DNA from: Macrostomum lignano
Taxonomy: Eukaryota
Direction of reading: 5' to 3'
Length of the DNA stretch: 64,000 bases
Assembly (NCBI GenBank): GCA_002269645.1
Contig: NIVC01000507.1
Location: 1-64,000, forward strand
Each line of letters starts with the position of its first letter. The first letter of the stretch is position 1. The notes under the pieces are model-generated. The model saw nothing but the letters and a program-made list of their open reading frames with translations. It ran no database searches and had not been told where the DNA came from. The translations under genes were made by a program, and so were the position numbers. Positions 1-64,000 of the stretch are shown piece after piece.

Positions 1-69
1 ATGCCCGAAAAAATAGCAATGATGTTTAGGTGAAAAGAGATCCCTTAATCAATTTTCAATTTTATAGAG

Positions 70-130
70 GAACAATTAGCAAATCGAAACGTCTCATATA
101 GTGGCCGTGCGTTTGAAAAATACTACATTG
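70..130 (+). CDS. Putative upstream coding exon of the YR gene (EQLANRNVSYSGRAFEKYYI-G)
   Basis: Polypyrimidine tract + AG (tttatag/ag, 61-69), open frame, strong phase-1 donor ATTG|gtaaga at 130/131, phase-compatible with the phase-1 acceptors downstream. Start of the gene not resolved; may lie outside the window. Confidence 0.35.
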
Positions 131-449
131 GTAAGAAAAAACATAATACTCTAAATCTTAAATGTACCTCCGTAAAAGCCTTGAAATTCCCTTGAAAGCG
201 AAAACTAAAACTTTGTAGAGATGGAAGAAAAGCAATTTCGCAGCATCTTCAAGCTTAAAAAACATCGATCCAATGCAGGTACTTTGACTGCAGAAACTGT
301 ATTTCACATAGAAAGCACATATTAACTATATTATTTACACATCAAACGTAGAAAAGAAAAGCACAAAAAAAACATTTTTAGTGGCAACGGTCGGACAGAA
401 AACAACACATTGCACTGGTATACAAGCAAAGCTCAAATGTGGAGCAATC

Positions 450-3400
450 ATTGGGACAACATTGTGCGGATGTGATGTTTGAGGCATTTATTGGGACGCA
501 CTTAATGGGACATGGAGTCTGTTATTTTTAACGCGGCTCTGGCTGTGACTAGAAAATGGTTCTTGTAGTTGAGCCAGCAAAGCATAGCTCTCTCTAAATA
601 AACAAAACAGAATAGTAGCTTTCTAAGTAGCTCGAGTTTGAGTTTGGGAATCTGTGAAACTTTGCTCAGCCAATGATTACGTTCATGAAGTGTGTCTACA
701 CTACACAACTCCTTTCACACAGCTTCTGAAGTCGAGAGTTCCGCTGACGCGTCGCGGATTGAGCCCAACTTGAATGCGGTCTCCGCAAGCAGACGCCACT
801 GGTTCAAGCCTTGTCGCTGAACTAGCTAGTGCCATTCGCCTGCTCAACAGCAGCCTCCAGCCGGCTTCAGCCAGACAGTTAGTCAGCTCCCAAGTGGTGC
901 TACAGAAAGTCATTCAAGCGAAAGTGCAAATGCTAAGAGGAAACGGCGATCTGCTCAAGGTGAGCACTGCATGAGCATTGCTTTGTCTGCATGAAGGTAC
1001 ATGTACTTTAAGCGGGAGTGTTTGGGAGCCTTGGCAAATAAGGCAATGGATATTTTGGGCGGGCATCGGCAGGACAGAAAAACACATACACTTGGGCACT
1101 TATTGGGACAACATTGTGCGGATGTGATGTTTGAGGCATTTATTGGGACGCACTTAATGGGACATGGAGTCTGTTATTTTTAACGCGGCTCTGGCTGTGA
1201 CTAGAAAATGGTTCTTGTAGTTGAGCCAGCAAAGCATAGCTCTCTCTAAATAAACAAAACAGAATAGTAGCTTTCTAAGTAGCTCGAGTTTGAGTTTGGG
1301 AATCTGTGAAACTTTGCTCAGCCAATGATTACGTTCATGAAGTGTGTCTACACTACACAACTCCTTTCACACAGCTTCTGAAGTCGAGAGTTCCGCTGAC
1401 GCGTCGCGGATTGAGCCCAACTTGAATGCGGTCTCCGCAAGCACAGACGCCACTGGTTCAAGCCTTGTCGCTGAACTAGCTAGTGCCATTCCGCCTGCTC
1501 AACAGCAGCCTCCAGCCGGCTTCAGCCAGACAGTTAGTCAGCTCCCAAGTGGTGCTACAGAAAGTCATTCAAGCGAAAGTGCAAATGCTAAGAGGAAACG
1601 GCGATCTGCTCAAGGTGAGCACTGCATGAGCATTGCTTTGTCTGCATGAAGGTACATGTACTTTAAGCGGGAGTGTTTGGGAGCCTTGGCAAATAAGGCA
1701 ATGGATATTTTGGGCGGGCATCGGCAGGACAGAAAAACACATACACTTGGGCACTTATTGGGACAACATTGTGCGGATGTGATGTTTGAGGCATTTATTG
1801 GGACGCACTTAATGGGACATGGAGTCTGTTATTTTTAACGCGGCTCTGGCTGTGACTAGAAAATGGTTCTTGTAGTTGAGCCAGCAAAGCATAGCTCTCT
1901 CTAAATAAACAAAACAGAATAGTAGCTTTCTAAGTAGCTCGAGTTTGAGTTTGGGAATCTGTGAAACTTTGCTCAGCCAATGATTACGTTCATGAAGTGT
2001 GTCTACACTACACAACTCCTTTGACACAGCTTCTGAAGTCGAGAGTTCCGCTGACGCGTCGCGGATTGAGCCCAACTTGAATGCGGTCTCCGCAAGCACA
2101 GACGCCACTGGTTCAAGCCTTGTCGCTGAACTAGCTAGTGCCATTCCGCCTGCTCAACAGCAGCCTCCAGCCGGCTTCAGCCAGACAGTTAGTCAGCTCC
2201 CAAGTGGTGCTACAGAAAGTCATTCAAGCGAAAGTGCAAATGCTAAGAGGAAACGGCGATCTGCTCAAGGTGAGCACTGCATGAGCATTGCTTTGTCTGC
2301 ATGAAGGTACATGTACTTTAAGCGGGAGTGTTTGGGAGCCTTGGCAAATAAGGCAATGGATATTTTGGGCGGGCATCGGCAGGACAGAAAAACACATACA
2401 CTTGGGCACTTATTGGGACAACATTGTGCGGATGTGATGTTTGAGGCATTTATTGGGACGCACTTAATGGGACATGGAGTCTGTTATTTTTAACGCGGCT
2501 CTGGCTGTGACTAGAAAATGGTTCTTGTAGTTGAGCCAGCAAAGCATAGCTCTCTCTAAATAAACAAAACAGAATAGTAGCTTTCTAAGTAGCTCGAGTT
2601 TGAGTTTGGGAATCTGTGAAACTTTGCTCAGCCAATGATTACGTTCATGAAGTGTGTCTACACTACACAACTCCTTTGACACAGCTTCTGAAGTCGAGAG
2701 TTCCGCTGACGCGTCGCGGATTGAGCCCAACTTGAATGCGGTCTCCGCAAGCACAGACGCCACTGGTTCAAGCCTTGTCGCTGAACTAGCTAGTGCCATT
2801 CCGCCTGCTCAACAGCAGCCTCCAGCCGGCTTCAGCCAGACAGTTAGTCAGCTCCCAAGTGGTGCTACAGAAAGTCATTCAAGCGAAAGTGCAAATGCTA
2901 AGAGGAAACGGCGATCTGCTCAAGGTGAGCACTGCATGAGCATTGCTTTGTCTGCATGAAGGTACATGTACTTTAAGCGGGAGTGTTTGGGAGCCTTGGC
3001 AAATAAGGCAATGGATATTTTGGGCGGGCATCGGCAGGACAGAAAAACACATACACTTGGGCACTTATTGGGACAACATTGTGCGGATGTGATGTTTGAG
3101 GCATTTATTGGGACGCACTTAATGGGACATGGAGTCTGTTATTTTTAACGCGGCTCTGGCTGTGACTAGAAAATGGTTCTTGTAGTTGAGCCAGCAAAGC
3201 ATAGCTCTCTCTAAATAAACAAAACAGAATAGTAGCTTTCTAAGTAGCTCGAGTTTGAGTTTGGGAATCTGTGAAACTTTGCTCAGCCAATGATTACGTT
3301 CATGAAGTGTGTCTACACTACACAACTCCTTTCACACAGCTTCTGAAGTCGAGAGTTCCGCTGACGCGTCGCGGATTGAGCCCAACTTGAATGCGGTCTC

Positions 3401-6400
3401 CGCAAGCACAGACGCCACTGGTTCAAGCCTTGTCGCTGAACTAGCTAGTGCCATTCCGCCTGCTCAACAGCAGCCTCCAGCCGGCTTCAGCCAGACAGTT
3501 AGTCAGCTCCCAAGTGGTGCTACAGAAAGTCATTCAAGCGAAAGTGCAAATGCTAAGAGGAAACGGCGATCTGCTCAAGGTGAGCACTGCATGAGCATTG
3601 CTTTGTCTGCATGAAGGTACATGTACTTTAAGCGGGAGTGTTTGGGAGCCTTGGCAAATAAGGCAATGGATATTTTGGGCGGGCATCGGCAGGACAGAAA
3701 AACACATACACTTGGGCACTTATTGGGACAACATTGTGCGGATGTGATGTTTGAGGCATTTATTGGGACGCACTTAATGGGACATGGAGTCTGTTATTTT
3801 TAACGCGGCTCTGGCTGTGACTAGAAAATGGTTCTTGTAGTTGAGCCAGCAAAGCATAGCTCTCTCTAAATAAACAAAACAGAATAGTAGCTTTCTAAGT
3901 AGCTCGAGTTTGAGTTTGGGAATCTGTGAAACTTTGCTCAGCCAATGATTACGTTCATGAAGTGTGTCTACACTACACAACTCCTTTGACACAGCTTCTG
4001 AAGTCGAGAGTTCCGCTGACGCGTCGCGGATTGAGCCCAACTTGAATGCGGTCTCCGCAAGCACAGACGCCACTGGTTCAAGCCTTGTCGCTGAACTAGC
4101 TAGTGCCATTCCGCCTGCTCAACAGCAGCCTCCAGCCGGCTTCAGCCAGACAGTTAGTCAGCTCCCAAGTGGTGCTACAGAAAGTCATTCAAGCGAAAGT
4201 GCAAATGCTAAGAGGAAACGGCGATCTGCTCAAGGTGAGCACTGCATGAGCATTGCTTTGTCTGCATGAAGGTACATGTACTTTAAGCGGGAGTGTTTGG
4301 GAGCCTTGGCAAATAAGGCAATGGATATTTTGGGCGGGCATCGGCAGGACAGAAAAACACATACACTTGGGCACTTATTGGGACAACATTGTGCGGATGT
4401 GATGTTTGAGGCATTTATTGGGACGCACTTAATGGGACATGGAGTCTGTTATTTTTAACGCGGCTCTGGCTGTGACTAGAAAATGGTTCTTGTAGTTGAG
4501 CCAGCAAAGCATAGCTCTCTCTAAATAAACAAAACAGAATAGTAGCTTTCTAAGTAGCTCGAGTTTGAGTTTGGGAATCTGTGAAACTTTGCTCAGCCAA
4601 TGATTACGTTCATGAAGTGTGTCTACACTACACAACTCCTTTGACACAGCTTCTGAAGTCGAGAGTTCCGCTGACGCGTCGCGGATTGAGCCCAACTTGA
4701 ATGCGGTCTCCGCAAGCACAGACGCCACTGGTTCAAGCCTTGTCGCTGAACTAGCTAGTGCCATTCCGCCTGCTCAACAGCAGCCTCCAGCCGGCTTCAG
4801 CCAGACAGTTAGTCAGCTCCCAAGTGGTGCTACAGAAAGTCATTCAAGCGAAAGTGCAAATGCTAAGAGGAAACGGCGATCTGCTCAAGGTGAGCACTGC
4901 ATGAGCATTGCTTTGTCTGCATGAAGGTACATGTACTTTAAGCGGGAGTGTTTGGGAGCCTTGGCAAATAAGGCAATGGATATTTTGGGCGGGCATCGGC
5001 AGGACAGAAAAACACATACACTTGGGCACTTATTGGGACAACATTGTGCGGATGTGATGTTTGAGGCATTTATTGGGACGCACTTAATGGGACATGGAGT
5101 CTGTTATTTTTAACGCGGCTCTGGCTGTGACTAGAAAATGGTTCTTGTAGTTGAGCCAGCAAAGCATAGCTCTCTCTAAATAAACAAAACAGAATAGTAG
5201 CTTTCTAAGTAGCTCGAGTTTGAGTTTGGGAATCTGTGAAACTTTGCTCAGCCAATGATTACGTTCATGAAGTGTGTCTACACTACACAACTCCTTTGAC
5301 ACACAGCTTCTGAAGTCGAGAGTTCCGCTGACGCGTCGCGGATTGAGCCCAACTTGAATGCGGTCTCCGCAAGCACAGACGCCACTGGTTCAAGCCTTGT
5401 CGCTGAACTAGCTAGTGCCATTCCGCCTGCTCAACAGCAGCCTCCAGCCGGCTTCAGCCAGACAGTTAGTCAGCTCCCAAGTGGTGCTACAGAAAGTCAT
5501 TCAAGCGAAAGTGCAAATGCTAAGAGGAAACGGCGATCTGCTCAAGGTGAGCACTGCATGAGCATTGCTTTGTCTGCATGAAGGTACATGTACTTTAAGC
5601 GGGAGTGTTTGGGAGCCTTGGCAAATAAGGCAATGGATATTTTGGGCGGGCATCGGCAGGACAGAAAAACACATACACTTGGGCACTTATTGGGACAACA
5701 TTGTGCGGATGTGATGTTTGAGGCATTTATTGGGACGCACTTAATGGGACATGGAGTCTGTTATTTTTAACGCGGCTCTGGCTGTGACTAGAAAATGGTT
5801 CTTGTAGTTGAGCCAGCAAAGCATAGCTCTCTCTAAATAAACAAAACAGAATAGTAGCTTTCTAAGTAGCTCGAGTTTGAGTTTGGGAATCTGTGAAACT
5901 TTGCTCAGCCAATGATTACGTTCATGAAGTGTGTCTACACTACACAACTCCTTTGACACAGCTTCTGAAGTCGAGAGTTCCGCTGACGCGTCGCGGATTG
6001 AGCCCAACTTGAATGCGGTCTCCGCAAGCACAGACGCCACTGGTTCAAGCCTTGTCGCTGAACTAGCTAGTGCCATTCCGCCTGCTCAACAGCAGCCTCC
6101 AGCCGGCTTCAGCCAGACAGTTAGTCAGCTCCCAAGTGGTGCTACAGAAAGTCATTCAAGCGAAAGTGCAAATGCTAAGAGGAAACGGCGATCTGCTCAA
6201 GGTGAGCACTGCATGAGCATTGCTTTGTCTGCATGAAGGTACATGTACTTTAAGCGGGAGTGTTTGGGAGCCTTGGCAAATAAGGCAATGGATATTTTGG
6301 GCGGGCATCGGCAGGACAGAAAAACACATACACTTGGGCACTTATTGGGACAACATTGTGCGGATGTGATGTTTGAGGCATTTATTGGGACGCACTTAAT

Positions 6401-9400
6401 GGGACATGGAGTCTGTTATTTTTAACGCGGCTCTGGCTGTGACTAGAAAATGGTTCTTGTAGTTGAGCCAGCAAAGCATAGCTCTCTCTAAATAAACAAA
6501 ACAGAATAGTAGCTTTCTAAGTAGCTCGAGTTTGAGTTTGGGAATCTGTGAAACTTTGCTCAGCCAATGATTACGTTCATGAAGTGTGTCTACACTACAC
6601 AACTCCTTTCACAGCTTCTGAAGTCGAGAGTTCCGCTGACGCGTCGCGGATTGAGCCCAACTTGAATGCGGTCTCCGCAAGCACAGACGCCACTGGTTCA
6701 AGCCTTGTCGCTGAACTAGCTAGTGCCATTCCGCCTGCTCAACAGCAGCCTCCAGCCGGCTTCAGCCAGACAGTTAGTCAGCTCCCAAGTGGTGCTACAG
6801 AAAGTCATTCAAGCGAAAGTGCAAATGCTAAGAGGAAACGGCGATCTGCTCAAGGTGAGCACTGCATGAGCATTGCTTTGTCTGCATGAAGGTACATGTA
6901 CTTTAAGCGGGAGTGTTTGGGAGCCTTGGCAAATAAGGCAATGGATATTTTGGGCGGGCATCGGCAGGACAGAAAAACACATACACTTGGGCACTTATTG
7001 GGACAACATTGTGCGGATGTGATGTTTGAGGCATTTATTGGGACGCACTTAATGGGACATGGAGTCTGTTATTTTTAACGCGGCTCTGGCTGTGACTAGA
7101 AAATGGTTCTTGTAGTTGAGCCAGCAAAGCATAGCTCTCTCTAAATAAACAAAACAGAATAGTAGCTTTCTAAGTAGCTCGAGTTTGAGTTTGGGAATCT
7201 GTGAAACTTTGCTCAGCCAATGATTACGTTCATGAAGTGTGTCTACACTACACAACTCCTTTGACACAGCTTCTGAAGTCGAGAGTTCCGCTGACGCGTC
7301 GCGGATTGAGCCCAACTTGAATGCGGTCTCCGCAAGCACAGACGCCACTGGTTCAAGCCTTGTCGCTGAACTAGCTAGTGCCATTCCGCCTGCTCAACAG
7401 CAGCCTCCAGCCGGCTTCAGCCAGACAGTTAGTCAGCTCCCAAGTGGTGCTACAGAAAGTCATTCAAGCGAAAGTGCAAATGCTAAGAGGAAACGGCGAT
7501 CTGCTCAAGGTGAGCACTGCATGAGCATTGCTTTGTCTGCATGAAGGTACATGTACTTTAAGCGGGAGTGTTTGGGAGCCTTGGCAAATAAGGCAATGGA
7601 TATTTTGGGCGGGCATCGGCAGGACAGAAAAACACATACACTTGGGCACTTATTGGGACAACATTGTGCGGATGTGATGTTTGAGGCATTTATTGGGACG
7701 CACTTAATGGGACATGGAGTCTGTTATTTTTAACGCGGCTCTGGCTGTGACTAGAAAATGGTTCTTGTAGTTGAGCCAGCAAAGCATAGCTCTCTCTAAA
7801 TAAACAAAACAGAATAGTAGCTTTCTAAGTAGCTCGAGTTTGAGTTTGGGAATCTGTGAAACTTTGCTCAGCCAATGATTACGTTCATGAAGTGTGTCTA
7901 CACTACACAACTCCTTTGACACAGCTTCTGAAGTCGAGAGTTCCGCTGACGCGTCGCGGATTGAGCCCAACTTGAATGCGGTCTCCGCAAGCACAGACGC
8001 CACTGGTTCAAGCCTTGTCGCTGAACTAGCTAGTGCCATTCCGCCTGCTCAACAGCAGCCTCCAGCCGGCTTCAGCCAGACAGTTAGTCAGCTCCCAAGT
8101 GGTGCTACAGAAAGTCATTCAAGCGAAAGTGCAAATGCTAAGAGGAAACGGCGATCTGCTCAAGGTGAGCACTGCATGAGCATTGCTTTGTCTGCATGAA
8201 GGTACATGTACTTTAAGCGGGAGTGTTTGGGAGCCTTGGCAAATAAGGCAATGGATATTTTGGGCGGGCATCGGCAGGACAGAAAAACACATACACTTGG
8301 GCACTTATTGGGACAACATTGTGCGGATGTGATGTTTGAGGCATTTATTGGGACGCACTTAATGGGACATGGAGTCTGTTATTTTTAACGCGGCTCTGGC
8401 TGTGACTAGAAAATGGTTCTTGTAGTTGAGCCAGCAAAGCATAGCTCTCTCTAAATAAACAAAACAGAATAGTAGCTTTCTAAGTAGCTCGAGTTTGAGT
8501 TTGGGAATCTGTGAAACTTTGCTCAGCCAATGATTACGTTCATGAAGTGTGTCTACACTACACAACTCCTTTGACACAGCTTCTGAAGTCGAGAGTTCCG
8601 CTGACGCGTCGCGGATTGAGCCCAACTTGAATGCGGTCTCCGCAAGCACAGACGCCACTGGTTCAAGCCTTGTCGCTGAACTAGCTAGTGCCATTCCGCC
8701 TGCTCAACAGCAGCCTCCAGCCGGCTTCAGCCAGACAGTTAGTCAGCTCCCAAGTGGTGCTACAGAAAGTCATTCAAGCGAAAGTGCAAATGCTAAGAGG
8801 AAACGGCGATCTGCTCAAGGTGAGCACTGCATGAGCATTGCTTTGTCTGCATGAAGGTACATGTACTTTAAGCGGGAGTGTTTGGGAGCCTTGGCAAATA
8901 AGGCAATGGATATTTTGGGCGGGCATCGGCAGGACAGAAAAACACATACACTTGGGCACTTATTGGGACAACATTGTGCGGATGTGATGTTTGAGGCATT
9001 TATTGGGACGCACTTAATGGGACATGGAGTCTGTTATTTTTAACGCGGCTCTGGCTGTGACTAGAAAATGGTTCTTGAGTTGAGCCAGCAAAGCATAGCT
9101 CTCTCTAAATAAACAAAACAGAATAGTAGCTTTCTAAGTAGCTCGAGTTTGAGTTTGGGAATCTGTGAAACTTTGCTCAGCCAATGATTACGTTCATGAA
9201 GTGTGTCTACACTACACAACTCCTTTGACACAGCTTCTGAAGTCGAGAGTTCCGCTGACGCGTCGCGGATTGAGCCCAACTTGAATGCGGTCTCCGCAAG
9301 CACAGACGCCACTGGTTCAAGCCTTGTCGCTGAACTAGCTAGTGCCATTCAGCCTGCTCAACAGCAGCCTCCAGCCGGCTTCAGCCAGACAGTTAATCAG
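450..9400. repeat. Tandem array of ~655-bp units, ~13.7 copies, near-identical
   Basis: Identical ORFs recur at 1001, 1656, 2311, 2966, 3621, 4276, 4931, 5588, 6243, 6896, 7551, 8206, 8861 (spacing 655, once 657, once 653). Homology starts at attgggacaacattgtgcgg (~450) and ends inside the YR ORF (~9400). Units differ by rare indels and one C/G SNP (ctcctttCac vs ctcctttGac). Confidence 0.98.
723..8819 (+). other. Array of 13 putative 240-nt symmetric cassette exons (80 aa, S/A/Q-rich, ending KRKRRSAQ), one per 655-bp unit
   Basis: Each unit has acceptor ctcctttgacacag|CTTCTG and donor CTGCTCAAG|gtgagc: exons 1375-1614, 2030-2269, 2685-2924, 3340-3579, 3995-4234, 4650-4889, 5307-5546, 5962-6201, 6615-6854, 7270-7509, 7925-8164, 8580-8819 (240 nt, phase 1-1, no stop). 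Unit 1 (723-959) has -2 and -1 deletions that give an in-frame TGA. The same acceptor opens the large YR exon at 9234. Splicing is not demonstrated. Confidence 0.6.
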
Positions 9401-12400
9401 CCCCAAGGTTGTCGCGAAATCGATCAGTTCCTTTGTGCACCTGTGGCGTATTGTTCTGAAGATGCAAACTTTGCGATTTTAAAACCGGTCTCGAATCCGA
9501 AGTCGTGCTGTGAGCCACATTTTGGGGCTCTGGCTTTTGCTGCTGATGATAGTGATCCATATCATCTGGAAAGCAATACTGGAACCGATTGTTCAGCTGG
9601 AGCTGTAGTGGGTTGCTCAAATTACGAGAATTTGGCCGCCGACAATTCGAATTTTTATCCTCAGATGAATGCCTTGTCTGTGGTTCAAGATTTTTCTGCG
9701 CATTCGATGCCGTCCCAACTCGTTGATTTTGTAACTGCGAAAGCTGAAGATGGTGATCAAGTGACCTTTTCGGCTAATGTCAATGTTAGTTCCGCGCGGA
9801 TTGAAGAAGAAAGTGTCTCAGTTACTCTACCTGTTTCCTTGAAGCCTGAGGATGACGCAGGATGCAGTGTTGTTTTGCAGAAGCTTGTCAGTTCGACGAC
9901 AAAGCTTCATTACTGCAAATATTGTGGCAAAATGTTGACGAAAATCTCTCGGCACTACAAAACCGCTCATAAAGCAGAGTCTGACGTTAAGCGCTTGCAG
10001 CAGATCCGCCGTAAGTCCATTCGTAGAAAGGCATTTAAGGCCCTTGAAAGCGAAGGCGATTATATTCACAATAAAATGGTTTTGGCAAAACGAGAAGGTG
10101 AATTAATAATTGCAAGGAGACAAAAGGACGATGAAAATTCTCCTGGGAGTTTTCTTCCCTGTCATCGATGCTTTCAATTCATAAAGAAGGATCTTCTCTA
10201 CCGCCACAGAAATGCATGCTCCGGTAGCCTATCTGAAATTATTAAGGAAGACGAGAATGACTCCGATGAAGACACTGAGAACTCTTCGCCCTCCGAGTCA
10301 GAGAGTGCAGAAGCGCGCCTAAAAAATCCTACGAACAATCACTACGTGCAGCTGTCTCGAATTCTGCTAAAAAATCCAGAGCCTGCTTCAAAACTTCTGG
10401 AACCAGATTCGGAACTCTTTAAGACAGTTCTCTCAAGACTCATTTGTGATGATCTGTTTGATACAATCTGCAAAGATGAGCTCTTACTTCGTTTAGGTGA
10501 TCGTTATTTGTCTAAGCAAAAAAAGGTGAACCGGCAGCACGTGTCTAGTAAAATCAGGGATGCAGCTCGTGTTTTTATTCAGCTACAGCAGTTGCATGGT
10601 GATTATAGCTTAAGACACTTTCTGCAACCACAGTATTTTGATGATTGGATCGAAGTTATCCGAAAGTTATCGAATGAGGCCCCAACATTCGCACTACGCA
10701 TGGGTCATTCAATACCGCATCTGTGCAATATCCTAATCGGTGAAGCGATTAGGACTTCTAATGATGGCCTTAAAAAGTCCGCATCTGACTTTCTTGAGCT
10801 GAAAAATACTGAGTACCACCATCTCGTTACTGCGAAGAGCCTCAAGACAATAAGTGAAAGAGCAGCACTTGTGCAGGACTGTGTACCGCTGACGGACGAC
10901 ATAGTAAAACTTTCCACTTTTATGAAGTCGGCGATTGTCGATAAAATCGAAGAGCTCAAGACAGGAACATTGGATTCAAATGTTCCTTTGTTGTACCGTG
11001 AACTAGTCTACCTAATCATGACAAAACTAACTTTTTTCAACCGGCGCCGATCCAGTGAGATTTCTCAAATGGTAATGGCGATGTTAGATGCAGCTTCGGC
11101 ATCTCACACGCAGGATGACCTGCATCAGTATTTGACGCCACTCGAGAAGGAACTCGCCAGCAGGTTAAAGGTCATAAATATATCAGGCAAAAGAGGACGA
11201 TCTGTGCCTATCGTTATCGATCGAATTTGTTGGGATGGACTGATGTGCCTAAAAGACTGTCGCGAGGCTGCCGGTGTAAGCCGAAAGAACGTATTTGTGT
11301 TTGCGATTCCTGGCTATGAACAATCCGTCTACAGATGTCCTGTGGCAATCGACAAAGTAGTGAAAATGAGCTCACTCCAACTGCAACGAGCGGATCTCCT
11401 TCGCTCAAGATTTTTAAGGAAGCATTGTGCGACTGTTTCGCAACTTCTTGACTTAAAAGACAATGAGCTAGATTGGCTAGCTCGCCATCTCGGCCATGAT
11501 ATTACTGTCCACAGACAGTTCTACAGATTACATCAAAATACTCTCGAGCTAGCAAAGGTTTCGAAGATTTTGGAGTTGATGGAGAGTGGGAACCTGAAGA
11601 AATTTAAAGGAAAGGGTCTGGAAGAAATAACATTAGAAGATTTATCAGAGCCGCCGTTGGATGACCATGATGAGACAGCAGAGTTATCGGCGGTGCCGGA
11701 CACTTCGGCCACAACAGCTGCTTCGACTTCGGCCACAACAGCTGCTTCGACTTCGGCCACAACAGTTGTTTCGACTTCGCCAACTTTCGCTTTGGGAACT
11801 GGTTCAGCCGCTACAACTAAAACAAGCGCAAAGAGACGCACAAAATCTGGTGAGTCAGTATATAGCTTAATTTGATTCATGCAGATACAAATATTTTTTA
11901 CTGCTCAAATAGATTGTTTATAAGAGGTTAGATATATTTTTCTGATCGCATTTTATCATATGTTAACGGTATATAATCGCATAGTGTCTAGCGAATCGTA
12001 TGCGATTAACTCAGTCAAAGTACATGCATTTACTGGAGTTGAAGAAAAAAGAAATCGCGTGAACATCGCATAGATACTCGTATAAGTTCATTTTGCCTGG
12101 GGCTTTTACTGTCCAAAAAAAACTTATGCAAATGCAAACATTTCTAAGCAGAGTGCACAATGCACATCTTAAAATTTCCAAATCATTTGGCCCTTTTAAT
12201 TGTATGCTAAGTTAATTATAAGAATTAAAACTTTTTGTGGACATGTTTTGCATACTTTCTGTGAACGTAAGCAGCAACCTCTTAGTCTATAAAATATGTG
12301 CTACCATTACAGCAAAGAAGCTGACCGACAGCCAAAAAAGCGACTTGCGCAAGGCATTTGCCAGCTTTCTAGCCAGCGGGGATCTTCCTGGCAAGCAAGT

Positions 12401-12491
12401 CATTTTAGAGCTTCGACCCGAATCTGTTGCTGCTGTTGACTGGCGCCAAATTAAAGACAATTTGCGCGTTGCGCTTTCAAAAAAGAAATAG
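9234..12491 (+). CDS. Tyrosine recombinase (phage-integrase fold) of Crypton-like animal YR elements; exons 9234-11849 and 12313-12491
   Basis: ORF 9203-11875 is uninterrupted. Zn-finger-like motifs CKYC...RHYKTAH and PCHRC...RHRNAC; YR catalytic layout FFNRRRSSE (Arg), SGKRGRSVP (Lys), LRSRFLRKHCAT (HxxR-equivalent Arg), LARHLGHDITVHRQFY (His, nucleophile Tyr). Phase-1 donor AAATCTG|gtgagt at 11849/50 matches phase-1 acceptor ccattacag|CA at 12312/13, adding AKKLTDSQ...LPGKQ...VDWRQIKDNLRVALSKKK*. Confidence 0.85.
11702..11780 (+). repeat. 24-bp coding repeat x3 (TSATTAAS) in YR C-terminal linker
   Basis: acttcggccacaacagctgcttcg repeated three times, third copy diverged. Confidence 0.9.
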
Positions 12492-13184
12492 CTAGTCGAA
12501 ATTTCTATTTTAAGAAAAGCAAATATTTAACTTTAGCTAATTTTAGCTAATTGGCTTACTTTAGCTCACAGATTCTAGAACAGCTAGATGAGCCACTGAA
12601 GCACAGCTATATACAACAGCTGAAATAAATGACTTTGATAACTTTAGAAGCCCAAGCTTGCAGGCGTAAACAACTTGCTGATTGGTCCAGCCATAATGTA
12701 CATTAGCCACTGAAATGTACATGGCAGATTTACCCTGGAACTACCGAGAAAGGCAATAAAAATTGGGTGGCGGGGCGGGGGTAGAGGTTCTGTGTGGAAT
12801 TTGAGGGTTTAAGCTTGGGGGGTAAAAGCCAATAAATAAACCTTGCCTTAGTTTGTCTTCAAAACTTCATTAAAATGCCTCGGTTAACTTAAACTACTAA
12901 ACTGAAAGTACCTTGCAGGCAAATGTGCTGAGTGAATCATCTAGTTTGTTCTAGTATCTGTGGTTTAATTACTAATTAAAGCTTAATGGAAGACAGGCAA
13001 AATTTGTAAAAATCCTTGGATCAAAAACTTTTTGCGGCTGAAATAACTAGTTACTAGATACTAGTTGCATAGCTCGAAGCTACTATTAGGTCGTTGATTC
13101 CGCGTGTCGAGCACAATTCTCTAATTTGTTTTTTTTAATAGCCACCTGGCTTAAAAACTGTGTTGTCATTCATTCAAAAATTTT

Positions 13185-13985
13185 ATCACCACCTGCTCTA
13201 AACATTGTGTTTCTACTTATTCAACGATTTTATTCGCCATCTGCTCTAAACATTGTGTTTCTACTTATTCAACGATTTTATTCGCCATCTGCTCTAAACA
13301 TTGTGTTTCTACTTATTCAACCATTTTATTCGCCACCTGCTCTAAACATTGTGTTTCTACTTATTCAACCATTTTATTCGCCACCTGCTCTAAACATTGT
13401 GTTTCTACTTATTCAACCATTTTATTCGCCACCTGCTCTAAACATTGTGTTTCTACTTATTCAACGATTTTATTCGCCACCTGCTCTAAACATTGTGTTT
13501 CTACTTATTCAACCATTTTATTCGCCACCTGCTCTAAACATTGTGTTTCTACTTATTCAACCATTTTATTCGCCACCTGCTCTAAACATTGTGTTTCTAC
13601 TTATTCAAAAATTTTATCGCCACCTGCTCTAAACATTGTGTTTCTACTTATTCAACCATTTTATTCGCCACCTGCTCTAAACATTGTGTTTCTACTTATT
13701 CAACCATTTTATTCGCCACCTGCTCTAAACATTGTGTTTCTACTTATTCAACCATTTTATTCGCCACCTGCTCTAAACATTGTGTTTCTACTTATTCAAC
13801 CATTTTATTCGCCACCTGCTCTAAACATTGTGTTTCTACTTATTCAACCATTTTATTCGCCACCTGCTCTAAACATTGTGTTTCTACTTATTCAACCATT
13901 TTATTCGCCACCTGCTCTAAACATTGTGTTTCTATTTATTCAACCATTTTATTCGCCACCTGCTCTAAACATTGTTTTTATTTAT
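13185..13985. repeat. 48-bp minisatellite, ~16.5 copies
   Basis: Unit ccattttattcgccacctgctctaaacattgtgtttctacttattcaa; explains ORFs 13126, 13589, 13638. Confidence 0.95.
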
Positions 13986-14221
13986 TCAAAACTTTTTTAT
14001 TACAAACATTCAAACATAAGTTGCAACTTTTTAAAAAAAATAAATTTGTTTCCCTTCAGTTTTGTTCCGTTTTCCAAAAGCCTCTTTATTTGTGGTGCCT
14101 CTTTATTTTACTTTATGAATTAAACATTCGCATATAAAATGATGGAAGCGTTCAGAAATTCTTCTATCTGGTTGATACATCCACTGGTTATTTATAGGCC
14201 TAGATATACTTCTATGGTAAA

Positions 14222-14660
14222 ATTGTTAGGGCAGCCCTTCCACACTAGCTATGGTGGGATTGTTGGGACAGCCCTATGCACACTGGCTATGGTGGGATTG
14301 TTGGGACAGCCCTATGTACACTGGCTATGGTGGGATTGTTGGGACAGCCCTATGCACACTGGCTATGGTGGGATTGTTGGGACAGCCCTATGCACACTGG
14401 CTATGGTGGGATTGTTGGGACAGCTCTATCCACACTAGCTTTGGTGGAATTGTTGGGACAGCCCTATGCACACTGGCTATGGTGGAATTGTTGGGACAGC
14501 CCTATGTACACTGGCTATGCTGGAATTGTTGGGACAGCCCTATGTACACTGGCTATGGTGGAATTGTTGGGACAGCCCTATGTACACTGGCTATGCTGGA
14601 ATTGTTGGGACAGCCCTATGTACACTGGCTATGCTGGAATTGTTGGGACAGCCCTATACT
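14222..14660. repeat. 38-bp minisatellite, ~11.5 copies
   Basis: Unit ctatggtgggattgttgggacagccctatgcacactgg; ORFs open in all three frames with a 38-aa period. Confidence 0.95.
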
Positions 14661-15280
14661 ATAGTGTGTGCTGGCTTCTGCTTCTGCTATAGTGTGGTTC
14701 ATTTCCGCATCCTTTTACGTAGCATTCTGTGGGTCCGAATAGCTGACATGTACCTTTTGAGTAATTCTAGTGATTGTGTCATAATCAATAAAGTACATTT
14801 TTATGAACAGTGGAGTTTCGCTACAGAATTGTTTTTTCCCAGTGGCACTAAATGTAGCAAATTTTGTTTATTCAGATCGTAAAATTTTTTTGATATGTGT
14901 CAATGTCGTTTGTCTTCGATAACCTTAAAGTCCCTTGCCATTTACCATCCTGTCTTCTATAATCTATGATCGCTGAAATTATCTGGTGAAATTTGACGCG
15001 CTGATATTATTGCCTTAAGTGGAATTCAGCAAGACACCAGGGTTTTTTAATTCTGTTTTAGACAAGTATACATGTACAATCTGTTGTGAGTTCAATGCAC
15101 CTCGAAAAATGCTTTCCAACTGTTTTCAGTAAGCCAAAAGCATGTTGTCAATAAAAATCGATTTGGTGGGTTGAAAATTGCCTGTGTGGGGACGTGTGTG
15201 TGTGTGATTTTTCGTGTGTCGAAGCAGTCCCAATATGTGCAAGCTTTTGCACACTTGGCCAATAAGTGCCTCGTGCACGT

Positions 15281-15303
15281 TTGTGTGTGTGTGTGTGTGT
15301 GTG
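15281..15303. repeat. (GT)n microsatellite
   Basis: Direct reading; a shorter tract lies at ~15193-15205. Confidence 0.9.
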
Positions 15304-16191
15304 TTCCGCCAGTGTAGTGGATTAGGCTTAGGCATGCACAAGTAACCTGCCGTCTGGCTGCGTCTACTGCAGACGCCACTTTGACAGCGATGACAGCAAA
15401 TAGTACGCTCGTAATATTTGCTGTCATTCTATCAATCAATTTACCAGACTATCAGTACATCCTGAGCACATCCAAGCGCTGCATGCTACCCAAATTACAC
15501 TCACAATGGGAATAGCAAATGCCAATCCAATAATGTATGCTTTATTTAAAATTCACAATTGCTAGACATGATGTTAGACAAAAAGACAAGACCATACGAT
15601 TTTACGAAGAAAGTATGCAATTATTGTTGAGATTTCGGTGTACTGAACACGGGCCCTTAAAAGAGTACTGAGTGTAAAAGTTTTTTCCAGCCGTTTGACT
15701 CAAGTCAGCCAACCGCAACAAGAGAAAAGTGAGGTTGCCACACAAATGAATGGAAACATGATAGTTGGAGAGAATAGAAGAAGATCTTGAAAGGCAAAGA
15801 AGATCTAGATTCCATCGATCTAAACTGCTTCTATTTTGCGTTTCCTGAGCTGCATTTCATTTTTTGCTCTTTTCTGTTCAAAGCTAACTAGAAACATTGC
15901 TTCATCTCCATTCCTGCATTACTCATTCATGCTCTTACAAGAGTTGAAGGCACAAGTTTTTAACGTGCTTTGCACAAGCGAAGTGAAAAAAACTAAGTCA
16001 CATAGTTTTCAACGAGTCTACACGGCACGATAGAACATAATTATAGTTGATTAATTCTGTAATATATGCACTTAGTTTCTGCACTACTGTTAGTAGTCTT
16101 TGCTTGAAAAAAAAAACATTAGTGCTTCGGTTGGATAAGAAGTTCGTGCGATTGTATTCACAGGTATGGAAATTAGGGCAAAACCAGCAAA

Positions 16192-16600
16192 ATGGTTACT
16201 ATCTCAAACTTGGACAGGACAGGACCCTACCATGACTCGTTGCATTTCTTGGGGTTGGGGTCACTCTTGACAAGGATCTTAACTTTAGACAACACATATC
16301 GAGAACAGCAGGAATCACCATCGCCAAGCTTGATTTCCCAACTGTCGCTCCGGCTCTTGTACAGGTCGTACATCGAGGGTCCTATGACCTACGGGGCGCC
16401 TGTACACATCAACGCTCCGGATGCTCTCTTGCAGAAGCTTCAGCTTCTCCAAAATCAGGCTCTCAAAATCGTTCTTGGTGCACCTAGATAAAAGAAAATG
16501 TGCTATTTACATGATGCCACCAAGATTCCCAGGTTCAAGGAGAAAATCTGGAACCTGGGCTTAAGGTGGTACAAGAAAGTAGTTCTCACAGGGTTCACAA
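16192..16600 (+). pseudogene. Degenerate non-LTR retrotransposon (LINE) ORF2 fragment, post-RT region
   Basis: LLYRSYIEGPMTYGAPVH...LQKLQLLQNQALKIVLGAPR*KKMCYLHDATKIPRFKEKI resembles the conserved LYK.LIRP.L.YG.P.W...LQ..QN.ALR.I.GAP...LH...IP segment of Jockey/I-type LINEs; in-frame stop. Confidence 0.7.
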
Positions 16601-17105
16601 CCTTGACCTGGACCTAAAAGACTGGAGCAGACCGGGATACAGAGAACCAGTTATGAGAAAACTGATAACTGAGTTTTAATTGCTTAATTCACATTACGTA
16701 CCTGATTATTTATGATTTTTTAATTTCTTCCTCTAATATTCTCGTCTAAAAATCGGAATATTATAAAGTATTTTATTTTACTCCAAAATCGAACTAAAAA
16801 AAAACTTTATTAGCGTATGAGCCCAGTTAGGGCTGAGGCGCTAGAACTAAGCAAAGAAATAAAGAAGAAAAACCAGCAAAATGGCTACTATTACATAGTT
16901 CTAAGTATAAAAAACTAAGTATTTATTAAGTATGACATGTCCAAAGTTTAGCAATTGTCGTAAGGTCCAGGTCACTATTAGCAACACAGACTGTTAAGAA
17001 CCTCAACTATTACATCGATTCCATTGAAAGATCGTCCGTCTCTTTAAACTTATCATACATGCAGCTCTCGTTTCTGTGACGCATCGCCTTAGCAAGTGCG
17101 GTTAT

Positions 17106-19311
17106 TCAAGCCTCAATCATTTCCGAATCGATTGTTGCCTGCGAGCCAGCAGAATCGCCGCGTGCTTTGTACCGGATAATACGAAATGAGCAGCACCGAC
17201 GCCTGACCACGATTATTACTATTACTAGCAGGACTAGCACTAGGAAGACCCCACAAGAGAGCGAGACTATTAATATCAAACTTAACTGATGGCTTTCTGG
17301 AGCAGAGTATGACGTGGTGACGCTGACGGTTGAATCTGATTGGCTGGAAGGGTATGAAACTGAACTTGTAACGATGCTTGAAGCTGATTGGCTGGAAGGG
17401 TACGAAATTGAACTTGTAACGATGCTTGAAGCTGATTGGCTGGTTGGCTGAATGGAAGACGCAGTGGCAGCGCTAGATCCACTGCAATTGTCTGGCAGAG
17501 TAAAGTTGAACACAGACTGTCCGGCAAGTTGCGGCGGTCCGGCGCAGAGCCATCTGGTCAAATCGGGAATTCGCTCTCTCACCCCGCTGTTGTGCAGAGC
17601 CAGTCTAAGCCAGGCGAGCTCGCAGTCGCATCTGAACGGATTCCCGGCCGCTTTCAGCCATTCGAAACTGCTGCCGTTAAATTGGAGCAACATTGGCAAC
17701 GGATTGACCGAGGCTCCGTCCGTTCCACCGATGGTAGTCAGGCGCGACGAGGACACGTCCAGCTGGACTAGCTTAGCTGGCATCGGGCCAGCCCAGCCCG
17801 TCAGTGGCGTCGCAGCCATAGACAGTCGGCGGAGTTTGTCCAATCCGGCCAACGTTTGAGGTGACAGGTGCGAAATCGACGAACCATCTAAGATCAGGTC
17901 GGTCAAGTAGCCGCCGACTCCAGCCAGAGCGCCGTCTTCGATGTGCAGCAAGCCCGGACAGTTGGCCAAGTCTAGGAGACTCAACCTGGGAAGACGACCC
18001 GCCGGTAGCAGGTCCGCTGACAGGCGAGTCAGACCGGCTGATGCTCGCAGGAACAGCGAGATGAAACGGTTAGAAAACTTTGTGGACTGAAATAAATAAG
18101 GATTAGGTTGGGATGTTTTTGTGTAGTTACTCTGGAAAGTAAACCATCACTTGGGGGTTGGGGGTCGCTATGGATTTCATGGTGAAGGGGGACAAGGCCA
18201 AGAAATCTACAAAACTAAATTCCTACATTGTTTTCAGAATCGGTGTCGTTAGCACTCATTTTGGCGCCGCAGGCACTCATTTTGGCGCTGCAGACACTCA
18301 TTTGGCGCCGCAGGCACTCATTTTGGCGCCGCAGGCATTCATTTTGGCGCCGCAGGCACTCCTTTTGGCGCCGCAGGCACTCATTTTGGCGCCGCAGGCA
18401 CTCATTTTGGCGCCGCAGGCATTCATTTTGGCGCCGCAGGCACTCATTTTGGCGCCGCAGGCACTCATTTTGGCGCCGCAGGCACTCATTTTGGCGCCGC
18501 AGGCACTCAGACATTGGCATGCCCCGCCCTTAGTTTCTAGGGGGGGGGGCATGGGGGATCTTGATGGGGGATTAGAAATGCAGTATTATCTCAAAGCTAA
18601 AGACTTTACCTGAAACAGTTCGATCAGATTTTCTCCTGTAACTGAGTTGTCGCTTAGGTCCAGGCTCCTCAAAGTTTGCGCCAGATCTGTCAGTGTTCTG
18701 TTCTCAATGCACTGCAGACTCACTGAGCTCATCTTTAGACTAGACAGATCTTTGCTGTTCTTCAAATTTGCGAACACCTTCCGAGATAGGGTCGGCCACT
18801 GATTGCCGCTCAATGAGACGACTGTGAGCTCGGCGCAGTGCAGGTAGGAGTCCGGAAAGACCTCATTATTGATTTGATTATCGTCCAAAATCAGTCGCTG
18901 CAATTTTGGCGCAAACTGGCACACCTGCGGCAGAGAAGCCAGCCGATTCTGCGACAGGTACAGGCGGCGAAGAGAGCGCAGGCCACGCAGCGATTCGTTG
19001 CCCAGCAGTGAGAGTCCGTTACCGTTCAGGTAGAGATCGGTCAACCGGTTCAGGCCGGGCTCAAACGCACCATCAGGTATGCTGGCAATCTTGTTTGCCT
19101 GAAGAAACAGCTTGCTTGTGCGATTCGATAAACCTTGGGGAATCCTCGTCAGCCCCTGACTTTGACAGTCAGTCTCAATAGTATCGTCAGATAGGACTTT
19201 GCATTGGCAGTCCTTTGGGCATGTGTCAGTACTTGCCAGACTCTCAGTGTGTAGCAATAAGAGTGCTAGAAAGCACAGTAAAACAAAAGGGATAGAAATT
19301 CTGAGTAGCAT
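17106..19311 (-). CDS. LRR single-pass transmembrane protein, 560 aa; exons 19311-18610 and 18086-17106
   Basis: Signal peptide MLLRISIPFVLLCFLALLLL, LRRNT CPKDCQC...DC, LxxLxLxxN repeats, LRRCT NPFRCDCELAWL, S/T-rich stalk, TM LILIVSLSCGVFLVLVLLVIVIIVV, short tail. Phase-0 intron TTTCAG|gtaaag ... atttcag|TCC joins the frames. Confidence 0.9.
18250..18512. repeat. 21-bp minisatellite (~12 copies) in LRR gene intron
   Basis: Unit cactcattttggcgccgcagg. Confidence 0.95.
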
Positions 19312-19769
19312 CTTTGGACCGAAGAACTGCTATATGTAGTTTATAGTTGGCCAACTCCTATATATATGTAGCTACTCTCGACAATTTCCAGTAAATTTTG
19401 GCTTGAAAGAACATTTCCAATGATAGAGATAAGGATCGGTCGAAAGCGTGCAAAGTGGTCGAGCTCTCCTAAAAAATGTGACAAAAACAGCTAGTTACAG
19501 AAAGTGGACAGTGAAATTCGGTGTGCTCATGCCTGGAACAGATTCCTGGAAATCAAGCGAGCTTCCAAGAGTTGTCAGGTGCACCCACGGTTACTGTACA
19601 GTCCTGGCGTGATTCTAACTTGATAAATTTTATCAAACATGTGGCGACTCGGCAGGTTGAGTACGTTGAAAATTGCACGAGAAAATGCCGTAAGTCAACC
19701 TACGAGGGTAAGTCAAAAACTAATGATAATTTTGTTATCATTTTGATTTACCAGCAGAAATCTCGCAGG

Positions 19770-20150
19770 GCTTCACGGAAGAGCCAAGAAGTGTGGACTG
19801 GTGCTTTGTCGTAGTGAAAGCGAATCCCAGCTTGCCAGGTCGCTTTTTGGCCAGTCTGGAGTGGAACTTTTGCAGAAGCGACTCATATTAGGTGGCACTG
19901 ATGGTCTTCTGGCTTTCCAAGAAGGCCACCATCACCACTCCCTCAACATCCCAGAAGATGGTCGCCAAGACCTTCGCTGCAGACCCTTCCGCACGGAATT
20001 TCTTGGGGCCCGCTGAACCTCGTGGCAGCCACTCCTTGGATTGGACCTTGGACTCGGGATTGTACTGAAATATCCATGTTTCATCCCCGGTCACTAAGCG
20101 CTGGTAAAAGTTTTCTGAATCAGCATCCAAGCAGGCCAGTCGGATTATTA
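19770..20150 (-). mobile_element. Mariner transposase relic
   Basis: RLVTGDETWIFQYNPESKVQSKEW...KKFR...KVLATIFWDVEGVV then stop; YESLLQK...KKRPGK and frameshifted HYDKAPVH (HDNAPAH motif). Disrupted. Confidence 0.9.
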
Positions 20151-21109
20151 ATGTTCACCCAGATTCATTCAACCGTTAGGTGGTAGCAGTGTTACGAGCT
20201 ACTAGGATTGGGTCTTGGGCTACTTCATGACCATGTTTTCTCAATTGTTTATTCAAAGACCTATTAACGAAAAATTCCCACGTGACAATGGCTAGCTGTT
20301 CTCTCTTGTTTTGGCTTGGATACGTATCTGAGAATAGACGCAGATGGCAAGACCGAACATCCTGGTGGAATCGGATTGATAATTAATCTGCCAGGTAAAT
20401 ATGTTGTTATCATTCTAAACTGCCAGCTGATCCGTTCAAGCCTCGAGGTTGTGGTGAGTCAGACAGCCCCAAACCCGACTTTCGGCGTCTTCTGGTGTTG
20501 TCTTATGAACCATTGGAAGTCCACAGTTACCAAATAGCACCGTTAATCTCTACTTTTCTCAGTAGATAATAGTGAATACCACTGTATATAAAAATTCTTA
20601 TCAATGACTGACTCTGAATCTTGAGAAAGTACAAAAACGATCCAACAAAACCGGACTTTATCTGGGCGACTTATCTACGGATATGAGGATTTATTGATTT
20701 TTATCGAAAATTTGCAAGCATCTACAGATATAGTTTAGTACTCTACGAACGTATTTCATTAATCAATAAACAGGTTTTCATACCGTAAGCATAACTTTTG
20801 CATGTAGGAACTTGGCAAAAATTATTAAATTTTGTAATCTGTCTGTTTAAAAAATGTTTAGGCATATAAAGAACAGAGAGCTTTTGAGACAATGAGATGA
20901 AAACCTGAATTTACTAGAACACGAGCGTGTTTCCTAAATAGTCGGTTGGCTTGCAAAATATAATACAGCATTTGCAAGTTTTGAGGACTGTAAATGAAAT
21001 TAACCAAAAATATTTTATGTGCGTTGAAAAGATTTTCCCTGCTTCAATTTTACTCAGGTAGACAGACAGACAAACAAATAGACCAGACAGACAGACAGAC
21101 ACTCTTACG

Positions 21110-24100
21110 ACTGTCTGTGTGTTTAGCGGGACCTGAGTTATGTTAATGCGTTACGTGGACCACGCAATTCCGGTTAAAAAATAGAGTCTGTTTTGACAAC
21201 GCGAAAGGCTAGCTAGGGTTATCTTTTTGTTAACTTGACGGAACAGCCAGTTCGGGGAAACTGTGGTGGTTCACTAACTACGTTTTGGGGACCGGGTTAG
21301 GTGGACCGCAAAAAAACAGTTGGTTTAGTTAGACCTCTTTCGTTGTAGAAAATTTATTGCTTTAAACTGTTCTTTTGAACTATTAAAACAGAAATTCTCA
21401 AAAAAGAACAGATAAAAGGGTTACGACGTCATTTAATGAAAATATCCCAAGTTCAAACCAATTTATTTAGCATTATTAATCGGGTTAATCGGGTTAAACA
21501 AATGTACGATCGCATTAGTTAGTTGCGTCGCGTGAATACAAGAAGGTGAATGAAAATAAAGCATTTTGAAAATAAATACAGAATCATATCAAATACTAAC
21601 TGTAAACTCATTAAAACTAATTTAGGTCAAAATGTATGCTTCAAATACATGTTAACAAACGTAAGATTCCATTAGTTAAAAAAGGTCATCCGAGTACGAG
21701 CCTACAAGAAGTTGAAGGGCATTTTTAATAACGACAAAAGTTACTAAAACTGAAATTAAATTGATTTGACTACATCAGGGGTTCGTATTATACTGAATGA
21801 GTTGGTGAGCAATCATATGATAAGCCAATCATTTTACCGACTTTCATCTTTTCGTTCACGCAGATGATGGCTTAATCTTCTTATTTTTCTACGAAATATT
21901 CTCCTGGACCTTCCCTGCCTCCGTGGTCCGGGACCGCTTCTGTTATTGATCTGTCATCGCCTCTCTCACGAATTTCAGCTTACTCAGCCATCGAATCCGC
22001 TTTCGTCAGCTCAGCTCTATGATGAACCTTTCTATATTTCTCGTCAATTAGTGGTTTGAATCTTCTTTTACAGTTCGTTTTCACCTTCATCTCGGTGAAA
22101 CGCAGTCAGTCTCGTCAAGCTCAGGCGAACAAAATCAACCACAGGCTCCTACAAAGGTAGAAAATAAAATTAACTGACAATCAAACAGACACAGAAATCT
22201 GTTCCAGTTGTGTCTGTAGGTTATGTGGACCACCTGAGAGCCAGAGCCTCAAACAGACAGAGAAATCTGTTCGAGTTGTGTCTGTAGGTTAGGTGGACCA
22301 CCTTCTGAGAGCCAAAGCCTCAAACAGACTGAGAGAGCTGCTTCAGTTGTGTCTGTAGGTTATGTGGACCACCTAAGAGCCAGAGCCTCAAACAGACAGA
22401 GAAATCTGTTCGAGTTGTGTCTGTAGGTTAGGTGGACCAGCTACTCCACAGCACTTCTAGGCGATAATCTGAGCCAGGAATCTCCGAGAGCCTCTCGTTA
22501 CACATCCAGATGTTCTGCCTTGATGCTGGACTAGCTCACTTTCTAGGAATCTGTTCTGATTGCATTCTAACAAACTGAAGCATTCTCGGCACTAAACTTT
22601 CTCGGCGGCTCTGAGAGCCAGAGCCTCAAACAGAAGAGAAATCTGTTCGAGTTGTGTCTGTAGGTTAGGTGGACCAGCTATTCTACAGCACTTCTAGGCG
22701 ATAATCTGAGCCAGGAATCTCCGAGAGCCTCTCGTTACACATCCAGATGTTCTACCTTGATGCTGGACTAGCTCACTTTCTAGGAATCTGTTCTGATTGC
22801 ATTCTAACAAACTGAAGCATTCTCGGCACTAAACTTTCTCGGCGGCTCTGAGAGCCAGAGCCTCAAACAGACAGAGAAATCTGTTCGAGTTGTGTCTGTA
22901 GGTTAGGTGGACCAGCTACTCCAAAGCACTTCTAGGCGATAATCTGAGCCAGGAGTCTCCGAGAGACTTTCGTTACACATCCAGATGTTCTACCTTGATG
23001 CTGGACTAGCTCACTTTCTAGGAATCTGTTCTGATTGCATTCTAACAAACTGAAGCATTCTCGGCACTAAACTTTCTCGGCGGCTCTGAGAGCCAGAGCC
23101 TCAAACAGACAGAGAAATCTGTTCGAGTTGTGTCTGTAGGTTAGGTGGACCAGCTACTCCAAAGCACTTCTAGGCGATAATCTGAGCCAGGAGTCTCCGA
23201 GAGACTTTCGTTACACATCCAGATGTTCTGCCTTGATGCTGGACTAGCTCACTTTCTAGGAATCTGTTCTGATTGCATTCTAACAAACTGAAGCATTCTC
23301 GGCACTAAACTTTCTCGGCGGCTCTGAGAGCCAGAGCCTCAAACAGACAGAGAAATCTGTTCGAGTTGTGTCTGTAGGTTAGGTGGACCAGCTACTCCAA
23401 AGCACTTCTAGGCGATAATCTGAGCCAGGAATCTCCGAGAGCCTCTCGTTACACATCCAGATGTTCTGCCTTGATGCTGGACTAGCTCACTTTCTAGGAA
23501 TCTGTTCTGATTGCATTCTAACAAACTGAAGCATTCTCGGCACTAAACTTTCTCGGCGGCTCTGAGATCCAGAGCCTCAAACAGACAGAGAAATCTGTTC
23601 GAGTTGTGTCTGTAGGTTAGGTGGACCAGCTACTCCAAAGCACTTCTAGGCGATAATCTGAGCCAGGAATCTCCGAGAGCCTCTCGTTACACATCCAGAT
23701 GTTCTACCTTGATGCTGGACTAGCTCACTTTCTAGGAATCTGTTCTGATTGCATTCTAACAAACTGAAGCATTCTCGGCACTAAACTTTCTCGGCGGCTC
23801 TGAGAGCCAGAGCCTCAAACAGACAGAGAAATCTGTTCGAGTTGTGTCTGTAGGTTAGGTGGACCAGCTATTCTACAGCACTTCTAGGCGATAATCTGAG
23901 CCAGGAATCTCCGAGAGCCTCTCGTTACACATCCAGATGTTCTACCTTGATGCTGGACTAGCTCACTTTCTAGGAATCTGTTCTGATTGCATTCTAACAA
24001 ACTGAAGCATTCTCGGCACTAAACTTTCTCGGCGGCTCTGAGAGCCAGAGCCTCAAACAGACAGAGAAATCTGTTCGAGTTGTGTCTGTAGGTTAGGTGG

Positions 24101-27100
24101 ACCAGCTACTCCAAAGCACTTCTAGGCGATAATCTGAGCCAGGAGTCTCCGAGAGACTTTCGTTACACATCCAGATGTTCTGCCTTGATGCTGGACTAGC
24201 TCACTTTCTAGGAATCTGTTCTGATTGCATTCTAACAAACTGAAGCATTTTCTGCACTAAACTTTCTCGGCGGCTCTGAGAGCCAGAGCCTCAAACAGAC
24301 AGAGAAATCTGTTCGAGTTGTGTCTGTAGGTTAGGTGGACCAGCTACTTCAAAGCACTTCTAGGCGATAATCTGAGCCAGGAATCTCCGAGAGCCTCTCG
24401 TTACACATCCAGATGTTCTGCCTTGATGCTGGACTAGCTCACTTTCTAGGAATCTGTTCTGATTGCATTCTAACAAACTGAAGCATTCTCGGCACTAAAC
24501 TTTCTCGGCGGCTCTGAGATCCAGAGCCTCAAACAGACAGAGAAATCTGTTCGAGTTGTGTCTGTAGGTTAGGTGGACCAGCTACTCCAAAGCACTTCTA
24601 GGCGATAATCTGAGCCAGGAATCTCCGAGAGCCTCTCGTTACACATCCAGATGTTCTGCCTTGATGCTGGACTAGCTCACTTTCTAGGAATCTGTTCTGA
24701 TTGCATTCTAACAAACTGAAGCATTCTCGGCACTAAACTTTCTCGGCGGCTCTGAGAGCCAGAGCCTCAAACAGACAGAGAAATCTGTTCGAGTTGTGTC
24801 TGTAGGTTAGGTGGACCAGCTATTCTACAGCACTTCTAGGCGATAATCTGAGCCAGGAATCTCCGAGAGCCTCTCGTTACACATCCAGATGTTCTACCTT
24901 GATGCTGGACTAGCTCACTTTCTAGGAATCTGTTCTGATTGCATTCTAACAAACTGAAGCATTCTCGGCACTAAACTTTCTCGGCGGCTCTGAGAGCCAG
25001 AGCCTCAAACAGACAGAGAAATCTGTTCGAGTTGTGTCTGTAGGTTAGGTGGACCAGCTACTCCAAAGCACTTCTAGGCGATAATCTGAGCCAGGAGTCT
25101 CCGAGAGACTTTCGTTACACATCCAGATGTTCTGCCTTGATGCTGGACTAGCTCACTTTCTAGGAATCTGTTCTGATTGCATTCTAACAAACTGAAGCAT
25201 TCTCGGCACTAAACTTTCTCGGCGGCTCTGAGAGCCAGAGCCTCAAACAGACAGAGAAATCTGTTCGAGTTGTGTCTGTAGGTTAGGTGGACCAGCTACT
25301 CCAAAGCACTTCTAGGCGATAATCTGAGCCAGGAATCTCCGAGAGCCTCTCGTTACACATCCAGATGTTCTACCTTGATGCTGGACTAGCTCACTTTCTA
25401 GGAATCTGTTCTGATTGCATTCTAACAAACTGAAGCATTCTCGGCACTAAACTTTCTCGGCGGCTCTGAGAGCCAGAGCCTCAAACAGACAGAGAAATCT
25501 GTTCGAGTTGTGTCTGTAGGTTAGGTGGACCAGCTACTCCACAGCACTTCTAGGCGATAATCTGAGCCAGGAATCTCCGAGAGCCTCTCGTTACACATCC
25601 AGATGTTCTGCCTTGATGCTGGACTAGCTCACTTTCTAGGAATCTGTTCTGATTGCATTCTAACAAACTGAAGCATTTTCTGCACTAAACTTTCTCGGCG
25701 GCTCTGAGAGCCAGAGCCTCAAACAGACAGAGAAATCTGTTCGAGTTGTGTCTGTAGGTTAGGTGGACCAGCTACTCCAAAGCACTTCTAGGCGATAATC
25801 TGAGCCAGGAATCTCCGAGAGCCTCTCGTTACACATCCAGATGTTCTACCTTGATGCTGGACTAGCTCACTTTCTAGGAATCTGTTCTGATTGCATTCTA
25901 ACAAACTGAAGCATTCTCGGCACTAAACTTTCTCGGCGGCTCTGAGATCCAGAGCCTCAAACAGACAGAGAAATCTGTTCGAGTTGTGTCTGTAGGTTAG
26001 GTGGACCAGCTACTCCAAAGCACTTCTAGGCGATAATCTGAGCCAGGAATCTCCAAGAGCCTCTCGTTACACATCCAGATGTTCTGCCTTGATGCTGGAC
26101 TAGCTCACTTTCTAGGAATCTGTTCTGATTGCATTCTAACAAACTGAAGCATTCTCGGCACTAAACTTTCTCGGCGGCTCTGAGATCCAGAGCCTCAAAC
26201 AGACAGAGAAATCTGTTCGAGTTGTGTCTGTAGGTTAGGTGGACCAGCTACTCCAAAGCACTTCTAGGCGATAATCTGAGCCAGGAATCTCCGAGAGCCT
26301 CTCGTTACACATCCAGATGTTCTGCCTTGATGCTGGACTAGCTCACTTTCTAGGAATCTGTTCTGATTGCATTCTAACAAACTGAAGCATTCTCGGCACT
26401 AAACTTTCTCGGCGGCTCTGAGAGCCAGAGCCTCAAACAGACAGAGAAATCTGTTCGAGTTGTGTCTGTAGGTTAGGTGGACCAGCTATTCTACAGCACT
26501 TCTAGGCGATAATCTGAGCCAGGAATCTCCGAGAGCCTCTCGTTACACATCCAGATGTTCTACCTTGATGCTGGACTAGCTCACTTTCTAGGAATCTGTT
26601 CTGATTGCATTCTAACAAACTGAAGCATTCTCGGCACTAAACTTTCTCGGCGGCTCTGAGAGCCAGAGCCTCAAACAGACAGAGAAATCTGTTCGAGTTG
26701 TGTCTGTAGGTTAGGTGGACCAGCTACTCCAAAGCACTTCTAGGCGATAATCTGAGCCAGGAGTCTCCGAGAGACTTTCGTTACACATCCAGATGTTCTG
26801 CCTTGATGCTGGACTAGCTCACTTTCTAGGAATCTGTTCTGATTGCATTCTAACAAACTGAAGCATTTTCTGCACTAAACTTTCTCGGCGGCTCTAAGAG
26901 CCAGAGCCTAAACAGACAGAGAAATCTGTTCGAGTTGTGTCTGTAGGTTAGGTGGACCACCTTCTGAGAGCCAAAGCCTCAAACAGACTGAGAGAGCTGC
27001 TTCAGTTGTGTCTGTAGGTTATGTGGACCACCTAAGAGCCAGAGCCTCAAACAGACAGAGAAATCTGTTCGAGTTGTGTCTGTAGGTTAGGTGGACCAGC

Positions 27101-29161
27101 TACTCCACAGCACTTCTAGGCGATAATCTGAGCCAGGAATCTCCGAGAGCCTCTCGTTACACATCCAGATGTTCTGCCTTGATGCTGGACTAGCTCACTT
27201 TCTAGGAATCTGTTCTGATTGCATTCTAACAAACTGAAGCATTCTCGGCACTAAACTTTCTCGGCGGCTCTGAGAGCCAGAGCCTTAAACAGACAGAGAA
27301 ATCTGTTCGAGTTGTCTGTAGGTTAGGTGGACCACCTTCTGAGAGCCAAAGCCTCAAACAGACTGAGAGAGCTGATTCAGTTGTGTCTGTAGGTTAGGTG
27401 GACCAGCTTCTCTACAGCAATTGAGTTGCAGGCCTTGCAGCTAGCTACTTTGAGATCATCAAACGAAACTCACTTTTCTGGACTCGGTGTCGACGGATTT
27501 GCGAGCAGACTGATGATTTTCACCAGGCGATGCGGCTTCTTCGATTTCGCAGTGGCTTTTTGCGACGGTGTTTTTTTAGTTTTTATTTTAGGCTTGGCGT
27601 CCTTTTTTGCGGGTCATCATATCTTGGTTGTAGATTACAGTTTTTAGCACAATAAATTTATAAATGGATGAAACTTGGAGTAAGGATTAACATTAGACCT
27701 ATTAAGTATAAAAAAACGTTCTAATCTATACAATTGCAATCCTTTAGAGTTGTATAGTATGGATTATAAGTACTTTCTTTTAAACTGTCTGTGTCTGGTC
27801 TCACTACGCCATGGTTTACGTGGACCACCCGCTTAGACATTATATATCCCTCTCTCCACTGTCTTACCTTCAGAACGCTTGCGGGTTTCCTATTGGCTGC
27901 GGTCGGTCCCATTGTTGGGGTGGATCTATCCTCCTAAGTGTTAACCAGCCAATTATAGAAAGGGAGGTCTGTCTGTCTGTCTGTTCCAACCCTATACTCC
28001 TGCACATGTGTTTACGTGGACCAAACAGACAGTGAGTGTTAGGCTGACTGTTAATGCGTTCTTAGTTTTACTGGGACCGCAATCAAGTCGACCTTTTGCT
28101 AGAGAGTCAGAGACCCGATCGCTAGTTAAAAGGCCCTTCTTAATTGCGTCCTCTTGATCAAATCTTTTGCATGTACATGTATGAATTGTCCTTTTCAATT
28201 AGGTAAATTGCATCTTCAACTTTGCACTTGAAAGGCTGCAGCTTAGGATCTTCTTCTTCCAAAATTGGAGGAGGATAGAACAGGATATCCCATAGTGTTT
28301 AGGATAGAATTGGCAAGCACTTAATTCATGAAGTTGCTATTTTCTTCTTGTGTAATGGTAGAGCCTTAGAAATTCGCATTTACACAGTGTGGCTATCAAG
28401 GACCACTGGGAGTTCTTGAGAAGTCATTGAAGAATACTATTTAAGCTTCACTTAAATATCTTTCTTGTCTCGGAGTCTTTATCGTTTGATCTGGTTAGCG
28501 AATTGGATTTCTTTACGTTGGTGTCTTACTCTGTGAGTCTGTGCTCAGAGTACGATACCGGAATTGCTGGAACTGAGCTAATTAAATGGAGTTTAAAGTT
28601 TACTGTATCAAATTCATTTCGCATACGAGGTTTCAGAATTTTTAATTAACCTGCGTACCTACTTGAATGTCAAAGAACTGAACGCATATTGTTTTAAAGC
28701 CAGTAGCGGTCATAATATGATGCCAACATACCCCTTTGTTCGTAAGGTAATGATCTGTAAAAAATTCAGTTTTGCATTGAATCTATGCTTAATAACTGCT
28801 ATACACAAACAGACACAAACAGACACAAACAGACACAAAAAGACACAAACAGACGATTTTCGAAAAATTTTCTAAAATTTTTCGGTTTACGTGGACCAGA
28901 CTCGCTCGGTTTAGGTAGACCAGGCTGGAGGTCCAGCTAAACTGAAATGCAAATAACTTTGGAAAAATCCATGCTAGACATCCCAAAATTGCTTAAGCCT
29001 TTCTTGACCCGCCTGACATTAATGTGAGATCCTCATCAACGTCTTAACCCCACCAGAGACAAAATTATTTGGTGGTCCACCTAAGTGGTCTACCTACACC
29101 GGTTGGTCCAGCTAACGAGGCTACTGAACTTCCAAAAAGTCCACGTAAACACACAGACAGT
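21110..29161. mobile_element. ~8 kb segment bounded by a 16-bp perfect inverted repeat; candidate non-autonomous DNA transposon
   Basis: ACTGTCTGTGTGTTTA at 21110-21125 and TAAACACACAGACAGT at 29146-29161. GTGGACC motifs are on + near the left end and in the interior, and inverted (GGTCCA) near the right end. GACA tracts lie outside both ends. No transposase ORF. Confidence 0.45.
22180..27415. repeat. 238-bp satellite (~19 tandem copies plus one), with ~65-bp subrepeats at both ends
   Basis: Period 238 (e.g. 22803, 23041, 23279). Subunit ctgagagccagagcctcaaacagacagagaaatctgttcgagttgtgtctgtaggttaggtggacca is repeated alone at 22180-22440, 26895-27100 and 27270-27410. No ORF of 60 aa or more. 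Confidence 0.97.
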
Positions 29162-29164
29162 AGA

Positions 29165-29578
<414 letters not shown>

Positions 29579-29837
29579 TGAGGATGAGCTACAGAAGGGT
29601 ACAAAATAACAACACTTTTAGTAAACAGCATTGAAAAAATTTACACAACACGGCCATATCAAATGAAGTGAGTTGATGGTTTGAACAAAGTTGTGGTTCA
29701 AAAATGTCTGCAACTCCATATACAGTTGCTTTTCGACTCTTTTGCAAGTCCAAGACGAATGTAGTTTCAGAGGATTCAATACTACTTGAGTAGTCTCAAA
29801 CTAGATGTAGCCTTCTGAGTCCTGTTTGGCTTACAGT

Positions 29838-32800
29838 TTAAACTGGTTGAGTCTTGGAAGAATCGCCCTTGCACAGGTGCACAGCGAACACCAAAATAAG
29901 AGTCTAAAATTCAATAACAGAATATTTGTTAATCAACAGAATTAAAACAAAAAGCATCGAAAGAAAAATCACTGCTATTGTGAGACAGGTTCTCGAGGCA
30001 TTGTGTGCAGAAAGAAATTGCATGAACTTTTCTAACCACCCCGAACTAGATTGTTTGTTCAGCAGCCCGTAGCGTGCCGGGGGGGGGCAATTTGAATGTC
30101 AAAGGTGTAGTAATATATGCGCAGCTGCAGCTGACACACCCACGCTCTCTACCCCTGCCTCTGTTTGCCAAAGACTCCACTCCGGTTATTCATTAGTTTA
30201 TTTACTAATCACCATGGTAACGAACAGAAACCTTCCCGTCTCGCAATTAACTTTTCTTCAATACGCCTTTTCATTCTTAAGTGTTTGATAAGTACCTGCT
30301 CGATTCATTTTGTGCTGCGTTGCAAATTACTATGCGCAGAGATAGCTCGTAGATATAATTAGAGAGGTGTAAGCTTTTAAATTGATTCCATGAAAAGCAT
30401 TTTTGGCTTAGCTAATTAAAACCAATATTACTAATGAGCACCTGTATGGCTTGGTGCTTATTTTAATGGCAAAAACATATTTAGCTAATTAGTTTATGCC
30501 TATTATCATCTGTTCCACTTTCATAATTAGGTTTTCTGCCTGAGTATATTTTCCGTTGGGTTGGTTTGAATTTTACAGCGTGTGTGTGGAAAAAGGCATC
30601 CAACATTTGCAAGGATTTTTATTGCCTTATTTTCTAAGAAAAGCTAGTTTTACAGTTACTCCTTTCTTTTTACCATCAGCGGTACTCGTCTGTCTTAGGA
30701 ATACAACGTGAATGTGCTCGTACACGTATACCTACTTAGCCCCTTGCCAAATCCCACTAGTGTTTTCTTTCTCAGTAAGAATTCTCCAATGCCATAGAAA
30801 ACACTCTCCATATTCTCCGCTACCATAGAAAACACTCTCCATATTCTCCGCTACCATAGACAGCACTCTCCATATTCTCCACTCGCTACCATAGACAACA
30901 CTCTCCATATTCTCCACTCGCTACCATAGACAACACTCCATATTCTCCACTCGCTGTCAAAGACAACACTCTCCATATTCTCCACTCGCTGTCATAGACA
31001 ACACTCCATATTCTCCACTCGCTGTCATAGACAACACTCTCCATATTCTCCACTCGCTACCATAGACAACACTCTCCATATTCTCCACTCGCTGTCATAG
31101 ACAACACTCTCCATATTCTCCACTCACTACCATAGACAACACTCTCCATATTCTCCACTCGCTGTCAAAGACAACACTCTCCATATTCTCCACTCACTAC
31201 CATAGACAACACTCTCCATATTCTCCACTCGCTGTCATAGACAACACTCTCCATATTCTCCACTCGCTGTCATAGACAGCACTCTCCATATTGTCCACTC
31301 ACTGTCATAGACAACACTCCATATTCTCCACTCACTACCATAGACAACACTCTCCATATTCTCCACTCGCTGTCATAGACAACACTCTCCATATTCTCCA
31401 CTCACTACCATAGACAACACTCTCCATATTCTCCACTCGCTGTCATAGACAACACTCCATATTCTCCACTCGCTGTCAAAGACAGCACTCTCCATATTCT
31501 CCACTCGCTGTCATAGACAACACTCCATATTCTCCACTCGCTGTCATAGACAACACTCTCCATATTCTCCACTCGCTACCATAGACAGCACTCTCCATAT
31601 TCTCCACTCGCTGTCATAGACAACATGACACTCTCCATATTCTCCACTCGCTACCATAGACAGCACGCTCCATATTCTCCACTCGCTACCATAGACAACA
31701 CTGTCCATATTCTCCACTCGCTGTCATAGACAGTGAAAAGTCACTGATTCAATTTTATCTAGCTATCTGTCATTTTCTCTACAGAGAGTTACTCGTTATT
31801 CGTATGAGTTTCAAGTCGTACCTGGAGCAAGACGATAGCAGCCGTGCCCAAAGCGGCATAGGTGATGTTAGTCTGCACGGTGGTGTCAATTTTTTCCCAA
31901 CAGCCAACATTCAAGTTGGTGTACTGGATCGACGTGTGGTTCGACTGCAGGCAGCCGGTGTAGTTTGAGGTCCGGCAGCAGGTCAGAGGATAGGCGATGT
32001 CTACAATCGAGGTGACGGATGATGAGAAGGTAAAATTAAGTGCGTCTTGTAATGCAGATGAACAAAACTTTTGCAAAAAATCAATGGTCCTTATTTTAGC
32101 TGTTCAGCGTCGCCTGTATCAATCACTAAATTTGAAATTTCTCAACTTCTGCACTTCCGAAGGTCGTGGTTAAAACTACTACCTTAAGAGTGTTTGGCCT
32201 AGGACAGTTTCAAGAGTTTGTTTGACTGTGTTGTAGGGAGGCTAAACTATTATCCAGTAATTAACGAGAAGTTACAGGTCTTTCTGGCTCGTATCTCATC
32301 AATCTGTCTTTTTCTCGAATGATAAAATCAGAAAAATGGCCTGTTATAGAAATTTGAAGTTGTTAAAACTGATAATTGGATGAAAAATAGATTTTTTTCT
32401 TTGAGAATCTTCAAAATTAATCAATTCAGAACGAGCAAGCCTTAAAATATACACTCACTGGTGTAAGAAACGCTGTTGTACGTCACATTCCTAGTCCACA
32501 GCTTGGCCGAAGCGAAGTCTGTACCGTTCGTGATACCGCAGCATCCAAGACTGGTGTGGAACACATTCCACAGAATGGTTTCCATGTTCATGTTTGAATA
32601 GCCGCTGTACTTGTTATTGATGGTGTCTTGCATGTACGTTTTGGCTCGGGAGATAAACTGAAAGATACAGAATTCAGATATTATTTAGTAAGTATCTGTT
32701 TGTTTACACCGCAGAGTGGGATCTTACCGTGTCCCTAGCAGCATAGTAGACAATGATCAGAGTTACTTGGCCAGCAATCAGGATTCCCAGCAGTACGATG

Positions 32801-33535
32801 TACTGAAGTAGAGAGGCAGGGTGTTATATAGAAAACTACTAGTAAAGTGACTTTCCCTTCTGCATATAATTCTTCAATGCTGACCAGCACTTGCTAAGAA
32901 ATTTTTAAGATTCGTAAAATAATTGTTAAACTTGTGAATCACCCTCCGACAAACACCAATTTACTCAATTAGCAATATGGAAGCGCAGATAACTATGCGG
33001 GTGATTATTAATATTGTTTAACCTCTTGGACTTACTATAATCAGCATGACCTTCACTTCGCAGCAGACGGCAACAAGTCCAATAACTCCAACAGCCGCAA
33101 TCACGATGCCCATTATGATGAAGGTAACGGCAAGATTACCTGAAGTTTTACCATGGAAGTTTAGCTAGTGAAAATGGCCATCGAATTTAATTACTGAGCA
33201 GCTTCAAACTTTACCAGTAATCTGAGGCAGCTGCTGGATGTAAGTCTCAATGTCGACGCTAGATCCCGTAGCCTTCAGATAATTGTTCAACTCGTTGATG
33301 TAGGTTCGCAAGTAGTTGACAACAACAGTTGTCAGGCCAAACTGCAGGATGAAGCCAACGATTAGAAAAATAACGCCTAAAAGCTGGAAAATAAACGATG
33401 AGTTGGTGTAATAACGTAATTTTTTCATAAAAACATCCTACACTGTCAACATTGATGCACTTTTGAACGACAACTCACCACTGAAACAATTGATAGAACG
33501 CCGCTGACAATTTTCATCAAAGCTTTGACGCACAT
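29838..33535 (-). CDS. Tetraspanin, 282 aa; exons 33535-33479, 33383-33215, 33139-33036, 32802-32728, 32657-32459, 32000-31822, 29903-29838
   Basis: All six introns GT-AG with consistent phases (849 nt total). Four TM segments; large loop with CCG (LGCCGITN), PLTCC and GCW motifs. Confidence 0.92.
30790..31735. repeat. 35/33-bp minisatellite (~27 copies) in last tetraspanin intron
   Basis: Unit ctctccatattctccactcgctgtcatagacaaca with variants. Confidence 0.95.
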
Positions 33536-34805
33536 TGTTGTTGCAGTTAAAAGACAGTTAGGTATTAGAACTGTATTAAAGCTTTAATTATTAGCAAGTT
33601 GAAGATTGTATTGCTCTTGAAGCGATTACAACCTTAAATACCCGGTCGATTGCAGCGGATAAGAATAGCAGGTTGAGTCACAAGTTAGTAGTTTCACCTT
33701 TGTTTTCCCGGGTAACCACGTTGGAGCAGGAAAAATATTAGCGGGGGTGGCTGTGAGGCTTATAAGGCTAAATCCTATGAGGCTTTAGCTTTGCTGTGCA
33801 AGTACAATAGAGGAGACTGCTGCTTCAGGCGAGCCAGTCGGTTGCAATGTTTGCTAGACGCCGCCATGGGCGTTTCCTGCGTACACAGAACTTAACTCAA
33901 CCCTAGCTCAGTCCATCTCACTGTCCTAGTCTCACCCCTCTCTCCAGCTCAAACACCGAGAGTCCCAAGGCCTGCATGGCAAATCCAATCAGCTGTCTTC
34001 AACACTGCTCAGACTTCGAAATCTCCATTTTTCTTCTCCCTGTCTTCTCTCCGTACATTTCGTTTCACCTGTTCTCTTTTACCCTTCAGCGGGAAATGAT
34101 CATTCCATTCCTATCCTCTGCTTTTTACAAATAAACTGTGCTGCCACAGTTTCCATGGAAACCTGTCCAGCGAGCTCAAAACTGCCCTTGCAGCAGGCTG
34201 CATTGCTTGATTTTATTCCTGGCTTAATTATTATTCACATCAGGTATCGTTGGATTGTTTTTTTCCGAAGCATGATACCGGTAGATACGTAGACACGTTC
34301 GCGTTATTAGTGCACACAAATATTTTTAGGTATTAAGATGCATGAAGAAGTTTATAGTCAGAAATAAATAAATATTTTTTTCCTGAATACGTAGCTTGTG
34401 TCCTTTGACGGCTCTTATTTAATTACGAGCTATGGAAATTTCCTGAGCCTTGAAGATTTCTACCAGCAATATAGGACACAGCAGCCCAAAGTCCTACGAG
34501 ATTCTATACTGAGCTGAAATCAATTAATGAAATTCACGATAGAGCCCAAACCTCGATAATTGCATGACTCCATCAATTAGTCGATAGTCTGTGAGCAATG
34601 CGCCTAAGCAAACAAACCTCGTGGGTCCGTTCCTACTCCGCCAAATTCATTGGATGGAACGACCGGACGTGTGCGTTAGATAGTGGGGACTCTGGGAAAA
34701 ATTGCTATGTAATCATCGAATGCATCAAACTACCGATTGCAACAAAGTCTCAGTCAGACTGAAAACGCTACAGAAGACAGACAAGATCACACACAGAACA
34801 GTGCC

Positions 34806-36740
34806 ATGGATCAAGAAACAAGCATCGAAAGTGATATTAATGATTTCCTCTCTGACGAGGATTTTACGCATCTGCAGTACCTGCTGATGACAGACGATGC
34901 CACCGAGCTGGTGCGACTGCGCCAAAAACATTTTTCTGCTGACGAAGCCAGATGGCAACGCTTCTTGCGCAGTCGATTGTCTCAGAACTACAGCGGTGTT
35001 ACTCACTCCAGACCGATCTGTTGCTGCTTGGCTAGTAAAATCAACTCTTCGTGCGGTTCCAAACACCCGGGTGTTAGCAACCCCTTCCTTTTGACTGTGT
35101 TTTACGGAGCTGCCGATTCCATGCAGTACATGCTGCGCACTGGTGGCCCAGATCTGGCCAGCGCAACTGAGGATGGATGGAACGCGTTACACGTGCTGTG
35201 CTTTGCCGTCGCGACCGGGTCTTACAGTGCGCCCACATTGGAGGACGTTCTAAATGGTCGCTGCTTTCAGCTCAGCGACAAGCTGGAGTTACCATCCGCG
35301 GCCTCGAACAAGAGGCAATCAATTTTCTTTGTGAACTTCATTTATGGAAATTTCTTTGGCCCGAAGCAGCTGTCTGAGTGGTCGTCCGCAGCTCTTGCTG
35401 GCTGCGGGCTAACGCCTATTGAACTGTCAGTGATACTCGGTCGACCTGATGTGGCCGAAATCCTGCTCTATTGTTGCTCGCCTGACTTTTGCACCGATAG
35501 CGTTTCTGAACTGGATCGCCAGTCCAAGACATTCGAGCATCCAAGGGTACTATTGGACAGCTACGATTGCAATGCAACATCCAACACCAATGCCAGCAGA
35601 TTCTTTGTCTCCCCGCTTCTGCTGATGGCAGACATGTTTAGCGTTGCATCAGCTGACGACCTTCAGCGGCTGAAAGCATCGGGAGTTTGGCGTCGCGAAT
35701 TTATATTTGCCCAGTGGATGAACCTGCTGCAATCGCGAAATGGGAAATTTGTATATATCTCAATTGTGGGCTCATTTTTTCTATTCTTCACAATGCTCAT
35801 TTCAACGACAAAAAGTGCTCAGAATCTGAGACAAACATGCGCTAACATGACAGCCGACGATTCCAATGCCAGTTATGCTCTGGCAGCGAACACAATGCTG
35901 CTCGGCACCCTGCTATCTAATTCAGTCTTCATTGCGGCTCTTGTGCGCTTTAAAATACAGCGAAAAAGGTTCCTCTGCCGTCTTGGAATTTGCTCGCATC
36001 CGCAGAAAGGAAAGGAATTGAACAACATATTAGTGACGTTGGTTCTGTTAACCATTTTTGTACTGCTACTGATTCCTATGATACTTACTCCAAAAAAAAT
36101 CTGCGACTTTGCGGGCGATCTTGGCGTGACACTCAGCTCCCTTCTGGTGGCCAGTGTGAACATAGCGGTGTTCTATTGTATTTGCTTATACCTGCGTCTG
36201 GTACGATTTCTGAGCAACTTCACGTGCAGCTTCGTTGAATGCCTAAACACCTTTGGTGCATTCATTTTCTACTATGTTGGAATGATATTCGTGTTCTCGC
36301 AGCTATTGGACAGCACTGAACTCTTTCCGGCACAGAAAGATAATATGCCGTACTTGTCTCAGATGTACAACACTTTTCTGATTACTCTGAACGTTTTCAA
36401 TCCGGACATCTTCCAACCCATAGCAAGCAAGATGTCGCTGATAAACATCCACTTCTTACTCATCCTAATCGTGCCAGTATTCTTTCTCAACTTCATCTGC
36501 GGTTTACTTTCGATGAAGCTGTGTATCTTCTCTGAGCACGAGCCCGAATACCTGGCAGTTGTCAGCATCCAAATTCTGTCGGCCTTTGAGTACAACATGA
36601 AAGACGCTCGACGACTCCTGGCGCGTATATTCAAAAAGAAAATGGCAAGTCAAAAAATTTGTCTCCACGTGCCGAGCTTCTTGACTTCGCCAAGAATTTT
36701 TAAACACTGGCGCGGCAGGTGTGACGGCAACGGGGAATAG
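34806..36740 (+). CDS. Intronless ankyrin-repeat, multi-TM protein; divergent TRP (TRPV-like) channel candidate, 644 aa from ATG 34806
   Basis: Ankyrin-like NPFLLTVFYG...DGWNALHVL and GLTPIELSVILGRPDVAEILL; about six hydrophobic segments; S5-pore-S6-like FGAFIFYYVGMIFVFSQ...MYNTFLITLN...LILIVPVFFLNFICGLL. Family call is by eye. Confidence 0.6.
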   Translation: MDQETSIESDINDFLSDEDFTHLQYLLMTDDATELVRLRQKHFSADEARWQRFLRSRLSQNYSGVTHSRPICCCLASKINSSCGSKHPGVSNPFLLTVFYGAADSMQYMLRTGGPDLASATEDGWNALHVLCFAVATGSYSAPTLEDVLNGRCFQLSDKLELPSAASNKRQSIFFVNFIYGNFFGPKQLSEWSSAALAGCGLTPIELSVILGRPDVAEILLYCCSPDFCTDSVSELDRQSKTFEHPRVLLDSYDCNATSNTNASRFFVSPLLLMADMFSVASADDLQRLKASGVWRREFIFAQWMNLLQSRNGKFVYISIVGSFFLFFTMLISTTKSAQNLRQTCANMTADDSNASYALAANTMLLGTLLSNSVFIAALVRFKIQRKRFLCRLGICSHPQKGKELNNILVTLVLLTIFVLLLIPMILTPKKICDFAGDLGVTLSSLLVASVNIAVFYCICLYLRLVRFLSNFTCSFVECLNTFGAFIFYYVGMIFVFSQLLDSTELFPAQKDNMPYLSQMYNTFLITLNVFNPDIFQPIASKMSLINIHFLLILIVPVFFLNFICGLLSMKLCIFSEHEPEYLAVVSIQILSAFEYNMKDARRLLARIFKKKMASQKICLHVPSFLTSPRIFKHWRGRCDGNGE

Positions 36741-38183
36741 TTTTTGCTGACCTGATTAGAGACGAACTGATCATATAATTAAATTTTTCAGAAAAATATA
36801 GCTAAACCGTGTAACTATGCTCTAAAGTACCCTTGTTAACAAGGGACGTTCGGAAAGTTCTGAAATCGCTTAAGCTGCGTATGAAGAGAGAGATCGTTTT
36901 CCAAGTAGTCGTATATATTGTAGTCAGATTAAAAATGTCAGAACTTTCCGGATATCTCGTAAGTACTGCATATTTATTCAAGAGCACATTCTTCCCAACA
37001 CAAAAGCTTTACAATCTTCTTCTTTATTAGTTGTCTATCGCCTTCTGCTGTTCATTGTTTTGCAGGCCTTTATGTTTCGTTCTATTACCTAGTTTTACCA
37101 ACCTGTTAAGGCTCGTATAGTGCAGTTGTTCCATAACTGTCCAACTATTAACCAATTTATGATGGCCTAATCATAACGCTTGCATGCTCGCAATAGATTT
37201 TAATGATCAAAGCAAAACGGACAAAATTCAAATGCTACAACTGCGTCAATGCGTCGACTGAACTTAAACGCCAGGATAATTTTAGCACCAAAAATTCCTT
37301 GGCACATAGCTAACTATAATTAATTAGCAGATAATCTCAAATTTATTTGCAGGTTTTCTCTTTTGAATGTCTTAGTTTGCTATTTTCCTACTTTGCACCA
37401 TGGTATTTTATTCATCAAAAAGTTTTCTTATACTTTTATTTTACTATGATAAAAACTGACAGTCTACTGTTTATTGTTTACAAAACCGAACCAGCAACAT
37501 TTGAGTTGGATTATTATTCCTGGCAATTTTAGTTTGATTGCGAAAACTAATTCGATTGTAAGTGTTGTGTCGTGTAACCTGCCAGACCAACTTAATGATA
37601 GATAATATTTTGCGCTAATATTTCCACTATAACGTAAATGCTAACTGTATTATCATTATTATTGTCTATTACTTATACTGCCACTTTAAGTAGAGTAGTT
37701 GATAAATGATCTGTATAATGTATTACTAATCACGTGATATTTCTAGCTCTTTTTATTTATCGATCGTGCAGTTTTTCTAGTGTAGTTAAAATATCGATCA
37801 TGCAGTTTTTCTTAAATAACAAAAATATAAATAAAGCAACTGTGCGCACCTAGCACTTTACCTTTTCAACTCAACTGGAAAACTTCAAGCCTTGGCTACA
37901 CAACAGTAAGCAGAAATTTCCTATAATAATGTAGACTATGACTGATACAAATCAGAAGCTGGTGATGTTGATCACATTGAGCCAAACAGAGTTTTTTCCA
38001 GCCTAAACGTGAAAGCAATTTATTTTAATGTTAACAAAAGCATAAAGCGTTTTCAACACAGAGTGATAAATTGATATATATATAGTGTTCGTATAACTTT
38101 CTAATAGTAGCACTGCACCAACTCATTTGCTACTTTCAGTAGTTTATAAATCACTATCATATTTGAAAGTCTGGGGACCTTCA

Positions 38184-39041
38184 CTAGCGATGCTCCACTG
38201 ACAAGTTCTGAAATTTGAAGCCGGAGCCAGCGCCAAACAGCTGCTCCGTATCCGCCCGGAACGGCGCCTCCACAACGACGCGACCGTCGCTGCGCAGCCG
38301 AGCCGTCATCCTGGCCAGGTCCAGGCCGGACGGCAGGTCGAATTCGTCGCGGAATTCCCGGAAAGAGGCCTTCCCGGCGCTGCGCGAATGACGCTGGCCG
38401 TGCACGACGAGGCGAGCGCCGCCGTCGACTGTAGAGATTCGAACGTCGGCTGGAGAGAACTCGCAGCCTAGATCTATAGTCAGCTGATAGACGTTCAACC
38501 TTTTGATTGTCGATAGCTGCTGTTGCTGCTGCTGATGCTGCTGCGGCTGCTGCTGTTGCTGCGGTTGAATTGTAAAACTGTTCACCGTCAGCATTGGCGA
38601 TGTTGACTTGGCCGAACCGCTGGAAGTCTGATGCTCTAGCCGATACCTTGGAGGAACAGCTGGAGCGCTGACCACGAGCTGATTATTGATCACTACGGAG
38701 CGCAGCTGACCAGCGTCAACGTTGTCCGGCAGGGTGAACTGTTCCTGGAATGACACGCAACCCTGCTGTCCACCGCCCTGGCCATCCAGACTGGTGCTTC
38801 CGGCAACCTGAACGCTACGATCTCCAATCAAACTGGTGCGCAGGTCTTCCGGTGTGTAACCCTGCACGTCGAAGATCACCTTGTAGAGCACGGAACCGTC
38901 CGCCTGACGCTCCCAGTGACCGCGAATGTGATCAGGTCCACCAAGACCGCGCAGAGCCGGTGAGGTGGGCGATGTCGCTGAATAAGAAGAGTATTGCTGC
39001 CTGCCCAACGCCTGATCCGGTCGGCGGAAGAAGTCAGCCAT
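38184..39041 (-). CDS. Small heat-shock protein with two alpha-crystallin domains (p40/Tsp36-type)
   Basis: ACD1 YKVIFDVQGYTPEDL...FQEQFTLPDNVD..QLRS...LVVSAP; ACD2 YQLTIDLG.EFSPADV...FREFRDEFDLPSGLD...RLRSDGRVVVEAP; polyQ linker. Acceptor ttttcag| at ~39066 implies an upstream exon, so the start may differ. Confidence 0.85.
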   Translation of the reverse strand: MADFFRRPDQALGRQQYSSYSATSPTSPALRGLGGPDHIRGHWERQADGSVLYKVIFDVQGYTPEDLRTSLIGDRSVQVAGSTSLDGQGGGQQGCVSFQEQFTLPDNVDAGQLRSVVINNQLVVSAPAVPPRYRLEHQTSSGSAKSTSPMLTVNSFTIQPQQQQQPQQHQQQQQQLSTIKRLNVYQLTIDLGCEFSPADVRISTVDGGARLVVHGQRHSRSAGKASFREFRDEFDLPSGLDLARMTARLRSDGRVVVEAPFRADTEQLFGAGSGFKFQNLSVEHR

Positions 39042-41128
39042 GATTTGTGTTCCAGTTTCCAGCAACTGAAAACGTTCGAAATGTTCATTAAAAACACAAA
39101 AATGCTACAAAAAGTGCAACTTAGAAGTGCTTCGACTTGCGGACGTTTACGCTAATAAAATGAATATTTTAAAGTAATAGCTGATTGAATTACCTGCTAT
39201 TAGTGTTAGGCGTGACGCTCTTGTACTACCAAATGAGATCGGCCGTCTTTGGATTCGAAGATCTCTCAGGCAGTTCGCGTTAATCCAACCGTTCCTCAGT
39301 CTTCTTCCCAGCCAAAATCCGAACTGATATTGCGAGGGGAAGTTTTTTTTCATAACTTCAGCCAAGGCTGTAGCGCACATCCACGAGGTACGACCAAGAG
39401 GTGCGTACACTGGCGAGCGCGTATGTGTGCATGTCCCCACCCGATATTCGCTTCTCCCTATGCTCCTCCATCTCCATCCCTGCCTGCCTTCCATATTCGG
39501 TTCCTTGAACATTCTGACGGACAAACTACAACCACCCCGCTGCACTGGACAGTAGTTAGTCAGCCCCTCTCGAAACAGCTTCGAATCCCGGACCAGACTT
39601 CCTTGCGCCGAAGACCAATTCACCCACCAGAATCTCCAATGGAAGCTAAAATTGCCTGCCCAAATCCTACTATATACTCGTATTGCGGCAAATACTAAGC
39701 GACGTGCGCGTATGGGGCTATCTCAGGCCGATGGACCACATCAAACTCGGATGCAGAAAAACTGTAGTATAAATTTTCACTATGCACATCGAACCACCTT
39801 AGTATCTACAGACTTCTTCTCGACAAATTTCAGCGAGTGAGCACATGCCATATATCTACATGTACGTGTAAACCAATGCTATCGTTAAGTGGTCCTTTAT
39901 CTCTTGATTGATAGTGAAAAAAGCAATGTAAAAATACCAATTAGCCGGCGACGGACACGTCGTTGCATATAGTGACGGACAAGGACTACTAAAGTTGCAA
40001 GTTAAAATAGAATTACACACACTTGAAGTCTTTGAATAACATCAAAGCCAAAGTATGGGGCGTCGACATAATAAGTTATTATAAAACGAGAGATACAACT
40101 TTATACCCTGTGCATAATAAAATCAAATAAGGAAAAACAAATAAAAAGTACAATGCTAATATGCGCTAATCTTCGGCTTTGCAAACAACGACGAAAATCT
40201 GCCTCCAATGAATTTTCCACGAAAGTTGAGTCTTGCGCCCTATATATATATATATGCAGTATGTTACTTTAGTCGTATGCACAGTTTTTTTATTTTCGTA
40301 TAGCCTATTCCAAGTGACTAGTCAAGCTTATGTTTAAAAAAGAAAATACAAACAGGACTACTTTCAGTAATGGTACATAGCAGCGACCATTAAACTACAT
40401 GTAGATTGTATATTTCATTGCGACCGATGAGATCAGTACGTATTTGAGACTAATAGAAAAAAATAAACCAATTCGTGGGACAACAGAAAAGAGTAGCATT
40501 GTGTTTGGAGTGAGAAAGTAGGTAAAATAAGTTGTTTAATAATTTACACGTGAAAAACACGATTTTCTTTTCAACAAATGACTGACCAGGACTGGGGTGA
40601 GCGTGGCAGTGCAAAGGACAACACAGTTCTCAAATTTATGGAAAAAAAGCATGGACAGCTTAAGAAAAATATTGCACTCGAATTTCTTATAAATAATCTG
40701 GAGGACGATAAGTTTTCGTATCGCTAATGCGTTGAGTATGCACTAAAGAAACAATATTTTTCCCGACTTAACTATCTATGGCTAAACTCCATTCAGGGCT
40801 ATGCGCTCTCTAGTAGAGCATACTAAGTGCACCGGCAATGCGAAAAAATATGCGTTCCTTACCGGCCTTGAGCACATTTCTAAGAGAATCGAATGCAATG
40901 TCCAACCTCAGCTGTCCATGGGAAAAATAACTTAAAGTCCTTGTTTTGCTTCAAAACGTATTAGCGAAGTTGGAATATTACAGTTTTTTATAGGAAAATT
41001 ACTCTCACATTAGAGTTCCATAACTGTAGCTTCACAAGTTTAAGTTTGATTTGGCTCTTGATTTATGCTAGATAGATTTGACGGTGAATTCTCTACTTTA
41101 TAGACACTTGTAGAATGCTTTAATTGAT

Positions 41129-41330
41129 TGGAGTTTTGCCATAGACTAAACTTTCAGTTGGAGTTTTGCCATAGACTAAACTTTCAGTTGGAGTTTTGCC
41201 ATAGACTAAACTTTCAGTTGGAGTTTTGCCATAGACTAAACTTTCAATTGAAGTTTTTCCTTAGACTAAACTTTCGATTGGAGTTTTGTCATAGACTAAA
41301 CTTTTAATTAGAGTTTCTCTGTAGACTAAT
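41129..41330. repeat. 30-bp minisatellite, ~6.5 copies
   Basis: Unit tggagttttgccatagactaaactttcagt, decaying rightwards. Confidence 0.9.
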
Positions 41331-41704
41331 TTCATTGTGCTAAAAAAGATCTTGAGCTTAACAAAAACAGAAAAAAATGTTTGCTAATGCTTTTTAGGCA
41401 GAATGCCTACCTTTAAAATTTTTTGTAATTTGAAAGTGTTGCCTCTGTACTGCCTGCATGTGATCCGGGTGGCAATAATAATTTTACTATAAAAATGATA
41501 AAAAATAGCTAGAATATAAATGTCAACTCAAAATAAAATACTATATTTAACAGCCTATAGTGAATCGACTGGTGTTAAATTAGACATGGACCACAAAAAA
41601 CTCATCGTATTAATACTTCTCTTGTTAGGCCATGCTTCCAGCTAATGAATGTAGCTGATTGTCAACTGATTATATCTGTATTGATATCTGGTCTTGTAAA
41701 CAGC

Positions 41705-42895
41705 TAGCGCCCCTGGTGCTAAAGTCCCTGGTAATAAAGCTCCTGGTGCTAAAGCCCCTGGTGCTAAAGCCCCTGGTGCTAAAGCCCCTGGTGTCAAAAC
41801 CCCTGCTGTTAAAGCCCCTGGTGTCAAAACCCCTGTTGTTAAAGCCCCTGGTGTCAAAACCCCTGTTGTTAAAGCCCCTTGTGTTAAAGCCCCTGGTGTT
41901 AAAGCCCCTGGTGTTAAAGCCCCTGGTGTTAAAGCCCCTGGTGTTAAAGCCCCTGGTGTTAAAGCCCCTGGTGCTAAAGCCCCTGGTGTTAAAGCCCCTG
42001 GTGTTAAAGCCCCTGGTGTTAAAGCCCCTGGTGTTAAAGCCCCTGGTGTTAAAGCCCCTGGTGTTAAAGCCCCTGGTGTTAAAGCCCCTGTTGTTAAAGC
42101 TCCTGGTGCTAAAGCCCCTGGTGTTAAAGCTCCTGGTGCTAAAGCCCCTGGTGCTAAAGCTCCTGGTGCTAAAGCCCCTGGTGCTAAAGCCCCTTGTGCT
42201 AAAGCCCCTGTGCTAAAGCCCCTGGTGCTAAAGCCCCTGGTGCTAAAGCCCCTGGTGCTAAAGCCCCTGGTGCTAAAGCCCTTGTGCTAAAGCCCCTGGT
42301 GCTAAAGCCCCTCATGCTAAAGCCCCTGGTGCTAAAGCCCCTGGTGCTAAAGCCCCTGGTGCTAAAGCCCCTGGTGTTAAAGCCCCTGTTGTTAAAGCTC
42401 CTGGTGCTAAAGCCCCTGGTGTTAAAGCCCCTGGTGTTAAAGCCCCTGGTGTTAAAACTCCTGGTGCTAAAGCTCCTGGTGCTAAAGCCCCTGGTGCTAA
42501 AGCTCCTGGTGCTAAAGCCCCTGGTGCTAAAGCTCCTGGTGCTAAAGCCCCTGGTGCTAAAGCACCTGGTGCTAAAGCCCCTGGTGCTAAAGCCCCTGGT
42601 GTTAAAGCCCCTGGTGCTTAAAGCCCCTGGTGTTAAAGCCCTGGTGTTAAAGCCCCTGTTGTTAAAGCCCTGGTGCTAAAGCCCCTGGTGTTAAAGCCCC
42701 TGGTGTTAAAGCCCCTGGTGTTAAAACTCCTGGTGCTAAAGCCCCTGGTGTTAAAGCCCCTGTTGTTAAAGCCCCTGGTGCTAAAGCCCCTGGTGCTAAA
42801 GCCCTTGGTGCTAAAGCCCCTGGTGCTAAAGCCCTTGGTGCTAAAGCCCCTGGTGCTAAAGCCCCTGGTGCTAAAGCCCCTGGTGCAGGCACCCT
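41705..42895. repeat. 15-bp minisatellite, ~79 copies
   Basis: Unit aaagcccctggtg(c/t)t; explains the LKPLV and PGALA ORFs. Confidence 0.97.
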
Positions 42896-43276
42896 TGGTA
42901 GGTTTAGACAACTATTAATATTGATTTTCTCTTACTGCTTTAGTTATTTGGGTACAAAACGATTGACACAAGATCCTGTAATTTTGCTAAAATGAAAAAC
43001 CGTGTACGAGACTTGTACACGTACTATGACAAAAAAGATTAGAATTTGAACAAAACAAACTGTAAATGACAAGGTATTTAAAATAATAATAATATCAAAT
43101 CTAACTAAAGTGCATGCAAAGATCAATGAGGCGAAAAAGATAATAGAAATTTAAAGTAAATATATTATTAAAAAGACAGCTGAAATAAACGCACTTAAAG
43201 AGCGGTCATCGATCTATTAAGTAGCTACATAACCATGAGAGAAACTCCAAGTATGCACTGTTGAATTAGTGCAATT

Positions 43277-46200
43277 TTACCCTTTGCGACTGATGAGGCA
43301 GTCCAGCTTCGTCTCCACCGCAGCCAGATGCCTTTCAAGGGCGTCAATCTTTGCTAGCACAGTTGACATTTGAGAACCCTGCCGCTGATGGTGCTGCTGA
43401 TGATGGTGTAGATGGTGCTGACTGTGCAGCTGCTGGCTAGACAGAGTCTTGTCCGTCAGCTCCTGGGCTGAGAACTCCAACAGGCCCAGTCCAGGCTGGC
43501 GGTGCTTCATCACGTAGTCCTCGTCCATTTCGTCGGCAAACAGAGTTGGCGAATCCGCCCTGGCCGCGTTGGTCGTCAACGCCGAGGCGGAGGCGGACTT
43601 GGCGCCGGTGGCGACGCTAGCAGCGATGGCGGCAGCTGCTCCGCTGGTCGCAGCAACCCCAGTTCGAGGCAGGATGCTCACTCGACGCTTCGGAGGCCCG
43701 GTTAGCTGAGCTGGAACTTTCGCTGTTGTTGTCGCATCCATTGGTGCTGACGGGTCGACTGGATCAGCTGATTTCTGACGCATCTCGGCGAGCGGACAGT
43801 CGGGCGTCAGCTCGCAGTCGCTGATCTCGCCTGAGATGGCCGGGATTTAATAATCAACTTTACTAGGCTTCAAAACTTGCACACAGCCAAGCACAACCAA
43901 TTTAATGAATAATGAGCATTCAAAAAACTGCTGTGACATTGTCAACTTTATAGAAATGAAGCCAGGTGCTCATTCTGCTGACCTCTAAGCATGCACACCT
44001 ACACAGGGTGTACAGCGGTCCTGACTTTCTAATCGTCTGGCATGTAAACACTCTGTGCCTTGCGGGTTGGCCCTCATGGGTGTCAATTTTTGTGCAGAAA
44101 ATGTTTGTAGGGCCAAGCACCAGTGGTCATGTGACGCGAGATGCAGACGCATTTTACTGTTGAGTTGCTCAACCCCTAGTGACAGTGAGACTTCCAGGAT
44201 GAAAACAACTCATTGCGACAAGCAACTCACCTGGCCCGGGAGGGTAATAAGCTTCGAAGTCTCTCAAATTGAACGTGACCTCCAGCTTGCGCAGGAAGCT
44301 CTCCCCAAACTCCGGATAGTTGTCCATCACGTCCAGCAGATCGTCGCGATGGATTTTGTGCAGATCGCAGTAAGTGAGAGCGCGCACGTTGCAGCGGGAT
44401 TTGCCTACAGCCTCACCGGCGTGAGGCGGCTCTCCGAATGCGTCCTCCTTGCCGAGTATGGCCAGCACGGTGTCGTCTAGTAGAATTTCGATGCTACCCC
44501 TGTAAAATGACCGGTTTATGACTGCGTGAAACTTTTGCGTGTGGGTTAAAGTGGGTTAAAGTTTTGAAAGCTTTAATGCGCAAAATTTAGAGTTTTTGTT
44601 CATGTTGCTTTATAGTTGTCTAGTAGTAGTTATAAATTGACAAGTAATAATTATAAATTGTCTAGTAGTAGCTGTTGATTGTCTAGTAGTAGCTTTTTAT
44701 TGTCTAGTAGTGGTCGGTAATTGTCTAGTAGTTGTTATTCATTGTCTAGTAATAGTTATAAATTGTTTTGTTGTAGTTATTAATTGTCTAGTAGTAGTTT
44801 TAAATTGTCTAGTAGTAGTTGTTAATTGTCTAGTAGTTGTTGTTGATTCTCTAGTAGTTGTTATTTATTGTCGAGTAGCTCGTATTAGTTATTAATTGTC
44901 TAGTTGTAGCTCTTAATCGAGAAGAAGTAGCAGCTAATTTGTCACCTACAAGGCTACTAATTATCTAACCATTTAAAATGATTGATCGCAACAATTCTCT
45001 CACCTAGCAATGAAGTACAGGGCGCTCAGCATGTCACCCCGATGGACCAGTATATCACCCGGAGGCACGTGAGTAGACTTAAACTTCATAGATAATGCTC
45101 GAAGACATCCCGGACTGGCGTCTTTGAAAGCTGGACAGCTGCGCAACAAGCTGCGATTGAGGTGCAAGCAAATGTCTGCCTGCAAGCACTCTGGGAAGCC
45201 TTTTAAGACGAGGTTCATATCGATTCCGTTAGTGTAGGACCAGGCGTGTTGGAAGTACTCCTCCAGGCGCTGGCGCAGTGGATTCGGGATCTGGTGGAAA
45301 CGGATAAACTCGCGCACCCGAAGCATCTGCGTGTGGTAACGCGCTGTGCCGCTGTACAGCCTCTGGATGATCGCCGACACGTTGCCAAAGATACTGGCGT
45401 ACATCAGGCTGCCAATGAGCATCACGCAGATGCTGAACGCTTTCTCCATATTGGTGTTTGGTGACACGTTGCCAAATCCAACGGATGTAAGGCTTGAGAA
45501 GGTGAAGTACAGCGCAGTGATGTACTTTGAGCGCAGGGTCGGACCGGATGTGCTGTTTCCCTTAATGTAGGGCTGGTTAGTCTGCAAAAGTGTTTGATTG
45601 TTCCAAGTGCCTTATTTAGGAAGGCTGGTGTTCGGTCACTGTTGCTCTTTTGCTGAAAACATTCCCCATACTGAAGCAACTTTGCCCAAGAATAAATAAC
45701 GGTCTTTAGCTACAGTAAATCCCATCTGTTGTCAGATGTCAAGCAGCTCATGTTTAAAAGAATGACTAGCAATATCAGCGCCCCCGTTGAGGAGCCAACA
45801 AAGATTGAATACAATTTTTTTAATAAACTATATGTAGCTTCTGACCTCAGCCTTGATATCTCAGCAATTCCACCAGTAAGCCTTGCATGACATCTCAGAA
45901 ATTCCCTTAGTAAGCCTTGACAACTCAGCAATTCCCCCAGTAAGCCTTGGCATCTCAGCAATTCCCCTAGTAAGACTTGACATCTCAGCAATTCCCCTAG
46001 TAAACCTTGACATCTCAGAAATTCTCCATAAGAGCCACATCATCATAGAAATTCCCTCCGAGCCTTGACATCGTAGACTTGCATTGGACGCGATATATAT
46101 TCATATAGACTCACCTGCAAAGCCAGACTATTGAGCCAACCAATTGACAGATTGTGCGGCCGTTCCAGGTTGCCAATGGCATACCAGATGCACGCGAGCC

Positions 46201-49200
46201 AATGAGCAATGAGCGCAAACGATGCCATGAGCAGGAGAAGGACGGCGGCACCGTACTCTGAGTAGCGGTCCAGCTTGCGTGCAACCCGAACAAGCCTCAG
46301 CAGGCGGGCAGTTTTGAACAAGCCAATTAATGTCGTTGTCTGAGAAGGAGTACGTCGCGAGTTTAAATACTTTTCTACGAGTACTGCCAATTCTGCCCAT
46401 TCCACTGACTCCTGAGCACAATGCATGTACTCGTAAAAGTGAGCGGATACTGTTCACAGGGCACGCACTCATACACACGCTCACACGATTCCCGATCCCA
46501 TCGGAACAATTCGTGTCCTTGAGCAAGACACTTAACTCTGCATTGCTTTAGTTCACCCAGCTGCAAAATGGGTGCCAGCATTAGCTGGGGTAATTGAGGG
46601 TGTGTTTGGCGACCCCCCAGTCCTTGGACTGAACAGCCGTACGCAGCCTTCAGATGCGCCGCGCAATAGCTGCGGCTGAGCTGTCGGTTGCACATCTGGC
46701 CCAATTGGGGCAGGTGTAATAAAAAATACAATTAAAAAGGCATCGAGGCTTGAATAAGTCTATAGAAAATTGAAGTTACCTCATCAGAGCTTGTGTCAGA
46801 TCCCCACAACAACAGGTCGAATGGTATGGCTGCCACCAGGTCAATGAGAAACCAGCCTTTGAAATAGTGCACCGCGATTCGGCCCGGATGCGACACGACT
46901 TCGTCATTTTTGTTAACATAGGTGGTTCGAAAGTTGATGAGAATGTCCACGATGAACATGATGTCCACGAGGATATCGATTATGTTCATGGGATCCTGGT
47001 AGTTGAGCGAGTGCTGCCGAGAAGCAGATAGAAGTTTGTATCGATTTGGAAATATTGTTTGCTTAATTTCAGAAACAATTATTCAACAATACCTTGGCTT
47101 TTCGACCTCGTTTTTCGTCGTTCAACAGAAAAGCAGCCACATATGGAGTGTAAATTGCAGTATATATTACTAATAGTAGTATCAGCCAGTCCCAAACCGC
47201 TTTGAACGGCGAATAATGCAGGATGGTTAGCTTGTGAATGCGAGGCGACTGCAGCTTGTACTCTGGTATTACGTCAGATCCAAGCGAGAGAACCTTGAGA
47301 TTGATTTAAAGAAGGTCAGAAAAAACTATTTATTTTATTGCACTTTTCCTTCACATCAATTAGCAATTAGCTCACCTGAGCGACCTTCTCGGACATGTTG
47401 TGCTTCAGAGCCGATATCTCGTTCGAAAAGATGATGGTCTCGGACGCTCTGGCATCGCTTCCGCTGACTGAGTCCCAGTCTGCCGCCCGAGACACCGACT
47501 TGCTGCGTCCCGTGTCTGGTAGCGAAAAAACAGACGTTTGAATTTTTTAAACTTTTTTTATACCAACTTTAGTGGACGTTAGAAAACGATAATGAGCTTT
47601 CAATAATCGTCCATGATAGCCAGCTCCAAAGCAGGTTGTGAGATCATTTCACCGAAAGCGTTGCGTTAGGGTGCCTGCAGCCCATACTACAATTTATGGT
47701 TGTTAACATCTTCCAAAAGACGTAAAAGTGGCTAATTATTTGCACGTTTAAAATCTTAATTTTTTAAGAGCCACTAAAATTACCTATGCAAACTTATTTT
47801 CAATTCACAACATGCAGGCAAAATTATGAATAAAACTGCCCTTATGGCTAATACCTTTAATTCGAAGCGAGTTCTGGACTTAAATTGTCAGGACTTTGAC
47901 CGCCCCTGCTGCTGACGCCCTCTCGATGGCGCCTTCCCATCCAAAGACGCGTCCCTCCCCAACCAAACATCCGGTTGCGCTTCTGACACTCTTCAGTAAA
48001 CGCTCTCTTGTACGACTAAATAAGCTGCAATTTCTGACACTTCTTCAGTAAACGCTCTCTTGTACGACTAAATAAGCTGCAATTTCTGACACTCTTCAGT
48101 AAACGCTCTCTTGTACGACTAAATAAGCTACAATTTCTGACACTCTTCAGTAAACGCTCTCTTGTACGACTAAATAAGCTACAATTTCTGACACTCTTCA
48201 GTAAACGCTCTCTTGTACGACTAAATAAGCTGCAATTTCTGACACTTCTTCAGTAAACGCTCTCTTGTACGACTAAATAAGCTGCAATTTCTGACACTCT
48301 TCAGTAAACGCTCTCTTGTACGACTAAATAAGCTACAATTTCTGACACTCTTCAGTAAACGCTCTCTTGTACGACTAAATAAGCTACAATTTCTGACACT
48401 CTTCAGTAAACGCTCTCTTGTACGACTAAATAAGCTGCAATTTCTGACACTTCTTCAGTAAACGCTCTCTTGTACGACTAAATAAGCTGCAATTTCTGAC
48501 ACTTCTTCAGTAAACGCTCTCTTGTACGACTAAATAAGCTACAATTTCTGACACTCTTCAGTAAACGCTCTCTTGTACGACTAAATAAGCTACAATTTCT
48601 GACACTTCAGTAAACGCTCTCTTGTACGACTAAATAAGCGCTCTCTTGTACGACTAAATAAGCTGCAATTTCTGACACTCTTCAGTAAACGCTCTCTTGT
48701 ACGACTAAATAAGCTACAATTTCTGACACTCTTCAGTAAACGCTCTCTTGTACGACTAAATAAGCTACAATTTCTGACACTCTTCAGTAAACGCTCTCTT
48801 GTACGACTAAATAAGCTGCAATCTTTACCTCTCTCATCCGTATATCGAAGCCTGTTAGCTGCAGTTGGCAGAGAGTTCAGCGACAAGCAGCTGTCATTCT
48901 CAAGCACAGGTCGTCGACCTCGCGGCGTCTCCCCGGTCGCCGCCACGACAGCCGATTCGTCAGCCTCGCCTGACGTGGTCGCCGATTTTAATCGTCTGGC
49001 AGCTTCGTTGGCGTCGTCGTCGTTTTCCGTGTCAAAGACCACGGGCAGTTGATGTTGCTGCTGTCGGCGATGCCCATGAAATCCACTGCCGATGCCGCCG
49101 CCGCCAGCGCCAGCGCCACTAACACCGCTACTGTTCCCATCGCTGTTGTCGCTGGCGCAGGCGCTCCGGCAGCCGCAGTCAGTTGGGAAAAATATTCGAC

Positions 49201-52200
49201 GAAGAATGCGCATCGTACGACTGTCGTCTGAAGCAGGACAAATGTCTTGTTCTTGTTACCCACTCACGCAGGGTCTACGGCAGCCCTGCCTTTGATATCG
49301 GCAGGTACTACTTCTGCTATGATATGGCTTCTTATCTTAAATTGTACTACAACAATCTGTAACAGCAATGACAATAGCTAAAATTAAAATCATTACTCCC
49401 TTACCCGGCAGGGCCTCCTTAACAACGCGTTGAGTTCTGCAATTGTCCTCATCGTGATGACTGTGAAAGGTGACAACGTAGAAGACCACGCTTCCGGCTT
49501 CGTTGCAGATTGGGGCCACCGTGCAGTCGCAGTTGAATCGACTGCCTGGAAAAGATTAGAGATGGAGACATTATGAAAATTCCAGCAAAATTTATCGAAG
49601 ACATGACAATTTTATCCATTAATTCTTGTGCTTCTTGTCTGAAAATGAAATTTCAATTAGTAGTAAGGATCTCTCGGTGAAAATCGATGTGAAAAAACGA
49701 TAGGTATGTATGACGTTCTCACTGTTGTCAATGAGCTACATAGTTTGAATAATGAGCGTTAGAATAATGAATGTTACTCGTAGAATTGATATTTGAAAAA
49801 AGTATTTATACTCATCGTATTGTTTCTATGTTTCCTAATTGCGTTATAACTTTTTTGTTTAGCAATTGACCCAGTGGGACTTTTCCATCCGCCCCGATGT
49901 CCGCCCGCGCCTCCGCTCTTTTTTGGGCGACGGCCGCCCCATGGAGCTACGTGACCTCCGCCCCGGCGTCCGGAGCCTCCATCACTAGGCCGAACCTTAT
50001 GGAAGAGCGTGCTCGGAAATGTGAAGTTCCTCTATCCTCTCTACCCTCCTCTATACCCTCTCTCCTCTCTACCCTCTCTCCTCTCTACCCTCTATCCTCT
50101 CTACCCTCTCCTCTCTACCCTCTCCTCTCTACCCTCTCTTCTCTACCCTCTCTCTTCTCTACCCTCTCTTCTCTCTACCCTCTCTCTTCTCTAGCCTCTC
50201 CTCTCTACCCTCTCTCCTCTCTCCCTACTTCTTTTTTCTCTTCCTTCTCTCCTCTCCTCTCTCTCTCCCTTCTCTCGTCTCTTCCCTCTTTTCTCCTCTT
50301 GTCTTCTTTCTTATCTCATCTCTCTCTGTCTCTCATGTTTCATGAGCTTGCGCTGGATTTTTCATCTGGCCCTTGAGGAAAAAAGTTTGCCAGCCCCTGG
50401 GTTAAAGATTTGAGTCAGCTTTGCTTCTCGCAGCGCAGCACAGCGAGCCAATAGGACGGATTCCCTGGCTCTTACTCCCCTGGCTAATTTAGACTGCCAT
50501 AACGTACTTTGCCCCAAATAATTATTTCAAACTTGAATCGATTGCGCCTTGATATGTTTTCTGTCTAAACATGGAGTCTCAGCTTCATAACTCAATCAGG
50601 ACAGGACAGAAACTATGAGCATGTGAAGTTTGCCTGATTTTTATCTTTTCTTTCGCTTGTGGAGTAGTAGAGCAGTTAGAGAAAACAGGGAAACATAGAA
50701 AGCTATAGAAAACAGGGAGAGAGGAGAGATGAAAAAGCAGTAGACAAGACGACAGATAGAGCAGCAGAGAGGACAGATGAAAGGGATGCAGGGCAGATGC
50801 AAGAGAGGGAGGATGAAAAAAGGGTACAGCGGAAGAGAAGACCGGGACAACAGAGTGAGAGTATAGACAGATCGAAGGGGGGGAGGGAGGACAGTGTGAA
50901 CAAAGGGAGAGAGGGAGAGTAGACAGATAGAATGGACTGTGAGGAATAGGGTGGAGAGAGGACAGATGGAGAGAAAAAGAGACAGTAGAATCCTGCTGAA
51001 ATAAACCGACGGAATCGAAATGGTAGACCTTGTTTGGTTTTTCCTAACTTCTATTGCACTAGCTATTTAAATATTTTTTGTTAGATTTTAAATCAAAGAA
51101 GCAAAAGAGATACAGGGTTCCAAATTCTGTGGGTTTAAATTCCAGCTGTTAAAACAGCGTGTTTTGACGAAAACAAAATATCTTAATAATCAATAGTTAG
51201 TTTTGCCTGCAGAGAAATATCCAAGCTGCGCAACGGCATCCAGGAGGCACTACTCAAAGCTGTAACAGCTGCTGCAGCATTTTTCAGATCATTGATCATG
51301 GATTTCTGGCTAACAGCATGAAGTCAAGCATTGCAGACACTGCTCGTAGTTTCACCCAGTGAGGAGCCCTTAATTCTACTTCTAAGGGGCATTTTAAGCC
51401 GGCATGTTCGATCAGCAGGTTTAGCAGCAATTTAAAATAGATGGCAAAGACAAGCCCGCTTTCTAAAAGCGCAAATATTTAATATTTATCGTCTATTTGA
51501 TGCCTTTAATCTTCTTTCGACTGCAAAAATTTGTTCTCGGGGGGGGGCTTCAGCTCTACGCTACTAAAAGTAGTCTGATGCGCATTTAAATTTTATGAAT
51601 CTCTACACATCTTTCCGGAAAAATAATTTCACAATGCTGGCACTAGGCAACAGCAAATATTGCCCTAACGTTTATTGTAAAGAGTAAGCACCTATTATTG
51701 TGAAAAAACGGTTCTCCCGCTAAGCTGAAAGGGCAGTGCTATTAAATAAAACTGCCTTGAACATGAAACACGCCAAACTTAGGTTGCCGCCTCATGGGCC
51801 GCCGGGCGATCACCGGGCGGCTTCGATTAGGATTTAAAAAATCGTACTTATTAAGGCAAAATAAAGTATTACGATTACAAAATCACAATTTCTCATTGAA
51901 AAATCAGATCATACTTAATTGTAAAGTGAAAATAAAAATAGCTCGTATTTACTGACTGCCCTCACAGGCGGTCGCGAGGGCGCACACCGCCCACTGTACG
52001 CCCCACTTAGTTGTCCCACTGGGGATAATGATAATAATAATAATAATTGACCAAACCTTCCCTAATGGGCAGATGCGCAACCGACAGCTCAGCCGCAGCT
52101 ATTGCGTTGTGCATCTGAAGGCTGCGTACGGCTGCTCACTGAAGAACTGGGTTGTCACCACACACACACACCCCTCAGGTACCCTAGCTAATGCTGGCAC

Positions 52201-55200
52201 CCATTTTACAGCTGAGTGAACTGAAGCAATGCAGAGTTAAGTGTCTTGCTCAAGGACAAAGAATGTTCTACATGTAGTGGGATCGGGAATCAAGCCCCCG
52301 ACCTTCAAGTCGTGAATCTGACGCTGTAACCACTAGTCTACAATCGCAATTTTCAATTAACAAAAATATTAATTGATTGTGTGATTTATTGATTAATTGA
52401 TTGATTTGACTGACTGACTGACTGAGTGATTGATTGATTGATTGAATGAACTGATTACAACTAATTAGACTGAAAACTGATTGGTGAAGAACTGTTGTCA
52501 GATCTGTGCATTTACTCGTAGCTAACACTATAGGGAGGTGAAGAGCTGTCCTGGATGCAGGGAGTTGCATTGGGACAGGAAGGTGCGGAAGGCAAAAATG
52601 AGTGACATCTGATTCCCAATTGACGCAAAGAAATGAAGGATGATTCATGTGCGTCAAATGCATCAAATGTGGCATCGCATGCATGCTCCAGGTGCTTAAG
52701 CCGCTCCGCCCAGTGCAGTCACCAATCGTGTCCATTGTTGCATTGCTAGGGTAATGGCCGGGAAATTCAACCCGAGACCTAGGTAGGGGATTAGGCTTCA
52801 TCGCATCAATTGTCGATGGGATTAAGGAAACTTTGGGGCGCTAATTGAGAGAGGGGAGGCCTGGGAAAATGCGCTGAGTCAGTTCTCAGTTCATTAATTC
52901 ATTGCAGATTCAATTTGGCATGCCTGAAGCCAATTCTAGCTAATGCACCAACACGTCCCTGAGACTGCACAGGTTTAAGATTTCAGTGAGAAAAAATGAA
53001 TAAACTTCCTTATTTCCCTAATTTAAACCCGCTGCATAGTTGATACCTATCAATCAATTTAGAACTAATTCAGAGAAGTTGTCTGCATCGGTAAGTTTGG
53101 TAGTGAAACCTGGAACTTTTGTTACTGATTTCTAACTATACTGCCTCATCATTTAACTAAAAACCTCAACTAAACAACAAAGGGGTTGCAGCCTAGTGGT
53201 CAGAGTGTCGGACTTACGACTGAAAGGTCGGTGGTTCGATTCTTGACCCTCTCAGAACAATTTGAGTTCACCCAGCTGTAAAATGGGTGCCAGCATTAGC
53301 TGGGGTAATTGAGGGGGTGTGTGGCGACCCCCCCAGTCCTTGGACTGAACAGCCGTACAGCCTTCGGCTGAGCTGTCGGTTGCACATCTGTCTATTATGG
53401 CAGGTGTAATAAACTATTATTAATATTAATAATGAACCCCATACAGCTGAAATTGGAGATGATCCTTACTAATTAAAATCCAATGTTAGGATAAAAGTTT
53501 CTCTAGAATTTGTGAAAGTGATTCTCCATTTCGCATACGTGGGTATAGCTTTATAGCAAGTATTAATTCATTTTATTAAAAGCCGCTGGAACCTGTGCAT
53601 CAAACCGCTCTGTCGAACACGCGGCAGGGGATGGCTTGGCTATGCCGCACAGAAAACCCTCATTTCCCACAGGATTCCCTCCGATTTCACCGAATATAAA
53701 GAAATCGATTCCCAACGTGGCGCTATCCATCGGCCTGTCCTCCTTCCATATACGTAATAAGGACAGGGCGGTGCTGAAAATGATTGCTGGAATTCCGCCT
53801 GTTGTAAATGTTTTATATCAAGGGTTTCCGCTGCCGAACCGCGGACCACCTGTGCACATTGCGGACAGGGGGGCTGAAGCAAGTCGAATACGCGCTTTAA
53901 TAGTACACAGTGTGCGCGGGCTCTTCTACAAACATCCATTTCTACAAAGCTCCAGTGCCGACCTTTCTAGCCTAGTGATCCCTGCGACGGTATACGCTTT
54001 CGAGACTGCAGATCCCCATGCAGTCTGTCCAACTTCCGCAGCGATTCTGTTTACCCCAGTTTTCTGCGCAGCATCTATCACAACAGTGCTATCAACGGCT
54101 TTGTAGATTCTATTGCGCGTTGATAAAGCACTTTCTCTATTAACAATCTATCCTAAGTTTCACGAACATTTCAAGCAGCAGTGCCAGTTTACTAACTAAG
54201 ATTCTAATGCAGCTTTTGCTATGCAAAGTTTGAAAATTGACATCCAAAGTTGACAGCCCACAGCAGGGATTGGCAAACTCTGGCCCGCAAAGCCTCTCTA
54301 GCCGGCCCTCGGATCCATGAAAATTCACAATAGCAATCCGGCCCGCTCAAGGTTTGTCTCTTCTCAGGTCTCCTCTCTCCGCTCCTCCGGGGTCTCCTAT
54401 CCCTTCTCTCCTCTCTCCCCACGTCTCCCCTCTCCTACCCCTTCCCTCGTCGGTCTTTAACAAAATCATGTAGTCATCATATCTTTCAAATTCCAGGTTT
54501 AGCTTGTCTCTGAGTGGAGTTTCTCAGTCAGAAATATGCTTTGTGCCTGTGCCCCAATCTATCTTTATTCTGCTGGATTTCAACTCTGGATGTCCAGTTT
54601 CTAGCTCAAATGAACAGATCGACTCACCGTCCTTCTTGTAGAGAGCAATGTGCACAGCCTGTTCCCTGTCAGAGTGCAGCGCCTGTCGCAGATTCACAAT
54701 CGATTCCACGCTGGTCAGCGGGCCATGGAGAAAGTCGCACCAAGCTGGTCGCTGCATGGCATCGACCCGACTGTAGCCAGTGAGTTCGCACAAGGTTTCG
54801 CTGCAGTAGACAATCGGCTGATTGTCCAGCTGAGCATTGGCTATGCAGTAGCGCTTGTCTGAGGACGAATCAATGAGTACATCTGACGTCACTTAAAACC
54901 AATTTTTGCACTTCTGCAAGCTACCTAATAAAATACAAGACAACCAAGTTTAGCTGGCTGAAGCTTATGGCCTTTAAACTATGAAAAAAAATAATAATAG
55001 TAATTTTTACACCTGTCCTAATGGCTGCGTACGGCTGTTGAGTCCAAAAAACTGAGGGGGGGGGGCGACACGCATACCCTCGATTACCCCGGCTAATCCT
55101 GGCACCGATTTTACAGCTGGGTGAACTGAAGCAAGGCAGAGTTCAGTGTCTTCTTGCTCAAGGACACAAATTGTTCCAGTCCAAGCATTCAGTGGTGAGT

Positions 55201-56256
55201 CCAATTCTCTAACCACTAGCCTACAGCCCCTTCATGAGAAGATACAAGTTGTTAAGAAGTATGAATGACTTCCTTCAGCGCTGTACTGGCTAAAGTACAG
55301 AACTGATGAACAGTAGCATTAAGCGCTGGATCCTGCACGTGACTCATTAGCATGACTTAGACGTCTTAGTGCTAAGTTATAGATTAATTAATTGCAATAC
55401 CTGCCCAATGCATTCGTGCCGGTTCTACATGCAAGCGAAGGTATTGATTTTTAGGTGGACCTCGAATTGTAAATTGACACCGGAGTGATTCAGTCCTCAG
55501 TCTCTCTTGCTTCATCAAAGCGGTGAGCACAAGACATTGCCATTGCCCATACCATTATAATGCAATGTTGCAAAGTTTTGAGTTTGTTTAAACTAACTTT
55601 AGCAAGTCATTCAAGGTGAAATTCTTTACTTGTCAAATATTCTTATATACCTTTTCAATTGTGCTTGCTATGTACATGTACTGTACTTTGTAGGAGAAAC
55701 TCTCGACTAAGTTTCGGTTTCAAATCAAGATGGTAGAAAATGAGCAGAAAACCGGTGTCAGAGAGGGGCTTAAAGCCGATCTTCTTCAGCCGATGTGGAA
55801 TATTGATAAGAGGCTGCAATTGATGATGGTGTGGGAGACTGCCGGCTGGGGCGATTTAATGAAAACGGGAAGAGGTCAGGCTCGCAAGTTGACTTAGCTG
55901 GGCTTATACTTTTCTTGAGCATGATGGATAGCGTTCAGACTTCATATCGTTTCTATCTGATGAAGAATGAGGGAAGAAAGAACAGTTGATTTTTTTCAGA
56001 ACTGGACTCCGACATGAAGTTTTGCCAGTGACGTGTCTGTGTTTGACGTGTCAAACACTTCGGTTTTGACTCGGCTTGTTTCAGGTTTGCACTGCTCTGG
56101 TTGGAAAGCCGTCGCATTGTTTAGTCAATAAGGAAACCATGAATGATAAAAATACGCCATGAGAGGAAAGCTTCACTTACTCTGGCTATCCAGCTTTCGA
56201 ATCAGCGTGTCAATAAAAACATTCTGCGGCGCAACGTGACCTCGACGAACTGGCAT
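43277..56256 (-). CDS. KCNH2: ERG-subfamily voltage-gated K+ channel (KCNH2/6/7 group), 1015 aa, 11 exons
   Basis: Exons 56256-56181, 54858-54628, 49545-49405, 49227-48829, 47515-47376, 47293-47093, 47013-46780, 46339-46115, 45581-45004, 44499-44231, 43830-43277; all GT-AG, phases consistent (3048 nt). [24 protein letters not shown] domain, [15 protein letters not shown]4 [22 protein letters not shown], filter SVGFGN, C-linker/CNBHD, C-terminal coiled coil. Symbol denotes the ortholog group, not one vertebrate paralog. Confidence 0.95.
44610..44925. repeat. Degenerate 21-bp tandem repeat in KCNH intron
   Basis: Unit ~taattgtctagtagtagttgt. Confidence 0.85.
45850..46030. repeat. 30-bp tandem repeat (~6 copies) in KCNH intron
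   Basis: Unit gacatctcagcaattcccctagtaagcctt. Confidence 0.85.
46485..46730 (+). mobile_element. SINE copy A (head degraded)
   Basis: Shares gtgtccttgagcaagacacttaactctgcattgct..agttcacccagctg.aaaatgggtgccagcattagctgggg...gctgtcggttgcacatc with copies at 52026, 53183, 54975, 59531. Confidence 0.8.
47983..48820. repeat. 51/52-bp minisatellite (~16 copies) right after the KCNH exon 4 donor
   Basis: Unit gacactcttcagtaaacgctctcttgtacgactaaataagctacaatttct. Confidence 0.95.
50025..50399. mobile_element. CT-rich tract ending in a hAT-like terminal sequence
   Basis: gtttgccagcccctg at 50385-50399 (revcomp CAGGGGCTGGCAAAC) resembles CAGGGATTGGCAAAC at 54263; partner end not found. Confidence 0.45.
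50660..50990. repeat. Purine-rich (GA) low-complexity tract
   Basis: Direct reading. Confidence 0.8.
52026..52345 (-). mobile_element. SINE copy B
   Basis: Reverse-complement of the same body, tRNA-like head (tagtggttacagcgtcagattcacgacttgaaggtcgg...gattccc) and (ATT)n tail. Confidence 0.85.
53183..53432 (+). mobile_element. SINE copy C
   Basis: Head ggggttgcagcctagtggtcagagtgtcggacttacgactgaaaggtcggtggttcgattc with Pol III A- and B-box; internal deletion; AAT-rich tail. Confidence 0.85.
54263..54450 (+). mobile_element. hAT-like left end followed by CT-rich tract
   Basis: cagggattggcaaactctggcccgc...ccggccc...ccggcccgc: CAGGG terminus with GGCCC subterminal motifs typical of hAT MITE ends. 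Confidence 0.5.
54975..55230 (-). mobile_element. SINE copy D
   Basis: Revcomp head ggggctgtaggctagtggttagag, shared body gtgtccttgagcaag...cagttcacccagctgtaaaat, cagccgtacgcagcc. Confidence 0.8.
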
Positions 56257-56559
56257 CTTGTCGAGTTTGATGAACACGAGGAGCTGGGATGGGAAAGCTA
56301 TAAGCTGCCTCAGAACACTTCGGTAGAGTGGCTACGTTCTTGCACCGGAGAAGAGCTAATGCAGAGAGAGAATTCCCTCTGCTATCCGTTTTAGCTTCAT
56401 CTATCCCTGCAAAATCTCATTCATATCCCAATTGGCTGAACAAGCGATCGCTTCACTGCATTAGGAAAAAACGGGCTTTTGATTGGATCCTAAAAAAGGG
56501 CCTCTAAGTGCAGCGACCCTTTTCTGGGGCCTGCAATTCGCTGATTGATTCTTTTGTAT

Positions 56560-56561
<2 letters not shown>

Positions 56562-56604
<43 letters not shown>
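56562..56604. repeat. (CT)n microsatellite between divergent KCNH and CRIP starts
   Basis: Direct reading. Confidence 0.9.
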
Positions 56605-56609
<5 letters not shown>

Positions 56610-57727
56610 TTCTATTTGGCCTTTTCCCGTCACGACGACCAATAGGCTTATGACGTGAAGAAAATACGGGATTGAGGCCCGGCTTACTAACCGACTCTCA
56701 GGATGCAGAGCATTCCACGCCCCTCCGGTCCAGCTGTTCCGTTCAGTAGCACTCGTGGCACCGGAGAGTGGGGGGCAGCTATAGGGTTGGGCGTATTTAC
56801 TGAGCCAACTGAACTGAGTATAGGCTGAACGGAGTCCCTTATAATGCGTCCTAAGCGTGGACCAATTCGTGACCCGATCATTCATCCTTTTTGCCTATAG
56901 GCTTGGATAATCAAATAAATCTAGATCGTGATTTTACTCGCCCCAACTCTGTTTTGTATGCCCAGCTATTGATGGGGCCCTACGCTTTTTGATCGGTGAT
57001 GTGGTTCCAGGCCTCGCAGACCAAAAGTGTGGTTTCGGGAGGCGAAAAAACGATAAAATAGCATTACTAATGCTCGTACAGGGAAAGTCTAGCGGTCGCT
57101 CAGTAGCTCGGGTTATTGTGGTATATATCGGTCGCGGAGCAAATTAAGCATAGATTCCGGGTCTGTACTAAGGGGACACACACACAAAAACGTCAGGGGA
57201 CCAAGTGCGCCATCAAATTAGCTTATTGCTTCCAGCCTTGCTCTATTTATTTCTGCATGGCGATCCCGTTCTCAAAGGCCTTCCCTAGCACAGCCTCCTT
57301 TTGTTTGCTAGCCGCTCCAAACCTACCGATCGCTATACGAGCCGTACAGTGAGATTTATTCCCACGCCAAGCATTGCTGCATAGCAGCTTTTGACGAGAT
57401 GTGAGCTTGGCCTGATTGCTCAGTGAGTTTGAGTGCGGCTCCGTAAATAGTCTGACATTTTACAGTCCGCAGCCAACCTTAGAGGGGCCCCTAGGAGCTT
57501 TCCTGAACTTTGTTGATGGGTTTCACACGCTGTTGGTCTATATAGGCTTTTCCATTGATGCCTAATCACCTTGATTTGTTCTAGCAAACTAATTAGCGCA
57601 CGGCTAAAGTCGTCCGGATCTGACTTTTAACAGCACCTGCCGCTGACTCAATAATAGACTTAAAGTAAACCAACCGCGTCGCGCTTTCTTGTTTATTTTT
57701 TATAGTTGACAAAGTGACCACAGAAAG

Positions 57728-61094
<3,367 letters not shown>

Positions 61095-62048
61095 CAATTA
61101 TGCGTGAATGCATGCTATATACTACTGCACTGCACGTTGCTGAAAGTCGACAAGCTATTTAAAAACGGTTTTAAAGAAATAAAAACAACAATAAACTTTT
61201 AGTTACAAAAGCAGTTTTACATTAATTGAATATGTGCAGTTTATTAACAGTCATTGAGGCTGCATGTGCATCCAAAAAAGGCATCCAAAAAAACGTACAT
61301 CTGTTCACTATGCCTGCATGGGGATCGCCATGGCAAACAATTTGGCAAGAAAGCATTTTATTAATTGTTATATGCATAAGCATGTGTTATGTATGAAAGT
61401 TACTTGCAGTTACTTGTATGAAAATACATGCATGCATGTATTTATAAGCGGTCGATCGCAATAAATGAACCTGTAAAATGTACATGTACAATTACTGTAA
61501 GAATACGATCCCTAATGTCGATTATATTACAGTAATATACGCATGTGCTGTTGTCCGTCACATCTCCATAACTACCATAAATCAACGGTAGGACATGTAC
61601 ATGTCAAGGACCAGCAGGACATTTTAGTGGTCCTTGGCATATGCATGCGAATGATGAACAATATGAAATTTGTGTAGAATACCATATTTAAATGTACAAT
61701 ATAAAATAGAAATAGTAGAATAGAAAAATTACAATTCCAGTGTAGTGTAACTAATTAACAAACTAGCTTACATGTATGTACTTGTTATAAAACACGATAA
61801 CAAGTTAAGTTGAATACAATGAAATTATTAGAAGGCTCCTGCAACCAGCCGACAAATAAAAGAGTCTCATCTAATGGCTGCACAGTGAAGAAACATAGTG
61901 TCAAATAATAACGTGGTTGAATCGACAGTACAGCATTAGTCGCTATTGATGTGTGGCTGTGAGCAGCCACGTATCAGTTTATGGGTAAACGCTTGGCTTA
62001 CAGGCCCTCAATTGATAAAATGCGTACGAGCGGCAAGATAGATAGAAA

Positions 62049-62402
62049 CAAAGAGTATTGAGGTCGCCTAGTATAGAGTGCCAATAAGGATGAAAATCTG
62101 AAGCCGGTTTTTAGAATCCACCCACCCCCTCCGGTCACCAAGCTTTTTAGTCTATGGCACAAGTTGTGTATCGACGACGGCAACTGAGTCTGAGCGATGT
62201 TGTCTTGCTTATTTGATACATGCATTTTCTAAGTGTGAAATGTCTTATATTTCTGAGCATCGGCTTTGTACACTATTCTAGCCACAACTTGTGCCATAGA
62301 CTAAAAAGCTTGGTGACCGGAGGGGGTGGGTGGATTCTAAAAATAGGCTTCAGATTTTCTTCCTTATTGGCACTCTATACTAGGCGACCTCAATACTCTT
62401 TG
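62049..62402. mobile_element. Foldback/MITE: 120-bp inverted arms, 114-bp spacer, probable 8-bp TSD (hAT-like)
   Basis: Arms 62049-62168 and 62283-62402 with a few mismatches; CA...TG termini; flanks GATAGAAA (62041-48) and GATAGGAA (62403-10) match 7/8. Confidence 0.8.
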
Positions 62403-62503
62403 GATAGGAACAAGCACGAAACGATTGACGAGCTCTTGCTTTATTTCAACAAATATACGAGTAACGAACCAACGATTTAAACACGACTCCCAAACACATC
62501 AAT

Positions 62504-62516
62504 TGGCGACGAGGAT
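62504..62516 (+). promoter_or_regulatory. Primer-binding site of LTR retrotransposon, complementary to tRNA-Ser(GCU) 3' end
   Basis: LTR end ...ACATCA (62501), 2-nt spacer, TGGCGACGAGGAT, the revcomp of ATCCTCGTCGCCA (vertebrate tRNA-Ser-GCU end, from memory); gag ATG follows at 62529. Confidence 0.75.
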
Positions 62517-62528
62517 CGACGAACCACG

Positions 62529-64000
62529 ATGCCGCCAAAGGAGCAACCGAACGACCAGCGAACAATCCGAGTCTCTATCCCTCAGCCGTCAAGGTTTCTG
62601 GAGCTTCCGGGCGAGCCGCCGATTAAATGGTCTGTCTGGCAGCGCGAAGTGGCCGACTTTTATTTTCTAACAGAGACGACAACAGGGTCTCAGCTGGCAG
62701 ACGACTTTAAAAAAGCTTTTCTGCGGACGTCCCTGGGAGCTGAAGGACGGCGCATACTATATGCACATAACCTGCAAGAAGCCAGAGGACACCGGACAGA
62801 GGGCGCTGAAGCGACAGAAGAGAAAGATGAGATCAGTTTTGACCAGTACGTTGAGCTGCTAAAGACAATATTCAGTAAGCCATCAAACCCAGTGCGTTCT
62901 GAATACGAGTTCCGTAGACGAAAACAAGACACTGGAGAATCCGTCAACGATTATTTCACCGCCCTGCGGACACTCATATCGGACTGCGAATATGGAGCAG
63001 GCGAGGAGCGACAGCTAGCTATGCAGCTTGTAATCGGCTGTGCGTCCAAAACTACGCAGGAGAAGCTACTCACAGAGAGCAAAATTGACCTCCAGACGTT
63101 CCTCACAATCATGCGCGCGGACGAGACTGCAACGCAGACTGGAGAGATCATCAGAAAGGGTACTGATTTTCCAATACATCAGATTCAGCACACCAACACT
63201 AAGGACCGCCGACCGAATACGACGAAAACCTCAACGACAACCACGGATAAGACCAAGGGTCGTACAAAGCCATCGTGCATGGGCTGTGGATCGAACAATC
63301 ATGCTTACAAGGACGCTAAATGCCCAGCCCGAGGAAAGACATGCAAAGGATGCGGCAAGCTCAACCATTTTGCTTCCTAGTGCATCATATCCCAGCGAAG
63401 AGCCCAACAAAAGAACATCAGAATGGTCCAACGACAAATGCGATCTATCTACAATCACGGCACGCCAGTGATCGACGTCAGCATCGTGAACAAAAAGGAG
63501 AGCTACAAGGCACTGCTCGACACAGCCGCAGAAGTGTCCACGATCCGCATTTCCGACCTCAAGCGCATCTGGCCTGAATGTACAATTAAACCAGCTACAT
63601 CGGCGTTGAGGAACTATGACAATTCGGAAATCTCGGAAATCCTTGGCTGCATAACCGTAGATGTGAGTATTCTGAGTCGGGTCAGCAAAGCCAATTTGTT
63701 TGTGACAAAGAACCACCTAAAGCCAGTCGTTGGACTCGACCTGATTACAGCAATGGGACTAAAATTCGACGGATCTTCGATGAAGGTTTCAGCAGTTAGT
63801 GAACAGCCCTGCTCGATCATAATGAGTTCCCAAAGCTGTCAGACGAATCGCTTGGGACATTTCCAGGCTATGTTCACAAAATTACCATCAATAGCGACTC
63901 CGTCCCCAAGTGCACTCCTATACGGACGATTCTCCTAGCTCGGAAAGAGGCAGCCATCGAGGAGATCAAAAAGATGGAAAAGGCAGGCATCTGGAGCCAG
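62529..64000 (+). mobile_element. Degenerate Ty3/gypsy element 5' part (gag, protease, start of RT region); runs off the window
   Basis: Gag capsid-like EYEFRRRKQDTGESVNDYFTALRTL; zinc knuckles CMGC..H...C and CKGC...HFAS*C (TAG in the second); same-frame protease LLDTAAEVS; frameshift near 63810 to EFPKL...LGTFPGYVHKI...EEIKKMEKAGI. Confidence 0.9.

What the first reader, a model, noticed from the sequence alone, without database searches (positions are those of the whole stretch)
450..12491. Tyrosine recombinase gene with an amplified array of in-frame cassette exons
Seen: the 655-bp tandem unit is intron plus a 240-nt exon bounded by ctcctttgacacag| and |gtgagc, phase 1-1 and stop-free in 12 of 13 copies; the 14th acceptor opens the 2616-nt YR exon. 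Seen: indels in units 8, 10 and 14 fall in intron sequence, and only unit 1 breaks the exon. Inference: splicing could give YRs with 0-12 N-terminal 80-aa S/A/Q-rich modules, each carrying an NLS-like KRKRR (up to ~960 extra aa). I know of no Crypton/YR gene described with a tandem exon array, though I cannot check the literature.
Basis: partly seen in the sequence, partly recalled or inferred. Interest (0 to 1): 0.88.

Follow-up and report, generated by a model that had tools for sequence, protein, structure and literature searches.

The report
Microsatellite-targeting flatworm Crypton with repeated exons
The "gene" is the recombinase gene of a very young, apparently mobile Crypton-type DNA transposon of the flatworm Macrostomum lignano that inserts cleanly into (TG)n microsatellites. 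A 655-bp intron-plus-exon block inside that gene has been amplified to 8-19 in-frame copies, a real but probably merely tolerated oddity.

Summary
Window 444-9,410 contains 13 full units and one partial unit of 655 bp, at 99-100% identity. Each unit carries a 240-nt, phase 1-1, stop-free exon bounded by AG|...|GTGAGC. The last acceptor opens a 2,616-nt exon (9234-11849), and a final exon follows at 12313-12491.

The interpretation needs reframing. This is not a host gene but a transposon. The same roughly 15-21 kb element sits at six or more loci with unrelated flanks. Both ends abut (TG)n, and paralogous or allelic empty sites show an uninterrupted (TG)32 where the filled site has (TG)12-element-(TG)21.

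The protein family keeps the R..K..R..H..Y residues, and its predicted fold matches XerH best. Microsatellite targeting is the published hallmark of CryptonV.

Cassette number differs between copies: 0 in an older copy and in diverged relatives, and 8, 9, 9, at least 10, and 13 or 19 in the young copies.

The GenBank gene model, built from RNA-seq, uses exactly the predicted cassette-to-cassette and cassette-to-large-exon junctions. Older predicted proteins chain 9 and 16 cassettes.

There is no sign of selection on the cassettes. Intron and exon are equally identical between units, and one frameshifted unit is shared by two copies. The "broken" unit 1 is probably a contig-end assembly error.

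Verdict: a new variant of a known kind, of moderate interest.

The parts
1..15283 (+). Window part of the transposon. The element starts 1,649 bp upstream of window position 1, which is off this contig, and ends at ...CGTGCACGTTTG (15283).
   Evidence: Homology with five other loci stops sharply at both ends. The 3' end was read directly.
68..130 (+). Coding exon 3 of the recombinase gene (63 nt, phase 1-1).
   Evidence: Canonical AG/GT sites with a frame continuous with exons 1-2 upstream and exon 4. Identical in all array-bearing copies.
219..278 (+). Coding exon 4 (60 nt, phase 1-1). It ends ...KLKKHRSNA and is the last exon before the array.
   Evidence: In the array-less copy C1317 this exon is followed by one intron and then the large exon.
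444..9410 (+). Tandem array of 13 full units and one partial unit of 655 bp. Each unit is about 415 nt of intron plus a 240-nt exon.
723..959 (+). Cassette exon 1, 237 nt in this contig, with three 1-nt deletions and a stop in frame. This is probably a contig-end assembly error.
   Evidence: The same unit is 240 nt and open in C5096, C1385, C1424, C1750 and C1917.
1375..8819 (+). Twelve identical 240-nt cassette exons at 1375-1614, 2030-2269, 2685-2924, 3340-3579, 3995-4234, 4650-4889, 5307-5546, 5962-6201, 6615-6854, 7270-7509, 7925-8164 and 8580-8819. Each encodes 80 aa ending ANAKRKRRSAQ.
   Evidence: The junctions are present in P0003, P0053 and P0054.
9234..11849 (+). Large exon (2,616 nt). 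It encodes an S/A/Q-rich start, two C2H(C/H)-type zinc-finger motifs, the core-binding and catalytic domains of a tyrosine recombinase, and an ATTAASTS repeat (24-bp repeat at 11702-11779).
   Evidence: It is identical in all six array-bearing copies.
12313..12491 (+). Last coding exon (AKKLTDSQKSDLRKAF...SKKK, stop TAG).
   Evidence: Its first 8 residues end the GenBank model P0003.
13133..13989 (+). 48-bp satellite (17.9 copies) in the non-coding 3' part of the element.
   Evidence: It is present in all copies.
14212..14657 (+). 38-bp satellite (11.8 copies). Each unit contains TTGGGACA, the motif also found at the 5' terminus and in every 655-bp unit.
15225..15283 (+). 3' terminal region, an imperfect inverted repeat of the 5' terminus.
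   Evidence: Local alignment score 39, against 18.8 +/- 3.4 for shuffles, with 0 of 500 shuffles reaching it.
15282..15304 (+). (TG)n tract flanking the 3' end, part of the microsatellite into which the element inserted.
   Evidence: Empty sites were found for two other copies.

Best explanation
The region is most of one copy of an autonomous, very recently active tyrosine-recombinase DNA transposon of Macrostomum lignano. It is Crypton-like and behaves like the microsatellite-specific CryptonV group.

Shown:
- The element has sharp ends at six or more unrelated loci.
- It lies inside (TG)n tracts without a target-site duplication, and allelic or homeologous empty sites carry the intact tract.
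- It contains one multi-exon gene: exons 1-4, the large zinc-finger plus recombinase exon, and a last exon.
- It carries no reverse transcriptase.

Inferred mechanism of movement: the recombinase joins the two ends into a circle whose junction is (TG)n flanked by imperfect inverted arms, and then recombines that junction conservatively with a genomic (TG)n.

The array is an intragenic, exon-containing tandem repeat. A 655-bp block was amplified by unequal exchange or replication slippage. The block consists of the distal part of intron 4, the first 176 nt of the large exon, and about 140 nt of unknown origin that supplies 64 nt of reading frame and a GTGAGC donor.

Every unit keeps the large exon's acceptor and ends in phase 1. 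Any number of units can therefore be spliced in without breaking the frame. Each adds an 80-aa, low-complexity segment ending in KRKRR between the small N-terminal region and the zinc-finger/recombinase body.

The cassettes are spliced in at least some transcripts; this rests on the public RNA-seq-based model. I think the array is a tolerated by-product rather than an adaptation. The ancestral element lacked it, and copy number drifts from 8 to 19.
For: Organism and model:
- The best hit is M. lignano PAA46037.1, at 100% identity.

Mobility:
- There are 7 full-length copies.
- Homology ends sharply at both ends next to (TG)n.
- The flanks of the C1917 and C1424 insertions are contiguous on other contigs.
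- The empty site has (TG)32 and the filled site has (TG)12 + element + (TG)21.
- The six array-bearing copies have identical 2,616-nt exons, and exons 1-4 and the last exon are also identical among the array-bearing contigs that contain them.

Recombinase:
- Conserved R, K, R, H and Y residues.
- AlphaFold model with pLDDT 81.9.
- The top six Foldseek PDB hits are XerH, with probability 0.94-1.0, followed among the more probable of the weak matches below them (E above 1) by topoisomerase IB.
- Weak PF00589 hits in relatives.
- There is no other long open frame in the element outside the satellites.

Array:
-.
- Array-less state in C1317 (99%) and in the 88-92% relatives on C751, C3070 and C1267.

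Splicing:
- P0003 junctions and the annotation method.
- P0053 and P0054 chain 16 and 9 cassettes. P0055 contains the exon 1-exon 2 junction that I predicted independently.

Literature:
- Crypton model and termini (PMC3212892).
- Active Cryptons with clean excision and a target matching the terminus (PMC9977147).
- CryptonV inserts in microsatellites (PMC8869645).
Against: - The window protein itself has no Pfam or PDB sequence hit.
- Foldseek E-values are only 3e-3 to 3e-2, with low global TM scores (0.26-0.36).
- The residue three positions before R740, normally His, is Arg here and Thr in most relatives.
- Membership of CryptonV could not be tested by sequence, because no Repbase sequences were available.
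- No circular junction, excision footprint or RNA read was seen directly.
- P0003 is 5'-partial and starts inside a cassette, so the number of cassettes per mRNA is unknown.
- P0053 and P0054 may be largely ab initio predictions.
- Array lengths in a PacBio assembly of near-identical 655-bp units may be inexact. The same locus reads 13 cassettes in C507 and 19 in C5096 and C1385.
Confidence: 0.8

Rival explanations
1. The array behaves as intronic satellite DNA. The functional mRNA joins exon 4 directly to the large exon, and cassette inclusion is rare, aberrant or non-productive.
For: - Array-less copies are the ancestral state and have the same open frame.
- A 1-nt deletion in the penultimate cassette is shared by the C1750 and C1917 copies. 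Full inclusion would break the frame there.
- All acceptors are identical and have a weak pyrimidine tract.
Against: - The RNA-seq-guided GenBank model contains both a cassette-to-cassette and a cassette-to-large-exon junction.
- The donor CAAG|GTGAGC is close to consensus.
- The exons are 240 nt with 415-nt introns, which is ordinary for exon definition.
Confidence: 0.25
2. The array is selected for. One version is that the repeated 80-aa KRKRR modules improve nuclear import or multimerisation of the recombinase. The other is that the terminus-like TTGGGAC motifs in every unit act as extra recombinase-binding sites that regulate transposition.
For: - Five of the six young insertion loci carry arrays, so the array-bearing form is the one that spread.
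- The start of each unit resembles the inverted 3' terminus. The score is 35 against 21 +/- 3, with 0 of 300 shuffles reaching it.
- The motif AGGCATTTnTTGGGAC is shared with the 5' terminus.
- TTGGGAC occurs 16 times on one strand of the array-less element, against 2+2 times in the other 48 kb.
Against: - There is no differential conservation of exon versus intron, and copy number is unconstrained at 8-19.
- A frameshifted unit persists in two copies.
- The spread could be a single burst from one master copy.
- The protein already has basic stretches at both ends.
Confidence: 0.15
3. It is a single-copy or domesticated host recombinase gene whose exons were amplified. This is the reading implied by the first-stage title.
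For: The gene has a multi-exon structure with consistent phases, and it survived the annotation's repeat filter.
Against: - Identical copies occur at unrelated loci with sharp ends and matching empty sites.
- The catalytic residues are retained, unlike in domesticated DUF3504 genes. No DUF3504 hit was found.
Confidence: 0.03
4. The long array is an assembly over-expansion of one or two units.
For: - One locus is represented by contigs with 13 and 19 cassettes.
- Contig ends in the array are error-rich.
- The window contig begins inside the element.
Against: - Eight or more units appear on seven contigs at five loci, with locus-specific variant patterns.
- Proteins predicted from the earlier ML2 assembly carry 9 and at least 16 cassettes. 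The 9-cassette one has the variant pattern of C1917.
Confidence: 0.05

Closest known systems
CryptonV (Kapitonov and Jurka 2012, Repbase Reports 12:2034, as cited in PMC8869645)
   Same: A DNA transposon encoding a tyrosine recombinase, with some families inserting specifically into microsatellites. The group was described from cnidarians, and Acropora proteins are among the closest homologues here at 31% identity.
   Different: Sequence membership could not be tested because no Repbase sequences were available. No exon-containing tandem array is mentioned in the papers I could read. The host here is a flatworm.
Cryptons in general (Goodwin et al. 2003; Kojima and Jurka 2011, PMC3212892) and the active CryptonF-1_cRei (PMC9977147)
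   Same: The only catalytic protein is a tyrosine recombinase. There is no reverse transcriptase. Short identical sequences at both termini match the target. Copy number is low. Integration and excision are clean, consistent with a circular intermediate.
   Different: - The terminal direct repeat here is a variable-length (TG)n tract rather than 4-6 bp.
- There is an imperfect inverted repeat of about 55 nt at the ends, whereas animal Cryptons were reported to have none.
- The gene has six or more exons.
- There is no DUF3504 or GCR1_C similarity.
Human LPA kringle IV-2 repeat (from my own knowledge, not checked here)
   Same: A multi-hundred-bp to kb tandem unit made of intron plus in-frame exon(s). 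Copy number varies between alleles, and each copy adds a protein module, giving size-variable proteins.
   Different: LPA is a host gene with a folded module and a known phenotype. Here the module is low-complexity, the gene belongs to a transposon, and inclusion of all units is unproven.
Repeat-targeting tyrosine recombinases of endogenous nimaviruses (PMC10871703)
   Same: Eukaryotic recombinases with a C2H2 zinc-binding region that integrate specifically into simple repeats, namely telomeric (TAACC)n.
   Different: Those are giant viral elements and a different recombinase family. No similarity was tested here.
Internal tandem repeats of other transposons, such as the SVA VNTR and the subterminal repeats of CACTA elements (from my own knowledge)
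   Same: Variable-length tandem arrays carried inside a mobile element.
   Different: Those arrays are non-coding. Here each unit is a spliceable in-frame exon of the element's own enzyme.

Membership tests
Tyrosine recombinase superfamily | Catalytic residues R, K, (H)xxR, H/W and the Tyr nucleophile in the canonical order and spacing. | tested here: met
   R617, K664, R740, H766 and Y775 are invariant or nearly so in 36 homologues, and the H-to-Y spacing is 9 residues. The first His of HxxR is Arg here and Thr in most relatives, so one secondary position departs from the canon.
Tyrosine recombinase superfamily | Two-domain fold (core-binding plus catalytic) resembling solved recombinases. 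| tested here: met
   The model has pLDDT 81.9. The top six Foldseek PDB hits are XerH, with probability 0.94-1.0 and E from 3e-3 to 3e-2, followed among the more probable of the weak matches below them (E above 1) by topoisomerase IB. Global TM scores are low (0.26-0.36), as expected if the orientation of the two domains differs.
Tyrosine recombinase superfamily | Significant match to a curated profile (PF00589 or related). | tested here: inconclusive
   The window protein gives no hit. Four of 36 relatives hit PF00589; the best is 2.2e-5 at 24.7 bits, against a cut-off of 27.1.
Crypton DNA transposons | A mobile, multicopy element whose only enzyme is a tyrosine recombinase, with no reverse transcriptase or RNase H. 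| tested here: met
   Seven full-length copies at six or more loci. There are no other long open frames outside the satellites.
Crypton DNA transposons | The same short sequence at both termini, matching the target, with insertion without a true target-site duplication. | tested here: met
   (TG)n is present at both ends of every copy. The empty site has (TG)32 and the filled site has (TG)12 + (TG)21.
Crypton DNA transposons | Excision and integration through a circular intermediate. | not testable with these tools
   This needs junction PCR or reads. Only the end architecture is consistent with it.
CryptonV group | Target specificity for microsatellites. | tested here: met
   criterion from PMC8869645.
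CryptonV group | Recombinase clusters with Repbase CryptonV proteins. | not testable with these tools
   No Repbase sequences were available. Only cnidarian homologues at 31% identity were seen.
Domesticated Crypton genes (DUF3504: ZMYM2-4, QRICH1, KCTD1, KIAA1958) | A single orthologous locus, DUF3504 profile match, and loss of the catalytic tetrad. | tested here: not met
   No DUF3504 hit. The catalytic residues are kept. Insertion is polymorphic.
DIRS/Ngaro retrotransposons | Reverse transcriptase/RNase H together with split or inverted long terminal repeats. | tested here: not met
   No such open frame or Pfam hit in the element.

The most novel reading that the evidence does not exclude
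The recombinase's own activity on terminus-like sites in intron 4 created the array, and the array is kept because it tunes transposition. It could do so as a bank of internal binding sites, or by making a length-variable, multi-NLS enzyme. Cassette number would then act as a fast-mutating rheostat of element activity in a model animal where this can be tested.
Probability: 0.12. Interest if true: 0.8.

Novelty: new variant of a known kind. Interest (0 to 1): 0.55.

Why it matters
Cryptons are the least understood class of eukaryotic DNA transposons. Activity has been observed directly only in Chlamydomonas (PMC9977147), and animal Cryptons were described as having no recognisable ends.

Here a laboratory flatworm with working transgenesis carries identical copies, matched filled and empty sites, a defined (TG)n target and a readable end architecture. 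That combination makes the integration mechanism directly testable. It also points to a eukaryotic recombinase with a simple, abundant genomic target.

The exon array is, as far as I could find, an undescribed way for a transposon gene to vary. It is an in-frame, copy-number-variable exon repeat inside the element's own enzyme.

The array also matters practically. The 80-aa module inflates predicted proteins; UniProt entries consisting almost entirely of 9-16 cassettes carry misleading names. It also breaks assemblies: the window's contig starts inside the element.

Tried and rejected
- Sequence searches of the large-exon protein against Pfam, PDB sequences and PHROGs found no recombinase. Identity had to rest on conserved residues, fold and relatives.
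- I tested whether the cassette's last 64 nt, its donor and the start of its intron derive from exon 4 and its intron, which would make the array a simple exon 4 / large-exon unequal crossover. Only the last ~60 nt of that piece align with the intron upstream of the array. The first ~140 nt score no better than shuffles (256 of 300 shuffles reach the score). Their source is unknown. A genome search with this piece was saturated by the array copies.
- A first automatic search for an exon chain from the upstream ATG found nothing because I had misplaced the exon 1 donor. Re-reading it as AT|GTAAGT gave a continuous frame, and P0055 later confirmed it.
- The exact look-up of contigs encoding P0003 returned nothing.
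I therefore could not ask whether the 31-32% paralogue families (C1010 and C1677 groups) also target microsatellites. Their 1.5-kb flanks contain no dinucleotide tracts.
- The 114-aa minus-strand frames in each unit have no Pfam match and were dismissed.
- No paper linking M. lignano and Cryptons was found.
Full report
**What is in the sequence**

The window is the first 64 kb of contig C507 of a 764-Mb, 5,269-contig assembly. The best protein match is a 100% identical Macrostomum lignano entry (PAA46037.1, 'BOX15_Mlig014457g5, partial'). Assembly size and contig count agree with Mlig_3_7 (PMC5730564).

From 444 to about 9,410 there are 13 full copies and one partial copy of a 655-bp unit at 99-100% identity. 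Each unit holds a 240-nt exon, for example 1375-1614, bounded by ...cacag| and |gtgagc. It reads in phase 1 as 80 aa, ASEVESS...ANAKRKRRSAQ.

The fourteenth acceptor opens a 2,616-nt exon (9234-11849), whose donor is AAATCTG|GTGAGT. A last exon runs from 12313 to 12491 and ends in TAG.

**The gene is longer than the window**

Other copies show that the repeated sequence begins 1,649 bp before window position 1. In that stretch an ATG-initiated exon of 239 nt (donor AT|GTAAGT) and a 62-nt exon precede the window's exons at 68-130 and 219-278.

All phases fit. The spliced frame is open from that ATG to the TAG at 12491. It gives 1,072 aa without cassettes and 80 aa more for each cassette.

The exon 1-exon 2 junction that I inferred appears independently in a UniProt model, P0055, which fuses a neighbouring cadherin exon to it.

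**It is a transposon, not a host gene**

Seven full-length copies exist. Pairwise comparison shows that homology stops sharply at both ends and that the flanks are unrelated between copies. The exceptions are C507, C5096 and C1385, which share flanks and represent one locus.

Every copy starts (TG)n-TTTGTGCATTAGGCATTTCTTGGGAC... and ends ...GCCTCGTGCACGTTTG-(TG)n.

For two insertions I found contigs on which the two flanks are contiguous. At the C1917 site the empty copies read ...cccctattt(TG)32gaggaaacc. The filled copy reads ...cccctattt(TG)12-element-(TG)21gaggaaacc. This is a conservative insertion into a microsatellite without a target-site duplication.

The six array-bearing copies have identical 2,616-nt exons, and their small exons and splice sites are identical wherever the contig includes them. 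The spread is therefore very recent.

The two termini form an imperfect inverted repeat of about 55 nt (score 39 against 18.8 +/- 3.4 for shuffles, 0 of 500 reaching it). In a circularised element, inverted arms would flank the (TG)n tract, which is the usual layout of a tyrosine-recombinase core site. The circle itself is an inference.

**The enzyme**

The window protein has no significant Pfam or PDB sequence match. It belongs to a family of uncharacterised proteins from corals, oysters, beetles and many fishes at 26-35% identity.

Across 36 members the invariant or near-invariant residues include R617, E620, G663-K664, L739-R740-K741, G765-H766, R772 and Y775. That is the R-K-R-H-Y set in canonical order, with 9 residues between His and Tyr.

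An AlphaFold model of residues 400-835 has pLDDT 81.9. It finds XerH as its six best PDB matches, with probability 0.94-1.0, followed among the more probable of the weak matches below them (E above 1) by type IB topoisomerases. Four relatives give weak PF00589 hits.

There is no DUF3504 match and no reverse transcriptase. Two conserved zinc-finger-like motifs lie N-terminal of the recombinase.

**Comparison with what is known**

Cryptons are defined by a tyrosine recombinase as sole enzyme, short identical sequences at both ends that match the target, and a proposed circular intermediate (PMC3212892; PMC8969392). Activity with clean excision was first observed in Chlamydomonas (PMC9977147).

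Some CryptonV families, described from cnidarians, insert specifically into microsatellites (PMC8869645 citing Kapitonov and Jurka 2012). The present element meets the tested Crypton criteria and the CryptonV target criterion. Sequence membership could not be tested.

I found no paper on Cryptons in M. lignano, and none describing an exon-containing tandem array in a Crypton.

**The array**

| Contig | Cassettes |
|---|---|
| C507 | 13 |
| C5096 | 19 |
| C1385 | 19 |
| C1424 | 9 |
| C1750 | 8 |
| C1917 | 9 |
| C3062 | at least 10 (contig starts in the array) |
| C1317 | 0 |

C1317 is about 99% identical to the others, differs by 20 nt in the large exon and carries a nested 743-bp insertion. 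The 88-92% relatives on C751, C3070 and C1267 also lack the array. The array-less state is therefore ancestral.

Units differ at only two substituted positions:
- A Pro/Gln codon that is Gln in the first one or two units, as in the large exon.
- A G/C in the acceptor tract.

This edge-versus-interior pattern is typical of arrays homogenised by unequal exchange.

Single-base deletions cluster at contig ends. The one clear exception is a deletion in the penultimate cassette that C1750 and C1917 share; it would break the frame if that cassette is included.

Compared with the array-less copy, the unit consists of about 510 nt of ancestral sequence (distal intron 4 plus the first 176 nt of the large exon) and about 140 nt with no detectable source. 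The extra piece supplies the last 64 nt of the cassette, including KRKRR, together with the donor.

The symmetry of phases follows from this construction: the acceptor is the same as the large exon's and the donor happens to fall in phase 1. It need not reflect selection.

**Evidence for splicing**

The GenBank protein reads ...ANAKRKRRSAQ|one full cassette|large exon...KRRTKS|AKKLTDSQ. It therefore uses the predicted cassette-to-cassette, cassette-to-large-exon and large-to-last-exon junctions.

That annotation was built from STAR-mapped RNA-seq with StringTie and TACO and from de novo transcripts (PMC5730564). The model is 5'-partial, so it does not say how many cassettes an mRNA carries.

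Two UniProt models from the earlier ML2 assembly chain 16 and 9 cassettes. They show that a second assembly also contains long arrays, although the two assemblies share the PacBio reads. They are weaker as expression evidence.

**How it most likely works**

The element moves by recombinase-mediated exchange between its (TG)n-containing junction and genomic (TG)n tracts. The insertion is shown; the mechanism is inferred.

The array arose once in the youngest lineage and then expanded and contracted by unequal exchange. The genome is unusually rich in tandem repeats: 15% of the genome according to PMC5730564, and the window alone holds a 238-bp array of 19 units plus many others. The array is tolerated because any number of units keeps the frame.

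I rate an adaptive role as possible but unsupported. The leads for it are that the array-bearing form is the one that spread, and that each unit carries a terminus-like motif pair.

**Verdict**

The feature is a new variant of a known kind: a Crypton, probably of the CryptonV type.

The most valuable part is not the cassette array itself. It is the combination of identical copies, matched empty sites and a defined microsatellite target in an experimentally tractable animal.

Noticed in passing
window 1; C5096:1-1019 and C1385 (same locus): The element at this locus lies immediately downstream of a cadherin exon (...WVNASYNVA|gtgagt). A UniProt cadherin model (P0055, A0A1I8J8U0) is fused to transposon exons 1-2. 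The insertion may therefore sit inside a cadherin gene, and the published model is chimeric.
   Followed up: partly
window 1-720, C3062:1-1400, C1385 last ~4 kb: Single-base deletions pile up near contig ends that fall inside the array. Contigs C507, C3062 and C1385 all break within this element, so the array appears to be a cause of assembly fragmentation.
   Followed up: partly
window 8964-9024 and every unit; 14264-14650; element 5' end (off-window): The motif TTGGGAC(A) occurs 16 times on the + strand of the array-less element (11 in the 38-bp satellite, 3 near the 5' end, 2-3 per 655-bp unit), against 2+2 times in the other 48 kb. AGGCATTTnTTGGGAC is shared by the 5' terminus and the unit. 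It is a candidate protein-binding site.
   Followed up: partly
C1317:23483-24226 (locus L037 region), corresponding to window ~12680: The older, array-less copy carries a nested 743-bp insertion with terminal inverted repeats (agagctcgaacggg...cccgttcgagctct) and a duplicated target (about ACTTGCTGAT). This looks like a MITE-like element.
   Followed up: no
genome contigs C1010, C850, C1364 and C1677, C29, C89, C1122, C2070, C2773, C3100, C416: Two further families of intact 627-840-aa open frames, 31-32% identical to this recombinase, each occur in several near-identical copies. M. lignano therefore seems to host several young Crypton-like families.
   Followed up: no
window 22376-26959: A 238-bp satellite with 19.3 copies at 98% identity, flanked by 68/139-bp relatives. 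The window also holds 35-, 51- and 15-bp arrays, (ACAG)107 at 29149-29576 and (TATC)78 at 57953-58266.
   Followed up: no
window 17106-19329 (-), 38184-39104 (-), 62481-63380 (+): The neighbouring open frames have leucine-rich-repeat, Hsp20/alpha-crystallin and retrotransposon-gag Pfam matches respectively.
   Followed up: partly
UniProt A0A1I8J7S7 (P0053) and A0A1I8HFW... (P0054): These database proteins, made almost entirely of the 80-aa cassette, are named 'SPOC domain-containing' and 'Kazal-like domain-containing'. They also carry precomputed Pfam labels (PF01632, PF15884) that look spurious.
   Followed up: no
window 11702-11779: A 24-bp in-frame repeat (3.2 copies) encodes TSATTAAS repeats near the C-terminus of the large exon. 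This is a second, small coding tandem repeat in the same gene.
   Followed up: no
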